Assembly: GCA_000002445.1 (NCBI GenBank)
Contig: CH464491.1
Span: 2,688,001-2,752,000, forward strand
Source of the DNA: Trypanosoma brucei
Lineage: Eukaryota
Length of the DNA: 64,000 bases
Direction: 5' to 3'
The notes under the pieces: generated by a model
What the model was told of the DNA's origin: nothing
Database searches by the model: none
What the model saw: the letters and a program-made list of their open reading frames with translations, nothing else
Made by a program: the position numbers and the translations under genes
Shown here: one piece after another, positions 1 to 64,000 of the stretch
How positions within the stretch are numbered: position 1 is the first letter of the stretch
Layout: each line of letters begins with the position of its first letter

Positions 1-41
1 GAGAGTCTGGTGGTGAAAGTCCGGGTGGAAGGGACAAGGCA

Positions 42-530
42 ATGAGCAATGGGGATTCTTTAATGTCTAATGACGAGCAAAGCGAAGATCGGTTGGGACT
101 TGGTGGTGGTGGTGGTGGTGGCATGCCACTCCAAGGGGTGTTCCCACCGCTTAGCGCCAATTTTTTTCCTATGGCTAATGGAGCCGCCCACGCTGAGGAA
201 ATGCACACTGCTCACAGGAACCGGCTGATACATGAGAAACTGAGGCGAGAGCGGGCGGCTGGGTTCTTCCGCGAAATTGTTCACAGTGTATCACTCAGCG
301 AATTATGTATTGCGTACACTGAAGAGTTGCTGGGGGCCGCAGTCGCGGTTACCACGGACTTTTCTTCCCTTCGACCAGAGGGAGATTCGACCGTCGCTGT
401 ACGTGTGCCTCAAATGCTACCGTTGCTAGAGAAGCAGCGGCTGGATATGTTTGATTGTGACTTCCAAGTGCAGCCGTACGTGCGACTGCTGTGTGAGGAG
501 ACGATTAGAGTTACATGCCGCGATTTATAA
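42..530 (+). CDS. hypothetical protein (Gly-rich N-terminus); frame is open to the window edge so it may be the 3' part of a longer gene
   Basis: ATG at 42, 162-codon ORF in same orientation as all other genes; upstream frame open to position 1; no recognisable domain; G7 run. Confidence 0.35.
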   Translation: MSNGDSLMSNDEQSEDRLGLGGGGGGGMPLQGVFPPLSANFFPMANGAAHAEEMHTAHRNRLIHEKLRRERAAGFFREIVHSVSLSELCIAYTEELLGAAVAVTTDFSSLRPEGDSTVAVRVPQMLPLLEKQRLDMFDCDFQVQPYVRLLCEETIRVTCRDL

Positions 531-1063
531 GGCATCTCATGGTGAGTAGGCACCTCGTTTCATTTTGTGCTCTCTCCCTTGTACGTCATATTGACGTCAG
601 ACACAGGAAGAGATACGCGCTGCATGGAACTGAGTAGCGGGTGAGGGAGGCACCCACGTCCATCATCTCAATTTTGGCGCGCATTGTTTGGGTGGTTGGC
701 ATAAAGAGGTGTGTTGGAGAGTGAGTGTGTGTGAATGTGGGTGCGCGTGTGTGTCGAGGGGCATCAGACAGAAGAAAGGTAACATATTCTGTTACACGCG
801 TGGTGCGGTTTGTTGATATCCCTTCCTTCATTTCCTAAATGTTTGTTTAACATTAGTGAAGGAGGAAAATAAAGTCTCATTTCGCTTCGTCGCCGATGCG
901 GCCACACACACACTTTGTTACGATGAAAGTCACTGACCACACGCCTTCCCTTCGCGTGACCACAGCCCCGACTTCTGCGGTGCTGTTCGGCCAATGAAAC
1001 CCAGCGGTTCTTTACCTGCCCTATCATTTCCCCAATCCCCACTTTCTGAAAGAAGTGTAGTTC

Positions 1064-1861
1064 ATGGATAGCAAACAACGAATATGGGATTCGCTGCGCA
1101 ACGATGCCAGACAGGCCGACAATCTCATTGAGCGGAAATTAGCCGCCTTGGAGGATATTGCCCGGCGTGTTGATGATGAGACGAGCGGTGTTTCGTTTGG
1201 AGCTAAAGGCACGGCTCCTACGACAGGTTTCAACCAGTATAACAACCCCTCATCATCTAGCAGCACTACATTCGGCAATACCGCTGTTGTACACTTCCCT
1301 TCAGAATCTCACGTGAGGAGCGTCCAGCGTGAGTTTGAGCACAGTCAGTCGGAGGTGGAGGTTGTGCTGCAGCGGTTTGAGACACTGCTGGAAACTATGG
1401 CGGAAACTGCGCGTGAGCTCCCACTGGAGTCAGCCGCCATGACTCACATGGAGCGGTTTCAACAGCTAGCGGTTGAGAAGCGCCGGACCCTTTTCCGCGT
1501 CGCCGCCGACTTCAAGCGCCGTTGTGAACGCGTTGAGCTGCTTCCGAATATAAGTCGCGAGCTTGATGTTCACCGTGAGGACGTAGGTACGCAGTTACTG
1601 CTCAAGGAACAGGAGTCGCTGCGCCACACACAGCGGATGCTTAACAACATCATCGATCGAGGAGAGCAGGCCCATCTGCAACTCCGTGAGCAGCGGGACA
1701 CTTTCTCTAGCGTTAGCGATAGATTGCTGGAGATCACGCAGCGTGTCCCGTTTGTCAAAAATGTGCTGAATAGGATCGATAGTAGGCGACGCAGGGAGGC
1801 CGTTATTGTTGGTGCATTGATTGGTTTGTGCATGACAATTTTCGTGTTGTTTTTATTCTAA
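1064..1861 (+). CDS. Golgi Qb-SNARE, GOSR1/GOS28-like
   Basis: ATG at 1064; N-terminal IWDSLRNDARQADNLIERKL resembles GOS28 SYWEDLRKQARQLENELDLKL; C-terminal VKNVLNRIDSRRRREAVIVGALIGLCMTIFVLFLF matches GOS28 VNSLIQRINLRKRRDSLILGGVIGICTILLLLYAF (SNARE motif plus tail anchor). Confidence 0.75.
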   Translation: MDSKQRIWDSLRNDARQADNLIERKLAALEDIARRVDDETSGVSFGAKGTAPTTGFNQYNNPSSSSSTTFGNTAVVHFPSESHVRSVQREFEHSQSEVEVVLQRFETLLETMAETARELPLESAAMTHMERFQQLAVEKRRTLFRVAADFKRRCERVELLPNISRELDVHREDVGTQLLLKEQESLRHTQRMLNNIIDRGEQAHLQLREQRDTFSSVSDRLLEITQRVPFVKNVLNRIDSRRRREAVIVGALIGLCMTIFVLFLF

Positions 1862-2025
1862 ATGCTCTCCTTTTACCACCTTTCTACTTTCTCCTCCGTG
1901 TTTTTATTTTGATACTCTATGAGATGACTATGTTGGGCAAGTTGGGGACACCAGTGGTTGTGTTTTGATTGGGATGTGTCTTCTTACCGTTCCTATGGGC
2001 CACATGTTGAAAGCGCGCCGTGAAT

Positions 2026-2044
2026 GTGTGTGTGTGTGTGTGTG
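2026..2044. repeat. (TG)n microsatellite
   Basis: tgtgtgtgtgtgtgtgtgt. Confidence 0.9.
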
Positions 2045-2904
2045 GTGACCGTTTCGGTTGTCGATTTCTTTTGTATTGCTTTTTTATGCGGTAGGAGGGC
2101 TAATAAGTCTCGTTTGTTGTGTACATGTGCGCCTGAAATAGGAACGAGCGCATACCTGGCCAACCTCATTGAGATATATTGATCAAATTCCTTACTTCCT
2201 TCTTCGTTTACATGTTCGTGCGTCTGTGTGTAGGGGGAGAGTAACACAACGAACAAATGATAGCAAGTCGGTGTCCCTGTCGGGCTAATGTCCCTCTTTG
2301 TGTATCATCATCCCGCAGTACCCTTTTATTGTTATTGTTATAATTTTTTTGTTGTCGCACCCCTCCTTCACAACGAACCGCTGAGCGTTAACTTATTCTT
2401 TTCTTCACCGCGTTTCTCCTATATTTCCCACACGTCACCTCCGCGTAGGTTGTATATTTATACATCCGTTTTCCTCTTTGCTGTTGAACAACAACAGCAA
2501 CCACCTGCGTGTTTTTGCCATTTTTGTAAGGTGAACTCATCGTTGGTGCCTCTCTTACCTCTTATTTTGTACTTTCCCGCATCAGAAGTAACAGAAGTAA
2601 ATTCGAGCGCGGCTGATCGGTAAAGGGCAGCGAAGAAAGATAAGAGGGAGGAGGGGAAAGAGGAGAAAACAAAAACTAGGTCATAGACCGAATTAATACC
2701 ACTAGTTAAAGACTTTAAAGGGGTAAAAGAGAAAAAGAAAGGAAAAAAAAACAGTAGAAAAGCCAAGGCAAAGGAAGAATATTTAATAAAAGAGCGCAAA
2801 AGCACAAAAAGTGGGGGTGAAACAGCGAGAAAGGAAATAAAAGGCGGTCCCTTAATTGTACAAAGTGGCCGCTCTAGGTGGTACAGACACGAATAAGTAA
2901 TACA

Positions 2905-2929
2905 CATATACATATATATATATATATAT
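2905..2929. repeat. (TA)n microsatellite
   Basis: catatacatatatatatatatatat. Confidence 0.9.
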
Positions 2930-3316
2930 TCTTACGTGTATTCGTGTATATAGCACTTGTAAGGTTCATTGCAAAGGTTAGGTGAAGCTTCAAGAAGAAA
3001 GCAACAAGGGGGAAAAGAGAGTAACAAAGAGGTTGAGAGAGGAAGAAAGGACACAAGGAGGGTTTTGACGGAAGAAAGAAGTCAAAGCAATACAGATATA
3101 TAAGGAGAAGGAAGGAGCCGTATAATCCACGTACACAAACTCATACACACAGCGTATAGTGAGAAAAAGCAATTTCTCGGAGAAAGGAAGCACGACTGGA
3201 AACGGGACCGAGTGCACAGGTGTACGTTTAGGTTGGGAGGGTGAAAGGAGACAAGTGGCTAGCATTTCATCAACGGTGCTTAGCGTAACCAGTTACGCAT
3301 TGTCAACAGTGGATTA

Positions 3317-6300
3317 ATGACCTCTCGCATTGAGAAGAGTGTTCGTGGTAAAGGAGCGGTGAAACTACGAGGGTTCCTGAAATCGAAGGAACAACTTTTT
3401 GCTACCAAACTGAGTAGCCCCCGCGTCGAATGCAGGGCAGGAAATGAGGAAAAGGGCGCTATGGGAGAAAAAGATGTGACTGGTGGGAGGCACGTGCACG
3501 GTGTTGTTGCGCCTCATCGCACTCTCGATACTGGCACCGCGTCCGTCCCTCTCCCAGCTAACCTCCCACCCGATGGTAAGGGAAAGAAGCTGCTGAATCC
3601 TCTGCGGAAGAAGTTACTGAGAGACCTTTCTGCTGACGAGGGCGGCTCGTTGCAGCATCTGCCGGCGAAACCCACTGGGCACAAGGAACTGGGTGCAATA
3701 AGAATCGCTACTGCAGACGTGTTCCCCGCTGGTGAGGCGCCTCACCGTCCTGCTGCACTATCGTCAGCTGTGTTATCCTCGCCCATGCAGGGTTTGAAGA
3801 CAGCTGCAGGTAAGTTGAACCCACCGGTAGGTATAGGACGCAAGAAGCGCCAACAGAAGTTGCAAAAGGCACAACTCGCGTCTACCGTTCGAGTAGAACG
3901 ACTCAGGAGTGACGGCACTTCCAGATGCGGGAAGAAAGGTAGCGTCAAGGTTCCCTCCGAGTGCTCCAGTCTTAATTCTAGCATCACATGTACAGTTAAC
4001 ACAAATGATTGCGCGGAACTGGACAGAGAGAGTGGTGTAGACGACATCGACGATCCAAACGATGACAACGCACAAGAACTATCTGCTAATGAGTTAGGTG
4101 ACGAGCTAGCGCCTTATGATGAGGTGGATGAAGAGGAGGCAGTGCAGCGGTACATGGGAAGCCACAGAGCCTCAACTTCGCCGAAAAAGACGGAGGACAG
4201 CGTCTCACTCAATCGGTGCCTCAGCGATCCATCGCTGTCAAACACATTGTGTGACGCACGTGCTGCACCGCTGGATCGTCCCAACAGCGCAATCGGAAGT
4301 TGTGCTGCTCCAGAAGATTTGCAACGGTCACTCGATGAAAAAATGGAAGAAAGTTCCCGGCGGCCATCCACTGCCGGTCAGCTGGGGGAGGGCACCAGTA
4401 GTTTCGGCACGCAAAAGGCTTCAGAACTCTTCAATGACAGCCTTTGCCGCTCCCTGAGTTTGTATGACGCGTTTTTCCTCAATGAAGACGGGACTACTTG
4501 GCTTGTTGATGACCGTGTTCTCGCTAGATGCCTAAATTATATCGGGCTTATGGATTACGAGCACGAGCTCCACGGACTGCGGCGCACTACAGGGAACAAC
4601 TTGAGTGCTTCTGCATGGGCGCAGCTTTCGTCCCCTGTGAAACGCAATGTGATGCCATCGTCTGTGGCATCTGCGGCGCCGCCGCTTCGGTGCACTACTT
4701 CTCCCAACTTTGTGAACAGTAGCAATTCTTTTTCGGTGGGGCAGAGTAAGCTGTGCAAAGCTCCAGAGTCGCGAGGAGGCCGTCCTGATTTTCCTACCCT
4801 CTTCCTTGACATCGACGAGACAATGAGATGGCTCTCTGGACAGGAATATGTCATAGGAACCATCCTAGCATGTTGTACGCGCGACAGCGATGCCTCTGAA
4901 GACGGGAATGTTCAGCCGTACTTGTCCCCTGCAGTTCATCCCATAAAGCAAATTGCCACAATTGTACGGGAATGTTACCCCCATTGGGGTAGCACAGTCC
5001 GTTTTGCGGACGCATGGGAGAAGCAGGTTGTCCTTGTTCTTGGTACATCCTCACCATCGCATCAGTTACTGTTCCCGTTTCCGGAGGAGGGCATATTCTT
5101 CTCGTCCGACATGGAGGGTGGAAATATTGCTCGCGTGGAACGTATGCCCGAGTCAACACTACTGCATCTACAGCAATATCCACAGCAGCCGAATGGGATC
5201 GGCTTTTCATTGTGGATGGAACCTGAACCCGGATGCGGGCAAAGGTTGTGGTTTCGTTTTGCTTTCGCCGGCGTCAAACCTCATACGTCGGTGACTTTGC
5301 GATTAGTTAACATTCAACCCACCACAAAACTATATGGTCGGAATGGCATGCGACCTGTGTGGAGGGCAGGGAATTGCCTCCGGCAGTGGGTGCCAGTAGC
5401 GCAGTGCTCATATCGCACAACAAATGACGAGGCTGATGGGGAACTGACGTTTGTCATAACACCCCGTACAAATGATGTCATTCATGTGGCGTTCTGCGTT
5501 CCCTACACATATGCTGATTTACTCTGCCACATTACCCACTGGCATAACTTGGTTAAAAATAGTACGTGCGATATTTGGTTTGAAGAGCGTGTGTTGTGTT
5601 ACACGCAGGATGGTCGCAAACTGCACATGCTTATCATAACGAGTTCCTCTACGAAAACTAATCAGCGGCACCGGAGCAAGCGGAAAGTGGAAGGCAGCAA
5701 CAGCGCCAATAATGGAGCTTGCGGCCCTACAGCCTGCAATGCCAACTCCAATGGCGGTGGCGGTAACCCGTCTCGTAAGCCCATTGTTGGACCATACTCT
5801 CAGTTCGAGAAGGGTAAGAAGGTCGTGCTGGTGAGTGGCCGCGTGCATCCCGGGGAAACAACAGCATCCCATGGTGTTCATGGCGCAATTTCCTTCCTTC
5901 TTTCCCGCGACCCACTAGCGGCAAAGCTACGGGACAATTTTATCTTTTATATTGTACCTATGTTAAACCCCGACGGTGTCTCCAGGGGTCACACTCGGCT
6001 TGACCAGAACGGATTTAACCTTAATCGCTGTTATAACAGGCCGATTCCTCAGACACAACCCACTGTGAGCGCCCTCCGCAAGGTGTTCGACCATCTGCGC
6101 CAAGTGTTTGACGACCGCTTCTTCATGTATTTGGACTTTCATTCGCACGTTTCGCAGTCTAGCTGTTTCGCCTTCGGTAATTGCCTCCCGGCGACGGTGC
6201 AGCACTGGAATATGCTCTTTCCAAAGATCATCAGTTTACACGCGAAGGAGCTCTTTGGGTACTCGATCTGCCGATTCGGACGCGGCCACATGTTGAGTAA

Positions 6301-6895
6301 GGAGGGAAGTTCGCGCGTGCTTTTTGGCGCCGGCCTCATCCACTCCTACACCATTGAACTCACGTATTTCACAAACAACCGGCTGTACATTGACGGTCTG
6401 TTGGCTGGCGGCACGTCCAACATTATGGATGGAGAATCGTGGGAGGACCGATACACCCATACACAGATCGTGCCGCAGCGCAGCCCCGTCGCCCACAACG
6501 CCAGCACTGTTACACCCCTTAATGAACAGGGTACGGCAGTTGGAGCCGTCAAAAGTAGCAAGTGCGTCCGTAGCAACTCACAACAGAAGAGGCTAAAGAA
6601 GCGTGATGTCACCAAGATCCCCAGTGACTGTGGTAATGGCAAACCAGAACTGTTGAGGCAGATTAGGGTACCGTGCATTCTGGCGCAAAGCGCTGAAGTC
6701 GGTCGTTCGTGCATGCTTTCTTTGCTCGACTACTGCTCTGTCGATAACTACATATCACCACAGTTTGCAGCGTATGGAGGGATGGAGCGAATGCTGCGGG
6801 ATGTCAAACGCCACATGGGTTCACCGACCGCCGCGAAGCCGGGGTCATGCAGACTGCAGTTCATTTACAAGCAACAGCAACAACTGCAGCAATAA
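3317..6895 (+). CDS. cytosolic carboxypeptidase, M14 family (CCP/Nna1-like, putative tubulin deglutamylase) with long N-terminal extension
   Basis: FSSDMEGGNIARVE N-domain motif (CCP FESGNL-like); zinc-binding HPGET, NPDGV, and later FHSH ligand typical of M14 CCPs; 1192 aa. Confidence 0.75.
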   Translation: MTSRIEKSVRGKGAVKLRGFLKSKEQLFATKLSSPRVECRAGNEEKGAMGEKDVTGGRHVHGVVAPHRTLDTGTASVPLPANLPPDGKGKKLLNPLRKKLLRDLSADEGGSLQHLPAKPTGHKELGAIRIATADVFPAGEAPHRPAALSSAVLSSPMQGLKTAAGKLNPPVGIGRKKRQQKLQKAQLASTVRVERLRSDGTSRCGKKGSVKVPSECSSLNSSITCTVNTNDCAELDRESGVDDIDDPNDDNAQELSANELGDELAPYDEVDEEEAVQRYMGSHRASTSPKKTEDSVSLNRCLSDPSLSNTLCDARAAPLDRPNSAIGSCAAPEDLQRSLDEKMEESSRRPSTAGQLGEGTSSFGTQKASELFNDSLCRSLSLYDAFFLNEDGTTWLVDDRVLARCLNYIGLMDYEHELHGLRRTTGNNLSASAWAQLSSPVKRNVMPSSVASAAPPLRCTTSPNFVNSSNSFSVGQSKLCKAPESRGGRPDFPTLFLDIDETMRWLSGQEYVIGTILACCTRDSDASEDGNVQPYLSPAVHPIKQIATIVRECYPHWGSTVRFADAWEKQVVLVLGTSSPSHQLLFPFPEEGIFFSSDMEGGNIARVERMPESTLLHLQQYPQQPNGIGFSLWMEPEPGCGQRLWFRFAFAGVKPHTSVTLRLVNIQPTTKLYGRNGMRPVWRAGNCLRQWVPVAQCSYRTTNDEADGELTFVITPRTNDVIHVAFCVPYTYADLLCHITHWHNLVKNSTCDIWFEERVLCYTQDGRKLHMLIITSSSTKTNQRHRSKRKVEGSNSANNGACGPTACNANSNGGGGNPSRKPIVGPYSQFEKGKKVVLVSGRVHPGETTASHGVHGAISFLLSRDPLAAKLRDNFIFYIVPMLNPDGVSRGHTRLDQNGFNLNRCYNRPIPQTQPTVSALRKVFDHLRQVFDDRFFMYLDFHSHVSQSSCFAFGNCLPATVQHWNMLFPKIISLHAKELFGYSICRFGRGHMLSKEGSSRVLFGAGLIHSYTIELTYFTNNRLYIDGLLAGGTSNIMDGESWEDRYTHTQIVPQRSPVAHNASTVTPLNEQGTAVGAVKSSKCVRSNSQQKRLKKRDVTKIPSDCGNGKPELLRQIRVPCILAQSAEVGRSCMLSLLDYCSVDNYISPQFAAYGGMERMLRDVKRHMGSPTAAKPGSCRLQFIYKQQQQLQQ

Positions 6896-7445
6896 GAATA
6901 GTGCAACGAGAAGTGTGGATAGGGGGAAGGGAAAGATAGCGGGTGTGGGAGACGATAGGAACGGAAAGACTGTGCTCGTAAAGAGAGTTGGAGAGAGATA
7001 TCGGTTTTGTTGCTACTGAGAGGGAGGAAAGGATGGTTGATTTACTTGTATATGGTCCATTGACACTGTTTCCTCCCATTCTTTTTTACCTTGTTTGTAT
7101 TATTTCCAAGTTTCACGCTGTTTCCCTCTAATTAAATTACATTCTTCTGCAGTTGTTGACATTCGTCCTTTTTAACAACGACAGATAATCGGGCGCCTGC
7201 CTGTTTATACCCTTCGACAGCGCCTTCTCTTCCCACCAAGCTGGTATTTAGTTTCATCTACTTGGCGTTGCGGTAGTTGGACCGCTTCACATGTACGCGT
7301 TCAAATGTATATTTATGAATATTTATAGTTTCCTCCCCCACCCGCCCTGCACTCCCCCTCATGTTGCCCATCTTCTTGGGGCGCGTCCACTCACATGTGG
7401 TTTCTGTATGCGTATATTGGTGGTGGTGTTTTACGGCAAGAGGGG

Positions 7446-7800
7446 ATTCCTCTCTTCCCCTCCTCGTACACCCTTTCCCTTTTTTTTGTGTTTTCATCCG
7501 TTCGTCTATTCAAGTTCTTTCCTTTTTTGTCCTTTTTTTCTTTTTTGCTTCAACAGTTAACAACGACTTTTTTTCATTTTTCACCATCCTCTTTCTATCC
7601 ATCTCCTGTTATTCCATTTCTTTGTTCGTTCACGTCGGTGTGCTTCACTTTTTGTGTAATTTTCCTTTTCTTTGTTTTTGTGCTAGATTGTTCCTGCTTT
7701 TTTGTACCTACTCTATTGCACAGTAGCTTAATCACTTTTTTCTCGTTCTCTTTCCCTTTTATTTTCCACGTTTCTTTTTACCACATATCTGTTTCCGTTG
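7446..7800 (+). promoter_or_regulatory. extended polypyrimidine (CT-rich) tract; candidate trans-splicing/polyadenylation signal region upstream of NASP-like gene
   Basis: >300 nt almost purely C/T on coding strand, followed by AG dinucleotides and the ATG at 8112; typical trypanosomatid intergenic architecture. Confidence 0.55.
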
Positions 7801-7979
7801 TTGCCGCGCCGCTGGGCAGCAAACAAAGTGGGGGAGATTACTTCTCTTGTTTATTTGTTGTGCGTGCGACTCCATACACGCTGCCGAAGGGTGAAAAAAC
7901 AGTGATTGTAGGCGTAGGACAGTGCGGACGGAAACGGAGAAAGGTTGAGACCCCCGAAGTGCGACGCAACAGCGATCGG

Positions 7980-7998
7980 TATATATATATATATATAT
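7980..7998. repeat. (TA)n microsatellite
   Basis: tatatatatatatatatat. Confidence 0.9.
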
Positions 7999-8111
7999 TT
8001 GGAGGGGGAGAAGAGTTAAGGTAATTAGACAGTGGTACTCCCAACGGAAGTTGAGGGTGGGGGGGGACATTTCCCGCGCAAGAAAACAGAAGGTGTGTGT
8101 TTCGTGTTTTT

Positions 8112-9347
8112 ATGAGCCACCCACAGCAGCAGCAGCGGGTGGCGGAGGCCGCGGTGAGGAATGACCAGGGAGAGCAGCAGTTGACGGGTGTAAAGCCCGG
8201 GGAGAAGCAAGCTTCGAGGCAAGCGGAGGGCACCGAGGCATCTTCCTCAGAGAGCAACTGCAGCAGTGAAAGCTCTGAGGAAATCGTTCCTTTTAATAGT
8301 GAAGAAGAGGCCGTAGCAATGCGTGCTGTTGGGCTAGAACTGTTCAACAAGCACAACTATGAGGAGGCCCTTGACGTTCAGTACCGTATTGTACGCTATT
8401 TTGAGAACAAATACGGTGCGACATACCCCGAATGTGGCATATACTTCCTTGACTACGGCCTCTCGCAGCTGCGCATGATACAGTCCGCCAGCAGTATGGA
8501 GGCAGCTCTTGACCCCCTTGATCACGACGCCCTCGAGGCGTGTTTTACAAACCTCGATGTGGCTCGTGTATGTTTTCAAAAACAGGAGCGGAGCCGCGGT
8601 GAGAATGATGTTGAGGTTCAGCTGCGTCTGGCCGAGGTCCACAACGCGATTGCACAGGTTCAGGTTGAACGTGAAGCATATGAAGAGGCTCTCAAGGAAT
8701 ATGAAAGTGAACTGTTCATTTACAGGTATCTTGAGCAGGAGATCCCTGCGTCTTTACCCTATGGACGACTTGCCGCAGTACTCTATGAGATAGCCGACTG
8801 TTATATGAAGGAAGGTGACTTTGAAGGTGCGGAGGAGCGGTTCATCAAGGCGATCGAAGAAATCGAGAAATTTCCCGAAGGCAAAGTTGATCCAAAACTC
8901 GTAGAGCAGATGCGGGAGCTTCTTGAAGATGCCCGGGAGATGAAGGATGGTCGCTTTAAGGAAATACAGGAGTTCATCCAAGAGCAGTTCGCAGTGAATG
9001 AAACGGAGCGGCTGCCCACAGCGCACGAGTTCTATGGTGACGTGGATGAACAGCAGCATCCCTTTGTCTCGCGGCTCCCTAATGATGGGGAGTGTTCCGC
9101 CCTGTCGATGCCGCAGTCTAACACGAACCCTGTGCAATGGAGTGAGCACAGCAACAGTATGTCACTTTCATTGTTTCCTTCGCAAGTAAATGGTCGTTCG
9201 TCGGAGGCATCTAATAGTCAACCCGTGCAACATGTAGTCGCAAGAAGGAAGCCTAAACCTCTACAGAAGCAGAAGGCGCTGGAAGTAGAGAGCAGCGGTA
9301 ACGTCAGTACGGGCTCCGATATGAAGCGCTTCAGGGCGGAATCATGA
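8112..9347 (+). CDS. NASP/SHNi-TPR-like histone H3-H4 chaperone candidate (Q-rich, acidic N-terminus)
   Basis: ORF-track start 8097 is GTG; first ATG at 8112. GATYPECGIYFLDYGLSQLRM resembles the SHNi-TPR 'P-E-C-A-x-x-Y-F-x-Y-G-K-A-L-L-E' motif; later LAEVHNAIAQVQVEREAYEEALKEYESEL and YGRLAAVLYEIADCYMKEGDFEGAEERFIKAIEEIEK are TPR-like repeats interrupted by acidic stretch. Confidence 0.5.
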   Translation: MSHPQQQQRVAEAAVRNDQGEQQLTGVKPGEKQASRQAEGTEASSSESNCSSESSEEIVPFNSEEEAVAMRAVGLELFNKHNYEEALDVQYRIVRYFENKYGATYPECGIYFLDYGLSQLRMIQSASSMEAALDPLDHDALEACFTNLDVARVCFQKQERSRGENDVEVQLRLAEVHNAIAQVQVEREAYEEALKEYESELFIYRYLEQEIPASLPYGRLAAVLYEIADCYMKEGDFEGAEERFIKAIEEIEKFPEGKVDPKLVEQMRELLEDAREMKDGRFKEIQEFIQEQFAVNETERLPTAHEFYGDVDEQQHPFVSRLPNDGECSALSMPQSNTNPVQWSEHSNSMSLSLFPSQVNGRSSEASNSQPVQHVVARRKPKPLQKQKALEVESSGNVSTGSDMKRFRAES

Positions 9348-10611
9348 GCAAGCAGCCCGCAGTTGCTCGAATCAACGGGCGTCCGATGTCGAAGCATCTC
9401 TTTCTTTTTTTTTTTTACAAAAAAACCTATACAAGCATACATGAATTCAGGACGTGTGTGTTTAGTGCTTTATTTTATTGAAGAATGCTGTGTGCGTATT
9501 GTTAGACTATTTCAAGCAATGGTGACGTATGGGAGACGAGTAGTGTTGACTCCGGAAACTAGTGAAACCCCGTGCGTTGTAACAGACGGATGCTTTTTGC
9601 ACTTCCACTTATATTTTTTTCACTCGCGCAGAGGGCGGTGGCGGCGGTAGAACGTCTGTGGTAGGGCAATCGGCTTCAAAAAACATTAGCGAGCTGGCAA
9701 ACAGCTTTTAATACCTTCCTTGAGCACCTTTCCTGATATATACCTGTTCATCAAATTACAAAAAAAAAAAAGAAAACACCGATGGAAACTTTCGAGTGAT
9801 GAGTATTCCCGAAAAGTGTGTACGAGATGCCCTCTCTTTACAGCAACCCAACACACTTTTCGGGAATTGGGATTACTACAACATTATCGCTATGCCGCGC
9901 AGCGGGATCGGTTGGACCACGCCTGAAGACCCATCTCTTCTCCCGGTTCTGATACTCTTCGTCCCCACTAGACAGGGCCGACGCTTGCCAGGGAGAATTG
10001 CCCGCTGTCCCTGGTGGGTTTGTGCATGCATTGCAACGCATAGCAGCCGCATAGAGATTAATTTGTGAGGTATATATATATATATACATGCTTGTGCAGG
10101 AGGACGAGATAATGATTGGCCAGGGAGGTGTGCATGGTTGTACTGGGGAGAACATTAATCCAGCACCTCCTCCATCTTTCTTCCTCATTACTATTATTAT
10201 TGTAACTGTCATTATTGTTGTCTTTTGGTGTTTGATCACGTGAAGAAGCCGTAATCACTGCAGCGCCGAGTACAATGTCGCCCTTACCCACCCCGTCTTC
10301 CTTACTTCTTTGACAGGTACGTTCCAATAGTTATTTCTGTTTGGGCGGGAGTTAAAGGAGATCATATATATTTCTTTCTGTTTAACCAGGGAATAAACGC
10401 CATTAATTATCGCGGTCCCCAAGCACGTTAGTAACGGTAAGCGGAAAGAACATGCATGGGTGGAAGCACTTGGTTTTGATACGAACACACAAACTTCCCA
10501 CGGCTCTCTGGTACTGCATTTCCAATTTCACATGAACTCTCACCTAAGTTGCGGGCAAACGCAGAGAAACCCACGGAGAAAGAGGGAAGTGTTAGATCAC
10601 TTTACAACAAC

Positions 10612-11811
10612 ATGATACATCTCCCAACATCAACTACACCCACCGGTGACGGAACTACGAGCTGGTTCACTCTTACGGACTCGCATTGTCACCTTAAGTT
10701 GGATATCAACACAAGGAGGAGCACTTCACCAGCAAGCTCGGGACATGTGCCGTTTGTATGTGGTATCAAGCGGGCTGTTATATGTGGTACTCACCCCGAT
10801 ATCGACTGGGGCCTCATTGAGGATGTTGCAACATCACCTCCAACATTGGAGGTGCAATCGGCTTCCGAATCTGAGGAATCATGGAGCGGTGCTATCATCC
10901 CCGGTTTCGGCATTCACCCGTGGTTCGTCCCATATGCTGAAGAGGGGAAGGAAGGGACCGCGTGCGTAACTAATGGAAAGGAGGAGAGAGAAGAGGGATC
11001 GACTAGCGCTTGCAGGTGCTGCTGCCATGCTAATGCCACTTCGACAAATGTGGTGCGCCGAAGCCCGAGGGAGCTGCTAGATCTCTTGGAAAGGGCCCTG
11101 GAGCGATTCCCGCAGGCTATCGTTGGTGAGATCGGCCTGGACAAACTGCGCGGCCCACCTGAACCTGTACAGCTGGAGCTATTTTTGGGACAGATGAAAC
11201 TCGCCGCCCGCTACGGGCGCCCGGTATCGGTGCATTGTGTGCGTAGCTTCGGCACCATGTTGTCGGCGTTGCAGCAGCTTGCCTTCGAAGACACACCACC
11301 GTCGATTGTGCTCCATGGCTTCACGGGATCGCTCGACTTCGTACGATCGGCCATAAAAATTCAGAAGAGGGGACCTTTTGTCATCGGTACAGGTTCACGT
11401 TCGAAGCCCAAGGCGCGGCCGCTCCGCATTTTCTTTGGTGTGGGTGCCGCAACAAGTTTTCGGGTGAAAGGTTTTGTGGATAAGGTACTGCCTTTCCTGC
11501 TTAAGGAGGGGCGTGCGTTACTGGAAACGGATGCCCATCATATATTTGCCCGCAGCAATGATACAACTCCCACATTTGTACCTTCGCCAGGTCGGTCCCC
11601 ACGAGTTCCTTCAGCTTCAGGAGGCGGTGTGGAGCGTCATGAACAACGAAGATGCGTGCAGAGGTTGGAGGTGCTTGGGTGTGAACAACTGGGGCAACTC
11701 CTTTGGTTGGCAAGTGATGGTGATATCAGGGTGGCGAGGGATATAGTGGAAGGTTGTGAGAGGACTTGCAAGGACGTCTTCTCGTTTGCGGGTGTGTTAC
11801 CTGGTGTTTAG
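10612..11811 (+). CDS. TatD-family metal-dependent hydrolase/DNase with internal Cys-rich insertion
   Basis: ORF-track start 10549 is TTG; first ATG 10612 lies just before the TatD motif DSHCHL; further TatD motifs GEIGLD, VSVHCVRSFG, VLHGFTGS, and C-terminal D (ETDAHH). Confidence 0.7.
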   Translation: MIHLPTSTTPTGDGTTSWFTLTDSHCHLKLDINTRRSTSPASSGHVPFVCGIKRAVICGTHPDIDWGLIEDVATSPPTLEVQSASESEESWSGAIIPGFGIHPWFVPYAEEGKEGTACVTNGKEEREEGSTSACRCCCHANATSTNVVRRSPRELLDLLERALERFPQAIVGEIGLDKLRGPPEPVQLELFLGQMKLAARYGRPVSVHCVRSFGTMLSALQQLAFEDTPPSIVLHGFTGSLDFVRSAIKIQKRGPFVIGTGSRSKPKARPLRIFFGVGAATSFRVKGFVDKVLPFLLKEGRALLETDAHHIFARSNDTTPTFVPSPGRSPRVPSASGGGVERHEQRRCVQRLEVLGCEQLGQLLWLASDGDIRVARDIVEGCERTCKDVFSFAGVLPGV

Positions 11812-12226
11812 TGGAAGTTTTTTCAATTGCCTTCACCCGTTGTGTGCAATCATGCATACGTATGTATGTGTTCGTATGCTCTTTTAGCCTTGTCAGTCTT
11901 CTGCTGCCCACACCAATCGTACACTTCATCGCGGGGGAGGGTTCTTTTCCCTCCCAATCCGTGCGAGGAGTGTCGTGTATTCAAGTGCGCCAACGAGTTT
12001 CGAACAACTTTAGTCGTTTCTGGTCTCATGCGGCGGAAATGAGGGAAAAGGGGGGACGAAGCATTCTTCTCTTTTGTTCTGTCCTGTGCGGGTGCGTGAA
12101 TACCTGCCTACAGGAGTGCATTCTGAGCTGCCTTCTACTTTTTTTTTCTTTTGGTCCTTTTAGTGTACTCTGTCACTTTGAAATTAAGGAGAAATTAGGA
12201 GAAAAGCAAAAGGTTGTGCTTGCAAA

Positions 12227-14167
12227 ATGTTCTTCTGGGGTTCGTACAACTTTTTTGAACCCCGACAGGCGGACCCCCCTAATCGGCCGCCGCTGCGTTA
12301 CCCCGTATATGTGCCCCCGTCGCTTTCCATGATGGCTGACGCTGGGATTGCAGAGCCCGAGAAAATTTTAAAAACTGAACAGGACGACATCCAAAGCACA
12401 TTGCAACATGTGGACAACCATCGTATCGTCGTGAAGCTGATTGGTTGTGGCCAAAAACATTTGGTGGGGCTTATGGGCCTGGCCCCCAAATCAAGCATGG
12501 GTTCTGCTTTGCCGCGTAGGGAAGGTGCCGTCACATCTGATATCGGTTCGAATGTGACATATGCACTGTATGGCATGGGAAGCAATCACAGTGGCCAGTT
12601 GGGCCATCGCCTGCCAACGTACAGCACCACATTGGTAAAACTCCAATTTGAGGAGTTGTTGCCACCAGGAGTCACCGTTTCTAGCATTGCCTGTGGTGAT
12701 AAATACACAGTTGTTTCTACTTCCGATGGGCTTGCGTTCGCCGCCGGAGATAACAGCTTTAGTCAACTTGGTACAGTGGGAAAAGGGCTTGGTTTTGCTC
12801 CTGTTCGTGGTATACATAACATTAAGCGAGTCTTCGCCGGTGGTAACGCAACCTTCGCCCTAGATGGTAACGGCCAACTCTTCTCATGGGGTGAAGCACA
12901 GTACGGACACCTGTGCCATGGAGACAACGGCCAGCGGTTGGATGTAAAAACACTGAAAACTGTGAACACCAATGTTTCCGTGCCTACAAGGATCGAATGG
13001 TTCGTCCGCCGTCACGTTACTATTGTGGATGTGTCAGTATCCCGAAGTCACGTGGTGTGCCGTAGCGGCGATGAAGTGTACACGTGTGGTGATGGTACAT
13101 ATGGAAAGCTGTGCTCAGGGAGTTTCGAATCGTCGTACTTACCTGTGCGTGTCAAATTTCCAGAGCGTACCCACCCTGAGCGTGTCTGTGCCATTGCTGC
13201 TGGGGATGATCATACGCTAATTCTTCGCGAATCAAGTGCCGTTGGTGCCGTTGTTTATTACTTCGGCAAAGCAAAAAACGGTGATGGGCAGTTGATCCCA
13301 GACATCATATCTTTGCCATCAAACGTTCAAAATATATTCGCTGGGCGAGGAACGTTTTCTGCGGCAACAACGAGTGATGGGCTTTTGTACGTATGGGGAA
13401 AGCAAGTGTACACTGGCTTGTCAAACGGTACTTCAGGTAAGGCTTCTCGCAGTTACCCGTGTAGCGTTGTGGCTTTAGAATCACATAACATTACCAGCGT
13501 CGCCGCAGGCGCCACGTTTGTAGTGGCGACCGGTGGTGAAAGGCGTGCCTGTGAAGGCATCGCCAACGAAGGGGAAAGATGGGATATAGTGATTCCACAC
13601 GACGATAGAACTGAGTCAGGGTATGGCGATTCCTTCAGCTCGAGATACGAAAGTGCGGTTCAGGCGTTTCTCACACAGTACCTTGGTCCATCAGTCGCTG
13701 GAGCATATATATCTGGCATTCCAGAAGCTCCGTTGGCGACCAATCCGAACGCCAACAGGTTTAAACCCATCGGTGCACACTCCCTAACCGTAGGACAAAA
13801 GGTGCGGTTGTGGATGACAGACGTGTACGCATTAGCCTCCATAACGAAAGTGTTTGGACGCAAGGAGCAATCAAATCACGTTGATATCAGCGGCAAGACC
13901 AACGAAGAAGAAAGAGATCATCAACAACACCTTCAAATAAAGAATGAAGAGGAAGAGAAGGAAAATTTAGGGCTCTCAGAGGTCAGTGGCTCGGCCGATG
14001 CACCGGGTTATCGCTTCTGTATTGAGTGGCAAAGGGATGATTGGAGAGACGAGGAAGTTACGTTGTACTCTGACGATGAAACTTTAGAGGAAACAAACCC
14101 CAACAGATGGCAGCCACTGTGGTTCCTCTACGACGAAACAGCTGGAAACTATGTCGTCGGAAAATGA
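12227..14167 (+). CDS. RCC1 (regulator of chromosome condensation) repeat protein
   Basis: Repeated beta-propeller blade motifs YGMGSNHSGQLGH, AAGDNSFSQLG, SWGEAQYGHLCHGD, TCGDGTYGKLCSG, VWGKQVYTGLSNG; alternative ATG at 12329. Confidence 0.7.
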   Translation: MFFWGSYNFFEPRQADPPNRPPLRYPVYVPPSLSMMADAGIAEPEKILKTEQDDIQSTLQHVDNHRIVVKLIGCGQKHLVGLMGLAPKSSMGSALPRREGAVTSDIGSNVTYALYGMGSNHSGQLGHRLPTYSTTLVKLQFEELLPPGVTVSSIACGDKYTVVSTSDGLAFAAGDNSFSQLGTVGKGLGFAPVRGIHNIKRVFAGGNATFALDGNGQLFSWGEAQYGHLCHGDNGQRLDVKTLKTVNTNVSVPTRIEWFVRRHVTIVDVSVSRSHVVCRSGDEVYTCGDGTYGKLCSGSFESSYLPVRVKFPERTHPERVCAIAAGDDHTLILRESSAVGAVVYYFGKAKNGDGQLIPDIISLPSNVQNIFAGRGTFSAATTSDGLLYVWGKQVYTGLSNGTSGKASRSYPCSVVALESHNITSVAAGATFVVATGGERRACEGIANEGERWDIVIPHDDRTESGYGDSFSSRYESAVQAFLTQYLGPSVAGAYISGIPEAPLATNPNANRFKPIGAHSLTVGQKVRLWMTDVYALASITKVFGRKEQSNHVDISGKTNEEERDHQQHLQIKNEEEEKENLGLSEVSGSADAPGYRFCIEWQRDDWRDEEVTLYSDDETLEETNPNRWQPLWFLYDETAGNYVVGK

Positions 14168-14556
14168 AATGGTAGGTGATACACAAAAGCTCGTTGGAAT
14201 AGAAAGCTGTGTACAACTGAATATATATTTTTTAAATCATAAAAAAGGGATGAACAAAGCCCCATCGAACAAGGTCGATGCGACACATATCATAAGGCAC
14301 ACAAAGAAGAATACGAAACAGCTATTACAGTAAACTGAGCGACAGAAGAAATTACAAAAAAATATTAAAAACTATAAAAAACCTGCGGAAAGAAGCTAAC
14401 TGACATACTTACGAAAAACCATTAAAATAATACGCAAGAACAAAAAAATAATTCAACTTCATCCCCTATCAAAAAAAAAAAAGAACACACAAACGAAAGG
14501 TAAATTAAAAATAAAACGGAAAAATAAAAAAAAAGATAGGTCGATATGACAGATGC

Positions 14557-15378
14557 GGCGTGAAGCTCTGCCACTGGTGCATCAGTAGCTCGGCATTACT
14601 GTGTTCGATGCTCTGCGCTCAGTGGACATGATGCTCCGCCGCCCATATATCCCGTTATGTATATCCTGTGTGCGCTCTAGTTCCGTTGGGACCCTGAAGA
14701 GTAAGCACACTAAACCATGCATTATACATGACCATACCCCATATATACACAATTGTAAAGCTCTTTTATGTAGTGTGCGTACCACGAAAGTAGCAGGTAC
14801 TGCACACGAAACTGGAGAGCGAGACTCTTCATTTCGACTATGGACCATATGGTTGTAGCCGTTGAATGATGACTGACAAAACATCACAGACTTTGATGAC
14901 CCCATGAACAAGAAAAATTGTCGCCCCAGACTGATTTTCACTCCCACCCCTGTATACTGACACTGGCACTTTCCTGCCGCTGTCACTGTCGCTGTTTTCG
15001 TTCATACTCTCAAATACTCTCACATTCACACACTCTTTCTCCTTCCCCTCCTTTTGACCCTCTTTGTTGTTGCCACCGTGAAGTGATTGACACCTAGGCC
15101 GATGTAAAGCCGTCGCAGATGGACGTCGATATCTTGTGAAAACAGTACTATTTTATGCCCTGACTGATCGCCGTGGCCGCCCCACTCACTACGTTTGTTG
15201 TGTAGTGTACATCCCTCTCATTTTGCTCCGTCCCCCCTCCCTCTCCTTCTGTTTCCCTTTTCTCCCCTCTTCCTTTCAGTTGGCACCGCGACAAGGTCAG
15301 CCTGAGGGCACACCTTCAGTGTGTGTACGGCCTCGGGAGGGCGTATATCCGCTCGAGTCGCAGAGCGAGGGAAATGGT
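14557..15378 (+). repeat. tandem repeat unit 1 (~822 bp), candidate snoRNA cluster repeat
   Basis: Identical ORF artefacts recur at +822 nt (14582-14986 vs 15404-15808; 14601-14858 vs 15423-15680); unit begins ggcgtgaagctctgccactggtgcatcag. Confidence 0.85.
14860..14940 (+). ncRNA. candidate C/D-box snoRNA (copy 1)
   Basis: ccgttgAATGATGActgacaaaacatcacagactttGATGACcccatgaacaagaaaaattgtcgccccagaCTGAtttt: C box AUGAUGA 14866-72, D' CUGA immediately after, C' UGAUGA, D CUGA 14931-34; ~75-80 nt spacing typical of trypanosomatid C/D snoRNAs; located in tandem repeat. Confidence 0.5.
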
Positions 15379-16193
15379 GGCGTGAAGCTCTGCCACTGGT
15401 GCATCAGTAGCTCGGCATTACTGTGTTCGATGCTCTGCGCTCAGTGGACATGATGCTCCGCCGCCCATATATCCCGTTATGTATATCCTGTGTGCGCTCT
15501 AGTTCCGTTGGGACCCTGAAGAGTAAGCACACTAAACCATGCATTATACATGACCATACCCCATATATACACAATTGTAAAGCTCTTTTATGTAGTGTGC
15601 GTACCACGAAAGTAGCAGGTACTGCACACGAAACTGGAGAGCGAGACTCTTCATTTCGACTATGGACCATATGGTTGTAACCGTTGAATGATGACTGACA
15701 AAACATCACAGACTTTGATGACCCCATGAACAAGAAAAATTGTCGCCCCAGACTGATTTTCACTCCCACCCCTGTATACTGACACTGGCACTTTCCTGCC
15801 GCTGTCACTGTCGCTGTTTTCGTTCATGCCCTCAAATACTCTCACATACTCACACATTCACACACTCTTTCTCCTTCCCCTCCTTTTGACCCTCTTTGTT
15901 GTTGCCACCGTGAAGTGATTGACACCTAGGCCGATGTAAAGCCGTCGCAGATGGACGTTGATATCTTGTGAAAACAGTACTATTTTATGCCCTGACTGAT
16001 CGCCGTGGCCGCCCCACTCACTACGTTTGTTGTGTAGTGTACATCCCTCTCATTTTGCTCCGTCCCCCCTCCCTCTCCTTCTGTTTCCCTTTCCTCCCCT
16101 CTTTCTTTAAGTTGGCACCGCGACAGTTTATTTTGAGTTTTTGCCCTTTATGGTTTATCTCTATGAAAACTGTCGAAGATTAAGGGAAATAAT
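15379..16193 (+). repeat. tandem repeat unit 2 (~815 bp), ~98% identical to unit 1 with small indels near the 3' end
   Basis: Same start sequence ggcgtgaagctctgccactgg at 15379; differences include a 10-bp insertion near 15835 and divergent 3' end. Confidence 0.85.
15682..15762 (+). ncRNA. candidate C/D-box snoRNA (copy 2, one substitution 5' of C box)
   Basis: Same sequence at +822 nt; gtaaccgttgAATGATGA... CTGA. Confidence 0.5.
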
Positions 16194-16259
16194 GGCGTGA
16201 AGCTCTGCTGCTCGTGCATCAGTAGCTCGGCGTAATTTTGTTTGATGCTCTGCGCAATG
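16194..16259 (+). repeat. partial third repeat unit (5' ~66 nt only), then divergence
   Basis: ggcgtgaagctctgctgctcgtgcatcagtagctcggcgtaattttgtttgatgctctgcgc matches unit starts with substitutions. Confidence 0.7.
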
Positions 16260-16640
16260 TATACTCTTTGTTGAACTGTATTTTTGTTTACTTTTTGACT
16301 CTGAGTTTTTACTTGTGATTGTGATGCTCAAACCCTTTTTTTTCGCCTGATGCGCTGTATGTAATGGACTTGATGCTTATCTCTTTCGGACAATGATGAC
16401 GCATGTTGTAGTGTGACGCTCGATGATTTAATCGTGTGATGCTCCTCTGCACTGCCCTTTGTTGTTTGTTAAGGTGGTCGATGCTCAGTCCTATAGCACA
16501 TGATGCTCTGCCGTTGTTATACTCGCTATGCACGAAGTTGGTACTCTAGTCTGTTTGACCTTGATGAGTTGCCTGCTTTGGTATGTTGCATCGCACATAA
16601 TTCCCAGTGCATCTTATGTGGAAACTGTACTTGCGTTAAT

Positions 16641-16760
16641 CTACCTATTTTTTATTTGTCACTTTTTTTGTACATTTTCCCCTTCTTTTTTTAACTCTTG
16701 ATCATGGACGTGAAAAGTTAGGTTGGTTACTGGCTGTGCTATTTCTTTTTTTTTTACTTT
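16641..16760 (+). promoter_or_regulatory. polypyrimidine tracts upstream of PGAM5-like gene (spliced-leader acceptor region)
   Basis: ctacctattttttatttgtcactttttttgtacattttccccttctttttttaactcttg and tatttctttttttttttactttg precede ATG 16786. Confidence 0.5.
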
Positions 16761-16785
16761 GTTGGTGGTGCTTGTTTGTGATATC

Positions 16786-17700
16786 ATGACGGTGTTGTCA
16801 CGGGTGCTTCTGGGTGCAGCGGTGGGAAGTGTGAGTGCGGCATTTAACATAGCGTGGTGTGATTCATCATTGCAAAGCGGTTCTGTGCTTTCTGTAAACA
16901 GTTTACTGCCTGTGGATGAAATTATTAGAGCGGATGGAAAGAACGCCAGTCTTAAGTCTTGGGGTGTTCCGTGGGTTGAGGATTGGGACTGTCTTGAGGC
17001 GAAGGACGGAGCGGCGGGAAAAAGTTCGGGGCATAAACGCCAGCTGATTTTGATACGTCACGGGCAATACCAAAATGAGAAGAGTAGTGATGACCGGCAA
17101 CGCACTCTTACTCAACTTGGGGAGGAACAGGCGAGACTCACCGGAAGGTATTTGTGGCAGGCGTTTCAGCAGAAACGTTTGGTGAAGGAACTGGGTAGTG
17201 AACCGGCGCTTGGGGTTGATAACTTCATGGGCGGGTTGTTGCGTTTCCATGAGCCGAAAGAAATCTACGTCTCGGATATGACTCGTGCTCAGCAAACTGT
17301 CAAACTCATAACGGAAGCTTTTCCCTACCACATACGTGCGCGAGTAAAAACTGATCCCATTCTTAGGGAGCGGTATCCCTGTGACCCTCAGCCGCCGCAT
17401 AAGCACCGATCTGCAGCGCACAGCGACATGTTAGCGGTGGAGGAGGTGTTCAAAAAATATTTTCATAGACCCTTAAAGGACGAGTCGTCTGTCGAGGTTA
17501 TTGTGGGACACGCCAATGTCATTCGGTATTTGGTGTGCCGCGCACTGCAGTTGCCCCCAGAAGCGTGGCTGCGCATTTCGCTTCCCCACTGTAGCATCAC
17601 AAGTCTCGTGATTGGTGCAAACGGTCACGTCAGTTTATCTTCGCTTGGGTCGGCAGGGCACCTGCCCGTCGACATGGTCACAACTCATAACGTTCCGTAA
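16786..17700 (+). CDS. PGAM5-like histidine phosphatase (phosphoglycerate mutase family Ser/Thr phosphatase) with N-terminal membrane anchor
   Basis: ORF-track start 16723 is TTG; first ATG 16786 gives MTVLSRVLLGAAVGSVSAAF anchor; RQLILIRHGQY catalytic RHG motif; IVGHANVIRYLVCRALQLPPEAWLRISLPHCSITSLVI nearly identical in pattern to human PGAM5 [37 protein letters not shown]. Confidence 0.85.
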   Translation: MTVLSRVLLGAAVGSVSAAFNIAWCDSSLQSGSVLSVNSLLPVDEIIRADGKNASLKSWGVPWVEDWDCLEAKDGAAGKSSGHKRQLILIRHGQYQNEKSSDDRQRTLTQLGEEQARLTGRYLWQAFQQKRLVKELGSEPALGVDNFMGGLLRFHEPKEIYVSDMTRAQQTVKLITEAFPYHIRARVKTDPILRERYPCDPQPPHKHRSAAHSDMLAVEEVFKKYFHRPLKDESSVEVIVGHANVIRYLVCRALQLPPEAWLRISLPHCSITSLVIGANGHVSLSSLGSAGHLPVDMVTTHNVP

Positions 17701-18678
17701 TTTGTTTTAAAAGCGGTGAAAGGGGGAGGGGTCGCCGCGGAAATAATACTAAGGGCGGGACCTTTTCTGTTTTCCTTCTTTTTTCCTTACTTGGGTGTGC
17801 GTCAGATGAAATAAGGAAAAAAAACTGAAGGAGAAGGACGGTCAGGTCGGTGTCGTTCAGCTTTGCGCGAAGGCTTGTGCCGGCAGTTTATGTCTCTAAG
17901 ACTCAGGTGATGTGTTTTCCTGCATCTCTCACCCAAAGCACACACACACTTACGTGCGCATGGTTTTCCTCTCTTTATGTCTCTATTTGTTTGCGTCCCC
18001 TTTAGTGGTGTAAAAAGCGAGGAGATCCTTCGGCTCTCATCCTTTTAGCTTCTTTCTCCCCTTCGTTTTGTTTCTTTCTTTAATCCCTCGTTCACCTCTT
18101 TGCTTATTCAAGGTATTTTTGTGGGGGTTACCGTTTTCAGCTAAGACAGATAAGTGTATTTTCGTTAGTGTCTTTTTTTTTTTTTGCAAGCCACTGCATA
18201 GTAAGCCCTTTTGTTGTTTTTAAATCTCCCCACTCAAGGCCCTCATGAACAATCCCACCGGTGAGTGTACTCATTTAGTCTCGTGCGTGGACCTAGGAGC
18301 GCCAAGATTTCATTCACTTGAGATAGGGGTGACAGCCAGAGGCAGGAAAAAAATACAGCAACAACGAAAGTTGTGGAAGTGTGGACGTGATGAAGAAAAA
18401 TTATTTACTTCTGTTTGGAGAGGGTTCAGGAACACTCTCCATGACGTTACCATAATTAATCCATTCTCTGATCACGTTCAGTCGCTTCTTCTTTCCTCCC
18501 CCTTTCCGCGTCCCCTGTGTTAGTTACAACATTTAACGTGATGAAAAACCTTTCATGCTGTGTGACGTACTCCCTTATGAGGGCAGGCACAAGCTGCTTG
18601 CGGCCTAGTGTCATGCAATTGATTATAGACGGCATTCTGAAAAAGTAACTTACTCTCTCTCCCCTCCTTTTGTTTACC

Positions 18679-18710
18679 TCCTCTCTCTCTCTGTGTGTGT
18701 GTGTGTGTGT
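18679..18710. repeat. compound (CT)n(GT)n microsatellite
   Basis: ctcctctctctctctgtgtgtgtgtgtgtgtgt. Confidence 0.9.
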
Positions 18711-18969
18711 CTGACCTCTTTTTTTTTTCTGTTCTGAGAGTGTATCTGTTTGCCTCCACCATAACGGGTACTACACATAACAACTACTTTGACAAACAAA
18801 GTTTGATTTACCTATCTTATTTATCTTGTTTCACATGGCACTGCGCATCATTTTATCTGCATTCGAAGAATCTGTATTATGTGCTCTCTCGCTTCTACTT
18901 TTCACGCCTCTCGTTCCTGTTTCTATTTCATTCACATATTTATCTTGAAGAAAGGTGCTCGTGGACCAA

Positions 18970-19989
18970 ATGGACGTGGGGTATTACGTTCCCCCTCGGT
19001 GCACCAGGCTTGTTTCCTCAGTCATGGATGCATTCGTTGGTGCCTCCGAGAGGCAGTTTAAGGAGATTGATGCCGCCTGTAAAATACAATCGTTGTACCG
19101 AATGTGGCGTGAGCGTTGTGCATACCGGCGTATTCGCAATGCCGCCCTAAACGTACAAAGATTGTACCGTGGCCACCTAGATCGCAGACGTGTGTTGGAG
19201 ACGCGGGCTCTGAATGCTGCCCTCCACGAGGGATCAGTCTACGAATATTACGCTTCTCTTATACAGGCTTGCTTCCGTGGTTACTATGTGCGTCGGTACG
19301 TGGACAACTTCTATGCAAGGAGAAGTTACGTTCAAATGACAGTAAAGGCATCTGACGCTGTGCGGGAGGCGGCGGAGGTGCAGTTGAAGGAGCAGCAGGA
19401 GCGTGAGGCGGCGGAGAAGATAAGAAGGAGAGATCTTAGGTACAAGAGGGCCACAGAGAAATTGCACTACATAACTTCCACTTTGAATTGTGGAGGGATA
19501 TACAAGCGTCCCACGGATATCTCCTCGGCGACAACAATATATGGAACGTGCGTGGAGGATGACATTCGGAATGGGTCGAAGGCCGTTCGTCGCCCACAGC
19601 TGGAAACGACAGTGCGCAATAGGCTGAAGATGGCCTCCGTGTCGGCCAGGAAGGAGAGAGGAGAGTGGGGCAGAAGACCACCCGCGTCTCAGGACCTTCA
19701 GCAAGCAGGAGGAGACACGGGTGAAAAGACGGATAGCATGATGTATTTTACTGTAACATCAGGCGCATGGAACCGTAGCGGCGTGAAGGGGTGTAGCCTT
19801 CCGCCCATTCGCGGTCCAGATGAAGTGGACGCGGTGAAATGTAACGTGGTGTCGCATTGTTGCATTGAGGACTTTCTGTCCACGTACGATGAAGAAAAGT
19901 TGAAGATAGAGCGTTCAGTAGACAAGAAAGAGATTGAGTTGGCACACAAAAAGCAGCGATTCACTGTCTCAGCCTCCGCTTCTCTATAG
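18970..19989 (+). CDS. IQ calmodulin-binding motif protein
   Basis: ORF-track start 18955 is GTG; ATG at 18970; IQSLYRMWRERCAYRRIRN, VQRLYRGHLDRRRV, IQACFRGYYVRRYV are consecutive IQ motifs. Confidence 0.5.
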   Translation: MDVGYYVPPRCTRLVSSVMDAFVGASERQFKEIDAACKIQSLYRMWRERCAYRRIRNAALNVQRLYRGHLDRRRVLETRALNAALHEGSVYEYYASLIQACFRGYYVRRYVDNFYARRSYVQMTVKASDAVREAAEVQLKEQQEREAAEKIRRRDLRYKRATEKLHYITSTLNCGGIYKRPTDISSATTIYGTCVEDDIRNGSKAVRRPQLETTVRNRLKMASVSARKERGEWGRRPPASQDLQQAGGDTGEKTDSMMYFTVTSGAWNRSGVKGCSLPPIRGPDEVDAVKCNVVSHCCIEDFLSTYDEEKLKIERSVDKKEIELAHKKQRFTVSASASL

Positions 19990-20456
19990 CCATGAGTCGG
20001 CCCAGTCGCACGAATGTGGTAGCCTATCTCTGTTGATGCAAATTCCAAATATATATATATATATTTATATATGCTCCTTTACATGTAGCCTTTTGCTATG
20101 AGGGATTTTGGATTGCATCCACGCTCAGGTACGCACTTAAGAATGTATGTAGAGGGAATGGTGTGAAGGGAAGCAATGGCAGGGAAACACGGTTGGACAC
20201 AGTCCGCTTCTTTATATCACTGTCCTCATGTTTATGCAGTATTCCCCCTGACGTAGCAGTCCACAATGTGCAAAGGTGTTGCGTGTGTGTTTTGTCGTAT
20301 GGGGCCCTCGTTGGTTCCACCACTCGTGTAGGATCATTTCCCTTCGTTGCACCCTCCCTTTCATGATTGTTTTTGTTCATAGTCTGTTCAGTTGGTTCCC
20401 TAGCAGAAGAATACTTTCTTTACTGTAGTTCCGTGTGGCTGTCTTCCTTTTGAATC

Positions 20457-21842
20457 ATGGCCACGACTGGGTATACTCTTACGGAGCGGGTTGAGGGGAT
20501 CGCTTTTGGAAAGTCAGCGCTCCCCGCGCCACCGCCACCGGAGAAGTTTTTGGATATTTTCTCAACCTTGGAGGATCAATTCAGGGACACGTGTAAGGGT
20601 GTTGGTTTTCTTTTCGGCGCTGACTCGGTCACTTCCAATAGCAATAGTGTTCTTGTCTCAAACGGGTGGCCACCCTACGCCCGCATCGCAAGTAGCTTCG
20701 CTGCGGCTGCGGCACATTCAGAACTCGGTAAAGTGTTGCGCTGGTTCGCCAAAGCTGTTGTGGGTCTATTTGTCAACGGTGTGAAGAGTGGTGTGGGATT
20801 CCCACAGCAGTGGGACGAGTACGTACGGCAACAAGCCGACTTAATGGAGTATAGGTTCGAACTCCAGGGCTTTGGGGTACTCTTCACGTATATACTTTGC
20901 CAGTTAGCCGCCGTTGAGAGTGCAGTGAGCGAAGGCGGCGTGAGTGGAGAGTATAGTCCCTCCGAAGGCGCAATCGTTGCCGACGTCCATTTACCTGATT
21001 TGGGTGCAGCGGCGTGCTATCCAGAGACAAAACAGTCGGGGAAGTTACGGCCGGCGGACGGCTGCAAAGAGGCGGCCTGTGCTTCAAGAGTAAATCAACT
21101 TGTACCTAGGAAGAGAGACAAGCTGACTACGGCGGTAGGAAATGCCAGTGGCCCTCTGAGCCCGCTACAACCGCCAGCCCGCCACTCTTCTGCTACGGTG
21201 AGCAGGACGTTGGAACGAAAAACAGCTATGCCTCCGGCTGTCGTTTCCCTAGGGGATGGTAATGTTAACGGTTCGTTGATTCTGGGCCCAAGTAAGTCTT
21301 TGTTGAGCCCCGCACGTGGGCATATGGGTATAGATCCGCTTTACCCCCAGCAGTTACGGCAGCGGTCGCGCCCCCGTAGCGACACCCCCCCAGGATGTGT
21401 GCCGCAACCCAAGCAAGGTGGCCCCACACCTGTTAGTAGGAGTGTCCCTCGTTTGTCTTACAGTGCCCTGCAGGTTCGTTCCTGCAGCCCCAGGGATGAT
21501 GTGGGCGACAGCGGCTTGTACGTGGGCGCTCCCCCACCCACGAGCAACGATGTTTCGGGCTTGGATGATCCCTCCAGTCATGTCTTCAGGCGGCGAAGGG
21601 AAGCGAATAAGCTGTTAGGAGACGGCGACTGTGGTGAACAGAATGGCATTAGGTTCAGCATCGGGAAGGCGAGCCGTGTTCCACCCACCACGTCGCTTTC
21701 TCCGATAGAAGTTCAGGAAAGAATGAGGGCAAGTGATCTAGCGAAACAGTATGGCGTGAAGAGCATCACTAACTATGCGGAAAGGGATGTCGAAAACTTC
21801 AAGGAACAAATGAAAGCGTTGAGAAAGCTGTGGGAGGAATGA
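20457..21842 (+). CDS. hypothetical protein (Ser/Pro-rich central region)
   Basis: 461-codon ATG-initiated ORF, same orientation, coding-like composition; no domain recognised. Confidence 0.45.
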   Translation: MATTGYTLTERVEGIAFGKSALPAPPPPEKFLDIFSTLEDQFRDTCKGVGFLFGADSVTSNSNSVLVSNGWPPYARIASSFAAAAAHSELGKVLRWFAKAVVGLFVNGVKSGVGFPQQWDEYVRQQADLMEYRFELQGFGVLFTYILCQLAAVESAVSEGGVSGEYSPSEGAIVADVHLPDLGAAACYPETKQSGKLRPADGCKEAACASRVNQLVPRKRDKLTTAVGNASGPLSPLQPPARHSSATVSRTLERKTAMPPAVVSLGDGNVNGSLILGPSKSLLSPARGHMGIDPLYPQQLRQRSRPRSDTPPGCVPQPKQGGPTPVSRSVPRLSYSALQVRSCSPRDDVGDSGLYVGAPPPTSNDVSGLDDPSSHVFRRRREANKLLGDGDCGEQNGIRFSIGKASRVPPTTSLSPIEVQERMRASDLAKQYGVKSITNYAERDVENFKEQMKALRKLWEE

Positions 21843-22936
21843 GAACCACGCCTTTCAAGAGGCGGGAAATGTACTTTAAAAATTGCGTCGAGGGTGCATT
21901 TATTGGTTTACGGGCGCGCATAAGCGTGCTGCCGTCATTTGCACTAGAGGCGTTTCGTGGGTATGTACGTATGCAGTGTATGTCGAATACTTCCTTTTGC
22001 CACCTTATCTTCAGTGATGGCAATTTTCTACTTCGATACTATCTATTTGTTTATTTGTTTATCTGTTTTTTTTTTTTGAACTTACCTTTCCTTACTACAT
22101 GTGTCTTAAAACTCCACTTTCTTGTTTTGTGGTGTGTATGCGTGAGGGAAGAGGAGGAGGAAACTGAGAAGGAGGGATGGTGGGGGTACCTCTTTGGGCA
22201 GGCTTCTCAGCTCCCTGCTGGTGCCGGATGCAATTATTAAGTCAGAGGGTTCAGCTCTGCCTGGTTATGTGTTTGTGGGTGGATGTTGTGTCTAAAAGTA
22301 CTCATATACTCAGATGTGCACACAAATGAGGACGCTCACAATGACAAAACCGTTTAAGCGGGTTTGTTTTTATATACGAACGGGGAAAGGATATTTCCCG
22401 ATAGGTTAGATATTGTTTCCAAGAATAGCTGACTAAAGGACTAAAGTTTTCGTTGGAAAAAAAAAAAGACGTACCTGTGGTGCCTAGACAAAAGGCGAAC
22501 CATCTCTGCAGTTTCTACTTTCTTCTTCTTCCCACGAACAGCTTGCCTTCATGCCTTGCAGGCGATCACCTGTGTATCCCTTTTATGAATGCACGTGGAT
22601 GTGTATATGTGTGCAAAATCACCGTGGACAATCGGACTGTTGCCTGATTACAGTGGGTTACTGTGCTTCTCCTTAATTATTGTTCGTGCTACTTCCTCGC
22701 GCCTTCTTCACACCTAACCCGTGTGCGCGCCTTCTTTTTTTTTTTTTAGCATGACAAGGTGTCAAATTCAGGGGAGTATTTTGTAAATTTCCTTTTGAAG
22801 AGGAAAAAGTGAGGGGTAAACAACTTCTAAATTCGTAGAAGGCAAACATAGAAGTAACACAAAAGAGTGAAGGGTCGAAATATAGTAAGTGGAGCTTAAC
22901 TAATTAGAAACACCACAGTTAGGATCAGGGACAGGG

Positions 22937-25900
22937 ATGCCCGCATACACTGGCCTCAACGGCCGTCCGATACCTCCGGGAGCGAAGAGGAGGCGGCACA
23001 TCACATCTGCCTTGTTCAAAACACCACTCTTGTTGGTACCAGCAATATTTATGATGATCCTCTTGTATTATTCCATGCGGTCCGGGCGTGGACATCGCAG
23101 AGGTCTACCCGTCCCTTTTTATGATTCTCAAGAGACTACCACTTCGCTAGATGATTGGAAAAAGGACCGTTCCTCTTCAGGTATTCCTGGACTGCCACCA
23201 ATGTCAGATGAGGGAAGGTCCGTTATCATTGTCCCCTGTACCGCGTCTGGATCTATAAATAGTAAACTCGACGGTCAACAGCAAGTGACCACTGAAGTTC
23301 AGTTCTACCGCACGCGGTGCCAACCGGTCGTAGTTGGGAAAAATGATGAACGCACGGTGAAGGAAAAAGGTGGATGTAGCGATGATGTGCGCCCCATTGT
23401 GAGCATAATTCCACAGGGTTCAGAAAAGTTGTATTTCCCCAAGGAGGTTCTTCTCGAGGAGATGGAGGAGGAAGAGCAGGGACCTCAAGACACCGTTGGG
23501 AGGTTCCCACAACGTATGGAGAAGGTGTTGTCGGAAGACGGGACGAATGGTTTCTGGTTGAGTACCTCTTCCTCAGGGCCACCGATTATGCGCTGTGCCT
23601 CTCGTGCTCTTGTTGAGCCATTTTTTAGCGCTCCACTAAATCCTCAGCCAAACTGGATATGGGGCTCAAGTGGTTTTGTTGTTAGTGTCCTTCTGTATAC
23701 CATTGCCCGCGACGTAGGCAAGGGCGTGGTAGAGGGCTCGTTCACATTTCGTTCGCGAGAGAAAATTCATTTCTACGGTTTACCCCTTCGAAAGAAGCCG
23801 AGCGCAGGTTGGATCGAGGCAGACGACGACGAACTAGACGACGAAGCGGTTACAGGAGGAACTCTTCCCAGTGGAACTGTGCCACTAGTCTACGCTTTTG
23901 GGGAGCGAAGTGTCGTCGGTATTCTGTGGCTGAATGGCTCCCCTTCGCATGCTTACACTACCGACACCGCAGATAGTAAGTCTAGTGGGATGCGAGAGCA
24001 AACCGTCCACTTCGCCAGTGCCACAGGTGCCACCCGTGTCTTCCTCCTCCCCGGGCCCACGCTGGAGGATGTGCTTCTGCAGTACTATACGCTAACTGGT
24101 TTCCCCGTATTTCCACCTCTATTCGCTCTGGGTTACCACCATCATTCTGTGAGATACAGACATGCGGATGATATATTACATGTGAATCATATGAGTCTGA
24201 GCTTACGTTTACCTATCGACACAGTGGGAATGAATTTGGGTGCTGTTGCCGCTGACGATATCTTTGCGTGGCCGCGAAGGCGTATTGCAGACTCGTTGGA
24301 GGTTCAGACGCGGTTGTGGCGGGACGGTGGGCACATTATTGTGCTGGCGGTAACACCAACTGTAGTACCCAGCTCTGGTTCAGCGGCATACATAGAGGGA
24401 AAAGAAAAGGGGTACTTTATTTTCTCGCCGCTAAAGGAGGGTGCCGCATTTGTTCACCTAGTTTCGGGTATAGCGAAGGTGTGGATCGACTTCTTGAACC
24501 CTCGCGCAAGGCAATGGTACTCTGAGATGATGGAATTTACACGTTTTGTTGGCTCCACAAATCTCACCCACTTCTCTCTAGTGGATAATGAGCCGATGCT
24601 ACCCAGAGTTCTTGGTGGAACCGATGGCGTAACTCTACCGTCATCAGCGCTACATTACCGGGGTGTGCGTCACAGGCAAGTCCGAAACGTCTACGGTATG
24701 TTACACTCTATGGCCGCATACGATGGGCAACTAAGTCGTACAAATAATGAATATCGGCCCTTCGTTGTCACGCAGTCGTACTTCGCGGGTTCGCAACGCT
24801 ACGCTGCGGTGCGGTTGCGTTACCGTCACAGGAGGGATAATGATCTCACCCTTTCATGGGCGCGGCTAAGGGAAACGGTGGAATTGTGCATCTTACATAG
24901 CATCTCAGGCCTTCCTTTTGTTGGGCCTGATATTAATGTCCCCGTGCCCAACTCCTTCTGGGGAAAGAAAAATTTTGACGAACTACAGGTGCGGTGGTAT
25001 CAGCTTAGTGCGTTCCTTCCATTGTTCAGGAGCGACATGGATGTGCGGCCGCGGCACGCTACGATACTTGAGTTCCCTAAACGTACCATCTTTCGTATTC
25101 GCGAGGCTGTTCTATTCCGGTACACTCTTTTGCCCTACTACTATACGCTGTTCTGGAGGTCACATCTATACGGGGAACCCATCCTTCGCCCAGTATTTCT
25201 TCCGTATGAGAAACGGGGCCCACCCCCGGAGAAAGGAGTGGCAATGTCGAAGGAATCTTTCTTTGTGGGCCCAGACCTTTTTGTGGCTCCGGTGCTGTCC
25301 GCTGTGGGGGAGGAAACCGCGTGGCGGAAGGAACCGCACCATAGGATACGTCTTCCACCCAATGACCTCTACTACGACTACTGGACTGGTGCTCTTCAGT
25401 ACCAAGGAGGATTGGTGAAGGAACCCGCATGCATACGCTTCGATAAAAACCCACCATTTGCCGAAGCGAAGCATGTGGCACCGTTGTTTCTGCGAGTAGG
25501 TTCAATTCTCCCAACCTTCACTCAGACACGAACAATGCGTAGTTCCCATGATCCGGCAAACTACACGCTTACTATTGCACTCCCGCAGCTGACGTCGGAA
25601 CTGTTATGGGCAAGTGAGCCCGTGAACTCCAGCGACGGTAGGTTGCTTGCTGAAGGCGAGTTGTTCGTGGATGGTGGCGACAACTACGTAGACTACAACA
25701 ATCATTCCACAATACGCAGTGACTTCTGTGCCCTTCGGTTGGAGTGCCGGTTATTTCCTCACTCGTACCGTATGGAAGTGCGATTGAAAGCGACGGTTAA
25801 CTCGTCGTGCGGTAAAGCTGTAGAGGCGCTGAAGGCTAATTTGGTGGAGCTGGATGACCCTAATGTATATGTTATTGATCGGCTGCGGTTATTGTTTGCG

Positions 25901-26104
25901 TCACCAAGCGAGAGTAGGTTTTTGGTGAGGGGTTTGCCCGCGGCCAGCGAAAACGGTCGACAGGAGCAGATGCAATGGAAGGTGTCCTACGGGGAGATTG
26001 ATGATAACGTGGTGGAAGTGCATAATTTCTTTGTGCAGCTGTCGGATTCTCTTTCTAACGAGAGTACAACTCATGTGATCGCTGCATTCGATTTGAGGTT
26101 ATGA
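22937..26104 (+). CDS. glycoside hydrolase family 31 (alpha-glucosidase-like) type II membrane protein
   Basis: N-terminal signal anchor LLLVPAIFMMILLYY; GFPVFPPLFALGYHHHSVRY (GH31 'P-x-W-A-L-G' region); VWIDFLNP in place of WxDMNE nucleophile motif; GLPFVGPDI...ELQVRWYQLSAFLPLFRSDMD matches GH31 signature 2 (G-x-D-x-C-G-F ... R-W-x-Q-x-G-A-F-x-P-F-x-R-x-H). Confidence 0.65.
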   Translation: MPAYTGLNGRPIPPGAKRRRHITSALFKTPLLLVPAIFMMILLYYSMRSGRGHRRGLPVPFYDSQETTTSLDDWKKDRSSSGIPGLPPMSDEGRSVIIVPCTASGSINSKLDGQQQVTTEVQFYRTRCQPVVVGKNDERTVKEKGGCSDDVRPIVSIIPQGSEKLYFPKEVLLEEMEEEEQGPQDTVGRFPQRMEKVLSEDGTNGFWLSTSSSGPPIMRCASRALVEPFFSAPLNPQPNWIWGSSGFVVSVLLYTIARDVGKGVVEGSFTFRSREKIHFYGLPLRKKPSAGWIEADDDELDDEAVTGGTLPSGTVPLVYAFGERSVVGILWLNGSPSHAYTTDTADSKSSGMREQTVHFASATGATRVFLLPGPTLEDVLLQYYTLTGFPVFPPLFALGYHHHSVRYRHADDILHVNHMSLSLRLPIDTVGMNLGAVAADDIFAWPRRRIADSLEVQTRLWRDGGHIIVLAVTPTVVPSSGSAAYIEGKEKGYFIFSPLKEGAAFVHLVSGIAKVWIDFLNPRARQWYSEMMEFTRFVGSTNLTHFSLVDNEPMLPRVLGGTDGVTLPSSALHYRGVRHRQVRNVYGMLHSMAAYDGQLSRTNNEYRPFVVTQSYFAGSQRYAAVRLRYRHRRDNDLTLSWARLRETVELCILHSISGLPFVGPDINVPVPNSFWGKKNFDELQVRWYQLSAFLPLFRSDMDVRPRHATILEFPKRTIFRIREAVLFRYTLLPYYYTLFWRSHLYGEPILRPVFLPYEKRGPPPEKGVAMSKESFFVGPDLFVAPVLSAVGEETAWRKEPHHRIRLPPNDLYYDYWTGALQYQGGLVKEPACIRFDKNPPFAEAKHVAPLFLRVGSILPTFTQTRTMRSSHDPANYTLTIALPQLTSELLWASEPVNSSDGRLLAEGELFVDGGDNYVDYNNHSTIRSDFCALRLECRLFPHSYRMEVRLKATVNSSCGKAVEALKANLVELDDPNVYVIDRLRLLFASPSESRFLVRGLPAASENGRQEQMQWKVSYGEIDDNVVEVHNFFVQLSDSLSNESTTHVIAAFDLRL

Positions 26105-28036
26105 GCGATTGTGCCAAGCAAATAGGAATGGGCAAGTTTTCCTTAAAATCAAATGCCGCCAACAACTAGGAACTGAAATGAGTAAAGCCATCAGTGCCTA
26201 AACGCACATTTGTCTGATTTTCACGGTAGAACAGGGAATGCAACAAATAACGAAAAGGGAAGAAGATGAAGGAAGATCATTTGAGTGTATCTTTTTTTTT
26301 TATTTGTTGCATTTTCCACCCCATCATAAAAGTCAGACAAATGCAGTTGTGCGTGTTTGGGATAAATGTATGCTAAAGGGGGGACGTGGAAGTGGCGGCA
26401 GATGGATGCACACACAGCGCTATAAAGAGGCTCGATTTGGTTTGTTCTTTTGGCCTTTACCCCTAAAGGGAACGTTTTTACTTTTAGCTTCTAGTTACTT
26501 TTTCTTTTTTTAGTTTGTTTTCGTTTCGTTACTGGACGTTTTCTTCCACGACCAAATAAAATGAAAGGAAGAAAGTCGGCATCGTGGAGTGCGCGGGGAT
26601 GTTGTTACGAAGCGGGTGAAGTTGAGTTACTCGGCGAGAGTTTGTGGAGTTACAAATTTAGGTGAGAAATAAATGGAAAGGGATGGATATGTTTGATGTG
26701 GTTCCAATTTGTTAAAATCGCGTCCAGGCCCATTGCTTTCAATGCGGTACACGTATTTAAAAAATGGGTGTGGGTGGGTGATGCTGTTACTTTCCGTTGT
26801 TGTTTTCGCTATTCTTTTTGCAGATGACACTATATTTCCCCTCTTGTCTCGCCTCGCCACATGCTGAACTTGGACCTTACCAACCTGACTATTTGTGCCT
26901 TCTTAGTATGTGTGTATGTGTGTGTTTGTCTTTTCGGTTCGTCACCCTTCGCATTTCTGTATTGTAAACACGCACGTACGCATATTTGTGTGATATGACT
27001 GTGAAGTATGTAAGCGGACGTTTTGTTTGGGTTGTTTGTATTTTTCTGCGCACGACGTTGAACTTTTAAAAAATTGGGGTGCTTATTCATCCGCCCTATC
27101 TGTTCCACGCTTTTTAGTTTTTGTTGTTGTTGTTGTTTTGTGTGGCTCCTTCTATAGGAGCGGCAAGATAAAGGAGGGAAGGGTGAGGTAGAGGCGAAGG
27201 ATCGATCAGATTTGCCGATGGAAACATATTCCTTGTTGTTGTTTTCTATTGAGGGAGAAAGAGAGGAGGCGGACGAACAATAAGAGATTAAGCGAATAAT
27301 TTTTTTTTTAAAAAAGAGTCCGTATTCTGTTGGCGGTGGAGGAACGGGGAAGAGCTCTAGTCATCCCAGAAACCGGTATGCTTGTCATCAGCACGGTTAT
27401 TTTTCCTTCCGTCTTGTCCGAGCCGTATTTTTCCCATTTCTTTTCTTTTATGCGTTTTGGTTCGGTTATTATTATTGTTGTTGTTGTTTTGTATGTGAAA
27501 TAACTGACGAGGTCGACGCTAATTGTTCAACTTCTTGACTTCACCCGCCTGGCGTTTCCTTCGCCAACGGAGGAGGAGGAAAAGGGAAACACGTACTTAC
27601 GTAATCAAATTAACACCATTCATACAAAAACAAACAAATAGTCGTATTGTTGCACTGACATCTTTTCACTGTGATAAGGGTGTTGGTATTATGAAACCGC
27701 CACCTTCACAGCCAAAGCCGCTCCCCCGTCCCGAAACTTTACACAAACGTGTGACTACTAACCATTATTTTTCATTTATCCTATTTTTCCGGCGTTTCTC
27801 TCTTCCATTTATTTACTTTTACTTTTGCTATTGTGTACTTAGCTTGTACTCGGCAGTGAGGAACTGAAACCTCGTGCTGCACGCTTCGTAAGAGGCTGTA
27901 AGCAGAAAAGAGGAAGTGTGGTAAAGAGAGAACTACGGTTACAATAAAGACTCACCCATATTTCCCCCCTCGTATATACGTATTTATAAACACTTAACGG
28001 AATACGCGAAAAGGAATAATAATCAAATACTTTTGA

Positions 28037-29191
28037 ATGACTGAGCTATTAAGTGCAGGGGAAGTGCAACATCCATGTGGCTGGGCGTTTGCATTTCCCT
28101 TCGTGAAGCGGGTGCCCCCTGCAAAACTGGTTCGTTTGCTCGGAACAGCGACACTGTTGGATCGCATTCGTGAAAACGACCCAACGCTTCGGTCCGTTCG
28201 ATTAGACTATGAACTGCTACCACGAGAGGAAATAATGCAGGCATTGCTGGGAAACAACACAATCTCCAGCGTTGTAATTGCGCGTGTCATACCCAGGAAT
28301 TCGACAGGAACTGATTTTGCTCGCTTTCTTGAGAGTTTGTATCACCTCCCGCTGCGCAGCGTGCAAGTACAAGATGGAGAGAAGCTCCCGAGTTCATATT
28401 TGAATCACTTGCTTTACCTCGTGGAATACTGTTCTGGTGTGGGAAAGGCCTGCAAATGGACTGACGGTAAATGTTATGCTGGAGCCGACTTAAACACTGG
28501 GAATACGACCACTGAGATAAATGATGCCGAAGAGTTCAATGGGAATAACAGCCGAGAAGATGTTGACTCGGAAGTACTGGATTACAAGAGGGGCGCCGTG
28601 CTGGAATTCGTCGACTTCTCGGGGTGTCGGCTAACGGTGCGGCAGGCGCAGTGGCTTGGGGATATTTTGTTTCATCGTCGCTGCACGCTGAGGCATGTGA
28701 ATGCGTGCGAGTGTCGCCTGGGAAATGGGGGCGTGCGGGCGCTCCTTCGACGCGTAAACACGAGCCCACGATTGAAAGCCGCGAGCATTGCGGAGGGGTC
28801 AGTAGTGCCACTAGACATGATAGAGTTGCGTTGGAATGGCGTTACAGAGGATGAAAGCATACGAAATTTCGTCGATGTGGTGGAGAGGAGTCCTGACTGC
28901 TGGACTTGCATGACAGTTTATGGGAATTACATTTCTCCCCACATGTACACAAGGTGCGAGGCTCAGGTGGTCAAGGCCAAACGTCTCATGGAAGAGGAGC
29001 GCTTAAAAAGAAGGGAAATTCCCACAAATGTGGAGGTGGCCCAGCCGGACGGTCGGTTGTCTTCAGAAAAGGGAACATCCTGTTCTCCTCGACGGTATTT
29101 TGTAGATCTTCTCACATCAGTGGCGGGCGAAGTGGACTTCGTTTGCCCATCCCTACGTGCTGTTTCTTCGCTTTTGCACGAAGAACCCTGA
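28037..29191 (+). CDS. hypothetical protein (possible leucine-rich/RI-like repeats)
   Basis: 384-codon ATG ORF on coding strand; weak LRR-like periodicity (FVDFSGCRLTVRQAQWLGDILF... ALLRRVNTSPRLKAASIAEG); no firm domain. Confidence 0.4.
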   Translation: MTELLSAGEVQHPCGWAFAFPFVKRVPPAKLVRLLGTATLLDRIRENDPTLRSVRLDYELLPREEIMQALLGNNTISSVVIARVIPRNSTGTDFARFLESLYHLPLRSVQVQDGEKLPSSYLNHLLYLVEYCSGVGKACKWTDGKCYAGADLNTGNTTTEINDAEEFNGNNSREDVDSEVLDYKRGAVLEFVDFSGCRLTVRQAQWLGDILFHRRCTLRHVNACECRLGNGGVRALLRRVNTSPRLKAASIAEGSVVPLDMIELRWNGVTEDESIRNFVDVVERSPDCWTCMTVYGNYISPHMYTRCEAQVVKAKRLMEEERLKRREIPTNVEVAQPDGRLSSEKGTSCSPRRYFVDLLTSVAGEVDFVCPSLRAVSSLLHEEP

Positions 29192-29647
29192 GTTTGCGTG
29201 GTTGTGTGTGCTTTTTTTCGGACACGTGTGCCGTTTTACGGGGGCTTCCCCTTTCGTTTGTTTTCATGATGTGGACGTTTCCTTCTCCCATTAATGACTT
29301 CCTTTTTCTTCCTTTTTACCCTTAACACCACGAAAACATTATTACAAGTGTTGTTGTTCACACGATTTCACGCTCACATCATGTGGAGGATTTGATTAAA
29401 TTGTGCAGGTTTTTCGGACAAGTCAGTGAAACAAGTAATTTAGCTCCCTTCTCGCTCTCTCTTTCCCTCTTCTTCATTACATGTGGATGGTGAAACGGTG
29501 AAAGAAGAGGAAGAACAAAGGCATGGAGGTAAGGGGGAAAAGAATTAGGAAAGAAGAGGCGGAAGCATAAGTGAAAGGAGGAAGGAAATGAGGGATGTTG
29601 AGACATTAGCACAATGCACGGGGAAGTTCATGTGTGCGAAGGTTGGA

Positions 29648-29800
29648 CTCCTTTTCTTTTTTTTTCCTTCAGAGGAGGGAATATCTTGCTTCACATAACC
29701 ATCGAAGCATCCTCTCTCTTCCCCTCTACTGTGCCTTTTGTGGTTTCTTGGTGTTGGTGTGTTGCTTTGTTTTTTTTTTTTGCCTTTCCTTTACGCGGCG
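29648..29800 (+). promoter_or_regulatory. polypyrimidine tract region
   Basis: ccttttctttttttttccttc ... cctctctcttcccctctactgtgccttttgtggtttcttggtgttggtgtgttgctttgtttttttttttt. Confidence 0.45.
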
Positions 29801-30084
29801 CTGTATAGCTGGTAATTACATGTGTAGTAGACTACCGGGTGATGAGAAGGGAATGCGTGTACTGTACAACTTTAATTACGTATTTGTGTATGTTTACACG
29901 TGCACGCGGATACATTTTTATTTTATGCTTTTTTTTTCCTTCCCTTTTCATCCCTTCTCATCTGTGCGTCCCATGACGCGTACCAAAACTACATATGTGG
30001 TACATATGATGGACGGATTGGGAGAAGAAAATTCGGTGTGTTTTGTTACGGTGTTTTTCCCCCTTTTTTTATTTTTATTTTTTC

Positions 30085-32409
30085 ATGGAAGGGAGTATGA
30101 GTGGGAAGGGCTTTGTATCAACCCGACTGCTGCAAGCGGTACCTGCGGGGGGTGCAGTCCCAGCACCAAGATCCATTCCGTCCTTCAAACCGGTTCCGTT
30201 CAAGCGAGAAAAGTTTCTCTCTATAAAAACTCGAACTGCCGAAACGTTCTTCGGTACGCGCGACCGACTATTCCGGCGCTCTACCGCTATTGTTGAGCAG
30301 ATGAGTGATATGAGAAGGAAAGAAAACCTATCATCTTCCGTGAGTGGTAGTGGTGGAAATGTCCTCAATGGTTGTGAAGGAATATACATTGGGGCTCCCC
30401 TTACACCACAAATGACGGATGAGATTAACGCGTGGAACAGAAATCTTCAAGGTCTTGAGGGGATGCAAGGATTTGTTCTCACTGACGAGTTAGTGTACGA
30501 GGCTGTCTCTAGGAACATTCGCATGGGTGCATTCCCGCATGCGCTGAATTGGTTGGAAAAGGCTGCGCGCGAAAAGCGGCTTCCCGTGCCAACTTTAGTG
30601 CTGAAGGACCTGCGCATGTTCTTTGATTTTGTGCTTTCTGTGCTCCCCGCGAGCAACGCAACCTTCTCAACTGCAGTCGACATGCTGCTCGAGGAAACGG
30701 CTTCGACTATGTTGCCTGAAGTATCGACCGATGGGTCGCGTGGCGGGGAAAATGAAGATGAAGTCACTTGCGGTGAGGTGTGCGAAAACTCGCCAATACG
30801 ACTTGCAAGCACTTCACCTTTCGCACTCCACATTTTCAGAGAATTATTCGCGCCCGTCTGGGGTTGCCTGCTGCGTCTTGGTCTGCTTCCTACGGTTGCG
30901 TCTGCGCAAAAGGAGTGGGATCGTTTGCAGGGAAACAAGGTCTCTGACGGTGTATTGTCAGGTTTGATTGAGCGTATAGACTTTGATGGGTGCGCACCCT
31001 CCAACAGAGAGAGTAGTGGCACTAACGTGGGAAAGGTGCCTGCGGCACGGCAAGCGTATATGGAACTCCTTCTATCTCTTGCACAATGCGCTGCCGAGGC
31101 GAAAGAGGTATATGTCCTTTTACACCTTCAATCTACCTTCTGTGCATTATTTGCTGAACCAAGGGATGAGGGCCGCTCTCACCCCTCGGTTTCTTCTGAC
31201 GATTCCCGCCTTCAGCGTTGGAGGTTGCGACGGAATGTTTGGTGCAATTCGGATGATGGCAGGGAATACTTTCACCGCTTTGCGAACGATTTCCTTTCTT
31301 CTGTATATTATGGCCGCCAGCTCTACCAAAGCGAAGTCTCGCTAAATAATTGTGTTCGACATTTGTCCAGTACCGTGCCCGGGGTGCAAGGAACAGAAGA
31401 GCTGGGAGATATGCGGAACGATGGACGGGATGTTGGAGGTGCCGACGATGAACAACGGCAGCCAAACAATCCGGATGCTGACGAAGATGGCAAGTCAAGG
31501 TTGTTTACGGTGGAGGAGGCCGTGGAAAATGTATTGTGGGAGGTGATGAGCCATGAGGCGTCACTGTTCCCCGATGCACTCGCATACGCCGGACTTCTGC
31601 TTCGACGTACTGTGACTGATACAACTCTTCCTACTTCCGCAACAAACCCTCGCTTCAGTCGGGCGGAGCTTGAGTGGATGCAGCTTCATAGTGACATGTG
31701 CCGTCGCTCCCACGGTGGTGAGGACGTGACAGCCGAGTTACTGAATCTCATTCGCCCAGGTTCCACGGTAACACGAGGACTGGCACTGAATGCTACATGT
31801 CTCGAGGATAAACAGTGTCTTCTGGGACTGGTGGTTGAGACAGTTATTACGATTGCTGGGGTGTCGAGGCTAGCGGGCCCTCAACGAGGTGACCTGATTA
31901 TTAAGGCTACCACGCAGTTGCTTCTGTGTATGAGGGAGGTTGAATGTCAGGGAGGACAGCGGTTGATGCTCCCTCAGTACAGTGTAGGATGCGTAATGGT
32001 ATCCTTGGTGCCCTTACTTCGTACCACGCTTGAATCTGCTTTCAAAAGTTTAAAACAAACTGAGTGTTGTGAGGGCCACATTAAACTCTCATTTTCCCGC
32101 AGAGATGTTCTGCGTATTGTGAGGGGTCTGATGCCGAGTATATTGGAGCAACGAGTGGTATTTGGTAACGTGTACAGCGGAGTGATAACAGTTCTGACGC
32201 TGGCAGAAATGTGGGACGAAGTGATGCAGGTACTGAAACATTTAGACCAGCCACATGTGTCAGATGGTGAGGATGGTGACCATCAGGGAATAAGCAGCCT
32301 GTTGGTGGATCAGCGGGTATGGGCTTGGTTGTTTCGCCGTGCTCGCGATGCTGGTCAGGTGGAAATTTGTTTGTTCCTGCGCAGTCGGCGTGAGAAGTTG
32401 TTTTACTAG
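30085..32409 (+). CDS. hypothetical protein, 774 aa
   Basis: ORF-track start 30043 is TTG inside a polypyrimidine tract; first ATG 30085 (MEGSMSGKG...) immediately follows the poly-Y tract; long uninterrupted frame. Confidence 0.5.
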   Translation: MEGSMSGKGFVSTRLLQAVPAGGAVPAPRSIPSFKPVPFKREKFLSIKTRTAETFFGTRDRLFRRSTAIVEQMSDMRRKENLSSSVSGSGGNVLNGCEGIYIGAPLTPQMTDEINAWNRNLQGLEGMQGFVLTDELVYEAVSRNIRMGAFPHALNWLEKAAREKRLPVPTLVLKDLRMFFDFVLSVLPASNATFSTAVDMLLEETASTMLPEVSTDGSRGGENEDEVTCGEVCENSPIRLASTSPFALHIFRELFAPVWGCLLRLGLLPTVASAQKEWDRLQGNKVSDGVLSGLIERIDFDGCAPSNRESSGTNVGKVPAARQAYMELLLSLAQCAAEAKEVYVLLHLQSTFCALFAEPRDEGRSHPSVSSDDSRLQRWRLRRNVWCNSDDGREYFHRFANDFLSSVYYGRQLYQSEVSLNNCVRHLSSTVPGVQGTEELGDMRNDGRDVGGADDEQRQPNNPDADEDGKSRLFTVEEAVENVLWEVMSHEASLFPDALAYAGLLLRRTVTDTTLPTSATNPRFSRAELEWMQLHSDMCRRSHGGEDVTAELLNLIRPGSTVTRGLALNATCLEDKQCLLGLVVETVITIAGVSRLAGPQRGDLIIKATTQLLLCMREVECQGGQRLMLPQYSVGCVMVSLVPLLRTTLESAFKSLKQTECCEGHIKLSFSRRDVLRIVRGLMPSILEQRVVFGNVYSGVITVLTLAEMWDEVMQVLKHLDQPHVSDGEDGDHQGISSLLVDQRVWAWLFRRARDAGQVEICLFLRSRREKLFY

Positions 32410-32856
32410 CGCGAGAAGAATTGTTGCCTCGGACACCGAAGCTACGATGAAACTTCGCAACAGTTAGTTCATGTGAACTGTGGGAGGGGCCCGGTTGAAG
32501 GCCCTCAAGAGGGTGCCCAACGATCAATCTGTATAACTTCTACTTCACATACGCACCTGCATGCGCGCATGCTCCCAGCTCCATGTTGGTAGGCGCCATC
32601 CAATTGTTACTGTTTATTTACTTGTGTTTTCTACCTTTGTTGTTGATGCTTGTCGTCAGAACAGTAGGCCTCACACAGTTAAGGTAGTGTCAGTGAGGGA
32701 ACCAGTAAACAAAGCACCCGTTTGTATCCTGGTGGACTTCATCAGTTGAGACCTTTTGTTGGTTATCAGTCACACATAATTCGTGCGAAGACACACGTTT
32801 CCAAAGATATATATACATATATATATATATAATCTGCTGTAGGTTAAGTAGTGGGG

Positions 32857-33396
32857 ATGCTTCGGTTCACTCATAGGGCTCTAACAGCTACTCCCGAACG
32901 CTTCTCCGTGCTAGGTACGACGCATCCCAAACCCAAACGCACTGGCTTTGGTCGTAACAACAAAATGCGCTCGAAACCTAGTGACAATGTAGCGTGGTAT
33001 GACAAAGGCCCGGTTGAGTGGCTCCCTCGCCCTGTTAGACTTACTTATGACCATCTTGATCAACTCCAGCAGTGGATGATGCGTGCTACGCTTGACGGGC
33101 GAACGGAGGAGTTTAATCGCATCCGGGACCTTCACCGCGAGTGGTCGCAGCACCCGCTCATGCCAGTTCTGGGCGATGTGGAGCCAAAGTTTCCCCTCAA
33201 CTTATTCAAGCAAAATCACAGAGCGAAGAAGCGTTTCTTGGTGCGGTGGCATAAAGCTAATACACCAGCGAATTGGCTGTGGATGCCACGCGGCCCGACG
33301 GTTGTCACCCCTCTGCACCGCACCAACCCAACGCAGTACCCGGAAAATTGGAAGCAAATGGTGCAGAGAAAGTCTGGAACAGGCACCCCTTCGTGA
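32857..33396 (+). CDS. hypothetical basic protein (possibly organellar/ribosome-associated)
   Basis: ORF-track start 32851 is GTG; ATG at 32857; 179 aa, basic, W-rich; no domain recognised. Confidence 0.4.
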   Translation: MLRFTHRALTATPERFSVLGTTHPKPKRTGFGRNNKMRSKPSDNVAWYDKGPVEWLPRPVRLTYDHLDQLQQWMMRATLDGRTEEFNRIRDLHREWSQHPLMPVLGDVEPKFPLNLFKQNHRAKKRFLVRWHKANTPANWLWMPRGPTVVTPLHRTNPTQYPENWKQMVQRKSGTGTPS

Positions 33397-33437
33397 TGAC
33401 TCTTCGATTGCTTTTATTTGTACTCGGGTTTAGCGAA

Positions 33438-33475
33438 GTGTGTGTGTGTGCTTGTGTATGTGTGTGTGTGTGTGT
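33438..33475. repeat. (GT)n imperfect microsatellite
   Basis: gtgtgtgtgtgtgcttgtgtatgtgtgtgtgtgtgtgt. Confidence 0.9.
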
Positions 33476-33988
33476 TTAGCTTTCCTTTAAGGGATGAGAA
33501 GGAGGAGTTGCCATTGGTCTATTGCGTGCCATCTACAGGTTCTAACCACCTGCGCATACTTTGAGGAAGTGTCTGTATTCCGATTTACCGCGGTACCACA
33601 GAAAAATTGCTAAGCGTATTGCACTGTCATACCGTATGTTTCACCGCCGGCCTTTCTCTACCTTATGCTGTTGACTTGTTTTGTGGTTGTAAAAGGGTTG
33701 TGTTTATAGGGGTTCTAGCGAAGGAGGGGGAACCCACGCAAGGGACGAGTCAAGGATACATTAGAGATACCATATAGTATTGCGTGCTTGATACGGGCGT
33801 GTTGGCCTACCTGAGCTGGTGTCGATACATAAAAAAAGCATAAATAGACTAGACATAAAAACATGAGCATGCCATGCAATATTCGTGATGCATTAACTTT
33901 GCAGTTTTGTTGGGTGAATGTCCTGGTGCGTCGACGAAATGGCCATTACACATCATTTGCGCGCGTACGGGCGGCGTTATTTGCCAGC

Positions 33989-34432
33989 ATGCATGCGTGT
34001 TTTATAGTTACACTACTGTTTTATTTTGTTTTTGAACCTTTTTCTTGGGTTCTTGCCTTTCTTATACAGTTGATCCTCTTCATTATTTCAGTCGTACACA
34101 CCGCTCTGATCTCCGAGTACGAAGAGCGTCTAAATAATGCAATGGAGCTGGAGAGACAGCTGAACCCTCTCATCATCGCCGAATTAACTTTTCGTTGCTT
34201 CAGTCTGTTCCACTTGTTTTTGCTGCACTGGTGGTTCGCTTTTGCCGTCGGTCTGCTGGAGCCGCTGCACAATTACTGGTCCTATCGTAGAGCACATTTC
34301 CTGGTGGATGCAGCAACAACATGGAAACAATTAGGCTCTTTGAGGACGGATGCCCGTCTGCGGCTGATGATCCAAGGTCTGTTGTTGATACTCACCTTCG
34401 CATACCTTACGCTCGCTCTGTTACCAAACTAA
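33989..34432 (+). CDS. cornichon/Erv14-family ER cargo receptor homolog
   Basis: Using Met43 of the ORF (ATG 33989): MHACFIVTLLFYFVFEPF...ISEYEERLNNAMELERQLNPLIIAELTFRCFSLFHLFLLHWWFAFAVGLLEPLHNYWSY parallels cornichon ...[62 protein letters not shown]; 3 predicted TM helices, 147 aa. Confidence 0.6.
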   Translation: MHACFIVTLLFYFVFEPFSWVLAFLIQLILFIISVVHTALISEYEERLNNAMELERQLNPLIIAELTFRCFSLFHLFLLHWWFAFAVGLLEPLHNYWSYRRAHFLVDAATTWKQLGSLRTDARLRLMIQGLLLILTFAYLTLALLPN

Positions 34433-35385
34433 GACAGAAGTTGCAACGCTTAGGTTTCTGTCATCTTTCCTTCGCATATTTTGTCTCAAGTGAGCGGAGA
34501 GATCCTTGACGAGTGTGCCGCTAATTGCACTCGGTGCGGCAAGGGATGAGAAGAGTAAAGGAGCCAATCCAGTTCATTGTGGTGACTTGGTGTCGTTAGC
34601 GTCACATGGATATGCTTCACAGCCTCCAAGTTTTCCGCGTGTTTGGTTAACTCTTTATTACCCCTTTCCCCCGACTGCGGATTCGGAAGGAAAAACTGTG
34701 GTAGCGTTCGGACGGAAGAAATGAGCGGAGGCAAATGGTGTGTTGTTTTTTGACAGTCGTGCCACACTTCGGTTTTGCACGTAACAAGCCTCCTTCATTT
34801 ATTCTTTGTTTAATATTTTTGTGTGTTACACATCACTTCGCCTTGTCGCACCGTTATTATCCATTACTGACTTCGAAACACATCGTCCGCAGTTGGATTG
34901 TCACTTTCTGTTTTCGTGGCGGCGGAAGCAATTCTTTCCTTCACCCCACATATTTATTACGTTATAGCGGGGACCGAAAGGGAACTGTGTGAGTCAGTTG
35001 GTTGCTTTTGCTTGTGAAGGGGAAGGAGGATGGTTGTATCTTATGGAGTTTTGTGTGGGAGCTTGTTTACCCTACTGGTTGTTATTTGTGGAGGTGTCGT
35101 GCCTTACTACTCACTGGCGTGCCGTTTTCTCTTTTGAATTTGGTGATGCAGAAAAGAAACAAGGTGATCATCGCTTGTGTCGGTCAATGCATAAATGTTA
35201 GGAGAGTTGTGTCTGTACCTTTAACTATTCTGTATACCCGTTGTGATGTGCGCTTGCTATATTTCCTCGCTTTCCGCCTTAATTACCTTATATCTCACAT
35301 ACGCGCAGTGATATAGTCTGGGAGTGTGAGTGGAGTTCCATTGGACATCAGGGTTTGTACGGCGACGAACTCGAAAAAAGTGACA

Positions 35386-35841
35386 ATGAGTGCACCAATG
35401 GCTCGCAGGGATTACTTTTCTATGGGATCGCGCTGCTGCATCGCATGCGGGCAATGGATCCCGTCTGAACACGATATGCCTCGGAGTGGAAGTGCTGCAG
35501 CTGGAGGTTTGCAGTGTCGGCGATGCAACGTTGTGCAGCCGGAGCGCCCCATGCCTGATTTTGAAAAAGCTTCGGAGGTAACAACAGCAGCCCTCCTTTT
35601 TACAAAGGCAGAAATCGACGCTGCATGGAAAAGTGTGAAGCATTCCCTTGAGGAGGCGAGGAGGGAAGATGTTGGTGTTGCCCAGACGGACAATCGTGTT
35701 GAGGAGGAGGCGTTCTGCGAGAAATGTGGTGTGCCACGCAAGTGTAAGGTGTTTGCGCGGCAAATACGTAGTGCCGATGAGGGTCAAACAGTCTTCTACC
35801 AATGCACCTCGTGTGACTCGGAGTGGCAGCTCAACTCATAA
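35386..35841 (+). CDS. RNA polymerase subunit with TFIIS-type C-terminal zinc ribbon (Rpa12/Rpc11/Rpb9 family)
   Basis: ORF-track start 35326 is GTG; ATG at 35386; N-terminal ribbon CIACGQW...CRRCN; C-terminal CEKCGVPRKCKVFARQIRSADEGQTVFYQCTSCDSEW carries the hallmark Q-x-RSADE-x-x-T-x-F-x-x-C-x-x-C motif. Confidence 0.65.
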   Translation: MSAPMARRDYFSMGSRCCIACGQWIPSEHDMPRSGSAAAGGLQCRRCNVVQPERPMPDFEKASEVTTAALLFTKAEIDAAWKSVKHSLEEARREDVGVAQTDNRVEEEAFCEKCGVPRKCKVFARQIRSADEGQTVFYQCTSCDSEWQLNS

Positions 35842-36478
35842 CTTGTGAGCTTTCCTTTAGTAGCACATAAGTTGGAGGAAGGGGCACGCGGATGTGAGTG
35901 TACTCCACGCTTCTTTACAAGTTTATAACATAAGGTAAACACGGCGTGCATGAGGATACTCCAGCGTTTTGAGACACCGTTTAAAGCATGTGGCCCATAG
36001 CTCTATTTGCAACCTTTGCACAGCCATTACGTTGTGTAATGGGCCTTTGGACTTTTCGTTGTAGTCTTACAGGTCTACCCTCGTTTGACCTTTGGCATTT
36101 GAGCGGGTTGTAAGTGTGCTCGGGATCTCGTCTCGTTAATGTGAGAGTTGATACACATTTCCACACTGTCTGCCTTCGTTCTTTGCAATTGCCTGATCTA
36201 ACTGTGACCTTCCTTGCAGCAGTCTTTTTTTTTTTTTTTGAGTTCACTTTTACCGGTGTTGGCGGGCGCTTTCTATCGCTGCAACCATTGGCAGAGAGTA
36301 GACACAGGCCGTTAAGGTAGCAAAGAAACAGAGAAAGGGAAGTTAGAAAGCTTCAGTTCGAACCGCTCGTGTACCTTGACATCTGAGTTTCTGGTGGTTT
36401 GAGTAAAAGACTGCACGACGAAAGAGAGCAGTGGTATTGGGAAGAAAAAAAAAAGAGAACTTTAGCTTGTAAAGCACC

Positions 36479-38185
36479 ATGCGAAACGATAAGTCGATGC
36501 CGCACACGGCGAACCCTTCCCCGATCCCGCCCTCCAATGGCGGTACGATTTGTTCTGACCACAAGTCGCTCGAGCTTTTCAACGCCGCGCATCCAAACCC
36601 AACAGGGCAGCAAATTGAAGTTGCACCAATTGCATTTCTCACAACAAATCGCGTTGTATCTGCCCTGAAGAAAGCAATAGGGCGTTTGGAGCTGCTGAAC
36701 CTGCTCGACACTACGGCTCCGGACGATGGCTACAATGCTTCTCCATTCGTGACCGAACAACGAACAACCAATAGTCTATTCGCCAAAGAAGCGAAATCAA
36801 CTACCGCCGACACGGTACCACGTAAAGCCGCGTTGATCGCCGGACTTGGGGGTGAGACATCCCACCGAGAAATAAGGGAGATAAATCACGCCCTTCAGGT
36901 AGCTGCGACAAAACAACGCACCGTCCGACCCACCGTTGGGGACCTTGTACAAGAACAGCAGGCCCTTGAACAAAAGTATGGCGAACTCCTACAAAAGGTG
37001 GGGCGTGTCAATCCTAGTAGGAGCGGTCCGACCTTAGACCCGAGCTGCTTTGCTTCCGTGCAAGACTTGGATAAACTGGCTCTCATAGAGGAGCTTAAGC
37101 AAACCTCCAAGCGGCTACGAGAACATAATAAGGCCCTTTTCACACGTCTTAAGGACAATCCCAATGACTCCGACAACTGGAAGAAGGTTGGCAACGAGCG
37201 GTTAGAGTTGATAGAGCTACTCAAATCTGTCATTAAAGAGCTCACTGTGGGGTACGCCAGTGGTCGGACGCAGTCTGCAAGAACCGGCCTTTTGGCTAGA
37301 CGCTACAGTCGAGGACCGAGGCTGAGTGGGACAAATGACAGTTCTGGTACGGAGGCGCGAGAAACAACTCTATCAACTGCCATGAACCGGTTTGGTAGTT
37401 CGGTACAACTGAAACGAGCTGGGCGGAGCCCTTCAGCCGCGCGCATTCCGCTTACCTCCACCTTTGAAAAGTTTGCCAAACTAGTTTCAGATGAGCAGAG
37501 TGCTCAGTTGTGGGCGAGTGAGCTTGTGCTGAAGGAAAAAGAACTGAATCAAAATGTGAAACAGCTTCAGCAAGAGCTCAAGACCCAGAAATTATTGAGG
37601 GAGAAGGAAGTCACCGAGTTAAAGTTGCGTGTCGCCGAGCTGAGGCAGAAACTGCGTCAAGAGAAAAAACTAACTAAGCAGCGCGGTGATATGGTGAGAG
37701 CGGCCGCCGAAGCTGCGCACGAAGCAATGCAGCGTGCTGCAGATGATAAGGCGCATATTGTATTGGATGGCATGCAGGCAAACAGAGCTACGGATGTGAT
37801 GGAAGAACGCGCGCATGCCGCGTTCAAGGAGCATCTCTTAGAACGTACTGCTGCGATGGATGATCTTGCTATGCAGTGGGACAGGAAGAATCAAAATGAG
37901 GTGAAGCGTGCTGAGGCACGTAAGATTGATCTGGAGCAAATGCGGCAGCAGTGCGCCGAGCGTTTAGAGAAGGCCCGCAAAGACAAGGAGGTGGAGCTGG
38001 AAAAGAAAGCAGAGAGAGATGCTGAAAAGGAAAAACTGGAAGCTGCAAAAGTAGCGGAGGAGCTGCGGAGGAATACGGTTTATGAAGCCGTGTCAAAGAT
38101 ACAGTCGGCGATTCGGGCGATGTTCACGCGGAAAGCGGTTGCTGTATTGAGGAAGAAAGCTAGCAAGCATAAGCGCAAGACCTGA
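36479..38185 (+). CDS. coiled-coil protein (hypothetical), C-terminal IQ-like motif
   Basis: 568 aa; extended heptad-like charged regions (LKEKELNQNVKQLQQELKTQKLLREKEVTELKLRVAELRQKLRQEKK...); ends IQSAIRAMFTRKAVAVLRKKASKHKRKT. Confidence 0.5.
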   Translation: MRNDKSMPHTANPSPIPPSNGGTICSDHKSLELFNAAHPNPTGQQIEVAPIAFLTTNRVVSALKKAIGRLELLNLLDTTAPDDGYNASPFVTEQRTTNSLFAKEAKSTTADTVPRKAALIAGLGGETSHREIREINHALQVAATKQRTVRPTVGDLVQEQQALEQKYGELLQKVGRVNPSRSGPTLDPSCFASVQDLDKLALIEELKQTSKRLREHNKALFTRLKDNPNDSDNWKKVGNERLELIELLKSVIKELTVGYASGRTQSARTGLLARRYSRGPRLSGTNDSSGTEARETTLSTAMNRFGSSVQLKRAGRSPSAARIPLTSTFEKFAKLVSDEQSAQLWASELVLKEKELNQNVKQLQQELKTQKLLREKEVTELKLRVAELRQKLRQEKKLTKQRGDMVRAAAEAAHEAMQRAADDKAHIVLDGMQANRATDVMEERAHAAFKEHLLERTAAMDDLAMQWDRKNQNEVKRAEARKIDLEQMRQQCAERLEKARKDKEVELEKKAERDAEKEKLEAAKVAEELRRNTVYEAVSKIQSAIRAMFTRKAVAVLRKKASKHKRKT

Positions 38186-38708
38186 GAGAGCATCACTGTA
38201 TATGTTGTGTTACACCGTTTGCAAAATGTTTGAAACCTTTCCCGGCGGTTGAAACTGTAACTTGTATGGGCGGAAGGTTGGTTGGCCACGCTGTTCTGCC
38301 TCCTTCCCCCAGGTGGTCAGGGCATGGTGTCACCGTTCTTTACCATACATTCATTAGAGATACGTAACTACACGATGTATTCCAGACGGGCATTTAAATA
38401 GTGATGCTTGTATGTACTCACATGCATCAATTGAGGTGCGCCCCACTGCAGACCAATGCGGCTAAATTTATTTTCTGTAATGACTTGATCTGCGCGGGTG
38501 CGCTTGCCAATGTTTCTCATTCTGTTAGTGTTGGCCATGGGCTTCATTTGTTCAATTATTTTCATTGTTGGACACATCCTCATTGCGCTTTCACTTTCAC
38601 GTACAACCACTATCGCTTCCGTTTTGTTTCTACCGAACCATTTTCCATGCAATGTCATGTAGGATCTGGGCCCCCACTAATTGGTAAAAATAGTTGCTTT
38701 CCACGTAA

Positions 38709-39437
38709 ATGAGACAAGCGTCTGCGGGAGAACGACGGCGGCTGAAACCCAGGCGGAAGCGTTCAACAACCTCCGTGCCTTGCCGGAAACCATTGAGCGA
38801 AAGGGAGACTGCAGAGTTGTTCCTGTCGGATGTTGCTGCCGCGGGAACGGATGGAGTGGGGCCGAGCAGCTCTGTGGATCAGAGAACATTACCCGCAGAT
38901 GCGCGGAAGAAGGTAAAGAAGGCCCCTGTCACTGTGACGAAGCGTGGAAAGGAGAAAAAAGGAGCAAAGTTGAATGTAAAGGTGGCTCTGGAAGAGGTCG
39001 TCGCTGCGTCTGGACCCGGTGGCATAACTCTGCCCCTTGAGGAAGGTGAGGATGATCCCTCTGTTTCAGTGGAGGTGCTGCAGCAAACCGCAGCTTTTCT
39101 TGCTGCCCTTACACCCAGCCGATCGCACCGCTTTTGGGCGTGCCGGCGGGTGGCCCGTGGGGAGGCAGAAGGGGAGGTGGATGCTGCATTGGAGGTATCC
39201 TCAACGGATAGTGACATCACTGACGGAGGGACGGATGACAGCAATGAGGAGGAGAGTAACGATTTGGAGGACGCACGTGATTCTGGTGATTGCAAAGAGT
39301 GCCCCACGGGCTCCATGGCGGGGAGGGTGACTGTGTCAAAGCATGCGACTAAAAAACCTAATGAGGAAGCGAAGGTGACGAATAAGAATGACGGCGGGTT
39401 GCTTTTCAAAAGCAACCCCGATATCTGGGATGACTGA
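38709..39437 (+). CDS. hypothetical acidic protein
   Basis: 242-codon ATG ORF, coding strand, basic N-terminus and acidic C-terminus (DSDITDGGTDDSNEEESNDLEDARDSGD); no domain. Confidence 0.35.
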   Translation: MRQASAGERRRLKPRRKRSTTSVPCRKPLSERETAELFLSDVAAAGTDGVGPSSSVDQRTLPADARKKVKKAPVTVTKRGKEKKGAKLNVKVALEEVVAASGPGGITLPLEEGEDDPSVSVEVLQQTAAFLAALTPSRSHRFWACRRVARGEAEGEVDAALEVSSTDSDITDGGTDDSNEEESNDLEDARDSGDCKECPTGSMAGRVTVSKHATKKPNEEAKVTNKNDGGLLFKSNPDIWDD

Positions 39438-39869
39438 GTGATGTACCAATGCTATGCATGGTATTTACAGTCACTTAGCTTTGGGGTGCCGGTGGCTCGT
39501 GTAATCAGCACCTACTTGTAGCACTAATTAGTAATAACTTGCGCCCCCCCCCCTTGTACACCTGGATAAGCTTTTACAAGGGTTTTCAGCCTTAAAATTT
39601 GATCTCCTACTCCATTCTTTCGCTTTCGGTGCATGGGCTTCACTGTCTCTTACTTTCCTTGGAATGTGCGAATCAATGCACTTGAATATTTTCCTTTTAT
39701 CTATCTCTCTGCGTCTCTTCTTTCCATGATTCAATTACGCCGCTTTATGCGTGGTTTGCCAGTGTTGTTGACAACCGGACTTGAAGTATCACGGGGTGGC
39801 AACTGGTGAATATCGTTGGATTGCCGAAGCACTCGTTACTGTCACGACGCTTGCGCCGAAAAGGAGCCT

Positions 39870-41051
39870 ATGCACGCGACAGTCACTGCCACACAACATA
39901 TCCTTCAGTCGGTTACCACTCACAGATACGAGCTTGTTGCAGTGTTAATCAGTGGTATCGTTGCCTACTTTGCTACCGTGCGTTTTGTACAGGGGGCCCG
40001 CATAAAGCTAATACAAAGAAGGCTCTGCGGAATAGATATTAATAAAACAACGCCGGAGCAACGAAAGAAGATTGCATCGAAACCGTATGACGAGCTAGAC
40101 GAAGGCGAGAAGCGACTCGTCGTGCCGGAGTCATTTGGCATTCTTGCAGGTGCTGTGTACCTCTCTGCCGTTTTGATAACCACTTCTGTGGCCTTTGGTG
40201 GGGTCTCCCGCCAACTGGATGGATCAGTGACTTCCATTGCCGTTATGCTCCTTCTTGGATTTGTAGATGATGTGCTCGACCTGCGTTGGAGGTACAAAAT
40301 ACTTCTCTCGGCGATAGGCACCATCCCACTTGTCATGACGTTCAAGGGAAGCCTCGAGGTCATCGTTCCCCGCCTCCTCGCGCCTTACCTTGGTTCACCC
40401 ACGCTGTACCTCGGTGTCTTCTACCTTGTGGGTCTGTCGTTGTTGTGCATCTTCTGCACGAACAGCATAAATATTCTCGCTGGTGTTAACGGTGTGGAAG
40501 TAGGGCAAAGTATTGTGATTGCTGTGGCATCTATAGTGCACTGCATTATGCAGATGCGTCTAGAAAGTGATCCGAGCTACGGTGGACCTGCCACCTCAGG
40601 GCAACTCCTAGCCATTGCGCTGCTCGTACCGTTTGTTGGTGTGAGCGCTGCCCTCTGGCGTTTCAACTCGTACCCTGCTTCCATATTTGTGGGTGACAGT
40701 TATACATATTTCGCAGGCACTGTCCTTTCGGTCGCTGGCGTAACAGGTGTCTACAGTAAGACACTCATGCTCTTTTTCGTGCCACAGCTTGTTAACTTTG
40801 CAATTTCGCTTCCGCAGCTACTGCGAATCGTGCCATGCCCCCGCCACCGCGTTCCTCGGTGGGACATGAAGAGGGATGTCATGCAGAACAGTGGTAATTA
40901 CACGCTGTTGAACGCCATCTTGCTTCTACGTGGTGATATGCATGAGCGGGATTTGACGCGTGCGGCGTTGAAACTACAGATTGTCTCTTGCATAGTTGCG
41001 ATGTTCGCAAGATACTTCCTGGCTTCCCTCCTGTACGACCACGTCTACTGA
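39870..41051 (+). CDS. ALG7: UDP-GlcNAc:dolichyl-phosphate GlcNAc-1-phosphotransferase (ALG7/DPAGT1)
   Basis: ORF-track start 39816 is TTG; ATG 39870; signature NSINILAGVNGVEVGQS (GPT family N-x-x-N-x-x-A-G-x-N-G-L-E-x-G-Q), VDDVLDLRWRYK (D-D-x-x-D), multiple TM helices. Confidence 0.85.
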   Translation: MHATVTATQHILQSVTTHRYELVAVLISGIVAYFATVRFVQGARIKLIQRRLCGIDINKTTPEQRKKIASKPYDELDEGEKRLVVPESFGILAGAVYLSAVLITTSVAFGGVSRQLDGSVTSIAVMLLLGFVDDVLDLRWRYKILLSAIGTIPLVMTFKGSLEVIVPRLLAPYLGSPTLYLGVFYLVGLSLLCIFCTNSINILAGVNGVEVGQSIVIAVASIVHCIMQMRLESDPSYGGPATSGQLLAIALLVPFVGVSAALWRFNSYPASIFVGDSYTYFAGTVLSVAGVTGVYSKTLMLFFVPQLVNFAISLPQLLRIVPCPRHRVPRWDMKRDVMQNSGNYTLLNAILLLRGDMHERDLTRAALKLQIVSCIVAMFARYFLASLLYDHVY

Positions 41052-42061
41052 TTAATAAAAAAAAGAGGTGATGTGGTCACATGGCGTATGTAACGACTTC
41101 AATTTGGGTGCAACTGCAGTTACCGTGTCTGTTACGCTGTGTGAGCGGGGTCATAAGGATAGAAGCTAAACTCTGCTCTCATTTATGCCACACGCTATAT
41201 ACTATTCAGGAGGATAGTGTGTGGTAAGTGCGGAAGGAAGGCGCTTCTACTTGTTGTGTTGCATCACTGAGGGAAGGAAAAGGTTGGTCGAAGGGATGCA
41301 GAAGAACTATCCTCTATGCCAAAGCAAAGTACTCTCTTTGTGTGGTTATGGTGCGCGTAGCCACTAACGACTTTCAGATCAGTTTGAGTGGGCTCATTGC
41401 TTTGGGGTTCCCAACTTATGATTAAGTACTATGGTGGGCGATTGCTAAAAAAGGTTCGCAATGGGTGCCTGCACTCGTGCAAGAACAAGTTAGCGTGCTG
41501 CCAACGCTTAGATTTGCCTAATAGCATATTGTATTATTACAGGGTTATAATACCGATCATACTGACCGTCAACGCCGTCTCTCCCTGTGCTTATCGCAAC
41601 CATAACAAGCCGTTACTTGAAATAAGCTCATGGCACTGTTATCACTTTCTCATTAACTTGCACTGGTTCACTCAAATATATATTTCCTCCCTATTCGCAT
41701 ATATGTTAATGAATGGACCTTTAAGGCAATTTTGGCGACCCGCATCCTCGGGAAAAGGGTCGTAGCTACATACAAGCCGCGACACCGAACTGAGTTCCGC
41801 CGAGAATACATGTAAGTGCCCTCATCACCGAAATCGACAGAAGAGTAGTTCAAACGCCAAGGACATCTTCTCGCACGCGCCCACCCACGGAGGCTGGAAA
41901 CGATATTAGGGAACATTTTTGAGACCCAACGAGGTGGTAAGGTGTGTGGCAAAAGGAATATTAAGTTTTTAACTGCATACCTATTTTGTATGTCTGCCGG
42001 TAGTGCCGCGTCCCATCCGGTGGCGAGCCATGCTGGAAACAGTCGCAGCGGTAGTTTCACA

Positions 42062-42922
42062 ATGTATCACTTTGCCTCCTTCGCCGCTATGGAGGTCACA
42101 GTGACGATTGTGCCTCGTTTCACCATGCCACGCATTTCAACTGCATTTGGTGGTCGCTACGGGCCCTTTACACCCAACTTCCCCACCGATGTGCCGCTGT
42201 GGCTTGCGCTCCACATCCGACAGACGGACACTTGCACTATTCAACCGCCACCGTACGTCGCTTTGCCGCATCTTCGCCAGGTGCTGGAGAGAGAGAAGGA
42301 AAATGAAACAACATTCGAAGCACTTCCCTTCTACTTCTTCGAGGTGGTTAAGAAGTTGTGCGAAGTCAGTGCCGCTGCGGAAGATGTTCCACACGTAGCG
42401 GAGGTAGTGCGGCTCGTTGATGAAGTGCGTGCAGTGCGGAGACGGAAACTCCAACAGAGCATGTCAGTGTTTGAAGCGGAGGGATCACCCGTGTTTATAC
42501 CCGGCATTAAGCTATCAAATATCGTGAACCACGAACTTCAATACTTGCGCACGTCCTTTGCAATAGTGCTACAGCAGTCTGCAGATATGAAGCAGAGACG
42601 AGAGCAAGACATTGGTGGACCCATAGAAAGCGTCCCAACACCCATCCGAACAAGTGGGACGGCGCTGTCGTATACGCCCCTGTCAACAGCCGCTGCAGCC
42701 GAGGGGCGTTTGTTGGATTACGCAGCAACGAGGAGTAGCGATACACACGACTCTCTGTCAACCTCAGCAGCAGCGGAGCAGGCAATATTCACCCCTGAAA
42801 ACACTTTCACAACCGACGGTACCCCGTCGGTTGCTGATGCGACGGAAACGGGAACGGCGAGCATGTCAGAGGAGATTTCAGGACCACCAGTGAAGAAGCG
42901 GCGGACGCTAAGACAGACGTAA
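42062..42922 (+). CDS. GINS complex subunit Psf2 with C-terminal S/T/A-rich extension
   Basis: From ATG 42062: FASFAAMEVTVTIVPRF... GGRYGPFTPNFPTDVPLWLALHIRQTDTCTIQPPPYV... ETTFEALPFYFFEVVKKLC... EVVRLVDEVRAVRRRKLQ parallels human PSF2 FSPAELEFLAEKELVKIIPNF... [36 protein letters not shown]... ETFTPMPSPYYMELTKLL... EIRTLVKDMWDTRIAKLR. Confidence 0.7.
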   Translation: MYHFASFAAMEVTVTIVPRFTMPRISTAFGGRYGPFTPNFPTDVPLWLALHIRQTDTCTIQPPPYVALPHLRQVLEREKENETTFEALPFYFFEVVKKLCEVSAAAEDVPHVAEVVRLVDEVRAVRRRKLQQSMSVFEAEGSPVFIPGIKLSNIVNHELQYLRTSFAIVLQQSADMKQRREQDIGGPIESVPTPIRTSGTALSYTPLSTAAAAEGRLLDYAATRSSDTHDSLSTSAAAEQAIFTPENTFTTDGTPSVADATETGTASMSEEISGPPVKKRRTLRQT

Positions 42923-43567
42923 ATATTGGCGACGATCGATAATATGGGAAACAGTTGCAATGGCTTAACCCCAAAAAGCGAAACAAACCGAAAATGATGA
43001 AAGCAGGGTCATGTTTTATTAATGGTCGTTGGATTCTCGGGCCCACCTGAGTGTACACGATTGCGCGGGAACTTCTTTTGGATTTGTGAGAGGCGGATAA
43101 ATTGTCCGAATACCCAGCGCTAACACGGCTATATCTTCCTCTTAGAGTAGTTCTACTGCGGCACCACTGCTCTGATATTTATGTTTCTCTACTTACTTTT
43201 TGCTGTTACTCGACCTCCCCATTTTCACTTGTTTGTGAGTAACCACAACAGGGCAATAGCTTCACAAGATGCAATTGCAGACGATTGGCGGACGTTTCTT
43301 GCATCAAATCGTCAAAAATCCAGCACAGCAGGTGTACAGTTTTTGACAAAGGCTTGTGTATTCTCCTACAACCCCTCGCATAACATCTGACTGTGCAACC
43401 GCGGTTGTAAGCAACGTGGCTCTGTATCACCTTTCCGCCTATAATTAGGTGTTAACAAAAGTTCTCAGTGCTCCTTTGAGGCAAAAGCGAGAGGCAACAG
43501 TTGAAGGGGGAAGGTATATGGAACCTTCGGACGTGTGATTCTTGAGGTATCAGTTGTGGCTAACCGC

Positions 43568-43640
43568 ATCCTTCTTTCTTTTCTTCTTTTGTTGCTGTTT
43601 CGGTCAACACCAAAGTTGTTTTTTATTTTTTTTTCTGCAC
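43568..43640 (+). promoter_or_regulatory. polypyrimidine tract upstream of arrestin-domain gene
   Basis: atccttctttcttttcttcttttgttgctgtttcgg...gttgttttttatttttttttctgcactgtt preceding ATG 43749. Confidence 0.5.
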
Positions 43641-43748
43641 TGTTCGGTGAACGGTATTTTGTTAAACTTTAGGAGTGACGGAAGAAAAAAAGTATTTGCA
43701 TTTGTTAAGGAGGGAAGGGAAAGACAAAACACGAAAAAGGTAAAGGTA

Positions 43749-45707
43749 ATGAAGACTCATCGTGCCGCTAAGCATGTAACAGCGCATCGTATACTGTTGG
43801 AGCGGTTATCTTTACAACCCGGTGAGGTGCTCAGAGGAATTGTAGAGGTTTGGGTGGATGCACCGCTGGGATATTCGGTACTGGAGGTTGTGCTGCTTGG
43901 TCAGGAGTTTACGCGTCTGAAGAGCTCCTTCGGAAAAATCCTTGGCAAAGATGCTGCCAAAGCCACATATTACAGGCAGCGCGTCGTCGTAGCGGGATGT
44001 CCCGGCGAGAATTCGCAGGTATCCGTTGTTTCGGAAGGTGGCGGGAATCCGGAGGGTGCCAATAGCGATGAGTGGAGTGACTTCAATCGATCACCGTCGG
44101 TAAGTGATGTGGAATTAGCGGGTATTCAATCGTCAGGACTGATGCCCGGAACCTACACATTTCCCTTCAAAGTGAGGCTCCCCTCCGCACTACCGCCTAC
44201 TCATGAGTACCATATACGAGGAAGTGCTTCAAGGCTGAAATACACTGTAACATCGACGCTGCTCTCGAGAGGCCGTCTGCTCTCAACAACCGATGCACCA
44301 TTCAGTGTTAAGGCACTCCCGCTGGATGAGTCCCGTTGGATGAATGCGTACTTAAAAACCGTTCCAATGTTTGATGGAAACGTTCTTCTTGTCAGTGACG
44401 CTGCCTCTGGGACCGAAGAAGACCGGTGGGCATCTTTGAGCGGGCTTCAAGGGACTAACTGCATTTGCATGAATCACAACATGCCGCTTTACGCACCCAA
44501 CGAATGTAGTGGCTCCAGTGATTCCGTGACCGATGCCGGTGGGCTCTTAACGACTACCCCGTTCGGTGCACCGCACCCTGCGTCGATGGATCCATTAAGG
44601 TCTCAGCTGGTAAAACCTTCAGTGAATAACTGGTTGGATGGTGCCAGCGGCGTCAACACCAATGAGGATGCAACCGAGGACCAGAAGAGTGGGCATGGCA
44701 CTGAGGACGCACTACAACCGCGGGCATCTGCGAATGAGTCGGAACAAGGGATGAGTGTTTTTCAACAAGCTGATTCTTGTTCTGGTAATAAAAGGGGGAC
44801 TCATCGTGGTGGTGACGATTCGAAGGGCGGTGGTCAAGCAGCAGCTCCTGGAGCCAGCGATGCTCAGAATAATGTTGATGCCGCCGCGTGCCTCAATCAA
44901 CTCGTGCAGCGTGTCCGTCAAGATGCGAGGTGGGAACATCGTCTAGAGGTACCAATTGAAGGGCTATTTGGCAGGGGAAGTGTTACCATCACGCTATCTT
45001 TCGGGCGTGTGGTATTTACCGGGGGCACAACTGTCCGTTTCCATGGGTTAGTTGACAACGAACGGGGATTATCTAATGTTTTGATGATTAATTTTTCTCT
45101 TGTTACCCATTATCAAATGAACTCACTCATAGAAACCCGTCATACCAGAAATGTTATTTCGGAGTGTTCACTGCGCCAGGTCGTTAAACGCGGGGAGGCG
45201 GCTCGCATACCTCTCTGTACGCTAGAGGTGCCCCAAAACACTTCACCGACTGCTGTAACGTCGAACTGCAGCTGCCGTACGTTTCTTGATGTTGAAGTTT
45301 TCTCTATGCATGGCCCCGGCACGCGGTCCGGATCGGCAAGAACGGAGCTGTTGGTTGTGGACTCGCTCGCTCGTGACGAAAAATCTTCCGACCGAAAAGG
45401 GAGATGGTCAAACTATTTTCAATGTTATGACCCTTTAAGGGGACAAAGTCGTATAGACATTGTTTCATCGTATGTGCTAAGTGGAAAGATAAATGTCATC
45501 AAGAAGGATGCGTGTAACGGTAATGGGGAGCTACTGCAACCGCCAGAGAAACCCAGTCGTTACTGCAAAACGTGGAAACACACTTTCCGCCCCCAACTTG
45601 ACTTTGTGAATGCAACGTATTATCCGGACGAGTCCAGCGGTCACAACTCCCGGGGCATCAACCCCCTCCAGAGCCTTTACTACACAGAAGGTTCATTAAC
45701 TGAGTAG
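43749..45707 (+). CDS. arrestin-domain containing protein with long C-terminal extension
   Basis: ORF N-terminus upstream of 43749 translates a poly-Y tract (FFLFFFCCCF), so start moved to ATG 43749; PGEVLRGIVEVWVDAPL...VLEVVLLGQEF and PGTYTFPFKVRLPSALPPT are arrestin-N/ARRDC-like motifs. Confidence 0.5.
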   Translation: MKTHRAAKHVTAHRILLERLSLQPGEVLRGIVEVWVDAPLGYSVLEVVLLGQEFTRLKSSFGKILGKDAAKATYYRQRVVVAGCPGENSQVSVVSEGGGNPEGANSDEWSDFNRSPSVSDVELAGIQSSGLMPGTYTFPFKVRLPSALPPTHEYHIRGSASRLKYTVTSTLLSRGRLLSTTDAPFSVKALPLDESRWMNAYLKTVPMFDGNVLLVSDAASGTEEDRWASLSGLQGTNCICMNHNMPLYAPNECSGSSDSVTDAGGLLTTTPFGAPHPASMDPLRSQLVKPSVNNWLDGASGVNTNEDATEDQKSGHGTEDALQPRASANESEQGMSVFQQADSCSGNKRGTHRGGDDSKGGGQAAAPGASDAQNNVDAAACLNQLVQRVRQDARWEHRLEVPIEGLFGRGSVTITLSFGRVVFTGGTTVRFHGLVDNERGLSNVLMINFSLVTHYQMNSLIETRHTRNVISECSLRQVVKRGEAARIPLCTLEVPQNTSPTAVTSNCSCRTFLDVEVFSMHGPGTRSGSARTELLVVDSLARDEKSSDRKGRWSNYFQCYDPLRGQSRIDIVSSYVLSGKINVIKKDACNGNGELLQPPEKPSRYCKTWKHTFRPQLDFVNATYYPDESSGHNSRGINPLQSLYYTEGSLTE

Positions 45708-47074
45708 GTTGGTTCCACGTGTATCGTTTCGGATTTATAGCAAGTCCGACTCCGCTTTGCTAATTTAACTTTCCATTTTATTTGGTTCCATTCATTTTGC
45801 CTCTTACTTGTGTGGACGTTTACCCATTTCTTCTGCGATTCTGCGTGTTAGCAGATAGCCACCCCCACTCTCAATTTTTAGTTGGGGTTAGAAAAGCGTA
45901 ACGACATGTTGTTTGCCTCACATTCTTTTGAGGAAAAAAAAGGGAAAGGAGTCGGTGGAGGGCGCGTGCACGTTTTTTTTTTTTTACCAATGTGTCAACA
46001 CTGTGGGAGGAAATGGGGATTTCGGATATGAGAAAGAGTTGCAGGGGGCGGGGTCTCTTTTCTTTATGCATATCTTTAGTTGGTTACCCCCTTCTTTTAG
46101 TGACCGTGGCTTTCTTCTTTCTTCCCCGGCGTAGATGCGTTTGGTGGGTTCCTTCCCTATTTTGTAAATGTGACAAGATACACGTCGCTCCCCTCCTCTC
46201 CATGTTTTTTCTTTTTCTTTTGTGTGTAGTTGTCACTACCGCACCTTCGTGCACTGTTGGTATTATTGGTACCGCTACCTAAAGGTTAAAACCTCTGGGT
46301 TTAACCTTTTGACTTTATTTTCGATTTGTTTTTATTTTATCATCTCCTTCTTCTCATCAACGTTAATATGTATAAGAACAAAAGTACACGCATACGTTAA
46401 TATATATATATATATTAATGTGTTATACCTTACATGGGCCTATAATCGTACCTCTATTCTTTGTGTTTTTTTTCCTCTTGTTACCCTCTCCCTTCTTGCC
46501 TTTTGGCTTTTGTATTACTAGAGTGCCATAGCTTTTTTTTGTTTCCTGTATTTTTTTATTTTTCAATTGATATGCTGGTTTTCAAACGGGGGAGTCCTCC
46601 CTCCTCGGTTCTTTAACCACATCTCAAGCATAGTTGCTGAGTTCTATGTTATCCTCGGGAACTTAGCGTTTCTGGTGTTTTTAATTTAAATTAATTTTTT
46701 TTTACTTTAAAGACCCTTGCAGCGGCACCATTCTTGCCTGTGTTATTCCTTTCGTCTCTTCATATTCTCTGCTGTATGCTTCTGTTGGGGGAGTCTTTGG
46801 CGAGGTGTGTGAGAGGAAAAAAAAATGTGATCATGTGAGTGATAACACGGAGAGTTTCTATTATTCACTGTCAGAGAGGAGTTGAAGTGAAAGAATGCCG
46901 CTGTTGGGACCAATTTGTCCCTTTTGTTTTCTTTTATCCTTATCTGTTCCCCCTTTTTTGTTTCATTTGCGTGTCGTTATTGTGAAAATGGCAGAGGGAA
47001 GTGAATGTGACATGTTTTCTTCCCTTTCCCTCCTGACGTGTCTCCTACGTTCGATACATATACAAATATGTTTG

Positions 47075-47097
47075 TATATATATATATATATATATAT
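47075..47097. repeat. (TA)n microsatellite
   Basis: tatatatatatatatatatatat. Confidence 0.9.
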
Positions 47098-47616
47098 TTG
47101 GTCCGTCCATATCTGCTCCTTCCTTCGTGTGGGGATGGTGAGAGGTAAGGGAAAGAGGCAATGGCGGTGGTTACAAGTGATTTACTTATTTAACTATTTT
47201 ATGTGAGCGTGTTTCCCGTCTAGTAACTATGTGGTGTACGGTAGAGGGAGAGGAGACCTGGTTTATGCGAAAACAGTGTGGGAAGGGTATTGAAGTGTCA
47301 TTAAATACGGCTACTTGTTTGGCTTCTCCTCGTAGGAAGATGCGCTTGTTGGTTGTGCTTCGCATCCACACGTTTTCTGCTCCCCTCTGCATGCGTACTT
47401 TTGATCCTGTTGCACCAAATAAAAAAAAGGAAGGAAGGAAGGAAGAAACCACTAAGAAAGCCGAAAGGATCGTGCGGGTGCGGTTAGTTGCGCCAAAGGA
47501 AGGGATATTTGCGTGGCGTTTGCGGTCTCTTTTATTTGGTTTCGTCTCCGTTATCCCTTTTTTACCTTGCGGGGCTAGTTGTTGGGGCCACTATTTCGAT
47601 ATTCCCCTCTCAGTGG

Positions 47617-50544
47617 ATGGAGAGCTTCTCCCCATTTCGTGTGGTCGGAAGCGTATGTGGTGAGCTGCCAGTCAGTAGCACAATGTTATACGGCGCACCG
47701 CAGTTGATGGTTGCCACAGGACGCACATTTCAGTTGTTTCGGGGGAAAGAACTTACAATGCTTCGCGGTGGGCCGCACTTTGAGAAGAGGGTGAGGGCTG
47801 TAACACAGGCAGGGAAGTATCGTTTTGTTGCCGAAGGGCCTCGGATTCATGCATTTGTGCATCACAAGCCGCTCTGGAACTGCATGCACAACGACGTTAC
47901 GCAGAGCAGAGTGGATCACATTCTTGCTGTGGATGATATTCTTTTCTGTGTGGGTAACGATAAACGCGTAGTGGTACGGGAGATAAAGAGCGGGAACATG
48001 CTCACAGAGTTTCTTGTTGATGGTAGTGAGGAGACACGCGCGATGATTACCCCTGCCGGATACAACAACAAACTTCTTTTGGCGACTGCACAGGGATCAC
48101 TGCAGTTATACAATTTCAAAAGCGGTGTCTGCCTGTGGCGCGAAAAGCGAGAGCCTGGTGCGCAGATCACGGCTCTAGCGGCAAGTAACTTCAAGGACAT
48201 CATCGCATATGGCACAAGCAACGGCCGTGTAGTTGTTCTCAACATGGCTACTAACGAGGATATCATGTCATTTGACCAGGAGGAGAGAGGTGCCGTGACT
48301 GCGCTGGCGTTCCGAACCGACAAGGATGTCCTCGTCGCCGGGTCTAGCTCCGGCGAGGTGGCGATGTGGGACCTTGAAAATGGCTGCCTTGACGGTCTTC
48401 TGACGCGTGGCAAGCAAGTGAAAACTGAGACGGAGGTGCTGGAGTCCCCACACACCAATACCGTTCACTCCATAGTTGTTCTGCCAACAGAAACTGCCAC
48501 CATTGTTACAGCTGGAGCTGACAATGCATTGATGCAGTTTAGGTTTGACACTGTAGACGGTCTTGGCGTGCTGGTGCGTGAGCGTCGGGGTCATATGGGG
48601 AGCTGCACAGAGGCTAAGTTTTATAACAGCGACTTGCTGCTGACTGCCGGTACCGATCGTTCGCTCCGTGTGACGCACCTATTTTCCGATCGTGCGTCAT
48701 GGGAATTGTCTCAGGGCCAGTTGGGCCGACGGGGGCGCGAGAAGCAGATGGGACGTGAGGCGATGAAGATGCCACCTGCTGTTGCTATTGCCAGCTGCAC
48801 TGCAAGGAACTACCAGTGGGCGAGCATTGTTTCTATTCATGAATCTTCGTCAAAGATGTGCGGCTGGCGCATGGACACTCGTTCTCTAGATTGTAAGCTG
48901 AGCGGTATTAAGACGTCGATGCACATCGCACGTGCCGTCGCCATGAGCGACTGCGGGAACTTTGCTGTTATCGGGTACTCGAGCGGTGATGTATCTGTTG
49001 TCAGTATTCAGAACAAAGGCGTACGGCAGTTGCTTGACTCCTCACTGAAGCCGGACGACCGGGCACACTGTGGTTCAGTGGAGTGCGTTGAGGTGGCCTG
49101 TGGAAACAACATTGTTGTAACTGCAGGTCTTGACTCGATGATTAAGTTGTGGAGTCTCTTCACCTGTCGCCTCCGCACCGTCGTGAAGACTGATTGTCCT
49201 TTGCATAAGTCATGTATTCATCAACCGTCGTCTCTCTTTATTGCCGCGCAGCACTTCTCCATTCGTGTATACCACTGCAACCCCGACATTGGGCTTACAA
49301 CCCAAGAGTTGCGCGTGCCCGTACGAACGTTCAGCGGCCACACCAGCCCCATTACAGCCCTAGCCCTTGCGCCAGACTCGTATCGTTACGTAGTGTCGGC
49401 ATCTGGCGATGCAGCACTACTTGTTTGGGATCTTGCCTCCTCTGCCTGTGTCGGGCAGTACCGCCTAGCTTCTCCGGCCATCTCACTTGCCTTCCACCCA
49501 GATGCTCTATTTATGGTCTCTACGCATGCCGGTGAGCGTGGTGCCTTCCTTTGGTCAAATAATTTGCGTTATGGCTTTGTTCCAGAGGTAATAACGGATC
49601 CGAGGGCGCGCAGCGTGGAGGAACTGCCACAGCTGCACTTTCCTACAGCTCATGGCGCCGCGGAGGATGCAGAGGATGATACTGTTGACAATGCTGTGAA
49701 GTGTGAGAAAGGGCTCCCGGGTTCAGGTAATGAAATCAAGGAGGAGGGTGAAAGCGATGGTAATGATGATGGAATGTTGGGCGACATAGCGGGTGCTGGT
49801 GGAAACGCTGAGCAGGAGGTAGAGCTTTTTGACGCCAAGAAGGATACTGCGTTAATGCAAATTGAGAGGGAAAAAGTAAAATGGGCTGAGCTTGATGAGA
49901 TTATTTCCGGTGGCATGCGCCTAGCTGGCGTGCCCCGCTCCATGTGGTTCGACCTTACCCTGTTGGAGCAGATAAGGGAAAAGAACCAACCGCTCCTTCC
50001 ACCCAAGAAGCGCGACGTTCCCTTCTTTCTACCAACCACGCAGGAATTGCGTCCCACGTTCCTTGTTGCAGCTTCAAACTCAAAAGATAAGGAAGCTCTT
50101 GTATCGCGGGTGGTGAATGCCCCGATAGCCCAGCTCACGCCGGTGCAGCAGATGCTTGTGCGGAACGAACATGATGCTTTTTTGTCGTACATCCTTTCCC
50201 TTGGTTCACCACAGGCTGTTGACTTGGAGATCAAGCGTGCGGTCGACTATGTGGAGGGTTGCTCTTACACGGAGAAGGAACTGGAGCGTATTAAGGACTG
50301 CCTGCATGGGCTGTTGTCATTTGTGGCGGAGTGGCTGAAGCGGCGCGAGAATGTCGATTTGGTACAGGGCATATTGGCTGCCGTCATTCATTCACACGGC
50401 CCACTGATAACAAAGTGTGGTGCCGAGTTAATTAATGTTCTTGAGGAGCTGGCAGAGTTACAGAACTCGATACGATATAGCGTAGATCACCTCATTGGGT
50501 ACCCAAGCTGTCTGGCAGGTACTTTTTCGGGGTCACATTTCTAA
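47617..50544 (+). CDS. Utp21/WDR36-like WD40 protein of the SSU processome (U3 snoRNP)
   Basis: From ATG 47617: MESFSPFRVVGSVCGELP...TGRTFQLF matches yeast Utp21 N-terminus FSPFRIIGNVSNGVPFA...VGKTFQIY; multiple WD40 repeats (GSSSGEVAMWDL, ASGDAALLVWDL, AGLDSMIKLWSL); ~975 aa as for Utp21. Confidence 0.7.
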   Translation: MESFSPFRVVGSVCGELPVSSTMLYGAPQLMVATGRTFQLFRGKELTMLRGGPHFEKRVRAVTQAGKYRFVAEGPRIHAFVHHKPLWNCMHNDVTQSRVDHILAVDDILFCVGNDKRVVVREIKSGNMLTEFLVDGSEETRAMITPAGYNNKLLLATAQGSLQLYNFKSGVCLWREKREPGAQITALAASNFKDIIAYGTSNGRVVVLNMATNEDIMSFDQEERGAVTALAFRTDKDVLVAGSSSGEVAMWDLENGCLDGLLTRGKQVKTETEVLESPHTNTVHSIVVLPTETATIVTAGADNALMQFRFDTVDGLGVLVRERRGHMGSCTEAKFYNSDLLLTAGTDRSLRVTHLFSDRASWELSQGQLGRRGREKQMGREAMKMPPAVAIASCTARNYQWASIVSIHESSSKMCGWRMDTRSLDCKLSGIKTSMHIARAVAMSDCGNFAVIGYSSGDVSVVSIQNKGVRQLLDSSLKPDDRAHCGSVECVEVACGNNIVVTAGLDSMIKLWSLFTCRLRTVVKTDCPLHKSCIHQPSSLFIAAQHFSIRVYHCNPDIGLTTQELRVPVRTFSGHTSPITALALAPDSYRYVVSASGDAALLVWDLASSACVGQYRLASPAISLAFHPDALFMVSTHAGERGAFLWSNNLRYGFVPEVITDPRARSVEELPQLHFPTAHGAAEDAEDDTVDNAVKCEKGLPGSGNEIKEEGESDGNDDGMLGDIAGAGGNAEQEVELFDAKKDTALMQIEREKVKWAELDEIISGGMRLAGVPRSMWFDLTLLEQIREKNQPLLPPKKRDVPFFLPTTQELRPTFLVAASNSKDKEALVSRVVNAPIAQLTPVQQMLVRNEHDAFLSYILSLGSPQAVDLEIKRAVDYVEGCSYTEKELERIKDCLHGLLSFVAEWLKRRENVDLVQGILAAVIHSHGPLITKCGAELINVLEELAELQNSIRYSVDHLIGYPSCLAGTFSGSHF

Positions 50545-51042
50545 CTGAGATGTACGCGCGCGGATTGTTGGCGGCGCCTGCAGTCTCAGCAACAAATGTG
50601 AAGGAGACTTTGCGGTTCGATGCGGCCACAACCAAACTGCGTCCCGACTCTTAATGCATCTAAACAATCGATATAAAGTAAGAAAAAATAAGTAAGCGAT
50701 AATGCCGGTTGCGAGTAAAAGAATAATCACACGCCGGTGTGTGAGTGGTGGGGGAAGTTCACAACAAACGAAGACAATGTTGGGATGCGTGTCTTTAGTT
50801 CATTAAGCGTTGACGATTGTGAAACACGCGCTTTTCTGCGAACTAGTGTTGTGTTTTCGTATGCATGTTCGGCCCTCTTTCCTTCAAGAACCAATTTTGT
50901 CACTACTGTTTTTTCTCTTTATCCATCCACACCAGAACTGCCCTTGGTATCCACCTGATTTTTTTTTTGTGTGAACATCAACTCCTTACTCACACGGGCA
51001 TGTGCTTACGTACGTCTGCGCAAATCACGCTTCAGTAGGTGT

Positions 51043-52860
51043 ATGTTTAGTGAGTCTTTGTACTCGTTTCACACAGTCTCTGCTGACAAAAACCAAAGCA
51101 ACAACCAGAAGGGCTTGTTGGAGGATGAGCCATGTCAATACTCAAATGGAAACAATGAGCCTGGAAGTAAAGCAAAAGGGAACAGGGATCATGAACTTGT
51201 TGGAAGGTGGGGGAGCCCACGACACGGTGGAGGCGTTGGGGTTAGAATCAGCACGTCCGTTTCTGGGAAATTTGACAAACGATGTCCAAAACCTAGCGAA
51301 GGGTACGTGCCACCACACTATGTTGGTTTACCGAAATATTGGTTACCAAATGAGACCTTTCATCCGGAAATAAACCCCCGAAGTCAACGCATCACCAAGT
51401 GGGAAAACTATGTGGGAAATAGTGAGCGCTACCATGCGATTTGCGAGCTCGTGAAGGAGTTGTGGCTTGCGAACGCGCCTGTCAACGGGAACGAGATGGG
51501 CATCGATGGTGTGAACGGTGCCCTACGGCAACTGGGTATCGAGGTGTGGTCTCCGCTCGCAGAGAATTTTTTCTCGGAGCTATCGTTAAATGAAACAAAT
51601 GGACAGCGACTTGTGGGATACAGTGCCTTCAAACGCGTATTTGTTAGGGAACTTCAGGCCCTCTTAACTCCTTCATCAGGCACCAATAGATTGGATGGTG
51701 AGGGTGTCCCAAGGGGTGACACTTGCGGTGTGCGGTTATGTGACCCCAATACGATATGTTCAAGTATACAAACGCTTAGAAGACATCAAAGCACACAGGG
51801 AGCATCAAGCAAAAATACAGTGTCGTCTGCTGCAGCTTCCTCTTCGTTCCGGCGCACTGCCGCTGGTGAACCTTCGGTTGGGTGGCCGGGCATATCCGAT
51901 ATTTGCTCCGCACTCTCTGGCCACGATCTCTTGGGTGTAACTGCGGCCGACGTGTACCTCAGTCCTGATAGTAGGAGACGGTCATCCATCCTGGGTTCGT
52001 CATCTACAGGTACTGATGCACTGCAACGGGTGATGGGACGGGGCAACCAGGGCTTGTACCCTTTGCCCATCGGTGCAAACGGTAAAACACTGGACGGGGT
52101 GTCTGTAGTGAGCAGAATGTCTATCGCCAATTCCTGTGAAGGTGACTCCTGCACACCCGTTGCTCGTTCCAGACGATCGTCTTCGCATCGGAGTGCACTG
52201 GCGGTTGTTACGAGTCCCAACAAGTGCGAAGGGAGAAAGTTGCGAAGGGCGGATGAGGGCTCTCCAGAGGCCGCAGGTGCCCAAAGGAGGGGTAGGTCAA
52301 CCACGAAAACGAAAGGAGGTAAACAAAAAACCCGTCAGAAGTCTAGAGGCTCGTCCGCTACACCACGGCGACCTTCGCGGAAAAGCAGCTCGAAGAGGAG
52401 AAACCGTAGCGGCTCGAAGAGGAGGAACCGTAGCGGCTCAAAGAGGAGGAACCGTAGCAGCAGTAGCCGTGGTAGGTTGCCGCAAGAGTGCGAGGGACGT
52501 GACGATTCAAGCACTTCCCTTTCATCTGTGAGAATTGTGAAGAATCCTACCGGGACGCAGCGGGACGGATCAGTGGTAGAAGACGAGAGCCATTACGGCC
52601 CCTGCGATGCAGCGGGAAGGGGGTCGTATCGTTCACGCGTAATGACCCTTCACCGTTGGCGGAGAACTTCACCACCTGTGTTATGCGTGGATGTAAGGAT
52701 GCCCGACGACAAGAGGGGTACCTTTGATGTTTACAGGGGTGACACTGTGGAGGGGCTTGTGGGCGACTTCGCGAGTGCGTACAACTTGAGTGATAGGTTA
52801 AGCAAACGCCTGGAGAGGTTGCTGGCAAGGAAGCTTGAGTACTACAAATGGAAACTTTGA
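51043..52860 (+). CDS. hypothetical protein with S/R/K-rich tract containing perfect tandem octapeptide repeats
   Basis: ORF-track start 50971 is GTG; first ATG 51043; (SKRRNRSG)x3 encoded by 24-nt tandem repeats at ~52390-52461. Confidence 0.45.
   Translation: MFSESLYSFHTVSADKNQSNNQKGLLEDEPCQYSNGNNEPGSKAKGNRDHELVGRWGSPRHGGGVGVRISTSVSGKFDKRCPKPSEGYVPPHYVGLPKYWLPNETFHPEINPRSQRITKWENYVGNSERYHAICELVKELWLANAPVNGNEMGIDGVNGALRQLGIEVWSPLAENFFSELSLNETNGQRLVGYSAFKRVFVRELQALLTPSSGTNRLDGEGVPRGDTCGVRLCDPNTICSSIQTLRRHQSTQGASSKNTVSSAAASSSFRRTAAGEPSVGWPGISDICSALSGHDLLGVTAADVYLSPDSRRRSSILGSSSTGTDALQRVMGRGNQGLYPLPIGANGKTLDGVSVVSRMSIANSCEGDSCTPVARSRRSSSHRSALAVVTSPNKCEGRKLRRADEGSPEAAGAQRRGRSTTKTKGGKQKTRQKSRGSSATPRRPSRKSSSKRRNRSGSKRRNRSGSKRRNRSSSSRGRLPQECEGRDDSSTSLSSVRIVKNPTGTQRDGSVVEDESHYGPCDAAGRGSYRSRVMTLHRWRRTSPPVLCVDVRMPDDKRGTFDVYRGDTVEGLVGDFASAYNLSDRLSKRLERLLARKLEYYKWKL
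52390..52461 (+). repeat. 3 x 24-nt in-frame tandem repeat (tcgaagaggag[a/g]aaccgtagcggc) inside CDS
   Basis: Directly visible; encodes SKRRNRSG SKRRNRSG SKRRNRSS. Confidence 0.9.
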
Positions 52861-53473
52861 TGTGAAAAAATAGCTTGAAACTGTACTTGTGGGGAAACTG
52901 AAGTTCCCAGTGATTATAGATAAGGTTGAGGGTACGCGGTCACACACGACTCTCCCTCCTTTATAAAAAATGTTCATAGGGAGGAGGCGGCCGTCCAATA
53001 TATAGAGAGGCATAGATATGGTCGCTTTTAGCTGTGAGTACGGTTTATAAAACTATATCTGTACGTATGCTCTTCTCCTGTAACACTGAATGATGCTTGC
53101 TTGTCAATCATTAATATCTAAGCAGCCTCTGGGCGTGCTCTAAGTAGGATGTTTCAGTTTATTGGTTTACGACTCTTCCTTGAATCAAAAAATATATGAA
53201 AGTGTCTTTAGGGACCGTGTTTGTGTGTGTGGGGGGGGGAATCTGTCTGTTCAAGGTGAATGGCGCTCCGCACGTTCTCCTTACCCTTTTGCCGAACTGT
53301 TTCTCTTCCTCTTCTTCACTTCTTTTTAAACATGTGCCTCCATCACCGGCAATTTACTAAAGAGAGACGCTTCCTTTTACCGTAGGATATACCATAGCTG
53401 CGGAGTGGAAGCGGTCCGGTATAAGTGGGGTGGAGTGAGAGATAGGATAGGCGACAACCACTTAACACTTGCA

Positions 53474-55063
53474 ATGACTAGCAGGAAGCGGCCGCGGGAA
53501 GCAGCTACATATCATGACATTCGTTTGATGTGTCAGCACGCGAGGGAACGGGAGGCGTTGCTACGCACGGGGCCGTTCTTTGTGGAGCGCATTCTGGCGC
53601 CCCGTCTTGTGGGTATTCATTACAGAGTGGACGGTTTATTGACCGACCCCAGTCGGTTGAGCCGTGACAGCGAGGTGCGTGTGCCACTAAAGTGGCGGCA
53701 GCGGTGCCAAGGACTACTTGCACTACCTCAACACGCACAAGTAGAGGGTTTAAAACGACATTTTGGTTCGATGAACGTCGATGATTTCCGGACTGTGATC
53801 CCGTCACCAGTGTATGTCGCGACGAGGGGTGAGAGGAGTGGCATAAATGTTGCGGTAAGGGCACTAGCCCCTGTAACAGACGTGGTGTTTGACATGGAGG
53901 AGCAATTTGCCGTTGTATGCCAGCGGCGCCGCTTCTCTACCTACGCAATTAGCAGTTGGATGGAGAGTTTAGATGTACCTTCCATTCCTGGTGCTGCAGT
54001 CCCTCTAGTTTCAGTTGAGCCGCAAGGCTTCTCGAGTCTCGGGTTTGCCCTCTCAGCGTTGCAATTTTTGTCATCTTCACTTCATGTTATTGCCGGTTAC
54101 CATAGAGCCCCAGTGGTGGATATCTTTGACTTGGAGAATGTTGACGAGGAGACGAGTGAGCCCCAGCAGCGGTTCAACCTGACGGATGTGAAGGAAAACG
54201 GAAACGTTGAGGATGGTTCAAGCGCCTACGCAAACGATGTTATGCCAATGGACAGATACGTTAGTTTGGGGGCGCTGTCATCAGGGTTGTCCGTGTGGTT
54301 AGACAGTCGTAGCGGAAAGGCGGAGGCATGTACTGGAGTCTTAACGCGCCAATACACTATTGGGGCCCACAACCGCCATACGGGCCGCCGTGATCCACTC
54401 GCATGCGTAACCTCCTTGTGCCAAGGCAACCCTGCGAACATACTTCTAGGAACGGAGGCTGGAGCGTTGCAGCTGTGGGACGTGCGTTGCGCCAGAGAGT
54501 GCGTGGCCCAACATATGACATCGGCGTCAATCTGTCGCCTCCATCCATCGTACTCATATCCCCTGCGCAACGTTGTGTGGCTTAACACGTTAGCGGGCTG
54601 CGTGGAAGCTGTAAGCGTTGGACAGAGCGACATGGAGCTGTTGGCACGACGTCTGTGCCCGGACTTCCAGCGTTCATCCTCAACGTTTCATTTACCGCCA
54701 CCACGTCTCTCCTTCATGGAGTCCTCTGGGGTTGTGGCTTGTCCACACATATCTTCCGGCAAACTGTTGCTTTATGATGGGAGTTCCTTGGTAAAACAGC
54801 CGAACAACTCTCGCACACAGTTATCTTCATATAATAGAGGTGTGGATGGAAAGGACAACGAGTATGAAAACGGGCATTGTAGCAATTTTGGTGGTTTTCT
54901 TCGGGAGGCATCCTCTTCCAGTGAGGAAAGTGGAGAGCGTGAAATTCCGCTGCTGAATGCTCTGCCCTCTGAGGCTAATGCGCTCGTGACTGCATGCACC
55001 GTGTGGAGCAACCGCGATATGTTCGTGCTTGGGGATGAAACAGGCCGAGTGCAGCTCCTGTAA
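53474..55063 (+). CDS. hypothetical protein (possible degenerate WD-like segments)
   Basis: ORF-track start 53405 is GTG; ATG 53474; 529 aa; short WD-like snippets (LGTEAGALQLWDVRC; VLGDETGRVQLL); no firm domain. Confidence 0.45.
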   Translation: MTSRKRPREAATYHDIRLMCQHAREREALLRTGPFFVERILAPRLVGIHYRVDGLLTDPSRLSRDSEVRVPLKWRQRCQGLLALPQHAQVEGLKRHFGSMNVDDFRTVIPSPVYVATRGERSGINVAVRALAPVTDVVFDMEEQFAVVCQRRRFSTYAISSWMESLDVPSIPGAAVPLVSVEPQGFSSLGFALSALQFLSSSLHVIAGYHRAPVVDIFDLENVDEETSEPQQRFNLTDVKENGNVEDGSSAYANDVMPMDRYVSLGALSSGLSVWLDSRSGKAEACTGVLTRQYTIGAHNRHTGRRDPLACVTSLCQGNPANILLGTEAGALQLWDVRCARECVAQHMTSASICRLHPSYSYPLRNVVWLNTLAGCVEAVSVGQSDMELLARRLCPDFQRSSSTFHLPPPRLSFMESSGVVACPHISSGKLLLYDGSSLVKQPNNSRTQLSSYNRGVDGKDNEYENGHCSNFGGFLREASSSSEESGEREIPLLNALPSEANALVTACTVWSNRDMFVLGDETGRVQLL

Positions 55064-55417
55064 TATACAAACTCGTAGAGAGGTAGATGGGCATTGTCTC
55101 CCGTTGTCTGTCTTACCATCATTTTTCTTCACGCATATGTCACTACTTTTTTATACACCAGTCGGTGGCGATTGGTTATGTTGTCACGCACGCTCTTTAT
55201 ACATAGGAGCGCCTTGTTACTTGTACATTCACTTTGCATGAACACACGTGTGTGTGGTAAAAAAAAAAGCTATGGGGATGCGACAAGTTTATTTGTGGTG
55301 ATGTTGACAACAGTGATAATAGTGTCAGGGTTATGTATTGTTCTTTCCGTGCCATTTACCATCTGGGACTTAGGTAGGCTTAACTAAAAATTACTCAGAG
55401 AGGAACGTTAAACGCAG

Positions 55418-56284
55418 ATGCTCCGTCGCAGTGGTTGCTTCCTCAACATGGGGCTGGGGGACGAGTACGTGAAAAAGGTGTTCAACAGCGTGGCCAGCAA
55501 GTATGATATGATGAACGATGTTCTTTCGCTTGGCATACACCGCCTGTGGAAGCGCGAATTTGTCCGTGACTACGTACGACCGTGCCCTGGTGGATCGTAC
55601 GTTGACGTCGCTGGAGGTACTGGCGATATTGCCTTTCGCATAATTGATGAAGTGCGCCAGTTGGAACGGGGACTTCCAGGCCTTACACCTCCCGACTTTC
55701 GAGGAGTTGGTGTGACGGTTGTGGACATTAATGAACAGATGGTTCACGAGGGAGAGGCCCGGGCAGCACGGGAAGGATATGATGGTTTGGAGTGGATTGT
55801 CGCCAGCGGGGAGGAGCTTCCGTTGGATGACATGCAGTTCGATGGCTACACGGTATCGTTTGGCCTGCGGAATTTCAGTGACAGGCCGAAAGCCCTTCGA
55901 GAAGCGCATCGAGTGCTGAAAGTGGGTGGTGTACTGAGCGTGCTGGAGTTTAGCAAAGTCACGTGCTCGCTGCTGCGCGTGCCTTACGACGTGTGGTCTT
56001 ACGGTTTCATTCCACAAGCCGGCCGGATTTTGGCAAATGAGGAAAGCTATAGGTACCTTGTGGATAGCATTAGAGCCTTTCCCGATCAGGAGACCCTCGC
56101 AGAGATGATTCGGGAGGCGGGATTCGGTTACGTGAGGTATGATAATCTCTCTGGCGGAATCGCATGCGTACACACCGCAGTAAAAACGGAGGCTGTTCCA
56201 ATACATAAACCTAAGTCAGAGGTAGAAAACGCTATGGCGCAACAGGAGCGAGTGGTAGAAGACAGTAAAGTGGGGGCTGCATAG
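55418..56284 (+). CDS. COQ5: 2-methoxy-6-polyprenyl-1,4-benzoquinol methylase (UbiE/COQ5 family SAM methyltransferase)
   Basis: YVKKVFNSVASKYDMMNDVLSLGIHRLWKR (UbiE N-terminal signature Y-D-x-M-N-D-x-x-S-x-G-x-H-R-x-W-K); SAM motif I VDVAGGTGDIAF; post-I and motif II regions present. Confidence 0.85.
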   Translation: MLRRSGCFLNMGLGDEYVKKVFNSVASKYDMMNDVLSLGIHRLWKREFVRDYVRPCPGGSYVDVAGGTGDIAFRIIDEVRQLERGLPGLTPPDFRGVGVTVVDINEQMVHEGEARAAREGYDGLEWIVASGEELPLDDMQFDGYTVSFGLRNFSDRPKALREAHRVLKVGGVLSVLEFSKVTCSLLRVPYDVWSYGFIPQAGRILANEESYRYLVDSIRAFPDQETLAEMIREAGFGYVRYDNLSGGIACVHTAVKTEAVPIHKPKSEVENAMAQQERVVEDSKVGAA

Positions 56285-56765
56285 AAAACTCTCCCGATTG
56301 AGCTGTGTTGTGCAACATTTGTTGAAAACATACAAGCAGAATTAAGTATAGTAGTCGCAGGGGAACTTTAATCATTCATATGCCACAAGGCGTATAATAG
56401 TGGTGGGCTTATATATTTTCTTATTCAACCCTTGCTGCATGCCGGGGCCTACGTTTTGTGTTCGTTGTAGCTCCACTTTGGCAACGGCCACGCTATGCCC
56501 TGTTACTTTTTTCATTATATTTTGCACGTCGTGTTTTAATCAATTTTGTATTATCCGGTTCATTCTTCATTTTTTCCCCCTCCCGTGCATTTTAGCGTGT
56601 AACGACGGCGGCGCCTGACCTAATCATTGTCGGCTGCACACGAGGTTCATTGCAACCGTCTAGAGAGTTACGAGGGGTGGTAGTGGTGAGTACCATAAAG
56701 GAAAAGGACCGAAAAAAAAATAGGAGGCAAACAAAAAACACACACTAGCGGGGGACGCATACAGG

Positions 56766-56785
56766 TATATATATATATATATATT
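56766..56785. repeat. (TA)n microsatellite
   Basis: tatatatatatatatatata. Confidence 0.9.
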
Positions 56786-57124
56786 ACGCGCGCACAGAAT
56801 TGGAAAGTCTTTTTTTTTCCGTAATCCTCCTGCGAGCAGGTAGCGGAGACACATAAACGAAGAAGGGGTAATTACAGTAAACGGCTCTAGGAACATACCC
56901 CACCCCTGGAACGCACGTAGAACGAGCATTAGAAATCGAAGTTCAAGGACTGCCGAGGAGAAGCACTACATTACGAAAACGCTGTACTGCGCGATCTTGT
57001 TTTAGTTTTTTTGGCCTGTAGCCTCTGTGGTAGCGAAAATCGACGATACAAAAAAAGAATAAAAGAAGCAACAGAGTGGATTGCCTGCCAGTAGGTTGAG
57101 TAAAAGAAGGGACGGGGCACAGTC

Positions 57125-60100
57125 ATGTTCAATGTCTCACCAGCGAGTCGTGACCGCGTGCGTTCTGAGAGTCAGCGCACCCCGCGCCCCCGCAGCTCAC
57201 TCTCCATGCCACGTGAATTGTCCTACACACCCGCCATATCTTCCATTCCTTCGAGCCTGCACACACCGTTTATTCAAAAGTGCTACGTTCAGGGGGACAA
57301 TTCCACTGAGGGTCAGCAGCAGCAGCAGCAGCAACCGCCTGATCACATGACTGTCGTATTTGAAAGTGATAACATGCAACTGACAACAACAAGTTTGCTC
57401 GGGAAAGGTGGGTTTGGTCGAGTGTACGTGGCCCAGTCAAGTGGCGGGGAGTTGTGCGCCTTGAAAGTATCGTCGAAACAAATGACGGATGGTGACTGGG
57501 AGCGGTTGCGCAAAGAGGTGGCGCTTATGAGTCACTTCTCGCAGCACCCCAACGTGGTGAAGCTAATTGCTGCCGGTCGAGATAGGAATTTTGCGTATGT
57601 GGCGATGGAGTGCTGTGCGAGTCGGTCGCTGCATGACATTATTAACAAACATGGTCTCGAAGTGCCAGAAATTTTGTGGGTCGGCTATGCACTCATTGAT
57701 ACAATCGCTTTTCTGCACGCCAAGGGTTGCATACACCGGGACCTAAAGCCACAGAACCTTTTGTTTGACTTCGATGGAAACCTGAAGATAAGTGATTTTG
57801 GACTTTCAAGCAACGTTACCGAATCTGAACCACGGAAGACGGTTGCCGGGACGGCAATGTATATGGCACCCGAAATTGCTGGCGCAGTGTATAAACGCAT
57901 GACCAACGATAACAGCTCTAGTTCACTGCGCTACGGTCAGGAGGTTGACACATGGAGCATTGGTGTGGTGTTGTACGTCATGTTGACGCGCATGAACCCG
58001 TACGCGCAGGCGCTTGAAAATGAAGGTGCACACGAGATGAACAAGACGCAGAAGACACTCACCTTATTTAGTGCGGTTGCGGGGGCCGCTTGGCACTGGC
58101 CGGCGGGTTGGAGAGGCGACAAGGAACTAAGTGATGTTGTCAATCAAATACTGCATCGCAATCCAGCTCAGCGAGCCACGCTACAAGATATACTGCAGCA
58201 CCCTGTTTGGGACCGACGGCCGCTTTCGTGTCCGCTCACGCTGCTGCAAAAACTGAATTTAGTCGAGCGACGACCGTTTACCCGAACCGGAGCGGTAGGC
58301 CGCTCATGCAGCCGTGCTCCTGAAGGTATGCAGCCCCAATATGCCACCAAAACGGCAGAAGTTGTGCTCCTAGAGGGGCTAAACCAAGTGATTCAAGTCG
58401 AAGAGAGCACTCGTACTCAACTCGTCCTTGAAAGCAATGAGGTGATAAATCTCATATTCGGAACCCTGAAGCTGCATGCCTCAGAGGCTAACGGAAGGCG
58501 GTTTATTGTGATAGATGAGAAAGGTTGCCGCAAGAACATCGAAGACATGTTGCTGACCACTCGCCCGGTGCGTTGTCGCAGCCATGAGTTAGTGTCGACA
58601 GCGGTGTGTGCAAAACAGCCCAAACGTGGAACAAGGGTCGGTTCCTCATTAAGGCCGCAAAGGGAATCCAGTGTTTTGTTGGCGGGTCCATTAGCTTTCG
58701 GCCAGACTCAAGATGCTGGAGAGATTGTCCGCGCAGCGTCTGACAGGTACGCTGTGGTGTTCAGTGGACGTGAAACCTCCACACGGTGGTCTCTCCGCAA
58801 TGTCATCTCACTCCCTCGAGAACTTAACGCTGCAATTGAGGAGGTTACGTGCATTAACAAACACCAAATGAAGAAACTTATCAAAATACCCCTGGGTTAT
58901 GTCGGGTTTGATTGCAACGTATGCGACAGTGCGATTGATGATATTAGTATCGAGAAACCAGTTTTTCGATGTCATAAGTGCGACTACGACCTCTGCATGA
59001 ATTGTGCTTACGAGGGGAAAATAAAGGACGTTAACTTTGTTTGTGTTTCATGCATGAAAAAGTTTGCGTCCTCTTCAAAGCTCGAAGCACATTCAGCTAA
59101 GTGCCGTGGCCCAAGCATGAGCCCCTCGGCACGCTGCTCTTCCCGTCGAAACACGATGCTTTGGGAGCAATTGGAAAACGAGGGCGGAAGTCTGCTGGAT
59201 ATCCGGTTGCCTACCGAAACTAAACCGCGACGTAGTGCCCGTACATCTTGCCGTACCTCCGGTGGTCGAGAGTCGTCGGGTGGTCGCATTAGTATTGGTG
59301 ACAGCTATGTACCAGGACCGGAGGACTTAGGCACAATGGTAGTAGCGCACCGTGACGCCAATTTCCCTGAAATGCCAAAATTCTCCACTCAGAGCGATAG
59401 CAAGGCAAGCTCCCCTTTCGGTGAGAAGGAGGGCGCTGATAAAAATTATAGGCAGAGTTTCTCCTTTGAACTTCCCCCTCAGGTTCGGCTCTCTAAACAT
59501 CGTAGGGATAAGGGAGCGGAACCACGGAGTTCGGAAGAATTGCGCGAGATTGTAGATGAGCTTACGCCAACACCTAAAAGGGTGCGTACAGAAGCACGGC
59601 AGAATTCTTGTGAGCCATATGCTCCCCAAGTGAATGACGCAGGCTTGGTTGTCGGCATTGCTGCGCGGTCTCGTGTTGAAAGGGAGGGAAGTCTGCGTGG
59701 GGAACAGCAATCCCGTAACGTCGTAGTAATCCGTGCAGACAACGCGGCGAAACCACAAGACCTGCGAAAGCAGTCTCAGGTTCCTCGAAGCGCTTCGTCA
59801 AGTCAACCTGGTAGTAGGATGGAGTCGCAAGCTATCGATACTCTCTCGAAGCCGGCCCCTAAGAATGTGGCAGTACGAGAGTATCGGTCCGCGTCCGGCC
59901 AGCGCGATCCACTGGTGCCGAGAACGTCACTGCCTTCAGCTCAGACTGGAGAAATTTTCGGTGCACCGCCTCTCCCACGAATCGTCACCTCCGGGAGGTC
60001 TAGCGTACCACGTTCAATGTCGTACACATTGCCATCTGCTGCTGGTGTTGCGCGACGCCAGACATCCCAGCCTTTAGTGAACTTACTTGGAGGGGTCCCT

Positions 60101-60907
60101 GTCGGGGCGTATGGGGGCGGATCTTTCAACCCCGGCGAGCGCAATGCTTCCATCAGCAACACCAACAGAACTGTTGGACCGGGGCAAGGTGGGACGGCGT
60201 ACCTGGCCCTTCCTCGGGACAAGCAAAACCGGGATCGCTTTGTTGATGACTTCCTAAGCGGGGCGTGGGTAAGGGTTTACTCTTTCATTGGTTCTGAAGT
60301 TGTTGTGATGTATTATTCTGTGCAACCCGGTAGGTACGGTGCCCTCTTCCCCACAGAGGAGGGAGCAGCTACGGCAGTTCTGGACATACACTCTAAGTTG
60401 GTGCTATACGTGCCGCGTATGGATAAGGATACCGTTACTCGGACCCAGTGCCATCCGAATGTTCTAAGTTTCTTTCAAGACGAAATACGCATTCTACCCG
60501 CTACAAGTGCAGAGAAAACCCTCGGTGGTGTGCTTCGTGGCATAATGGGTTTCGTTAGTGAACTTACGAAATGTCGTGGGGAGGGAGAAAAGTATGCAGC
60601 AGCGCAGTCTGCATACATTCACCAACGTGAGAAGGGTGCGGTCCCCGCGGGCACAAAGTTCGCGTATGTGAGAAAGGCGTTCCCAGATCCAGCAGGCTCT
60701 TTCGTGTTGTTCCGTTTGTCCAACCTGCGGTCGCAGGTAGTTTTTAACAACGCACTCCTAGACATCCGTTGGCAAAGCGACAAGAACCATAATGTTGGGC
60801 AAAAGTACTACGTGCGGCCCAACGGCGAGGCCGGACCATTTACTGCGGAGCACTCAGGTATCCTCAATCACGTAAATTTGGTGATGCGCAACGTCTACCG
60901 GAAATGA
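57125..60907 (+). CDS. Polo-like-kinase-type Ser/Thr protein kinase with internal ZZ and C2HC zinc fingers and polo-box-like C-terminus
   Basis: LLGKGGFGRVYVA, VAIK-like ALKVSSK, AMECCASRSL (PLK L-E-L-C-x-R-R-S-L), HRDLKPQNLL, ISDFGLS, PRKTVAGTAMYMAPE (PLK R-K-K-T-L-C-G-T-P-N-Y-I-A-P-E); ZZ finger CNVCDSAIDD...FRCHKCDYDLCMNCAYEG; C-terminal FRLSNLRSQVVFNNALLDIRW resembles polo-box [21 protein letters not shown]. Confidence 0.8.
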   Translation: MFNVSPASRDRVRSESQRTPRPRSSLSMPRELSYTPAISSIPSSLHTPFIQKCYVQGDNSTEGQQQQQQQPPDHMTVVFESDNMQLTTTSLLGKGGFGRVYVAQSSGGELCALKVSSKQMTDGDWERLRKEVALMSHFSQHPNVVKLIAAGRDRNFAYVAMECCASRSLHDIINKHGLEVPEILWVGYALIDTIAFLHAKGCIHRDLKPQNLLFDFDGNLKISDFGLSSNVTESEPRKTVAGTAMYMAPEIAGAVYKRMTNDNSSSSLRYGQEVDTWSIGVVLYVMLTRMNPYAQALENEGAHEMNKTQKTLTLFSAVAGAAWHWPAGWRGDKELSDVVNQILHRNPAQRATLQDILQHPVWDRRPLSCPLTLLQKLNLVERRPFTRTGAVGRSCSRAPEGMQPQYATKTAEVVLLEGLNQVIQVEESTRTQLVLESNEVINLIFGTLKLHASEANGRRFIVIDEKGCRKNIEDMLLTTRPVRCRSHELVSTAVCAKQPKRGTRVGSSLRPQRESSVLLAGPLAFGQTQDAGEIVRAASDRYAVVFSGRETSTRWSLRNVISLPRELNAAIEEVTCINKHQMKKLIKIPLGYVGFDCNVCDSAIDDISIEKPVFRCHKCDYDLCMNCAYEGKIKDVNFVCVSCMKKFASSSKLEAHSAKCRGPSMSPSARCSSRRNTMLWEQLENEGGSLLDIRLPTETKPRRSARTSCRTSGGRESSGGRISIGDSYVPGPEDLGTMVVAHRDANFPEMPKFSTQSDSKASSPFGEKEGADKNYRQSFSFELPPQVRLSKHRRDKGAEPRSSEELREIVDELTPTPKRVRTEARQNSCEPYAPQVNDAGLVVGIAARSRVEREGSLRGEQQSRNVVVIRADNAAKPQDLRKQSQVPRSASSSQPGSRMESQAIDTLSKPAPKNVAVREYRSASGQRDPLVPRTSLPSAQTGEIFGAPPLPRIVTSGRSSVPRSMSYTLPSAAGVARRQTSQPLVNLLGGVPVGAYGGGSFNPGERNASISNTNRTVGPGQGGTAYLALPRDKQNRDRFVDDFLSGAWVRVYSFIGSEVVVMYYSVQPGRYGALFPTEEGAATAVLDIHSKLVLYVPRMDKDTVTRTQCHPNVLSFFQDEIRILPATSAEKTLGGVLRGIMGFVSELTKCRGEGEKYAAAQSAYIHQREKGAVPAGTKFAYVRKAFPDPAGSFVLFRLSNLRSQVVFNNALLDIRWQSDKNHNVGQKYYVRPNGEAGPFTAEHSGILNHVNLVMRNVYRK
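57314..57334 (+). repeat. (CAG)7 coding polyglutamine run
   Basis: cagcagcagcagcagcagcaa inside kinase CDS. Confidence 0.9.
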
Positions 60908-61488
60908 GAAACTCACAAGTGAGTTACTCTTCTGCTGCCACGTGCGCACGCACGCTTCTGTGTTCGGGTACTTTGGTGTGTCTGCACGGCTCCGTATGCA
61001 TATGTGGTTGCTTCAGTGCGATATCCAGTGTCCGACCACCTCGTTGGGGAAGTAAAAAGATTTGCGTGATGAGAAAACCACCTGTGGGACACCGCGGTGA
61101 AATCCGCAGACGCGATACTGGAGTCCACAGTTTGAGACGCTTACTGTGTAGCTTTCATTTACGTTCACTTAAGATTTTGTTTTCCTTTCTATAACTTTTA
61201 TCTACAATTTTTTGTTTTTACCCCGCAACTTTGTGTTTATTCACATATCTACAAATAGATTTAGAGGCCATCTGAGGATGGGGGTCGAAAATGTGGGAAA
61301 CTTGTTTTGCGTGTTCATTGTGTGGGAAGGAAGTGGGGAAAGGGAAATAGACATAGAATGGTGTCTGGTCGTCTTTAATGTGCGTGCGAATTAAAACTGT
61401 TGCGACGACGTGCATTTGAACGGACACTCCCTTTTTAGCCTAGAGGCCCGCTTGTGAGGGGCCAGTGGGCCACGTTTATTACTATTAT

Positions 61489-61511
61489 GATATATATATA
61501 TATATATATAA
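61489..61511. repeat. (TA)n microsatellite
   Basis: gatatatatatatatatatatata. Confidence 0.9.
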
Positions 61512-62080
61512 CTTTGTTTGGCTCGTCGTTACGCGAGGTATGCAACCCTGTGAACAGGAACAGGGGGAATACGTTGATTTCTGCTTTTCGGCTTGTCGTT
61601 TCAGTTTCAATCATTAACTTTCTCATTGGTTGGGTGACGTATTTGATCCTCCCTCGCTCTCGCTCAGCACCCCATTCTCAATATAATCTGGGCCGCAGTA
61701 AAACTTGTTTCTTCGGTTACTTTCATCCACCTTTCCCCAGCGCCTTCTACGTTTGTTTTCCAGGCACGGAGGCGTTTTGAGTGCTTCGCCACCCATTGTG
61801 TCCTATTCGTTTATTCCGGCAGTGCTCACCACCTTGTGCACGATTTCATGCTTAGACGAGTCAACTAGACGGAGGAGCTAGTTCCTGCAGGAAAGGGGTG
61901 TAAGTGGGTGATCTGAAGCATTGGCACATCAGTTTTGCTAGGTACAAAGTGCTTCCACCTGTTTTGCATTCAGTTTTTTACTGCCTACTGCCTCGCGCAC
62001 CTTCCTTTCCCCTTAATAGTCTTGTGCTGTTTTTTAAAAAAATTCGATAGCGCTTGGCATCGCCCGTAGAGGTAGAAAAG

Positions 62081-62716
62081 ATGCCACGCCACCACACGTT
62101 GCCTGTGGGCTTTCGCGGGTCACGGCACTCCGACAGTTGGACGGTGGGATTCTGCAGCAACGAGCGCGACCGCTTACACCACGACGTTGGTGCCACAGAG
62201 GAAGTTGGCACTGTGTGTCAGAGGCCTGAGCAACCGCCCAATCGAAAGCCGTTGTGGCGCAACCAAGCAGGACACCGTCGGTGCCGCTCGAGTAACAGCT
62301 ACAGCCCCGGTTGTCATCCCGTTTCCTCCACTGGTGTCCAACTGTTTTCAACTTTCTTCACAACACCACGGGAGGCGTTAAGGGTTCTGGAGCAATACGT
62401 TCCCTCACAACAGCCACAACAGCGCCGCAAGCGCACAATCAGGGGGCAGCGCCCGGTTTTTGCAGGGACCACCAAGCAGTTGAAATGTGACGATCCCCGC
62501 GTTTGGAGAACTAGCGAGGATACAGAAGCGCAGCGATTGGAGGGGGAGTTGGTACAATTACTGAACACGGCGCGCTTACTCTGCTCCTCACTGCGACAAA
62601 CCACTGCTGCGGTCACTAGTGTCCGAGCGGGTGTACATGTTCTTGTGAGGCAGAGTCGGAGTCTTACCCTTTGGATTTCGCCACTATCATTCCTCGCAGC
62701 TACTCGCGAATTTTAG
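62081..62716 (+). CDS. hypothetical basic protein
   Basis: ORF-track start 62054 is TTG; first ATG 62081; 211 aa on coding strand; no domain recognised. Confidence 0.3.
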   Translation: MPRHHTLPVGFRGSRHSDSWTVGFCSNERDRLHHDVGATEEVGTVCQRPEQPPNRKPLWRNQAGHRRCRSSNSYSPGCHPVSSTGVQLFSTFFTTPREALRVLEQYVPSQQPQQRRKRTIRGQRPVFAGTTKQLKCDDPRVWRTSEDTEAQRLEGELVQLLNTARLLCSSLRQTTAAVTSVRAGVHVLVRQSRSLTLWISPLSFLAATREF

Positions 62717-63305
62717 GTGTGGTTTTTCATCTAAACAAGTAAGTTCACTACTCAACTGAAGACAACGGTCTGTAAATATGTGGTGTGCCCACCGCAGACC
62801 TTGTATAGGTACGGTACATCAAATACAACGAACTCAAGTTTACTTTTTGGTTTCTTTCTTTACAGGATTGTTCACATACACGTTGAGGAAAAGGCCCTCT
62901 GGTTATTCCTCTAACTTTTTTTTTCAATTCAACCCATAGTATGTTGATTCCACAATCATTGTCTATCCCTTTTGTATGTTTGTATATTTTTAAGTGTTTG
63001 CGTGTGGCTTTTTCCTTACCGCGGTTTGTAGACTTGTTGCAGTGGTTATGGACCTGTGCTGTTGACGAGCCTGACGCTTTTAACTTTCTCATTCTCTGAA
63101 ACTGTGTAACTATTTTACTGTTTCCACAATTCTAACCTGTGTAAGCTCATCCTATAGGGACTTTTTCCTTAAATACCACTCACTGGAAGGTATCTAAAGG
63201 CGTAGGGACACAGGTGCGTCTTTTCAGTCATTTCGTGCACCAACGTAGAAGAGGGGGGAGGCACCTGAGGAGTGCATTTGCAACTGTTGCAAACCGCGAC
63301 CAACG

Positions 63306-64000
63306 ATGCGAGTTAAGCGGAAGAACGCAGCAGCCGAAGGTGAAAAGGCCGAAGCAGCGCGACAGGCGGAGTTGCGCAGGTATGAAGAAGAGCAGGAGCG
63401 CCTCTACAAACTGGAGCTTGCCGCCCGTGAGGCACTCGAAGAAGAATGGACCCGTGCAATGGAGGCGCATCGGCAGCGGGAGATGGAGCTGCAGCGCGCC
63501 ATAACAGAGAGGGAACTGCGGCGTGGCTTTGAAGAACGCGAAAAGAAACTAACTGACGAACTGCACGGCAAGGAGGTAGAGGTGCTGGAACTGCGGGCGA
63601 AACTCTGCGGACTACAGCAGGGCCTTACGACCATCCAGCAGGAGCGCGAATCGGTGATGCGTCGCCTGTCTATGGTTAGCAATGAGCTCGAACTGGCGCA
63701 GATCAAGTACGTGGAATGTGACTCACTTGTAGAGAAGACTACTAATGAGTACAGCGAAAAGCTGCGGGAGGTGGAGCGGGCACGCGACTCTCTCATGGAG
63801 GACCACCAACAACTCCGTGCAGAAAACGAACGACAAAAGCGAGCGTATGAAGATCTGGAAAATCAGTTCAACGAAGCCAAATCAACGTACTTAGCGAAGG
63901 TTGATGAGCGGCTCGAAACCGTTGAGCCCCAAAGTGCCGATGCAGAGACTGCTCTGCTTCTGAAGGTGCTCAATGAAGAGGTAGAAAAACACCGCGAAAC
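63306..64000 (+). CDS. coiled-coil protein, 5' partial (continues beyond window)
   Basis: ATG at 63306 opens a frame with no stop to the window end; highly charged heptad-rich sequence (ELRRYEEEQERLYKLELAAREALEEEW...); not listed in ORF track because it lacks a stop. Confidence 0.5.
   Translation, partial: MRVKRKNAAAEGEKAEAARQAELRRYEEEQERLYKLELAAREALEEEWTRAMEAHRQREMELQRAITERELRRGFEEREKKLTDELHGKEVEVLELRAKLCGLQQGLTTIQQERESVMRRLSMVSNELELAQIKYVECDSLVEKTTNEYSEKLREVERARDSLMEDHQQLRAENERQKRAYEDLENQFNEAKSTYLAKVDERLETVEPQSADAETALLLKVLNEEVEKHRE

What the first reader, a model, noticed from the sequence alone, without database searches (positions are those of the whole stretch)
8112..9347. Candidate NASP/SHNi-TPR histone chaperone in a kinetoplastid
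The PECGIYFLDYG motif aligns with the SHNi-TPR hallmark (P-E-C-A-x-x-Y-F-x-Y-G-K-A-L-L). There are two further TPR-like helices (LAEVHNAIAQVQVEREAYEEALKEYESEL; YGRLAAVLYEIADCYMKEGDFEGAEERFIKAIEEIEK). The N-terminus is Gln/Glu/Ser-rich and acidic, as expected for the interrupted TPR of N1/N2-NASP-Hif1-Sim3 proteins that buffer soluble H3-H4. If correct, this is a highly diverged H3-H4 chaperone in an organism with divergent histones.
Basis: partly seen in the sequence, partly recalled or inferred. Interest (0 to 1): 0.5.

Follow-up and report, generated by a model that had tools for sequence, protein, structure and literature searches.

The report
Trypanosome NASP histone chaperone homologue

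Summary
The ORF is real: window 8112-9347 (+), 411 aa, 100% identical to T. brucei brucei TREU927 XP_829094.1, annotated 'hypothetical protein, conserved'. The NASP reading holds up by sequence, profile and fold.

- **Sequence:** human sNASP is the best PDB sequence hit (E 8.7e-9).
- **Profile:** a kinetoplastid family profile finds human and Arabidopsis NASP first, and profile-profile comparison with canonical NASPs gives 97-98% probability across the whole TPR core.

Three caveats apply. Pfam's SHNi-TPR model fails (9 bits against a cutoff of 21). The acidic tract lies N-terminal to TPR1, and the TPR2 insertion is only 16 residues and weakly acidic. Several polar H3-contact residues differ from human NASP, alongside changes in trypanosome H3 (R128L, R129C, Y54F).

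It is not novel. Nabeel-Shah et al. 2014 (PMC4082323) list the T. b. gambiense allele (CBH18038.1) as NASP and describe the short TPR2 insertion and the N-terminal acidity. I found no experimental study. Histone binding is inferred, not shown. Interest is low.

The parts
8112..9347 (+). Complete CDS (411 aa plus stop) of the T. brucei NASP/SHNi-TPR homologue (XP_829094.1, UniProt Q383P9)
   Evidence: ORF, translation and 100% identity to the annotated TREU927 protein.
8112..8291 (+). Disordered N-terminal region (residues 1-60), Q/S/E-rich. The acidic and Ser-rich tract is residues 40-66 (nt 8229-8309).
   Evidence: pLDDT 45-55; residues 40-66 have 8 D/E, 9 S and 0 K/R; orthologues have 11-21 D/E in the equivalent 30 residues.
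8301..8414 (+). TPR1 (helices 64-79 and 83-101)
   Evidence: model, pLDDT >95. One search aligns it with sNASP TPR1. The segment is printed as T. brucei TPR1 in PMC4082323 Fig S1.
8427..8501 (+). TPR2 helix A (residues 106-130), including the PECGIYFLDYG motif (residues 106-116, nt 8427-8459)
   Evidence: aligned with human ECGEAFFFYGKSLLEL. G109, L113, D114, Y115 and G116 are invariant in 30 orthologues.
8484..8531 (+). TPR2 insertion (residues 125-140, SASSMEAALDPLDHDA): 16 residues, mildly acidic. It stands in place of the 59-residue or longer acidic insert of human NASP.
   Evidence: exactly 16 aa in all trypanosomatids and 16-43 aa in the wider clade; only residues 131-137 are non-helical. 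PMC4082323 reports the same 16 residues.
8523..8597 (+). TPR2 helix B (residues 138-162). It is the counterpart of sNASP alpha4, which forms the H3 alphaN-binding surface (L141, E142, F145, D149, V150, V153).
   Evidence: residue map: L176>L, E177>E, W180>F (F/Y in 30/30), D184>D, L185>V, I188>V. Human contacts are taken from PMC9122598.
8610..8741 (+). TPR3 (helices 167-186 and 190-210). This is the region that Pfam SHNi-TPR weakly matches (residues 174-204).
   Evidence: E175, E186 and E196 are invariant.
8760..8867 (+). TPR4 (helices 217-234 and 237-252). It is the best canonical TPR and the counterpart of the sNASP H3 alpha3 groove (R219, A222, Y225, A247, I251).
   Evidence: TPR_2 and TPR_1 at residues 221-249. 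R242>R, A245>A, Y249>Y, S271>A and I275>I, but E246 is lost, L253>D and Y257>K.
8892..8990 (+). Long C-terminal capping / coiled-coil helix (residues 261-293)
   Evidence: helix, pLDDT >90. LLEDAREMK aligns with human KIEDAKESQ. The register upstream of that point is ambiguous.
9009..9344 (+). Disordered C-terminal tail (residues 300-411) with four conserved short motifs: HPFVSRLP (nt 9057-9080), EHSNSMSLSLFPSQ (nt 9144-9185), PVQHVVARRKPKP (nt 9222-9260) and MKRFRAE (nt 9321-9341). The two basic motifs look like a bipartite NLS.
   Evidence: S351, S353, K380 and R408 are invariant across distant relatives; pLDDT <50; similarity to the metazoan DISHLVRKKRKP tail is only suggestive (6% probability).
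7440..7999 (+). Upstream intergenic region: long polypyrimidine tracts (7440-7800), of the kind that direct trans-splicing in trypanosomes, and a (TA)~10 run at 7980-7999
   Evidence: sequence read directly. The functional role is inferred from general trypanosome biology and was not tested.

Best explanation
The gene encodes the T. brucei orthologue of NASP, a member of the Sim3-Hif1-NASP 'SHNi-TPR' family. The protein is acidic (pI 4.7) and is predicted to be nuclear.

**Architecture (shown).**
- Four TPRs with extended TPR2 helices, followed by a capping helix.
- This core is flanked by a disordered acidic, Ser-rich N-terminus.
- The disordered C-terminal tail carries two basic, NLS-like clusters.

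**Mechanism (inferred from the human structures).** The protein probably buffers soluble, non-nucleosomal H3 or H3-H4 through two sites.
- The convex face of TPR2 helix B and TPR3 grips the H3 alphaN segment. In T. brucei H3 this segment is EIRQFQRS. This mode is compatible with ASF1 binding the same H3-H4 dimer.
- The concave TPR3-TPR4 groove, closed by the capping helix, takes the H3 alpha3 helix. Here it uses R219 as a helix cap and a hydrophobic pocket (A222, Y225, A247, I251) for H3 L126 and L130.

**What is shown and what is inferred.** Homology and architecture are shown. Histone binding, ASF1 cooperation and nuclear import are inferred.

**Differences from human NASP.** The polar rim of both sites differs from the human protein. 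The acidic tract has moved from inside TPR2 to the N-terminus.
For: **Sequence.** phmmer against all PDB sequences puts human sNASP first (E 8.7e-9, query residues 83-288). Kinesin light chain reaches only E 7e-4.

**Family profile against PDB.** sNASP scores 8.3e-10 and AtNASP 1.7e-9, ahead of every natural TPR protein.

**Profile-profile.** hhalign against 17 canonical NASPs gives 97.2% and 98.0%, E 1.5e-13, over 211 columns. That covers Tb residues 54-280 against sNASP 30-323.

**Model.** AF2 gives pLDDT >90 for residues 61-290, with 8 TPR helices and a 33-residue capping helix.

**Fold searches.**
- Foldseek ranks 1-8 are all NASP. The best has TM 0.82, rmsd 3.2 A and 26% identity.

**Functional residues (with human contacts from PMC9122598).**
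- alphaN site: L176>L141, E177>E142, W180>F145 (F/Y in 30/30), D184>D149, L185>V150, I188>V153, E217>E188, E225>E196 (invariant).
- alpha3 groove: R242>R219, A245>A222, Y249>Y225, S271>A247, I275>I251.

**T. brucei H3 (P0274).** It keeps I51, R52, K122, D123, L126 and R131. Y54 becomes F and I130 becomes L.

**Composition.** pI 4.69, with 75 D/E against 43 K/R.

**Independent publication.** PMC4082323 reached the same assignment by PSI-BLAST with reciprocal searches.
Against: **Weak or failed sequence tests.**
- Pfam SHNi-TPR (PF10516) scores 9.0 bits against a cutoff of 21. Only 2 of 30 kinetoplastid members and 1 of 19 distant members reach E<=0.01.
- Against a metazoan-only NASP HMM, the T. 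brucei protein's single-domain score is 23 bits. That is inside the range of generic repeat-rich TPR decoys, which reach up to 29 bits.
- The HMMsearch list in the 2014 paper also contains no Trypanosoma entry.

**Contact residues not conserved.**
- Two of the three residues of the human 'EYL' triad needed for H3 alpha3 binding are not conserved: E246 aligns to a gap or Ala, and L253 becomes D229.
- Y257 becomes K233, E97 becomes R121 and E224 becomes K195.

**Missing family feature.** The large acidic TPR2 insert typical of the family is absent.

**No experiments.** I found no experimental data for any kinetoplastid NASP.
Confidence: 0.85

Rival explanations
1. It is a true NASP-family homologue whose client has shifted. 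The rewired binding surfaces would mean it prefers something other than canonical H3-H4, for example a histone variant (H3V), H2A-H2B or a linker-histone-like protein. Alternatively it acts mainly as a scaffold for a HAT1-type complex and not as a buffer of soluble H3-H4.
For:: E246 is lost, and L253>D, Y257>K, E97>R and E224>K are all nearly invariant within trypanosomatids. So the polar specificity determinants differ systematically from human NASP. Family members are known to diverge in client. According to PMC8653785, two Hif1 molecules bind one H2A-H2B dimer in the crystal structure, and Sim3, Hif1 and NASP have partly different roles. The conserved Ser-rich C-terminal motif has no assigned function.
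Against: The hydrophobic cores of both H3 sites and the helix-capping Arg are retained. The matching H3 residues I51, R52, F54, L126, L130 and R131 are retained in T. brucei H3. Some of the changes look compensatory and do not look disruptive: H3 R128>L is paired with NASP E97>R, and NASP Q204>E175 could take over the H3 R131 contact from the lost E246.
Confidence: 0.1
2. It is a generic four-repeat TPR scaffold, of the Pins/LGN, kinesin-light-chain or co-chaperone kind, that resembles NASP only through shared TPR consensus and has nothing to do with histones.
Confidence: 0.04
3. The ORF is a chance open frame or a mis-annotated non-coding stretch.
For: None beyond its GenBank label, 'hypothetical protein'.
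Against: Full-length orthologues exist across Trypanosoma, Leishmania, Leptomonas, Angomonas, Cryptobia and unnamed environmental relatives, with invariant residues spread along the protein. The fold prediction is confident.
Confidence: 0.01

Closest known systems
Human NASP / sNASP (PDB 7V1K, 7V1L, 7V1M, 7V6P, 7V6Q)
   Same: - Four TPRs followed by a capping, coiled-coil helix.
- Collinear profile alignment over the whole core: 98% probability, 28% identity.
- Best Foldseek match: TM 0.82.
- The ECG..YG motif in TPR2 helix A and EDA(K/R)E in the capping helix.
- The helix-capping Arg, the Tyr of the alpha3 groove and the aromatic residue of the alphaN site are all retained.
- Acidic overall, with a basic C-terminal tail.
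   Different: - The TPR2 insertion is 16 residues and weakly acidic, against 59 residues deleted from the crystallised sNASP core and a further 339 in tNASP (PMC9122598, PMC8653785).
- The acidic tract is relocated to the N-terminus.
- E246, L253, Y257, E97, D181 and E224 are not conserved.
- Pfam SHNi-TPR is not detected.
- There is an extra conserved Ser-rich motif, SNSxSLSLFPxQ, in the tail.
Arabidopsis NASP (PDB 7W5M, in complex with an H3 alpha3 peptide)
   Different: I did not have its sequence as a protein id, so no residue-level comparison was made.
S. cerevisiae Hif1 (PDB 4NQ0) and S. pombe Sim3
   Different: Only 15% identity. The sequence searches here did not find Hif1. Hif1 works inside the nuclear Hat1-Hat2 complex, and no such partnership was tested for the trypanosome protein.
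Putative kinetoplastid NASP of Nabeel-Shah et al. 2014 (BMC Evol Biol 14:139; accession CBH18038.1)
   Same: It is the same gene. CBH18038.1 is the T. b. gambiense allele in the same 90% cluster. The paper's Figure S1 prints this protein's TPR1 and TPR2 segments. It already reports the 16-residue non-acidic TPR2 interruption and the N-terminal acidic residues.
   Different: That paper predates the sNASP-H3 structures. It therefore gives no mapping of H3-contact residues, no fold comparison and no description of the conserved C-terminal motifs. It contains no experiments on the trypanosome protein.

Membership tests
SHNi-TPR (Sim3-Hif1-NASP) family | Four tandem TPR motifs forming the core | tested here: met
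   The AF2 model has helix pairs 64-79/83-101, 106-130/138-162, 167-186/190-210 and 217-234/237-252, all at pLDDT >90. Generic TPR Pfam models match TPR3 and TPR4.
SHNi-TPR (Sim3-Hif1-NASP) family | TPR2 interrupted by an insertion between its two helices | tested here: met
   A 16-residue insertion (residues 125-140) lies between the conserved helix A and helix B blocks. It is 16-43 residues across the clade. Both TPR2 helices are extended to about 25 residues.
SHNi-TPR (Sim3-Hif1-NASP) family | The TPR2 insertion is a large acidic (D/E-rich) region | tested here: not met
   Only 4 D/E in 16 residues. The acidic, Ser-rich tract lies N-terminal to TPR1 instead. PMC4082323 noted the same.
SHNi-TPR (Sim3-Hif1-NASP) family | Pfam PF10516 (SHNi-TPR) above the gathering score | tested here: not met
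   9.0 bits against a cutoff of 21, E 1.3, at residues 174-204. Human and mollusc NASP score 46-51 bits. Only 2 of 30 and 1 of 19 clade members reach E<=0.01.
SHNi-TPR (Sim3-Hif1-NASP) family | Significant, collinear sequence or profile similarity to bona fide NASPs across the TPR domain | tested here: met
   phmmer E 8.7e-9. hmmsearch E 8.3e-10 for human and 1.7e-9 for Arabidopsis. hhalign 97.2% and 98.0%. Caveat: the single sequence scores only 23 bits against a metazoan-only HMM.
SHNi-TPR (Sim3-Hif1-NASP) family | Capping / coiled-coil helix after TPR4 | tested here: met
   Helix 261-293 at pLDDT >90. It aligns with the sNASP C-terminal helix, with EDARE against EDAKE.
SHNi-TPR (Sim3-Hif1-NASP) family | Fold closest to solved family members | tested here: met
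SHNi-TPR (Sim3-Hif1-NASP) family | C-terminal nuclear localisation signal | tested here: inconclusive
   Basic clusters RRKPKP (residues 378-383) and KRFR (residues 405-408) are conserved. Homology to the metazoan LVRKKRKP tail is not significant (hhalign 6%). Localisation was not tested.
SHNi-TPR (Sim3-Hif1-NASP) family | Residues of the H3 alphaN-binding site (sNASP L176, E177, W180, D181, D184, L185, I188, E217, E224, E225) | tested here: inconclusive
   Seven of the ten are identical or conservatively replaced, including W>F. D181>T and E224>K are not. H3 keeps I51 and R52, and Y54 becomes F. Binding itself was not tested.
SHNi-TPR (Sim3-Hif1-NASP) family | Residues of the H3 alpha3-binding groove (sNASP R242, A245, E246, Y249, L253, Y257, S271, I275) | tested here: inconclusive
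   R, A, Y, A and I are retained. E246 is lost, L253>D and Y257>K. The register of the capping-helix contacts (L306, E309, K313) is ambiguous.
SHNi-TPR (Sim3-Hif1-NASP) family | Physical binding of H3-H4 and co-chaperoning with ASF1 | not testable with these tools
   No experimental report was found.

The most novel reading that the evidence does not exclude
The kinetoplastid (and wider, probably euglenozoan) NASP clade may be a structurally rewired variant of the chaperone that co-evolved with the lineage's divergent H3. Three observations fit this reading.
- The salt-bridge pairs of the human complex are replaced together. H3 R128 with NASP E97 becomes L with R. The H3 R131 contact may move from E246 to E175. 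Y257 becomes K233, which faces H3 D123.
- The acidic tract has moved from inside TPR2 to the N-terminus.
- A lineage-specific, invariant Ser-rich motif (SNSxSLSLFPxQ) in the tail may be a phospho-regulated or partner-binding element, for example for an importin, ASF1 or a HAT1 complex. No such element has been described in opisthokont NASPs.
Probability: 0.3. Interest if true: 0.4.

Novelty: already known. Interest (0 to 1): 0.2.

Why it matters
Histone supply and deposition matter in T. brucei. From my own knowledge, not tested here, ASF1A, CAF-1 and FACT affect silencing of VSG expression sites. Trypanosome histones are also unusually divergent.

A confirmed NASP would complete the H3-H4 supply chain in an early-branching eukaryote. 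[quoted passage not shown] It would also offer a natural experiment in how a chaperone's binding surface tracks changes in its histone client.

The identification itself was published in 2014. GenBank still calls the T. brucei protein 'hypothetical'. It is not a discovery.

Tried and rejected
1. **Pfam SHNi-TPR as a membership test.** It fails for this protein and for almost the whole clade. I rejected it as decisive because the model is a 38-residue profile of TPR3 only, while the full-domain tests pass.
2. **Deep HMMER search of 1.84 billion representatives with the core profile.** It gave useful distant full-length relatives. Beyond about E 1e-30 the list is swamped by giant multi-repeat TPR proteins, so it did not reach canonical NASPs directly.
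3. **Decoy control.** A metazoan NASP HMM does not separate the T. brucei sequence alone (23 bits) from the best TPR decoys (up to 29 bits). Only the distant clade members (34-44 bits) are separated. I report this as a caveat.
4. **Homology of the C-terminal tail to the metazoan NASP tail.** The best local match is the expected one, but at 6% probability. I kept it only as a lead.
6. **Foldseek against AFDB50.** The library was unavailable.
7. **The look-up of encoding contigs for the window protein.** Nothing was on record, so I could not obtain the Tb927 gene ID and do not quote one.
8. **Literature searches for experimental work on kinetoplastid NASP**. I found none. The one TPR hit (Tb927.10.970) is an unrelated gene.
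9. **Gene-neighbourhood clues.** The neighbours are a V-SNARE, an M14 carboxypeptidase, a TatD nuclease and an RCC1-repeat protein. They are unrelated, as expected for trypanosome polycistrons.
Full report
**Observation.** The window holds an ORF at 8097..9347 on the + strand. From its first ATG at 8112 it encodes 411 aa. The protein is 100% identical over its full length to T. brucei brucei TREU927 XP_829094.1 / EAN79982.1 / UniProt Q383P9, 'hypothetical protein, conserved'. That protein lies on a 5.26-Mb contig, and the T. congolense orthologue is TCIL3000_11_10810. The N-terminus is Q/S/E-rich: residues 40-66 hold 8 D/E, 9 S and no K/R. Full-length orthologues occur throughout Trypanosoma, Leishmania, Leptomonas, Angomonas and Porcisia. 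Relatives at 26-38% identity include Cryptobia borreli and unnamed environmental sequences. This is a real, conserved gene.

**Sequence and profile evidence.** phmmer against all PDB chain sequences puts human sNASP first (7V1M/7V1K, E 8.7e-9, query residues 83-288). In that alignment PECGIYFLDYG falls on human ECGEAFFFYG. Kinesin light chain reaches only E 7e-4. A profile of 30 orthologues (A1) again finds human sNASP (8.3e-10) and 7W5M (1.7e-9) ahead of everything except designed consensus TPRs. Searches identify 7W5M as Arabidopsis NASP. I then assembled 17 genuine NASP sequences, using the human core residues printed as the query. Profile-profile comparison against them gave 97.2% probability, E 3.4e-11, over 175 columns. 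With first-sequence match columns it gave 98.0%, E 1.5e-13, over 211 columns, spanning Tb residues 54-280 against the entire crystallised sNASP core 30-323.

**Structure.** AlphaFold2 with the orthologue alignment gives pLDDT >90 for residues 61-290.
- There are eight helices forming four TPRs.
- The two TPR2 helices are extended to about 25 residues each and are joined by a loop of about 7 residues.
- One 33-residue helix follows (residues 261-293).
- Residues 1-60 and 300-411 are disordered.

**Caveats on membership.**
- Pfam's SHNi-TPR model scores 9.0 bits here against a gathering score of 21. Almost the whole clade fails it. The model is a 38-residue profile of TPR3, matching chain positions 118-151 of the human core. 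So it is neither the PECG motif nor the interrupted TPR2.
- I used as decoys the roughly 120 repeat-rich TPR proteins that the deep search retrieved. A metazoan-only NASP HMM scores the T. brucei protein at 23 bits in a single stretch, within the decoy range (up to 29 bits). Distant clade members score 34-44 bits.
- So the link rests on family-level profiles, intermediates and fold, not on the single sequence against a narrow HMM.
- In the same way, the 2014 paper's HMMsearch list contains no Trypanosoma entry, and its trypanosome sequences came from PSI-BLAST.

**Anatomy compared with canonical NASP.** The TPR2 insertion is exactly 16 residues in all trypanosomatids and 16-43 in the wider clade. 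In T. brucei it holds 4 D/E and no K/R. By contrast, 59 residues (101-159) are deleted from the crystallised sNASP core, and tNASP carries a further 339-residue insert (PMC9122598, PMC8653785). The acidic tract lies directly before TPR1 instead. T. brucei has the weakest such tract among trypanosomatids, with 7 D/E and 9 S in 30 residues against 11-21 D/E in the others. The whole protein has pI 4.69.

**Mechanism (inferred).** Bao et al. 2022 (PMC9122598) define two H3-binding modes in human sNASP. I mapped them through the alignment.

The alphaN site lies on the convex face, on alpha4 and alpha6:
- Conserved or conservatively replaced: L176>L141, E177>E142, W180>F145 (F/Y in 30/30 orthologues), D184>D149, L185>V150, I188>V153, E217>E188, E225>E196 (invariant).
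- Not conserved: D181>T146 and E224>K195.

The alpha3 groove is the concave face of TPR3 and TPR4:
- Conserved: the helix-capping R242>R219 and the pocket residues A245>A222, Y249>Y225, S271>A247, I275>I251.
- Not conserved: E246 has no counterpart, L253>D229, Y257>K233 and E97>R121. All of these are nearly invariant within trypanosomatids.

The register of the capping-helix contacts (L306, E309, K313) is ambiguous.

Genuine T. brucei H3 (P0274) reads EIRQFQRS where human H3 reads EIRRYQKS, so I51 and R52 are kept and Y54 becomes F. Its alpha3 reads GRVTIQPKDIHLALCLRGERA where human reads [21 protein letters not shown]. K122, D123, L126 and R131 are kept, I130 becomes L, R128 becomes L and R129 becomes C. 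Human H3 numbering is from my own knowledge and from the paper.

The hydrophobic anchors on both partners are therefore conserved. At least one lost salt bridge is lost on both sides: H3 R128 with NASP E97 becomes L with R. This is compatible with a conserved two-mode grip on H3 with a co-evolved polar rim, but it is inference only.

**C-terminal tail.** Four short motifs are conserved even in the most distant relatives: HPFVSRLP, EHSNSMSLSLFPSQ, PVQHVVARRKPKP and MKRFRAE. Metazoan NASPs end in ..IPVRKPADGASS..DISHLVRKKRKPEE..AKKxKQE. The best local profile match is exactly PVQHVVARRKPKP against DISHL-VRKKRKP, but at only 6% probability. A bipartite NLS is a reasonable guess. The Ser-rich motif is unexplained.

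**Context.** All but one ORF of 200 aa or more lie on the + strand, and cumulative GC skew rises steadily. This is typical of one trypanosome polycistron. The neighbours are functionally unrelated: a V-SNARE, an M14 carboxypeptidase, a TatD nuclease and an RCC1-repeat protein. Upstream lie long polypyrimidine tracts and a (TA)~10 run.

**Prior knowledge and novelty.**
- Nabeel-Shah et al. 2014 (BMC Evol Biol 14:139, PMC4082323) list T. brucei CBH18038.1 as a putative NASP.
- That accession is the T. b. gambiense allele in the same 90% cluster as this protein. Their Figure S1 prints this protein's TPR1 and TPR2 segments.
- They already report the 16-residue non-acidic TPR2 interruption and the N-terminal acidic residues.
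- UniRef names several orthologues 'Tetratricopeptide SHNi-TPR domain-containing protein'.
- I found no experimental study of a kinetoplastid NASP.

**Verdict.** The finding is already known at the bioinformatic level, and the function remains untested. Interest is low (0.2). The modest new content is the structure-based confirmation, the residue map of the H3 sites against trypanosome H3 and the conserved tail motifs.

Noticed in passing
window 9057-9341 (residues 316-410 of the protein): Four short motifs in the otherwise disordered C-terminal tail are conserved even in relatives at 26-38% identity: HPFVSRLP, EHSNSMSLSLFPSQ (S351 and S353 invariant), PVQHVVARRKPKP (K380 invariant) and MKRFRAE (R408 invariant). 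The two basic motifs look like a bipartite NLS and are collinear by eye with the metazoan NASP tail DISHLVRKKRKP..AKKxKQE, but hhalign gives only 6% probability. The Ser-rich motif has no assigned function.
   Followed up: partly
window 8229-8309, compared with orthologues in alignment A1: T. brucei has the least acidic pre-TPR1 tract of all trypanosomatid orthologues: 7 D/E plus 9 Ser in 30 residues, against 11-21 D/E in the others. The serines might supply negative charge through phosphorylation. That is speculation.
   Followed up: no
window 7440-7999 and about 10000-10100: The upstream intergenic region has long polypyrimidine tracts (7440-7800) and a (TA)~10 microsatellite at 7980-7999. 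A similar TA run downstream is implied by IYIYIY translations of mechanical ORFs near 10000-10100.
   Followed up: partly
window 1-64000: All but one ORF of 200 aa or more are on the + strand, and cumulative GC skew rises monotonically. This is consistent with a single polycistronic transcription unit. The neighbours of the NASP gene are a V-SNARE (1064-1861), a 1192-aa M14 zinc carboxypeptidase (3317-6895), a TatD-like nuclease (10549-11811), an RCC1-repeat protein (12227-14167), a histidine phosphatase (16723-17700) and an IQ-motif protein (18955-19989).
   Followed up: partly
window 55391-56284: Two mechanical ORFs of 271 aa (- strand, 55391..56206) and 288 aa (+ strand, 55418..56284) overlap almost completely on opposite strands. 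I did not determine which of them, if either, is coding.
   Followed up: no
P0279 (T. vivax H3, retrieved): The deposited T. vivax 'core histone' protein matches T. brucei H3 up to ..CIHSG. It then diverges into an unrelated 27-residue C-terminus, which looks like a frameshift or assembly error in that record. It was unusable for the alpha3 comparison.
   Followed up: no

Follow-up and report, generated by a model that had tools for sequence, protein, structure and literature searches.

A tandem repeat matching the SLA1 snoRNA locus (TB11Cs2) of Trypanosoma brucei

Introduction

In trypanosomatids, snoRNA genes are organised in mixed, tandemly arranged clusters within polycistronic units, and the snoRNA precursors are trans-spliced and polyadenylated (PMC6562600, PMC3273796). 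The closest described system to the DNA studied here is published as the SLA1 locus, or snoRNA cluster TB11Cs2, of T. brucei (PMC2978370, PMC6411936, PMC3273796, PMC9283944), in which TB11Cs2H1 is SLA1 and TB11Cs2C3 is snR30 (PMC6411936). [quoted passage not shown] SLA1 guides pseudouridine 28 of the spliced-leader (SL) RNA (PMC9283944). The remaining RNA is assigned as an snR30 homologue in PMC2978370 and PMC6411936 (after Barth et al. 2005), and a role in SSU processing has been reported (PMC2978370, PMC6562600). Stable expression of the small RNAs is documented by primer extension and northern data (PMC2978370, PMC3091756) and by RNA-seq (PMC3273796), and the RNAs of the cluster are very abundant (PMC2978370, PMC3273796). 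Roberts et al. (1998; ref. 30 of PMC2978370) reportedly described SLA1 loci in Leishmania tarentolae and T. cruzi as well, with the order snR30-SLA1-TBR7-TBR5 and a tandem reiteration like those given below.

Here, we analyse a tandem repeat in a stretch of DNA of 64,000 nucleotides, hereafter termed the window. The original prediction, made from the sequence by a reader without database searches, took the repeat to be probably an unannotated tandem cluster of snoRNA genes with C/D-box signatures, embedded in a polycistronic unit. We find that the repeat is almost certainly the SLA1 locus, cluster TB11Cs2, on chromosome 11 of a Trypanosoma brucei-group genome. If "unannotated" is read as new, it was wrong, since the locus is already known: its four RNAs are in Rfam, and they have been characterised from the 1990s onward and functionally dissected.

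Results

The repeat occupies the interval between two protein-coding genes on the same strand. The features discussed in the text are as follows, in order of their position in the window.

12227..14167, plus strand: upstream flank, RCC1-repeat protein (Pfam RCC1, E = 3e-38)
14557..16259, plus strand: whole tandem array, two units (822 + 815 nt in the phase of the original prediction) and a degenerate partial third copy
14557..14733, plus strand: snR30 homologue (TBR17 = TB11Cs2C3), copy 1 (Rfam snoTBR17 at 14614-14733, 139.8 bits, gathering score 40)
14582-14986 and 15404-15808, minus strand: duplicated 134-aa ORFs
14601-14858 and 15423-15680, plus strand: duplicated 85-aa ORFs
14757..14827, plus strand: SLA1 (TB11Cs2H1), copy 1 (Rfam RF01537, 82.1 bits, gathering score 40)
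14863..14937, plus strand: TBR7 = TB11Cs2C1, copy 1, C/D snoRNA of 75-76 nt (Rfam RF00295, 92.0 bits, gathering score 45)
14938..15079, plus strand: pyrimidine-rich spacer of unit 1, 74% C+T
15080..15169, plus strand: TBR5 = TB11Cs2C2, copy 1, C/D snoRNA of ~90-92 nt (Rfam RF00292, 106.6 bits, gathering score 44)
15170..15279, plus strand: spacer before copy 2 of the snR30 homologue
15280..15555, plus strand: snR30 homologue, copy 2, 5′ domain (~15280-15435) and 3′ hairpin (TBR17, 15436-15555; Rfam snoTBR17, 139.8 bits)
15579..15649, plus strand: SLA1, copy 2, identical to copy 1
15685..15759, plus strand: TBR7, copy 2, identical to copy 1 (Rfam RF00295, 92.0 bits)
15912..16001, plus strand: TBR5, copy 2 (Rfam RF00292, 109.1 bits)
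16112..16259, plus strand: decayed array edge, degenerate fragment of the snR30 5′ domain, probably a relic
16786..17700, plus strand: downstream flank, histidine-phosphatase-superfamily protein of 304 aa (Pfam His_Phos_1, E = 1.6e-17)

The head-to-tail arrangement, with unit starts at 14557 and 15379, was recovered where the original prediction had placed it, both by a direct-repeat search and by global alignment (Tandem Repeats Finder, whose longest period of 500 nt is below the unit length, gave 0 rows). Positions 14557-14856 are 100% identical to 15379-15678 over 300 nt, with a start-to-start spacing of 822, and 15004-15293 are 98% identical to 15836-16125 over 290 nt, with a spacing of 832; a perfect duplication of 300 nt cannot be of chance origin. 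The global alignment of 14557-15292 with 15379-16124 shows 7 substitutions and one 10-nt indel (~99% identity), and the unit ends, the last ~85 nt (15293-15378 versus 16125-16193), are strongly diverged. The predicted unit identity of ~98% consequently needs correction, as it is 92% across whole units and reaches ~99% over the first 736 nt alone. The ~66 nt of a third unit that had been noted are real but degenerate, 16194-16259 matching 15379-15444 at 55 of 66 positions. Six of the seven substitutions between the units fall in spacers (one-sided binomial p = 0.025), and the 10-nt indel lies inside the pyrimidine-rich spacer, at 15004 versus 15826-15835.

Covariance models identified four Rfam families in each unit, all on the plus strand, at 2-3.5 times their gathering scores and with E-values of 1e-16 to 1e-35. 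The gene order in each ~0.82-0.83-kb unit is snR30 homologue, SLA1, TB11Cs2C1, TB11Cs2C2. The Rfam family names themselves encode T. brucei, chromosome 11 and cluster 2, and the next cluster, TB11Cs3, is found one gene downstream (Rfam match to TB11Cs3H1 at 18236-18307, 93.8 bits). Two NCBI records of Trypanosoma chromosome 11 carry an annotated protein identical to the downstream phosphatase; exact-protein look-ups of the RCC1 and TatD proteins of the window returned zero matches. Compared with the T. brucei TB11Cs2 locus, the window agrees in its four genes, their order and the tandem layout, the Rfam models match at full length with 82-140 bits, the RNA sizes correspond to those published, 76 nt and 92 nt (PMC2978370), and there is no difference of substance. 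Mixed C/D and H/ACA-like genes in tandem, on the same strand as the flanking polycistronic protein genes, are what is expected of a trypanosomatid snoRNA cluster, and in this respect the original prediction was right. Only two of the four genes in each unit are C/D-box RNAs; the other two, SLA1 and the snR30 homologue, are of the H/ACA type.

SLA1, the guide for pseudouridine 28 of the SL RNA, is H/ACA-like, with one hairpin and an AGA box. At minimum free energy (MFE; z = -3.75), it folds into one hairpin that contains a symmetric internal loop, and the AGA box occupies nucleotides 66-68 of the 71-nt Rfam match, 3 nt from its end. When compared with the SL RNA sequence, which we take as established, the 3′ pocket GAAACUG (nucleotides 52-58) is the perfect complement of SL nucleotides 21-27, nucleotides 12-19 pair with SL nucleotides 30-37 if G-U pairs are included, and U28-G29 of the SL RNA are left unpaired between the two pairings. 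G52 of the pocket is 14 nt from A66 of the box, where about 14-16 nt are expected.

The snR30 homologue, whose RNA is about 270 nt long, is the longest gene of the unit and the one most affected by where the repeat boundary is drawn. Its 5′ end probably lies near 15280, in which case the 5′ domain of copy 2 (~15280-15435) crosses the predicted unit junction at 15378/15379, the phase of the original prediction cuts the gene in two and copy 2 is probably the sole complete one in the window. Upstream of 14557 the sequence is A-rich and unrelated, so that copy 1 probably has no 5′ domain; the missing part is visible in alignment with copy 2 and with the environmental homologue described below. Annotation by repeat phase can therefore split this RNA. 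The region 15280-15560 has a fold z-score of -3.1, and the domain upstream of the 3′ hairpin folds into a long hairpin in which no H box could be confidently placed.

Conserved m1 and m2 motifs of snR30/U17 were reportedly described by Atzorn et al. in 2004. In the window, an m1-like AUAUCCU (14661 and 15483) and m2 AAACCAU (14712 and 15534) face each other across the internal loop of the 3′ hairpin in the MFE fold, with an ACA near the end. [quoted passage not shown] This arrangement resembles yeast snR30 and vertebrate U17 (SNORA73), where the two motifs also face each other across the internal loop of the 3′-terminal hairpin and are followed by an ACA box. The window RNA differs from these in three ways: m1 is AUAUCCU, not AUAUUCCUA; the gene is part of a tandem polycistronic cluster instead of being independent or intronic; and covariance-model similarity is not detectable, as the Rfam snR30/SNORA73 models gave zero matches at E <= 10 on 15270-15565. 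Because of this last result, the snR30 identity rests on the motifs and the literature. Rfam types TBR17 as "CD-box"; in the literature it is an H/ACA snR30 homologue.

Both C/D genes carry recognisable boxes. TBR7 has the canonical arrangement that had been predicted for each unit, with the C box AUGAUGA at 14866 and 15688 and the D box CUGA at 14931 and 15753, and positions 1-75/75 of the snoTBR7 model are matched in both units. The C box of the second C/D gene, TBR5, is a variant, GUGAUUG (at 15083 in copy 1), with one mismatch to RUGAUGA, and its D box CUGA is at 15164 and 15996. The two TBR5 copies differ at a single base (15127 C versus 15959 T), which fits a published remark on differences between repeats of TB11Cs2 (PMC2978370). 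The folds of the C/D genes are thermodynamically unremarkable (z = -0.42 for TBR7 and -0.05 for TBR5), and both were missed by a scan for boxes and a terminal stem that demanded at least 3 contiguous terminal base pairs, which we judge too strict. C/D RNAs with short terminal stems usually escape both fold scores and stem scans. The original prediction had proposed rRNA complementarity next to D and D′ boxes as a check; this is a poor criterion for the present locus, because the C/D RNAs are described as processing factors and SLA1 targets the SL RNA.

For comparison with other loci, we aligned the window with two further chromosome records. Identity to the window is 98.5% over 20.9 kb for FN554974.1, presumably T. 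b. gambiense chromosome 11, and 99.0% over 13.2 kb for GCA_003543875.1, a second Trypanosoma chromosome record; the decayed edge 16112..16259, which in alignments lacks both the conserved 5′-domain block GUACGGCCUCG and the 3′ hairpin, is kept as such in each. FN554974 is cited in PMC2854126. A scan of metagenome contigs with 17-mers gave 120 loci, of which a BLAST filter left one true homologue, the others being chance matches. This independent, diverged homologue, on an environmental contig (Ga0172376_10159236), is itself a tandem repeat, of 1368 bp, in which the genes follow each other as in the window, snR30-SLA1-TBR7-TBR5. Invariant between the two are the SLA1 pocket CGAAACUGG, the m1-like and m2 region of the snR30 homologue, the C/D and AGA/ACA boxes and blocks of 18-40 nt in TBR7 and TBR5. 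The environmental homologue also conserves the 5′-domain block GUACGGCCUCG of snR30 copy 2, keeps the variant C box of TBR5 as UGAUUGA and has a compensatory change in the lower stem of SLA1; the spacers, including the pyrimidine-rich one, are not conserved. It differs from the window in its GC-rich 1368-bp unit, a TBR7-to-TBR5 distance of ~650 nt with several extra C/D-like box pairs not seen in the window, and a 19-nt insertion in TBR7.

These comparisons bear on what else the repeat might be. That the duplicated 134-aa and 85-aa ORFs are real protein genes and the RNA matches secondary has hardly any chance of being correct, even though the ORFs exist and are copied exactly. They start with GTG (the ATG-initiated forms have 107 and 76 aa), have no Pfam match and overlap on opposite strands, covering three RNA genes; moreover, tblastn against the environmental contig aligned them at the conserved RNA blocks only and in differing frames (-1, -3), with ORFs of both strands matching the same nucleotide block. 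We therefore reject the coding reading on the GTG starts, the missing Pfam match and the frame-shifting alignment confined to RNA blocks, and agree with the original prediction that the ORFs are side-products of the repeat. A non-functional satellite or dispersed family with box-like motifs arising by chance, which the original prediction had named as its counter-case, could draw on the fact that CUGA occurs 13 times in the region, so that boxes alone are weak evidence. Four covariance-model matches per unit at the E-values given above, the recurrence of all four genes, in unchanged order, on the diverged environmental contig with RNA blocks conserved and spacers not, and published functional data (PMC2978370) speak against it, and we reject it on the Rfam matches and this conservation pattern as extremely improbable. 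The SLA1 locus accordingly remains the reading adopted here, and none of our results contradicts it.

A different matter is whether the two-unit array under-represents a longer one that was collapsed in assembly and is not the true structure in the strain, for which we see an even chance. The related chromosome-scale assembly GCA_003543875.1 contains at least 11 units of 831-832 bp that are 0-2 bases apart, collapse during assembly is a well-known fate of near-identical repeats of 0.8 kb, and the reported RNA abundance is high (PMC2978370, PMC3273796). However, a second independent assembly, FN554974.1, has exactly two units and the same decayed edge, and a trivial merging of identical copies is made less likely by the 7 substitutions and the 10-nt indel that distinguish the two window units; real variation in copy number between strains is equally possible. 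Unit 2, like the units of both other assemblies with their 831-832 spacing, has the 10 nt that unit 1 of the window lacks. Copy number varies at least 5-fold across assemblies, a point to consider when gene dosage is estimated and when knock-out or snoRNAi experiments are designed.

Within the SLA1 locus, it is very unlikely that the decayed third copy (16112-16259), the spacers (14938-15079 and 15170-15279) or the probably 5′-truncated snR30 copy (14557-14733) gives rise to a distinct undescribed stable RNA or acts as a processing or regulatory element; an example of such a product might be a shorter snR30 isoform from the truncated copy. At its end, the spacer 15170..15279 has 65 nt that are 91% pyrimidine and then an AG (15278-15279); this polypyrimidine-AG tract looks like a trans-splice acceptor and may act as one.

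Discussion

The following account of how the locus works builds on the repeat, the gene identities, their strand, the boxes and pockets, the conserved gene order and the non-coding status of the ORFs, all observed in this analysis, and takes expression, abundance, targets and phenotypes from the literature. The array would have no promoter of its own and would be transcribed by RNA polymerase II within the polycistronic unit. The precursor would be trans-spliced and polyadenylated, after which the snoRNAs would be trimmed out, shielded by core proteins. The snR30/U17 homologue, of the H/ACA type, would be required for SSU rRNA processing, and TB11Cs2C1 is proposed to have two pairing partners, the 5′ ETS close to site A0 and the 3′ part of the SSU rRNA. 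The SLA1 pocket would pair with the SL RNA on either side of U28, leading to pseudouridylation at this position, and SLA1 may also chaperone early SL RNA biogenesis. Tandem reiteration could provide the gene dosage that places these RNAs among the most abundant snoRNAs of the cell, a rationale that we infer.

As the locus is known, represented in Rfam and functionally studied, its value for discovery is small. It has some value for calibration, in that a reader working from the sequence only recognised a trypanosomatid snoRNA cluster and correctly dismissed the ORFs created by the repeat.

A tandem array carries the SLA1/TB11Cs2 snoRNA cluster

The original prediction described tandem units at 14557-15378 and 15379-16193, followed by a partial third copy of about 66 nt (16194-16259). 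A repeat search of the window recovered this array, matching 14557-14856 to 15379-15678 (100% over 300 nt, spacing 822 nt) and 15004-15293 to 15836-16125 (98% over 290 nt, spacing 832 nt), together with an 84-nt family in three copies that marks the partial third copy. Tandem Repeats Finder did not report the array in the window because its maximum period, 500, is below the unit length. Global alignment confirmed the repeat: 14557-15292 and 15379-16124 differ at 7 substituted positions and by one 10-nt indel, ATGCCCTCAA, absent from unit 1 at 15004 and present in unit 2 at 15826-15835. Since the last ~85 nt of the units (15293-15378 and 16125-16193) are heavily diverged, identity over whole units is 92%, not ~98% as first estimated. 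The third copy matches at 55 of 66 positions and the right edge of the array decays gradually. The left edge is sharp, the sequence upstream of 14557 being A-rich and unrelated to the repeat. This upstream stretch (14400-14556, GC 27%) contrasts with the pyrimidine-rich internal spacers.

The whole window was scanned against Rfam, and the scan was repeated with lax filters. Each unit contains four full-length + strand matches whose scores greatly exceed the gathering thresholds. This supports the interpretation of the array as a snoRNA cluster.

Rfam matches in the two repeat units
14614-14733 (unit 1), 15436-15555 (unit 2), +, snoTBR17, 139.8 bits (gathering 40)
14757-14827 (unit 1), 15579-15649 (unit 2), +, TB11Cs2H1, 82.1 bits (gathering 40)
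14863-14937 (unit 1), 15685-15759 (unit 2), +, snoTBR7, 92.0 bits (gathering 45)
15080-15169 (unit 1), 15912-16001 (unit 2), +, snoTBR5, 106.6 / 109.1 bits (gathering 44)

In the Rfam names, TB11Cs2 and TB11Cs3 stand for 'T. brucei chromosome 11, clusters 2 and 3'. TB11Cs2C2 (92 nt) is clustered with SLA1, the snR30 homologue and TB11Cs2C1 (76 nt) (PMC2978370); TB11Cs2H1 is SLA1 and TB11Cs2C3 is snR30 (PMC6411936). By size (Rfam matches of 75 and 90 nt) and gene order, we matched TBR7 to TB11Cs2C1 and TBR5 to TB11Cs2C2. The array is the published T. brucei SLA1/TB11Cs2 cluster; a snoRNA cluster had been correctly predicted, but it is not new, as its RNAs are already in Rfam and the literature, and the finding therefore adds little. 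Roberts et al. (1996, 1998) reportedly described an 'SLA RNA locus' as a tandem array, which we take to be the array in the window; PMC2978370 cites the 1998 study as its reference 30.

Sequence elements of the cluster RNAs

In the predicted fold, SLA1 is one hairpin whose internal loop is symmetric (z = -3.75; none of 200 shuffles folds as well), and its AGA box is placed 3 nt before the 3' limit of the Rfam match. Using the spliced leader (SL) sequence from established knowledge, SLA1 nt 52-58 (GAAACUG), on the 3' pocket strand, are the exact complement of SL nt 21-27, and SL nt 30-37 can pair with SLA1 nt 12-19, G-U pairs included, with U28-G29 of the SL left unpaired at the pocket top, 14 nt from the AGA box. 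The predicted pairing has the canonical H/ACA guide geometry for pseudouridine 28, which SLA1 guides in SL RNA in addition to acting as a chaperone (PMC9283944).

The textbook C/D-box arrangement noted in each unit belongs to TBR7, whose C box, AUGAUGA, is canonical and whose D box is CUGA; in TBR5 the C box is the variant GUGAUUG, accompanied by a D box. Neither fold is notable, as is usual among C/D RNAs. TB11Cs2C1 pairs with the 5' ETS near A0 and can be cross-linked to U1900 of the SSU; TB11Cs2C2 can be cross-linked to srRNA-6 and srRNA-2, release of both being blocked on its depletion (PMC2978370). The cluster RNAs are expressed and very abundant (PMC2978370, PMC3273796). In a genome without gene-specific promoters, tandem reiteration may provide gene dosage, and polypyrimidine-AG tracts in the spacers could act as trans-splice acceptors of the precursor.

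Gene order and functional elements are conserved in a diverged homologue

Metagenome contigs were scanned with an invariant TBR7 17-mer, and BLAST applied to the resulting 120 loci identified one genuine homologue, L091 (contig Ga0172376_10159236, 1491 bp), presumably from another kinetoplastid. TBR17, SLA1, TBR7 and TBR5 are all present in the same order as in the window and above gathering scores. In pairwise alignments, the RNA genes are 62-73% identical overall, and long unchanged stretches coincide exactly with functional elements: the AGA box of SLA1 and its pocket CGAAACUGG, GUUAUGnAUAUCCUGUGUGCGCUCUAG and AAACCAUGCAU in the snR30 region, ACAUCACAGACUUUGAUG and UGUCGCCCCAGnCUGA in TBR7, and 40 nt in TBR5. 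The lower stem of SLA1 carries a compensatory change from U-A to C-G, and the spacers are not conserved. Between the window's own units, 6 of the 7 substitutions fall in spacers, which occupy 42% of the length (one-sided binomial p = 0.025). In contrast to the T. brucei unit, L091 is GC-rich, has a tandem period of 1368 bp (overlap 123/123 identical) and contains several extra C-box/D-box pairs, both in the interval from TBR7 to TBR5 and beyond TBR5. Such pairs occur within 577-1231 and 1327-1400 of L091; the AUGAUGA at about 1338 is one example of their boxes.

The snR30 homologue may span the unit junction

In the 3'-terminal hairpin of TBR17, an m1-like AUAUCCU faces an exact m2, AAACCAU, across an internal loop, with an ACA following; this arrangement is said, after Atzorn et al. 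in 2004, to be the snR30/U17 signature. The Rfam snR30/SNORA73 models did not detect TBR17, so family membership rests on these motifs and the literature. snR30 acts in SSU processing (PMC2978370, PMC6562600). Rfam types snoTBR17 (RF00294) as 'CD-box', at odds with later literature, in which it is an H/ACA snR30 homologue (TB11Cs2C3).

The full RNA seems to be longer than the snoTBR17 model, which would cover its 3' portion only. After TBR5, a 65-nt tract (91% pyrimidine) ends in AG at 15278-15279, and the structured ~155-nt domain that follows crosses the predicted junction 15378/15379 into TBR17 (fold of 15280-15560, z = -3.1). L091 conserves part of this upstream domain (GUACGGCCUCG, about 15327-15337). 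We therefore infer a long snR30 homologue that extends from roughly 15280 to 15555, in keeping with its reported length of ~270 nt. If so, the second copy would probably be the sole complete one in the window, the first (14557-14733) would lack its 5' domain, and 16112-16259 would be a degenerate 5' fragment.

Copy number differs between assemblies

Two NCBI chromosome records encode a protein identical to the His_Phos_1 protein that flanks the array: FN554974.1 (98.5% identity to the window over 20.9 kb) and CM010682.1 (GCA_003543875.1; 99.0% over 13.2 kb). FN554974, which we take to be chromosome 11, is like the window in having two units (7757-9335 of the extracted locus). This record is cited in the T. 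b. gambiense genome paper (PMC2854126). These comparisons place the window on chromosome 11 of a T. brucei-group strain that is represented by neither of the two assemblies. In CM010682.1 the array comprises at least 11 units (1-9335 of its locus), which measure 831-832 bp and differ among themselves by 0-2 bases; this is a lower bound, as the array extends past the end of the 10-kb flank examined. Most of these few differences are indels of one base, which may be errors of long-read sequencing. All three sequences share the final two units as well as the decayed edge, and the window's two units therefore reflect either a strain difference in copy number or collapse in older assemblies. The 822-nt spacing is particular to the window's first unit, since units in both records are spaced 831-832.

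Flanking genes and a neighbouring snoRNA cluster

As predicted, the array lies between protein-coding genes of the same strand, consistent with a polycistronic unit.

Flanking protein-coding genes
12227-14167, +, RCC1-repeat protein (E = 3e-38)
16786-17700, +, His_Phos_1 protein (E = 1.6e-17)
Further out from the array, +, TatD and IQ-motif proteins, real flanking genes

The repeat ORFs (134 aa on the minus strand, 85 aa on the plus strand) had been considered by-products of the repeat, and our analysis agrees: they begin with GTG (107 and 76 aa from the first ATG) and align to L091 in differing frames, those on opposite strands matching one and the same nucleotide block. With no Pfam match, and similarity to L091 confined to conserved RNA blocks, they were rejected as protein genes.

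One gene downstream, the next intergenic region contains a second snoRNA cluster (18236-18641, +), single-copy in the window.

Features of the downstream cluster
18236-18307, +, TB11Cs3H1 (Rfam 93.8 bits)
about 18387-18474, +, C/D candidate (GUGAUGA...CUGA, terminal stem ACGUGAU/AUCACGU)
about 18536-18641, +, C/D candidate recognised by eye (GUGAUGA at 18539, CUGA at 18637)

The two C/D candidates are probably the published TB11Cs3C1/C2. Downstream of this cluster, a (CT)n/(GT)n microsatellite and the T-run after it occupy 18670-18712 of the intergenic sequence.

Follow-up and report, generated by a model that had tools for sequence, protein, structure and literature searches.

The SLA1 locus of Trypanosoma brucei (snoRNA cluster TB11Cs2) has long been known. 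Published accounts of the cluster give its contents as SLA1, an snR30 homologue, TB11Cs2C1 (76 nt), and TB11Cs2C2 (92 nt) (PMC2978370, PMC6411936), and its composition and functions are also covered in PMC3273796. In these papers the RNAs of the cluster are described as processing or chaperone RNAs and not as conventional rRNA-modification guides. TB11Cs2H1 is SLA1, the guide for pseudouridine 28 of the spliced-leader (SL) RNA (PMC9283944); it is a known H/ACA molecule whose level drops upon silencing, an observation that bears on its dependence on CBF5 (PMC3091756). The long RNA of the cluster has been treated as an H/ACA snR30 in two studies (PMC2978370, PMC2664660). RNAs of the snR30/U17 type are recognized by two motifs, m1 and m2, with a described consensus (PMC7601244), and in the snR30 of T. 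brucei m2 is invariant and an altered m1 is compensated in the 18S rRNA (PMC2664660). An interaction of TB11Cs2C2 with rRNA was reported with cross-linking and snoRNAi (PMC2978370).

The window analyzed here is a stretch of 64,000 nucleotides of T. brucei DNA, in which a first-pass annotation, made from the sequence alone, had marked three snoRNA-like elements, referred to below as elements (i), (ii), and (iii). The interval that contains them is almost certainly one unit of the tandemly repeated SLA1 locus of a T. brucei-group chromosome, the unit being ∼822 to 832 nt long and carrying four small RNAs on the + strand. The flagged elements are genuine small-RNA genes of an already known locus, and nothing in them is new. 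Overall, the observation was confirmed and its interpretation partly supported: elements (ii) and (iii) had been placed in the right class, and element (i) had been given the wrong boundaries and, probably, the wrong class.

Layout and conservation of the array

The RNAs follow one another in each unit in the order snR30/U17 homologue (∼270 nt), SLA1, TB11Cs2C1 (76 nt), and TB11Cs2C2 (92 nt), all on the + strand, as are the flanking protein genes. All four Rfam families were matched over their full models on the + strand, with 82 to 140 bits against gathering scores of 40 to 45, and the E values of the elements ranged from 1e−16 to 1e−35. The ends of the RNAs listed here combine the boundaries of the Rfam models with the points where conservation stops.

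14557..14731, + strand: probable snR30/U17 homologue (TB11Cs2C3), copy 1, 5′-truncated; Rfam snoTBR17 (RF00294) at 14614-14733, 139.8 bits over model positions 1 to 119 of 119, gathering score 40; contains element (i)
14757..14827, + strand: SLA1 (TB11Cs2H1), copy 1, element (ii); Rfam RF01537, 82.1 bits over model positions 1 to 70 of 70, gathering score 40
14863..14937, + strand: TBR7/TB11Cs2C1, copy 1, 76-nt C/D snoRNA; Rfam snoTBR7, 92 bits, gathering score 45
15072..15177, + strand: TBR5/TB11Cs2C2, copy 1, 92-nt C/D snoRNA (RNA body 15080-15169) with its external stem, element (iii); Rfam snoTBR5, 106.6 bits, gathering score 44
15284..15553, + strand: probable snR30/U17 homologue, copy 2, complete, ∼270 nt, 5′ end approximate; Rfam snoTBR17 at 15436-15555, conserved block from 15296
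15579..15649, + strand: SLA1, copy 2; Rfam RF01537, 82.1 bits over model positions 1 to 70 of 70, 100% identical repeat
15685..15759, + strand: TBR7/TB11Cs2C1, copy 2; Rfam snoTBR7, 92 bits
15912..16001, + strand: TBR5/TB11Cs2C2, copy 2; Rfam snoTBR5, 109.1 bits, one base different from copy 1

A repeat search found an exact second copy of the 300-nt block 14557-14856 at 15379-15678, a spacing of 822 nt, and a 98% identical copy of the 290-nt block 15004-15293 lying 832 nt downstream. Tandem Repeats Finder did not detect the array because its longest period was 500. A third start of the long RNA was found at ∼16077-16255, where the first 15 nt and a central block are kept, after which the sequence decays into a stretch rich in TGATGC-like repeats that reaches up to ∼16600. 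The PGAM5-like protein encoded downstream of the array (16783-17697) is 100% identical to its T. equiperdum counterpart, which places the window in the T. brucei group. A scan for bacterial-type promoters and terminators, which is irrelevant for a trypanosome, returned nothing above background.

The motifs quoted in the first-pass annotation were found at the positions given for them in all three elements, and its claim that these are snoRNA-class genes within a tandemly repeated unit is upheld by the Rfam scores, the repeat, and conservation across species. The unit had also been described as a "standard" trypanosomatid cluster of several C/D snoRNAs with one H/ACA RNA; it holds instead two H/ACA-type and two C/D RNAs. 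TBR7 (RF00295), which is conserved in four species, lies within the flagged interval and was not among the three elements marked there.

Syntenic loci were fetched via the PGAM5 orthologues. The RCC1-like gene, the array, PGAM5, and the IQ-protein gene follow one another in this order in T. cruzi, T. grayi, T. melophagium, T. theileri, and T. equiperdum. In all of these species but T. theileri, whose array is broken by an assembly gap of 734 N, Rfam identified the four RNAs in unchanged order, in tandem units of ∼690 to 840 nt. In the RCC1-PGAM5 interval of Leishmania donovani, none of the four families was matched with E values of up to 0.1 allowed, and Leishmania was therefore unusable for covariation. 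With one unit per species, four species aligned, and T. brucei as the reference, identity to T. brucei was 75 to 79% for the snoTBR17 part (75% of columns invariant), 69 to 77% for SLA1 (62% invariant), and 79 to 83% for TBR5 (76% invariant). The four spacers, at 8 to 36% identity and with 0 to 9% of columns invariant, were essentially unalignable. Spacer-like divergence over the elements, which the first-pass annotation had named as evidence that would count against it, is thus absent by a wide margin, the RNA bodies being 69 to 83% identical where the spacers are 8 to 36% identical.

The box motifs taken by themselves carry little information. The pattern ATGATG-N50-80-CTGA has 6 matches in the window, where 3.4 ± 2.0 would be expected, and a count of 6 was attained in 13 of 100 shuffles; at this spacing short box motifs occur at about the random rate, so that the pattern alone is at chance level and uninformative, and the elements rest on Rfam, the exact 822-nt repeat, and conservation. 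That near-random rate is what could be said for regarding the motifs as chance matches in a non-functional repeat spacer. Such a view has practically no probability, however, given the Rfam E values of the elements, the blockwise conservation in four Trypanosoma species next to spacers that cannot be aligned, the compensatory changes described below, and the very high published read counts. Equally negligible is the probability that the repeat encodes a small protein, either from a 134-amino-acid minus-strand open reading frame (ORF; 14582-14986, again at 15404-15808) or from a 105-amino-acid plus-strand ORF (15136-15453). Both are present in a mechanical ORF listing, and gene callers have put minus-strand "genes" of 127 to 159 amino acids over the array of T. 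melophagium. However, ORF similarity to other species in tblastn was limited to stretches over the RNA bodies and was fragmented in T. melophagium and T. cruzi, the 105-amino-acid plus-strand ORF had no tblastn match in other species, and spacer indels of tens of bases fall inside the ORF.

SLA1 and the external stem of TBR5

Element (ii) is SLA1 (TB11Cs2H1), a single-hairpin AGA-box H/ACA-like RNA. This was the class already given to it, and the fold, the spacing of the AGA box, and the Rfam score of 82.1 bits all bear it out. The flagged hairpin lies at 14773-14807 and is then followed by GGAGAGCGAGACTC. The complete fold consists of a lower stem of 7 bp (14760-66/14814-20), an internal loop of 6+6 nt, an upper stem (14773-83/14796-807), and an apical loop. 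The first-pass annotation had suggested folding a "perfect hairpin" at 14775-14825. A hairpin is indeed present there, but its 3′ arm carries a 1-nt bulge (U14801), and it makes up no more than the upper stem of the complete fold, which has a minimum free energy of −25.8 kcal/mol and a z score of −3.75 (0 of 200 shuffles were as stable). In six sequences taken from four species, the SLA1 hairpin has 18 pairs with 97% of cells paired. Four compensatory pairs fall in the upper stem, and little or no variation is seen in the lower stem and in the two pocket strands (14767-72 and 14808-14).

The AGA box occupies 14822-24; the Rfam match ends 3 nt further on (14827), and G14808, at the top of the pocket, precedes the box by 14 nt. 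A distance of about 14 to 16 nt from pocket to AGA and of 3 nt from AGA to the end of the RNA is standard for H/ACA RNAs. A further AGA upstream (14816-18) is part of the lower stem and not a box; only the second AGA is the box.

The target of SLA1 is U28 of the SL RNA and not rRNA. When compared with the SL RNA sequence, taken from a primer in PMC2936537, the pocket strand GAAACUG (14808-14) is the exact complement of C21-C27 (CAGUUUC, 7 bp), and GUA (14770-72) pairs with U30-C32 (3 bp), with U28-G29 unpaired at the top of the pocket. Since the target is the SL RNA, a search for pseudouridylation pockets complementary to rRNA, as proposed in the first-pass annotation, would have failed.

Element (iii) is TBR5/TB11Cs2C2 (RF00292), a 92-nt C/D snoRNA. 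The strings by which it had been picked out were GTGAAGTGATTGA from 15078 and CTGACTGA at 15160-15167. Its C box, GUGAUUGA (15083-90), has a 1-nt insertion relative to RUGAUGA that is kept as GUGAUYGA in all species examined, and its D box, CUGA (15164-67), is conserved. The tandem CUGA described for this element does consist of two adjacent copies, but the first, unlike the second (15164-67), is not conserved in other species. The RNA is enclosed by an external stem (15072-81/15168-77) of −15.1 kcal/mol, a value matched by 0.4% of shuffles. This stem is kept with a differing sequence in each species, as CUGCUGC/GCAGCG in T. grayi, as CGCGGUGA/UCACCGCG in T. melophagium, and as GGCGAU/AUCGUC with a further segment in T. 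cruzi. The flanking complementarity that had been noted for element (iii) is genuine, as demonstrated by this covariation between species, and the assignment to the box C/D class stands. The two TBR5 copies differ at a single base, C15127 in copy 1 and T15959 in copy 2, which fits the inter-repeat differences mentioned in PMC2978370.

The long RNA that contains element (i)

Element (i) is probably the 3′ part of a ∼270-nt snR30/U17 homologue, TB11Cs2C3, and not a C/D snoRNA of ∼75 nt. Its sequence certainly belongs to the snoTBR17 family, the "CD-box" type attached to that family being doubted. From the position in the cluster and the motifs, we infer that snoTBR17 represents the 3′ 119 nt of the published snR30 homologue TB11Cs2C3. 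The assignment of the long RNA to snR30 draws on motifs, fold, and literature; no Rfam snR30/U17 model had a match at an E value of ≤1 in 14400-18600.

As drawn in the first-pass annotation, element (i), with the strings ATGATGC (14628-14634) and CTGA (14694-14697), is too short. The conserved RNA continues to ∼14731 and, in the complete copy, for ∼170 nt further 5′. The conserved sequence starts ∼140 nt 5′ of the C-like box, which corresponds to 15296 for the start in the complete copy, and reaches its 3′ limit ∼3 nt past an ACA, for a total of 258 to 277 nt in four species. Copy 2 (∼15284-15553) is the only complete copy in the window, within which the conserved 5′ block occurs once. Homology of the flagged copy (14557-14731) to the complete copy starts at 14557, so that the 5′ ∼90 nt are missing and the 5′ hairpin with them; upstream of 14557 the sequence is A-rich and unrelated, being the 3′ flank of the RCC1-like gene.

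RNAalifold predicted 5′, internal, and 3′ hairpins for the whole RNA, with 11 compensatory pairs overall. The 3′ strand of the internal hairpin is made up of the C-like UGAUGC (14629-34) and of the CUCCGCC that comes next, which is invariant; covariation is seen at two nearby pairs of this helix. In the 3′ hairpin, GUUAUGY pairs with RCAUUAY to give the lower stem (14654-60/14719-25), beyond which come an upper stem and, at the apex, a small hairpin covarying from U-A to C-G. The D-like CUGA (14694-97), which is UUGA in T. grayi, lies in the apical part of the 3′ hairpin. Across the internal loop of this hairpin, the m1-like AUAUCCU (14661-67) faces the m2 motif AAACCAU, which was found at 14712-18 and 15534-40, is invariant in five sequences, and was placed in the internal loop by RNAalifold. 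The m1 site, AUAUCCUG (14661-68), is one U shorter than the consensus AUAUUCCUA and is invariant in all species. An ACA (14726-28) directly follows the lower-stem strand 14719-25, and conservation ends ∼3 nt later. The string that joins m2 and ACA is confined to the two copies of the long RNA. A candidate H box, ACAUGA (14626-31), fits ANANNA in T. brucei, but the sequences aligned to it by eye in other species, GCCUGA and GUCUGA, do not. From a short alignment, RNAalifold had given an alternative lower stem, UGAUGC/GCAUUA, which was replaced by GUUAUGY/RCAUUAY in the fold of the whole RNA. Covariation favors neither version, as the only changes are from G-C to G-U; both of the substitutions in the lower stem that are found only in T. 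brucei are of this type.

The first-pass annotation had read element (i) as a C/D snoRNA with boxes ∼75 nt apart. In its wider form, this reading makes it a fibrillarin-binding box C/D snoRNA with UGAUGC as the C box and CUGA as the D box, either as a separate RNA of ∼80 to 120 nt or as a module within a longer RNA. It agrees with the typing of RF00294 snoTBR17 as CD-box in Rfam and of TB11Cs2C3 (snR30) as "C/D snoRNA" in supplementary file 6 of PMC6411936, and the alignment shows UGAUGCUCCGCCG unchanged in all four species and CUGA in three of them. Given the geometry of K-turns, neither the change of the final A of the C box to C nor the change of CUGA to UUGA in T. grayi need block a K-turn. 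However, the C-like box, AUGAUGC in T. brucei and CUGAUGC in the other species, departs from the RUGAUGA of a true C box, and in none of the species are the two boxes flanked by complementary sequences that would form a terminal stem. The C-like box sits in the internal-hairpin helix with covarying neighbor pairs and the D-like box at the apex of the 3′ hairpin, 34 nt from the 3′ end of an RNA that finishes in ACA plus 3 nt; conserved sequence stretches ∼140 nt upstream of the C-like box, the box pattern is at chance level, and both PMC2978370 and PMC2664660 take the RNA as an H/ACA snR30. With its boxes in different hairpins, without a terminal stem to join them, and with the hallmarks of snR30/U17 around them, a C/D snoRNA is unlikely here. 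A K-turn between AG (14678-79) and CUGA (14694-97) was also considered and was rejected on inspection for its wrong strand polarity.

Still less credit is given to a composite RNA, in which a K-turn of UGAUGC and YUGA in the snR30 homologue would recruit fibrillarin/NOP1 beside the H/ACA proteins; if true, this would explain the C/D typing in databases and in one published table. The separate suggestion that the truncated copy (14557-14731) could be expressed as a single-hairpin "mini-snR30" is held to be just as improbable.

Expression, proposed roles, and relation to known systems

In published small-RNP RNA-sequencing data, TB11Cs2C2 ranked 1st, SLA1 2nd, TB11Cs2C3 (snR30) 4th, and TB11Cs2C1 9th among all snoRNAs (PMC6411936, supplementary file 6). 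The lack of transcripts that the first-pass annotation had named as a further argument against the elements is answered by these data, in which all four RNAs are abundant. As is general in trypanosomes, the array would be transcribed together with its neighbors as one + strand polycistronic precursor, and each RNA would then be trimmed to boundaries protected by the snoRNP; the external stem of TBR5 probably helps C/D RNP assembly on the precursor. The roles given in the literature agree with the anatomy described above. The SLA1 pocket pairs on either side of U28 of the SL RNA and guides the formation of pseudouridine at that position, and SLA1 also serves as a chaperone for cap-4 maturation of the SL RNA. 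The snR30 homologue is reported to use the m1-like and m2 motifs of its 3′-hairpin loop for docking on 18S pre-rRNA and has been implicated in processing of the small-subunit rRNA, in which TB11Cs2C1 is likewise reported to act. TB11Cs2C2, according to published work, acts in the release of large-subunit rRNA fragments, being needed for the trypanosome-specific cleavages that free srRNA-2 and srRNA-6.

The value of these results is mainly in annotation, and the locus raises no new biological question. The elements can be labeled as the SLA1 locus (TB11Cs2), comprising the snR30 homologue, SLA1, TB11Cs2C1, and TB11Cs2C2, four RNAs that are among the most abundant small nucleolar-type RNAs of T. 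brucei. For curators, the snoTBR17 family carries the type "CD-box" but corresponds here to the 3′ hairpin of an H/ACA RNA like snR30, and it leaves out ∼140 nt of conserved 5′ sequence. In the present assembly, the first copy of the long RNA is 5′-truncated and the third is degenerate.

Compared with known systems, the long RNA resembles snR30/U17 (SNORA73) in the internal loop of its 3′ hairpin, with m1-like and m2 sequences on opposite strands, in the lower stem followed by ACA plus 3 nt, and in its length of ∼270 nt, and it shares an extra internal hairpin with yeast snR30. It differs in having AUAUCCU as m1 instead of AUAUUCCUA, in that no conserved H box was seen, and in its Rfam type of C/D. 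Element (iii) resembles snoTBR5 (RF00292) in its full-model match (107 to 109 bits), a D box 2 nt from the 3′ end, terminal and external stems, and position in the cluster; it departs from the usual C/D guide in the 1-nt insertion in its C box and, according to the literature, in acting in rRNA processing. TB11Cs2C1/snoTBR7, present here at 92 bits, is the 76-nt C/D snoRNA that has been proposed as a functional analogue of U14. Element (ii) agrees with the SLA1 of trypanosomatids (RF01537) in its hairpin, AGA box, SL RNA pocket, and neighbors TBR7 and TBR5, with no difference of substance, and is the T. brucei SLA1 gene itself.

Copies and units of the SLA1 array

The snR30/U17 homologue (TB11Cs2C3) is represented in the tandem SLA1 array by one truncated and one full copy, and the array closes with a degenerate unit.

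Array features (positions in the window)
14557-14731, + strand: snR30-homologue gene, first array copy, 5′-truncated
15284-15553, + strand: snR30-homologue gene, full copy, the sole complete copy within the window
16077-16600: degenerate third unit, 3′ end of the array
14582-14986 and 15404-15808, minus strand: 134-aa ORF

Relative to the full copy, the first lacks the 5′ ∼90 nt, corresponding to the 5′ hairpin. Homology between the two begins abruptly at 14557, a truncation point adjoining A-rich sequence on the 3′ side of the RCC1-like gene that precedes the array. The units are 822 and 832 nt long because of a 10-nt indel in a CA/CT-rich tract of the TBR7-TBR5 spacer (14938-15079 versus 15760-15911). 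Single substitutions separate them within the TBR5 interior (C15127/T15959) and just upstream of TBR7 (G14860/A15682). The third unit retains TTGGCACCGCGACAG and an 84-nt block (16172-16255; 83% identity), beyond which the sequence is decayed and rich in TGATGC-like repeats; faint similarity to the 3′ hairpin persists at ∼16499-16600 (ACATGATGCTCTGCCG...). No Rfam match was identified in this unit.

The long RNA, its upstream tract and its annotation

The conserved long RNA is ∼270 nt (15296-15553), and the 119-nt Rfam family snoTBR17 (RF00294) spans its 3′ part only. The snR30-type m1, m2, and ACA features are borne by the ∼270-nt conserved RNA, while Rfam types snoTBR17 as CD-box; both the type and the boundaries of RF00294 look out of date. 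The long RNA's conserved start (TTGGCACCGCG) lies directly 3′ of a long pyrimidine tract at 15190-15283 (and 16020-16113), ending ...CCTTTCAG or ...CTTTAAG, which looks like a candidate trans-splice acceptor.

Across the snoRNA array of the T. melophagium assembly (syntenic locus L005, 5746-9847), gene callers annotated minus-strand "genes" of 127 to 159 aa, equivalent to the 134-aa ORF listed above. These are almost certainly spurious calls on RNA genes.

Syntenic loci and a second snoRNA cluster

The T. theileri assembly carries a 734-N gap within the array (syntenic locus L003, 8559-10000), and the repeat is therefore collapsed or unresolved there. An SLA1-type array is absent from the syntenic RCC1-PGAM5 position of L. 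donovani (L006, 7905-10001); thus, the Leishmania SLA1 locus must be located elsewhere, away from this position.

Cluster TB11Cs3, 18236-18645, downstream of the PGAM5 gene
18236-18307: TB11Cs3H1 (Rfam, 93.8 bits)
∼18386-18472: box C/D-like RNA, GUGAUGA ... UUAAUCCAUUCUCUGA
∼18534-18645: box C/D-like RNA, GUGAUGA ... GACGUACUCCCUUAUGA ... CAAUUGAUUAUAGACGGCAUUCUGA

Neither box C/D-like RNA was matched by Rfam. T. cruzi and T. melophagium conserve both of them, and L. donovani also has the UUAAUCCAUUCUCUGA block of the first. The two are probably TB11Cs3C1 and TB11Cs3C2.

Follow-up and report, generated by a model that had tools for sequence, protein, structure and literature searches.

A probable Golgi-resident pseudo-alpha-glucosidase of glycoside hydrolase family 31 in Trypanosoma brucei and other trypanosomatids

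The stretch of Trypanosoma brucei DNA that was analysed (64,000 nucleotides, here called the window) contains on its forward strand an uninterrupted open reading frame of 1055 codons closed by TGA (Table 1). The product is 99% identical, with seven differences, to a protein of T. b. gambiense annotated as 'glycosyl hydrolase-like protein'; this annotation name, the chromosome-sized contig and synteny indicate that the gene is almost certainly Tb927.11.10370. The polypyrimidine tract and AG found upstream are probably the trans-splicing acceptor region, judging from the general structure of kinetoplastid genes. The downstream neighbour, probably Tb927.11.10380, encodes a leucine-rich-repeat (LRR)-like protein; its description as an 'RNI-domain' protein is taken from the literature, a Pfam scan revealed no domain in it at E<=0.01, and faint LRR matches are present in its orthologues. 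The gene under study, which belongs to glycoside hydrolase family 31 (GH31), is already annotated but uncharacterised: in the literature on GH31 pseudoenzymes or on the function of this gene, nothing was found beyond two proteomic listings.

Table 1. Position of the gene, its domains and its altered motifs in the window (aa, residues of the T. brucei protein; GIIalpha, glucosidase II alpha)
Feature	Position	Strand	Basis or remark
Polypyrimidine tract, then AG	22730..22749	+	read from sequence; 188 nt 5' of ATG
Complete CDS of putative GH31-like pseudoenzyme	22937..26104	+	1055 aa plus TGA
Short basic cytoplasmic tail (aa 1-23, with ...GAKRRRHIT)	22937..23005	+	5 K/R in 15 residues before hydrophobic segment
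Single transmembrane signal anchor (aa 24-48), type II topology	23006..23080	+	hydropathy; AF2
Luminal stalk and poorly conserved N-terminal extension (aa 49-235)	23081..23641	+	contains family motif PIVSIIP...FPKEVLLEE
N-terminal beta-sandwich of GH31 fold (aa ~236-373)	23642..24055	+	AF2 beta strands aa 239-373
GH31 (beta/alpha)8 barrel, putative former catalytic domain (aa 390-738)	24104..25150	+	PF01055; pLDDT mostly 80-95
V405, position of GIIalpha W423 (-1 subsite tryptophan)	24149..24151	+	alignments
GMNLGA replacing WLDIEH; N433 = position of substrate-binding D451	24227..24244	+	alignments
WIDFLNP (aa 516-522)	24482..24502	+	aligns with GIIalpha YPDFTNP, conserved non-catalytic GH31 segment
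N542-L-T544, predicted N-glycosylation sequon, specific to the pseudoenzyme clade	24560..24568	+	start of barrel strand beta4
SLVDNEP (aa 547-553), degenerate remnant of nucleophile motif W[NI]DMNEP	24575..24595	+	profile/MAFFT alignment
VTQSYF; Q613 = position of conserved substrate-binding Arg (GIIalpha R624)	24767..24784	+	alignments
VRLRYRHRRDNDLTLSW, degenerate acid/base motif (canonical VW[ST]GDNxxxW)	24809..24859	+	T. brucei-specific 7-aa insertion; W637 -> R
'Signature 2' region VGPDINVPVPNSF...RWYQLSAFLPLFRSDMD	24920..25042	+	D665 kept; 5-aa insertion; D700 replaces substrate-binding His (H698)
Proximal C-terminal beta-sandwich domain (aa 746-858)	25172..25510	+	PF21365 3.3e-10
Distal C-terminal beta-sandwich domain (aa 859-1055)	25511..26101	+	AF2 beta strands; Foldseek coverage
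Downstream neighbour, leucine-rich-repeat/RNI-like protein	28037..29191	+	synteny marker for positional orthologues

An earlier note, made from the sequence alone, had proposed a GH31 alpha-glucosidase-like protein with an N-terminal hydrophobic anchor, possibly located in the Golgi, and all three proposals are borne out. The HMM search revealed a match to PF01055 over the whole profile length (167.5 bits against a cut-off of 23.5, E 6.4e-49), followed by PF21365, and the closest solved relatives in phmmer are the mouse and Chaetomium glucosidase II alpha (about 1e-62). The AF2 model (pTM 0.78), which was read for secondary structure and confidence, has a confident core, and Foldseek matches the model to glucosidase II alpha with E 5e-57 and a target-normalised TM of 0.77, aligning about 990 columns and extending to the C-terminus of that protein; glucosidase II alpha is thus the best match in both sequence and fold, and the GH31 assignment can be regarded as solid on these grounds. 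AF2 and Foldseek recover the four-domain GH31 architecture, that is, an N-terminal beta-sandwich, the (beta/alpha)8 barrel, and a proximal and a distal C-terminal beta-sandwich. The Pfam model of the N-domain, PF13802, finds no match in the clade to which the protein belongs. Ahead of these domains lies an extension in which model confidence is low at residues 48-115, 129-150, 175-214 and 223-236, and in which the family alignment shows no variation at I154, P159 and L172.

As to the anchor, there is a single hydrophobic segment, whose best 19-residue Kyte-Doolittle mean is 2.17 at residues 25-43, and AF2 places a helix over residues 24-48. Every family member of full length has the segment, whether or not its catalytic residues are canonical, and the 15 residues ahead of it contain 5-8 Lys or Arg in the orthologues; the exceptions are P0006 (3, in an 8-residue tail) and the possibly truncated P0008. 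Soluble glucosidase II alpha has no such anchor: the long basic tail and 25-residue helix of the T. brucei protein differ from the short signal peptide seen in P0009 and P0010. The Golgi location agrees with published data, which apply to this reading frame through the gene identifier deduced above: Tb927.11.10370 is among the proteins with Golgi localisation in TrypTag, it is enriched with a Golgi-proximal luminal TurboID bait, and it was detected in Cul-A immunoprecipitates together with Golgi glycosyltransferases.

Residue roles and mouse glucosidase II alpha numbering were taken from PMC6583763. The earlier note had rightly seen that the nucleophile region is not canonical; it had however read WIDFLNP as the motif, with the aspartate retained. 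Every alignment rules this out, since WIDFLNP pairs with YPDFTNP, and its D518 is invariant in 9 family sequences and nearly invariant in a wider alignment of 20 GH31 sequences. The true motif is the degenerate SLVDNEP, in which profile and MAFFT alignments put V549 at the nucleophile position and D550 at the Met+1 position; the pairwise phmmer register differs and sets E552 opposite D564. No register places an Asp at the nucleophile position of the T. brucei protein. The GH31 nucleophile signature (PROSITE signature 1, W-x-D-M-N-E) is replaced by S-L-V-D-N-E-P, with E, H, T, V, N, A or M in the orthologues. GH31 signature 2, described in the same note as well conserved, is so only in part: its second half, RWYQLSAFLPLFR, is conserved, but GADVGGF reads GPDINVPVPNSF, with a 5-residue insertion, and the terminal His has become D700.

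The residues that bind substrate in the -1 subsite are also replaced: W423, D451, W562, R624, W637 and H698 correspond to V405, N433, S547, Q613, an Arg and D700, respectively. At the acid/base column, the HMM alignment puts D636 of T. brucei, which lies inside the insertion, in a segment (residues 632-637) of low pLDDT; the insertion-free orthologues have Tyr (T. cruzi, T. conorhini) or His (T. rangeli), so that D640 is replaced by Y or H in stercorarian trypanosomes. The GxCWPG loop is lost, and the pocket loops of the T. brucei protein bear three extra insertions modelled with low confidence.

A comparison with 166 sequences revealed that these losses extend to the whole clade. A profile search of a word-indexed protein database added no new family members; an exhaustive HMMER search was then used, and the best matches among the 20,484 GH31 relatives it returned, plus earlier matches, make up the set. 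Over 11 conserved active-site columns, T. brucei keeps 3 and the trypanosomatid orthologues 0-2, whereas the same sequences keep 52-76% of 67 other GH31 columns that are at least 90% conserved (Fisher p 0.047 to 2e-4). The Leishmania-type members have different replacements, such as H-H, T-A and N-Q pairs at the nucleophile and +1 positions; in Trypanosoma the residue at Met+1 stays acidic, being D, or E in T. cruzi, T. rangeli and T. conorhini. The full canonical signature is present in 115/166 sequences, and nucleophile D564, R624, W637 and acid/base D640 are kept by every distant GH31 sequence of the set. The clade shows no variation at H402, W461, L548 and the N542-x-T544 sequon; both N and T of the sequon occur in 13/13 of its sequences versus 4-6% of other GH31 sequences. 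Homology to active enzymes combined with loss of essential catalytic residues would mark these proteins as pseudoenzymes, and we infer that the T. brucei protein is devoid of hydrolytic activity.

In a neighbour-joining (NJ) tree, the Trypanosoma and Leishmania sequences, with those related to them, form a single clade (the pseudoenzyme clade) in 100/100 bootstraps, and this clade nests in 84/100 with anchored relatives carrying the canonical signature. Its branches are long, T. brucei having 38-39% identity with other trypanosomes. The nearest relatives, Bodo saltans P0030 and the uncultured P0006, P0007, P0027 and P0031-P0033, are anchored, have 11/11 active-site columns intact, P0030 included, and keep 94-99% of the other conserved positions; from these sequences, they are presumably active alpha-glucosidases. 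A kinetoplastid metagenome contig (L003) is collinear with the window at five genes, and L001 and L002 both carry the same downstream neighbour as the T. brucei locus; the genes lying upstream on L002 and in the window do not match each other, and on L002 synteny is downstream only. The LRR-like gene matches genes 3' of P0006, P0007 and P0166; its counterpart in T. cruzi, where a faint LRR_6 match was obtained, follows the orthologue of that species. Orthology to glucosidase II alpha was also considered and is rejected on both tree and topology: the clade groups with the anchored kinetoplastid paralogues, and the glucosidase II alpha-like proteins of kinetoplastids (Phytomonas P0010 and P0076, with P0042) branch away from it. 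A separate, characterised glucosidase II is present in T. brucei.

Because dS has reached saturation between T. brucei and T. cruzi, selection was measured in three closer species pairs. The overall dN/dS is 0.27-0.29; it falls to 0.15-0.19 in the core (residues 313-760), where the dead catalytic domain lies, and is highest, about 0.43, in the N-terminal third (residues 1-312). Purifying selection (0.15-0.29) is accompanied by expression, as the protein, through its deduced gene identifier, is detected in the TurboID and immunoprecipitation proteomes.

Taken together, the gene probably encodes a conserved, Golgi-resident pseudo-alpha-glucosidase, which arose on the trypanosomatid stem and would serve as a non-catalytic luminal module. 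By its topology signals, the product is a type II membrane protein, in which a short basic tail in the cytoplasm and a single signal-anchor helix are followed by a disordered stalk and a large domain in the lumen. That domain keeps the complete four-domain fold of the glucosidase II alpha/GANC-type GH31 alpha-glucosidases. The residues for the GH31 double-displacement mechanism and those holding glucose in the -1 subsite would have been lost. Its ancestor would have been an active membrane-anchored alpha-glucosidase, apparently still encoded at the same position in Bodo saltans and uncultured relatives; a single loss of the catalytic site, on the stem branch of the parasitic trypanosomatids, would have been followed by remodelling of the pocket loops. 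Since the protein is expressed, Golgi-resident and under purifying selection, it would act as a pseudoenzyme, its most likely role being that of a binding or scaffolding module in the lumen, belonging to the Golgi glycosylation and trafficking machinery; any ligand or partner is a matter of speculation. A bolder version of this reading is put forward only tentatively: in all parasitic trypanosomatids, an alpha-glucosidase of the ancestral Golgi may have become a luminal receptor or scaffold devoid of catalysis, its pocket being newly constrained (H402, W461, L548, the N-x-T sequon, Q613, D700). Such a protein might organise or gate Golgi glycan processing or surface-glycoprotein sorting, and it would be lineage-specific, possibly essential and without a host counterpart.

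The preserved fold, the constraint, which is strongest in the barrel, and the new clade-invariant residues within or near the former pocket (H402, L548) are also what a lectin would display, that is, a protein whose pocket binds glucosylated or other N-glycans without cleaving them and which acts as a membrane-bound receptor for cargo or quality control. Lectins derived from dead glycosidases do exist, as with the GH18 chitinase-like lectins. The earlier note had suggested a catalytically modified, lectin-like paralogue: the modification holds, but a lectin-like nature is doubtful, as the loss also affects all three tryptophans of the -1 subsite (W423, W562, W637), on which sugars stack. The hydroxyl-binding D451, R624 and H698 are likewise replaced, the GxCWPG loop is missing, the T. 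brucei pocket loops have gained their three low-confidence insertions, and the Golgi location is at odds with the ER calreticulin cycle, so that we consider this reading unlikely.

Much less credit is given to a protein that is still a glycosidase, or a transglycosylase or lyase, as the note had also proposed in suggesting an enzyme of altered specificity. Such an enzyme would rely on a re-wired site, for instance with D550 or a Glu as nucleophile and D636 as acid/base, or act on another substrate. The re-wiring is conceivable from the alignments, as D550 adjoins the nucleophile position, its own position being conserved as acidic in Trypanosoma, and D636 falls at the acid/base column, albeit within a low-confidence insertion; three substrate-binding positions have polar replacements (D->N, R->Q, H->D), and the core is strongly constrained. 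Against this, the acid/base position is taken by Tyr or His in the insertion-free orthologues, pairs such as H-H, T-A and N-Q occupy the nucleophile and +1 positions of Leishmania-type members, and the -1 subsite tryptophans and R624 are all gone. Moreover, the distant GH31 sequences compared all keep R624 and W637 together with the Asp residues of nucleophile and acid/base, which this clade does not; to our knowledge, functionally diverse GH31 enzymes (xylosidases, sulfoquinovosidases, transglucosylases, lyases) keep both Asp residues too.

It is also very improbable that the protein is a regulator of the 'prozyme' type, which would bind and control either the genuine alpha subunit of glucosidase II or some other glycosylation enzyme of the Golgi. 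The dead paralogues of AdoMetDC, DHS and PRMT1 in T. brucei, which activate active partners, provide the precedent; a possible target exists in the separate glucosidase II, and the co-purification with Golgi glycosyltransferases in the Cul-A immunoprecipitate would fit, although it may reflect membrane carry-over only. However, glucosidase II is a soluble ER heterodimer with a beta subunit, while the pseudoenzyme is membrane-anchored and reported in the Golgi, and its presumably active ancestor was already a separate anchored paralogue. Finally, a decaying pseudogene or annotation artefact without function, which the very high divergence and long branches might recall, is in effect ruled out by dN/dS and proteomic detection, along with open reading frames of 1055-1784 residues intact in 12/12 full-length clade members and the clade's own invariant residues.

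A non-catalytic luminal module would be of interest in a cell whose Golgi machinery is highly divergent and which depends on the transport of very large amounts of glycoprotein (VSG and procyclins or, in Leishmania and T. cruzi, surface glycoconjugates). It would add to the trypanosomatid Golgi a pseudo-glycosidase conserved family-wide and of datable origin, presumably active in Bodo and dead in all sampled trypanosomatids. As far as the searchable literature goes, it would be the first documented non-catalytic lineage in GH31, and the active and inactive orthologues would form a natural pair for asking what a glycosidase fold does once catalysis is gone. The database name 'glycosyl hydrolase-like' leads one to expect a second alpha-glucosidase acting on N-glycans, an expectation that would have to be corrected.

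Among known systems, the best match is the ER glucosidase II alpha (GANAB; mouse 5F0E/5IEF, Chaetomium 5DKX), which has the same four domains and shares with the T. brucei protein the non-catalytic motifs PDFxNP and RWYQ...PFFR. It is however soluble, with a cleavable signal peptide, and kept in the ER via its beta subunit, whereas the T. brucei protein carries a type II anchor, with the Golgi as its reported location; W423, D451, W562, D564, R624, W637 and H698 are replaced in the latter, and D640 in the insertion-free orthologues. The anchored GANAB/GANC-like proteins of free-living kinetoplastids are closer, having the same basic tail, anchor and long N-terminal extension, the same genomic position and the same LRR-like gene next to them. 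MYORG (KIAA1161), located in the ER and nuclear envelope of vertebrates, is a catalytically active GH31 alpha-galactosidase and a type II membrane protein; as in the T. brucei protein, one N-terminal anchor of type II holds a luminal GH31 domain within the early secretory pathway. It is no close relative: no chain named MYORG was found among the 53 PDB sequence matches (E<=0.001) or the top 50 fold matches. In concept alone, the T. brucei protein can be compared with 4F2hc (SLC3A2) and rBAT (SLC3A1), type II glycoproteins with a GH13-like ectodomain that escort amino-acid transporters at the plasma membrane: there too a glycosidase fold on a type II anchor is reused in a non-catalytic partner role, although family (GH13) and location differ and the partners are known. 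Lastly, the trypanosome prozymes are likewise catalytically dead paralogues that selection maintains in these organisms; they are cytosolic and activate the active paralogue by heterodimerising, whereas the protein described here is anchored in the membrane.

The GH31-like ORF matches the GH31 barrel profile PF01055 over its full length (aa 390-738, 6.4e-49) and the GH31 C-terminal domain PF21365 (3.3e-10) in Pfam; in phmmer searches the nearest solved proteins by sequence are the mouse and Chaetomium ER glucosidase II alpha subunits (GIIalpha, about 1e-62), while lysosomal alpha-glucosidase and maltase-glucoamylase give far weaker matches. Thus, the family assignment proposed in the earlier note holds. 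The AlphaFold2 model (pTM 0.78; pLDDT 80-95 across most of aa 313-760) is aligned by Foldseek with GIIalpha over ~990 columns (E 5e-57, target-normalised TM 0.77), so that N-terminal beta-sandwich, barrel and the two C-terminal sandwiches are all present.

The T. b. gambiense counterpart, named 'glycosyl hydrolase-like protein, putative' and located on a 4.5-Mb contig, shows seven residue differences. Since Tb927.11.10370 is a T. brucei gene bearing this product name, and since the adjacent LRR/RNI-like gene fits its downstream neighbour Tb927.11.10380, described as kinetoplastid-specific and carrying an RNI (leucine-rich-repeat-like) domain, we infer that the ORF is Tb927.11.10370. The two genes are syntenic in T. 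cruzi, T. conorhini, T. rangeli and three bodonid-like contigs. The pyrimidine tract upstream resembles a kinetoplastid trans-splicing acceptor and is a candidate site. The window appears to lie within one polycistronic transcription unit: 20 of its 21 ORFs of at least 250 aa lie on the + strand, and 30 of 32 2-kb bins have a positive GC skew. The Glycos_transf_4 product resembles an ALG7-type GlcNAc-1-phosphate transferase, and its PF00953 match would place a second N-glycosylation gene a few genes downstream in the same polycistron. The 167-aa protein, for which no Pfam family was found at E<=0.01, is encoded by the gene with clearly the highest conservation in the block syntenic with the bodonid-like metagenome contig L003.

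Features of the window around the GH31-like gene (nucleotide positions; aa numbering of the GH31-like protein)
Feature	Position	Strand	Remark
M14 carboxypeptidase	3317..6895		
RCC1-repeat protein	12227..14167		
Polypyrimidine tract, then AG	22730-22749	+	188 nt upstream of the GH31-like ORF
GH31-like CDS	22937..26104	+	uninterrupted ORF, 1055 codons + TGA
Insertion after NEP, T. brucei-specific	~24596-24628		aa 554-564
Insertion RYRHRRD, T. brucei-specific	~24815-24835		aa 627-633, acid/base region
Insertion inside GADVGGF, T. brucei-specific	~24935-24949		aa 667-671
LRR/RNI-like gene	28037..29191	+	directly downstream of the GH31-like gene; orthologues give faint LRR matches
167-aa protein	32857..33357	+	75% identical to L003 gene 10427..10948
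Glycos_transf_4 protein, 411 aa	39816..41051	+	PF00953, 1.7e-27
GINS Psf2-like protein	41942..42922		
Utp21	47488..50544		
Protein kinase	57125..60907		

Active-site residues are numbered after mouse GIIalpha: W423, D451, the nucleophile D564, R624, the acid/base D640 and H698 (PMC6583763); a +109 offset counted through the phmmer alignment recovers all published residues. The earlier note had taken WIDFLNP (aa 516-522) as the nucleophile motif, with its aspartate retained; however, in all alignments this stretch pairs with the non-catalytic YPDFTNP of GIIalpha, and its D518 never varies among the nine family sequences and hardly varies in the wider GH31 alignment. The real nucleophile motif, W-[NI]-D-M-N-E-P, aligns with S547-L-V-D-N-E-P553, where W562 is replaced by S547, D564 by V549 and M565 by D550; an alternative register, given by pairwise phmmer, has E552 facing D564, and in no register is an Asp found there. 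Furthermore, W423 is replaced by V405, D451 by N433, R624 by Q613, W637 by Arg and H698 by D700. The acid/base column is ambiguous in T. brucei, since the RYRHRRD insertion falls there and the HMM alignment puts D636 on it; in the insertion-free orthologues it is occupied by Tyr (T. cruzi, T. c. marinkellei and T. conorhini) or His (T. rangeli), and the acid/base residue is absent in most members of the degenerate clade. All three T. brucei lineage-specific insertions lie in loops bordering the old active site, are modelled with low AlphaFold2 confidence and are absent from stercorarian trypanosomes; in one of them T. b. brucei and T. b. gambiense differ (D634N).

The protein thus departs from the catalytic-residue pattern of an active GH31 enzyme. 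Because there is no nucleophile, mostly no acid/base residue, and the three Trp and the Asp, Arg and His contacting the -1 sugar are lost, classical retaining GH31 catalysis is very unlikely, a judgement of fairly high confidence; binding of alpha-glucosides in the old manner is also unlikely.

Among 108 canonical-signature sequences, conservation reaches 90% or more in 78 core columns, 11 of them being active-site positions. T. brucei keeps three of these 11 (one being the ambiguous D636) versus 60% of the other 67, while its orthologues keep none to two versus 52-76% of the other conserved columns (Fisher p 0.047 to 2e-4 within the clade). Loss is therefore concentrated on catalytic and substrate-binding residues. 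D564, R624, W637 and D640 are kept in the distant bacterial GH31 proteins of the comparison set.

Searching 1.84 billion representatives exhaustively with HMMER returned 20,484 GH31 relatives; in only about a dozen does the match to the family profile begin at the profile's N-terminus. Degenerate members were found in T. brucei, T. cruzi, T. c. marinkellei, T. conorhini, T. rangeli, several Leishmania species (P0011, P0023) and SRA-derived sequences; in neighbour-joining trees they form one clade on a long branch (100/100 bootstraps), which groups with seven anchored sequences of fully canonical signature (84/100). One of the seven, P0030, belongs to Bodo saltans, the free-living sister of trypanosomatids, and keeps all 11 active-site positions. 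The same LRR-like gene lies immediately downstream of the anchored GH31 gene on the bodonid-like contigs L001, L002 and L003, and five genes of L003 are collinear with the window, one being 75% identical; the contig genes are therefore positional orthologues of the GH31-like gene. In the simplest history, the ancestral kinetoplastid gene would have encoded an active, membrane-anchored GANAB/GANC-like alpha-glucosidase, whose catalytic site was lost once, on the trypanosomatid stem.

Other substitutions were observed elsewhere in the family. Two proteins of the canonical, signal-peptide-bearing GIIalpha-like branch, P0010 (Phytomonas sp. EM1, 838 aa) and P0076 (Phytomonas sp. Hart1, 836 aa), are also without the nucleophile Asp (VGVGMNEP; active-site signatures RDGGRWDDN and VDWGRSDDH) and keep 84-87% of the other conserved columns, so that glucosidase II activity may have been lost independently in Phytomonas. 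In three large, N-terminally anchored multi-domain GH31 proteins, P0110 (2547 aa), P0151 (3838 aa) and P0146 (1829 aa), Glu takes the place of the nucleophile Asp in the best-matching domain (RDWERWNNH, RDWERWDNY and EGWERSNDH); these may be dead or altered domains inside tandem GH31 arrays.

The type II anchor proposed earlier is borne out. The sole strongly hydrophobic segment is aa 25-43 (Kyte-Doolittle mean 2.17), preceded by a basic tail with five K/R in 15 residues and modelled by AlphaFold2 as a helix at aa 24-48; tail, anchor and stalk are common to all full-length members of the subfamily, whereas the canonical GIIalpha-like P0009 and P0010 have merely a short signal-peptide-like N-terminus. 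The order of short basic tail, anchor, disordered stalk and globular luminal domain is typical of type II Golgi residents and agrees with the reported Golgi location. In a luminal proximity-labelling study Tb927.11.10370 was among the TrypTag Golgi-localised proteins preferentially labelled by the Golgi-proximal bait, and mass spectrometry of a cullin-A immunoprecipitate detected it together with Golgi glycosyltransferases. The Tb927.11.10380 product is reported to go up after cullin-A knockdown. Overall, of the earlier observation the family and the anchor stand and the nucleophile motif does not, and its interpretation is supported in part.

None of the 12 full-length clade members (1055-1784 aa) has an interrupted ORF. 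Nei-Gojobori dN/dS values are 0.29 (T. cruzi versus T. c. marinkellei), 0.29 (T. conorhini versus T. rangeli) and 0.27 (T. cruzi versus T. rangeli), with a minimum of 0.15-0.19 in the former catalytic domain and a maximum of ~0.43 in the N-terminal third. In and around the old pocket, all 13 clade sequences carry each of H402, W461, L548 and an N542-x-T544 sequon, against no more than 6% of the others; the H402 position is Gln in 130 other sequences. Given this constraint on the barrel and these new invariant residues, the former catalytic domain probably serves for binding or scaffolding inside the Golgi lumen. The best placed alternative, though an unlikely one, is a lectin-like function exerted through the remodelled pocket; a re-wired enzyme using D550 and D636, the latter on an ambiguous column, is considerably less probable, and a prozyme-like regulator has equally slim prospects. 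A decaying gene is refuted, its likelihood being negligible. What was already known of Tb927.11.10370 is its annotation and localisation, no functional study of it and no non-catalytic GH31 lineage having been found in the searchable literature; it is recognised here as a probable trypanosomatid-wide pseudoenzyme with presumably active bodonid orthologues.

Glucosidase II proper in T. brucei is a separate protein, characterised experimentally (Jones et al. 2005, as cited in PMC8377397). In fold and sequence the GH31-like protein is a GIIalpha/GANC-type paralogue, but it departs from GIIalpha in topology and orthology. Conceptual parallels are MYORG, likewise a type II-anchored protein of glycosidase fold but an active one, and 4F2hc/rBAT, which are similarly anchored, GH13-like escorts.

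What the first reader, a model, noticed from the sequence alone, without database searches (positions are those of the whole stretch)
57125..60907. Unusual Polo-like kinase paralog: PLK catalytic domain, then ZZ and C2HC zinc fingers, then a cryptic polo-box-like C-terminus
The kinase domain carries PLK-diagnostic residues (AMECCASRSL like L-E-L-C-R-R-R-S-L; PRKTVAGTAMYMAPE like R-K-K-T-L-C-G-T-P-N-Y-I-A-P-E). The middle of the protein has a ZZ-type finger (CNVCDSAIDD...FRCHKCDYDLCMNCAYEG) and an adjacent C-x2-C-x12-H-x3-C finger, which are not found in canonical PLKs. The C-terminal ~220 aa contain FRLSNLRSQVVFNNALLDIRW and WVRVYSFIGSEVVVMYY...GALFPTEEGAATAVL, which resemble polo-box motifs ([37 protein letters not shown]...VGVLFNDSTRLIL). 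A 1260-aa PLK-like kinase with zinc fingers inserted would be a lineage-specific architecture distinct from the canonical ~770-aa trypanosome PLK.
Basis: partly seen in the sequence, partly recalled or inferred. Interest (0 to 1): 0.7.

Follow-up and report, generated by a model that had tools for sequence, protein, structure and literature searches.

The report
Trypanosoma brucei kinetochore kinase KKT2

The parts
57125..60907 (+). Complete KKT2 coding sequence (1260 aa plus stop), Tb927.11.10520
   Evidence: ORF listing. Exact-sequence match to XP_829116.1/EAN80004.1/Q383M7 of T. brucei brucei TREU927; its 1260-aa T. equiperdum cluster mate is named 'kinetoplastid kinetochore protein 2'. The TriTrypDB id is given in PMC8178753.
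57314..57334 (+). PolyQ tract (aa 64-70) in the low-complexity N-terminal extension; its length varies between T. brucei subspecies
   Evidence: There are 7 Q here and 6 Q in the 1259-aa gambiense and equiperdum alleles.
57386..58207 (+). Protein kinase domain (aa 88-361). Landmarks: GKGGFG at 93, catalytic Lys K114, gatekeeper M161, HRD at 204, DFG at 224, APE at 248, and a ~13-aa insert after APE.
   Evidence: Pfam Pkinase E=9.5e-57. Motif positions. The insert is visible in the alignment. M161 is the published gatekeeper used to make analog-sensitive alleles.
58643..58648 (+). S507/S508, the published CLK1 (KKT10) phosphorylation site needed for KKT2 function
   Evidence: Both residues are Ser in this sequence. 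Function from PMC8262961.
58808..59014 (+). Centromere-localization (CL) domain (aa 562-630), a two-zinc module with the landmark residues C576, C597, C600, C616 and C619 and the invariant D622. It is ZZ-like but circularly permuted.
   Evidence: Matches B. saltans KKT2 central domain 6TLY at E=4e-29. The landmark residues are present. The mutational, structural and H3-binding data are published. Pfam ZZ (E=0.076) and C1_2 (E=0.0018) both fall below their cutoffs.
59042..59104 (+). C2H2-type zinc finger with a Cys as the fourth ligand (C640, C643, H656, C660). Published work shows it is dispensable for localization and growth.
   Evidence: Pattern verified. It aligns with the finger of 6TLY. 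Classical C2H2 fold and the C640A/C643A rescue are in PMC8178753.
59156..60193 (+). Ser/Arg/Gly/Pro-rich linker, presumably disordered (aa 678-1023). [quoted passage not shown]
   Evidence: Composition. No Pfam domain was found there. Fragment localization is in PMC8178753. Disorder is inferred from composition, not tested.
60194..60904 (+). Divergent polo-box domain, DPB (aa 1024-1260), with W1048 and Y1064. It is the KKT1-binding module.

Best explanation
The ORF encodes KKT2, a constitutive inner-kinetochore protein kinase found only in kinetoplastids. The working model comes from published experiments on this same protein. The central CL domain, a circularly permuted ZZ-like two-zinc module built around the invariant Asp622, targets the protein to centromeric chromatin. 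According to a 2026 preprint, it does so by binding the free, unmethylated alpha-amino terminus of histone H3. [quoted passage not shown] They bind the C-terminal part of KKT1, which in turn binds KKT6, and this starts the assembly cascade of the transiently recruited kinetochore proteins. The 672-1030 linker also contributes to this. The N-terminal kinase is catalytically active, phosphorylates KKT8, and is needed for accurate chromosome segregation, but not for the localization of KKT2 itself, KKT1 or KKT14. KKT2 is in turn regulated by CLK1/KKT10, which phosphorylates S508. In evolutionary terms it is thought to descend, together with KKT3 and KKT20, from a PLK-like ancestor that acquired the Cys-rich insert. 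Shown here: the identity of the protein, the domain boundaries, the presence of every published functional residue, and the polo-box-like fold of the C-terminus. Taken from the literature: localization, binding partners, kinase substrates and H3 binding. Inferred: descent from PLK.
For: The sequence is an exact match to T. brucei TREU927 XP_829116.1/Q383M7, and its cluster mate is named kinetoplastid kinetochore protein 2. The C-terminus matches 8A0J at E=1e-95 and the central domain matches 6TLY at E=4e-29. Both entries are identified as KKT2 structures in the papers that deposited them. My computed identity to 8A0J is 61.9%, against the published 61.6% for TbKKT2 1024-1260. All published landmark residues are present at the published numbers: M161, S507, S508, C576, C597, C600, D622, C640, C643, W1048 and Y1064. 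Pfam finds Pkinase at E=9.5e-57. Fold searches with an independent, low-confidence AF2 model recover KKT2 DPB, then KKT3 DPB, then PLK1, PLK2 and Cdc5 polo boxes, with PLK4/ZYG-1 polo boxes lower down. Functional data come (DPB-KKT1, kinase activity, KKT8; CL domain, localization; CLK1 and S508; H3 N-terminus).
Against: Nothing argues against the identification. The caveats concern the mechanism. H3 N-terminus recognition rests on one 2026 preprint. KKT1 still localizes when KKT2 alone is depleted, which implies redundancy with KKT3. The PLK ancestry of the kinase domain is not supported by overall similarity or by my crude tree. Pfam POLO_box does not hit, and hhalign against the PLK1 PBD gives E=0.83. 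My AF2 model is poor (pLDDT 50.6, and TM 0.42 even to 8A0J), so the fold evidence produced here only supports the published crystal structure and could not stand alone.
Confidence: 0.97

Rival explanations
1. It is a true functional PLK paralog. On this reading it has a PLK-type catalytic domain and a phosphopeptide-binding polo-box domain, and acts like TbPLK at the basal body or flagellum attachment zone, as the first reader suggested testing.
For: UniRef's automatic name is 'Serine/threonine-protein kinase PLK'. The hinge ME-C-C-ASRSL resembles PLK1's LE-L-C-RRRSL. Among the retrieved kinases, the activation-loop pattern [RK][RK]T-x(1,2)-GT-x2-[YF]-x-[AP]PE is otherwise seen only in the PLK-like hits P0013 and P0077, and in my typed human PLK1. 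The C-terminus has a polo-box fold.
Against: Published localization is at the kinetochore/centromere throughout the cell cycle. The literature states that TbPLK is not known to localize at kinetochores. The DPB is reported to lack the phosphopeptide-binding residues, and it binds E. coli-made KKT1 without phosphorylation. Pfam POLO_box does not hit. The kinase domain scores lower against PLK1 than against Aurora A, Chk1 or CIPK and has HRDLKPQN rather than HRDLKLGN.
Confidence: 0.02
2. Evolutionary rival: the protein is not a PLK descendant. A kinase of CAMK/Aurora-like or independent origin was fused to polo boxes and a zinc module by domain shuffling, so 'PLK paralog' is a misnomer even though the C-terminus has a polo-box fold.
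For: The best non-kinetoplastid kinase hits are CIPK/CAMKL, Chk1, CDPK and Aurora, all at about 93-109 bits and 29-37% identity, with PLKs no better. In the NJ bootstrap the sister group contains no PLK-like sequence in 158 of 200 replicates. The literature calls the kinase unaffiliated.
Against: A kinase-N / polo-box-C arrangement is otherwise known only in PLKs, and this is the published argument for common ancestry. The hinge and activation-loop motifs are shared with PLKs. My tree is crude: NJ with Kimura distances, a panel biased towards top hits, and long branches.
Confidence: 0.2

Closest known systems
KKT2 (kinetoplastid kinetochore protein 2), Tb927.11.10520, T. brucei
   Same: Identical sequence, so the domains, residues and function are all the same.
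   Different: Nothing differs. The GenBank/RefSeq record for TREU927 still reads 'protein kinase, putative', which may be why the name is not obvious from that annotation.
KKT3 (paralog) and KKT20 (kinase-less relative)
   Different: Identity to 8A0K in the fold searches is 22%; the paper gives 25% for the DPB pair. KKT3 DPB does not bind KKT1, KKT3 kinase activity is dispensable in procyclic T. brucei, and the KKT3 CL domain alone localizes constitutively.
Polo-like kinases (PLK1-3, Cdc5, TbPLK)
   Different: There is no Pfam POLO_box match. The phosphopeptide-pincer residues are reported absent. A ~660-aa insert carrying a ZZ-like CL domain and a C2H2 finger lies between the kinase and the polo boxes. 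The kinase domain is not PLK-like overall. The protein is a structural, constitutive kinetochore component rather than a transient regulator.
Histone H3-binding ZZ domains (for example p300 ZZ, PDB 6DS6)
   Same: It is a two-zinc cross-braced module with an invariant Asp (D622), reported to bind the H3 N-terminus. Pfam ZZ is a weak sub-threshold match over aa 595-630.

Membership tests
KKT2 (kinetoplastid kinetochore protein 2) | Sequence identity with the T. brucei Tb927.11.10520 product (1260 aa) | tested here: met
   The exact-sequence look-up finds XP_829116.1/EAN80004.1/Q383M7. The 1260-aa T. equiperdum cluster member is named KKT2. The DPB is given as 1024-1260 in the papers.
KKT2 (kinetoplastid kinetochore protein 2) | Three conserved modules in order: N-terminal kinase, central CL plus C2H2 zinc domain, C-terminal divergent polo boxes | tested here: met
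   Pkinase at aa 88-361. 6TLY matches aa 569-664 at E=4e-29. 8A0J matches aa 1025-1260 at E=1e-95.
KKT2 (kinetoplastid kinetochore protein 2) | Published functional residues at the published positions (M161, S507/S508, C576, C597, C600, D622, C640, C643, W1048, Y1064) | tested here: met
   All are present. The only offset is the catalytic Lys: K114 here versus 'K113' in PMC8262961, which a one-residue polyQ polymorphism can explain.
KKT2 (kinetoplastid kinetochore protein 2) | Constitutive kinetochore/centromere localization and KKT1 binding | not testable with these tools
   This is experimental, and is taken from PMC4821238, PMC8178753 and PMC9727816.
Polo-like kinase (PLK) family | Sequence match to the POLO_box profile (Pfam PF00659) | tested here: not met
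   There is no POLO_box hit even at E<=10. hhalign of an 8-sequence DPB profile against the validated human PLK1 PBD gives E=0.83.
Polo-like kinase (PLK) family | Tandem polo-box fold at the C-terminus | tested here: met
   [not shown]
Polo-like kinase (PLK) family | Kinase domain groups with PLK kinase domains | tested here: not met
In the NJ bootstrap the sister group is PLK-like only in 14 of 200 replicates. The top PDB hits are CDPK1 and Aurora. The tree is crude, so this shows an absence of support rather than proof of exclusion.
Polo-like kinase (PLK) family | PLK-type local kinase motifs (catalytic loop HRDLKLGN; hinge E-x-C-x-R-x-S-L; T-loop KKT-x-CGTPNY) | tested here: inconclusive
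   The catalytic loop is the generic HRDLKPQN, so that motif is not met. The hinge ECCASRSL and the T-loop RKTVAGTAMYMAPE are PLK-like, and among the 73 retrieved kinases they are shared only with PLK-like hits.
Polo-like kinase (PLK) family | Phosphopeptide-binding pincer residues (PLK1 His538/Lys540) | tested here: not met
This is my reading of the sequence, and the alignment is not statistically validated. The literature states that the key residues are missing in KKT2/3 DPB.
ZZ-type zinc finger (Pfam PF00569) | Profile match above the gathering threshold | tested here: not met
   ZZ scores 13.3 bits against a cutoff of 21.4 (E=0.076). C1_2 scores 19 against 26.
ZZ-type zinc finger (Pfam PF00569) | Two-zinc cross-braced fold with the invariant H3-binding Asp | not tested
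   D622 is present. The fold similarity with circular permutation and the H3 N-terminus binding come from the 2026 preprint. I had no structure-prediction jobs left to test this here.
Classical C2H2-type zinc finger | C-x2-C-x12-H-x3-5-[HC] ligand spacing and beta-beta-alpha fold | tested here: met
The spacing C640-x2-C643-x12-H656-x3-C660 is verified. The segment aligns with the finger in 6TLY, whose fold is reported as classical C2H2.

The most novel reading that the evidence does not exclude
The most novel reading left open is small. The kinase-domain hinge (M161-E-C-C-A-S-R-S-L) and the activation-loop R-K-T motif may be vestigial PLK signatures. That would be the first evidence at kinase-domain level for the hypothesis that KKT2/KKT3 descend from a PLK; until now that hypothesis has been argued only from the domain architecture and the polo boxes. 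I did not find these motifs discussed in the papers I read. Separately, the borderline hit of the central domain to the LYAR zinc finger (1wjv, E=3.4e-4) could point to a second, unreported relative of the CL/C2H2 module.
Probability: 0.25. Interest if true: 0.2.

Novelty: already known. Interest (0 to 1): 0.1.

Why it matters
KKT2 matters biologically. It is a constitutively centromere-bound protein kinase in organisms that lack CENP-A and the canonical kinetochore, and it lies at the base of an independently evolved chromosome-segregation machine. It is also under study as a drug target in trypanosomes and Leishmania. As a scan finding it adds nothing new, because the gene, its domain architecture, two ortholog domain structures, its binding partners and its PLK-ancestry hypothesis were published between 2016 and 2026. 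What is worth recording is that reading the sequence alone recovered the polo-box and ZZ-like assignments. Pfam misses both, and the field needed iterated profile searches, crystallography and, for the ZZ link, until 2026 to establish them.

Full report
OBSERVATION. The window holds an uninterrupted ORF at 57125..60907 on the + strand that encodes 1260 aa. It lies in a run of same-strand genes that includes an M14 peptidase-like protein, an RCC1-repeat protein, a GH31 glycosidase, Utp21 and a COQ5/UbiE methyltransferase. This is the usual look of a trypanosomatid polycistronic unit.

IDENTITY. An exact-sequence look-up finds this very protein as T. brucei brucei TREU927 XP_829116.1 / EAN80004.1 / UniProt Q383M7, on a 5.26-Mb contig. 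Its 90% cluster holds a 1260-aa T. equiperdum protein and a 1259-aa T. b. equiperdum protein, both named "kinetoplastid kinetochore protein 2", and a 1259-aa T. b. gambiense protein. A sequence search of the PDB matches aa 1025-1260 to 8A0J at E=1e-95 and aa 569-664 to 6TLY at E=2e-27, or 4e-29 with the sub-query. [quoted passage not shown] My identity to 8A0J is 61.9%, and the paper states 61.6% between TcoKKT2 1030-1265 and TbKKT2 1024-1260. PMC8178753 gives the TriTrypDB id as Tb927.11.10520. Every residue the literature has mutated or mapped in TbKKT2 is present at the published number: gatekeeper M161, S507/S508, C576, C597, C600, D622, C640, C643, W1048 and Y1064. The gene is KKT2.

DOMAINS. 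Pfam finds only the kinase domain (Pkinase, aa 88-361, E=9.5e-57). The zinc region gives sub-threshold matches: C1_2 at 19 bits against a cutoff of 26, and ZZ at 13.3 bits against 21.4. No POLO_box match appears even at E<=10. The central region, aa 562-677, consists of the centromere-localization (CL) domain and a finger with the spacing C640-x2-C643-x12-H656-x3-C660. In 6TLY the CL domain binds two zinc ions, and the second module has a classical C2H2-type fold. [quoted passage not shown] Even mono-methylation of the alpha-amino group abolishes that binding.

KINASE DOMAIN. The claim of "PLK-diagnostic residues" holds only in part. In overall similarity the domain is equidistant from many families. 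The top PDB hits are CDPK1 and Aurora B at about 99 bits. The top database hits outside kinetoplastids are CIPK/CAMKL, Chk1, one JGI "polo-like kinase 1" and CAMK, all at 93-109 bits and 29-37% identity. In a local panel, CIPK scores 109 bits, Chk1 108, JGI-PLK1 105.6, Aurora A 99 and human PLK1 81.7. A crude NJ bootstrap puts the KKT2 kinase next to PLK-like sequences only in 14 of 200 replicates, and next to a group with no PLK-like sequence in 158 of 200. The catalytic loop is the generic HRDLKPQN rather than PLK's HRDLKLGN. Two motifs do point the other way. The hinge M-E-C-C-A-S-R-S-L resembles PLK1's L-E-L-C-R-R-R-S-L. The activation-loop pattern [RK][RK]T-x(1,2)-GT-x2-[YF]-x-[AP]PE occurs, among the 73 retrieved kinases, only in KKT2 orthologs and the two PLK-like hits P0013 and P0077. 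The literature describes the kinase as having no clear affiliation to any known group, and infers PLK ancestry from the kinase-N / polo-box-C architecture.

MECHANISM (from the literature on this same protein). KKT2 localizes constitutively at kinetochores. Its central domain, the 672-1030 fragment and the DPB can each localize when expressed alone. The CL mutants C576A and D622A fail to support growth, whereas the C2H2 finger mutants C640A/C643A rescue it. The DPB binds the C-terminal part of KKT1 directly and without phosphorylation, and KKT1 binds KKT6. W1048A and Y1064A abolish localization of the isolated DPB. Kinase activity, tested with analog-sensitive M161A, is needed for accurate chromosome segregation but not for localization of KKT2, KKT1 or KKT14, and KKT2 phosphorylates KKT8. 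[quoted passage not shown] Work on Leishmania in 2026 confirms that the kinase activity is required for cell-cycle progression.

VERDICT. The "PLK catalytic domain" claim is overstated, and the implied novelty is absent. The gene is KKT2, described in a series of papers from 2016 to 2026 with two ortholog domain crystal structures. Novelty: already known. Interest as a discovery: low.

Noticed in passing
window 57314-57334 (aa 64-70) and aa 114: The polyQ tract has 7 Q in TREU927 and in one T. equiperdum allele, but 6 Q in the 1259-aa T. b. gambiense and T. b. equiperdum alleles. This one-residue shift may explain why PMC8262961 calls the catalytic lysine K113 when it is K114 in this sequence. 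That paper's S507/S508 numbering, however, fits the 1260-aa form.
   Followed up: partly
window 58895-59074 (aa 591-650): In the PDB sequence search, the central zinc region hits the LYAR zinc-finger structure 1wjv at E=3.4e-4, which is well above the p300 (ZZ-containing) chains at E 0.4-0.6. A possible relationship of the CL/C2H2 module to LYAR-type fingers is not mentioned in the papers I read.
   Followed up: no
window 57125-60907: Database naming is inconsistent. GenBank/RefSeq for TREU927 says 'protein kinase, putative', UniRef's automatic name is 'Serine/threonine-protein kinase PLK', and only the T. equiperdum records carry 'kinetoplastid kinetochore protein 2'.
   Followed up: yes
window 55391-56206 (-) and 55418-56284 (+): A 271-aa ORF lies antisense within the COQ5/UbiE methyltransferase gene (Ubie_methyltran, E=4e-93). 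It is most likely a shadow ORF with no coding significance.
   Followed up: partly
window 1-64000: All the other ORFs of at least 250 aa, apart from the shadow ORF, are on the + strand, and cumulative GC skew rises steadily, as expected for one trypanosomatid polycistronic unit. Five large ORFs (30043-32409, 36479-38185, 43542-45707, 50971-52860, 53405-55063) have no Pfam match at E<=1e-5.
   Followed up: no
window 57869-57907 (about aa 249-261): Directly after the APE motif the kinase domain has a ~13-residue insert (IAGAVYKRMTNDNSSSSLRY) that is missing from PLK, Aurora, CIPK and Chk1 sequences in the alignment. The kinetoplastid fragment P0005 shares part of it.
   Followed up: no
[not shown]
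   Followed up: no
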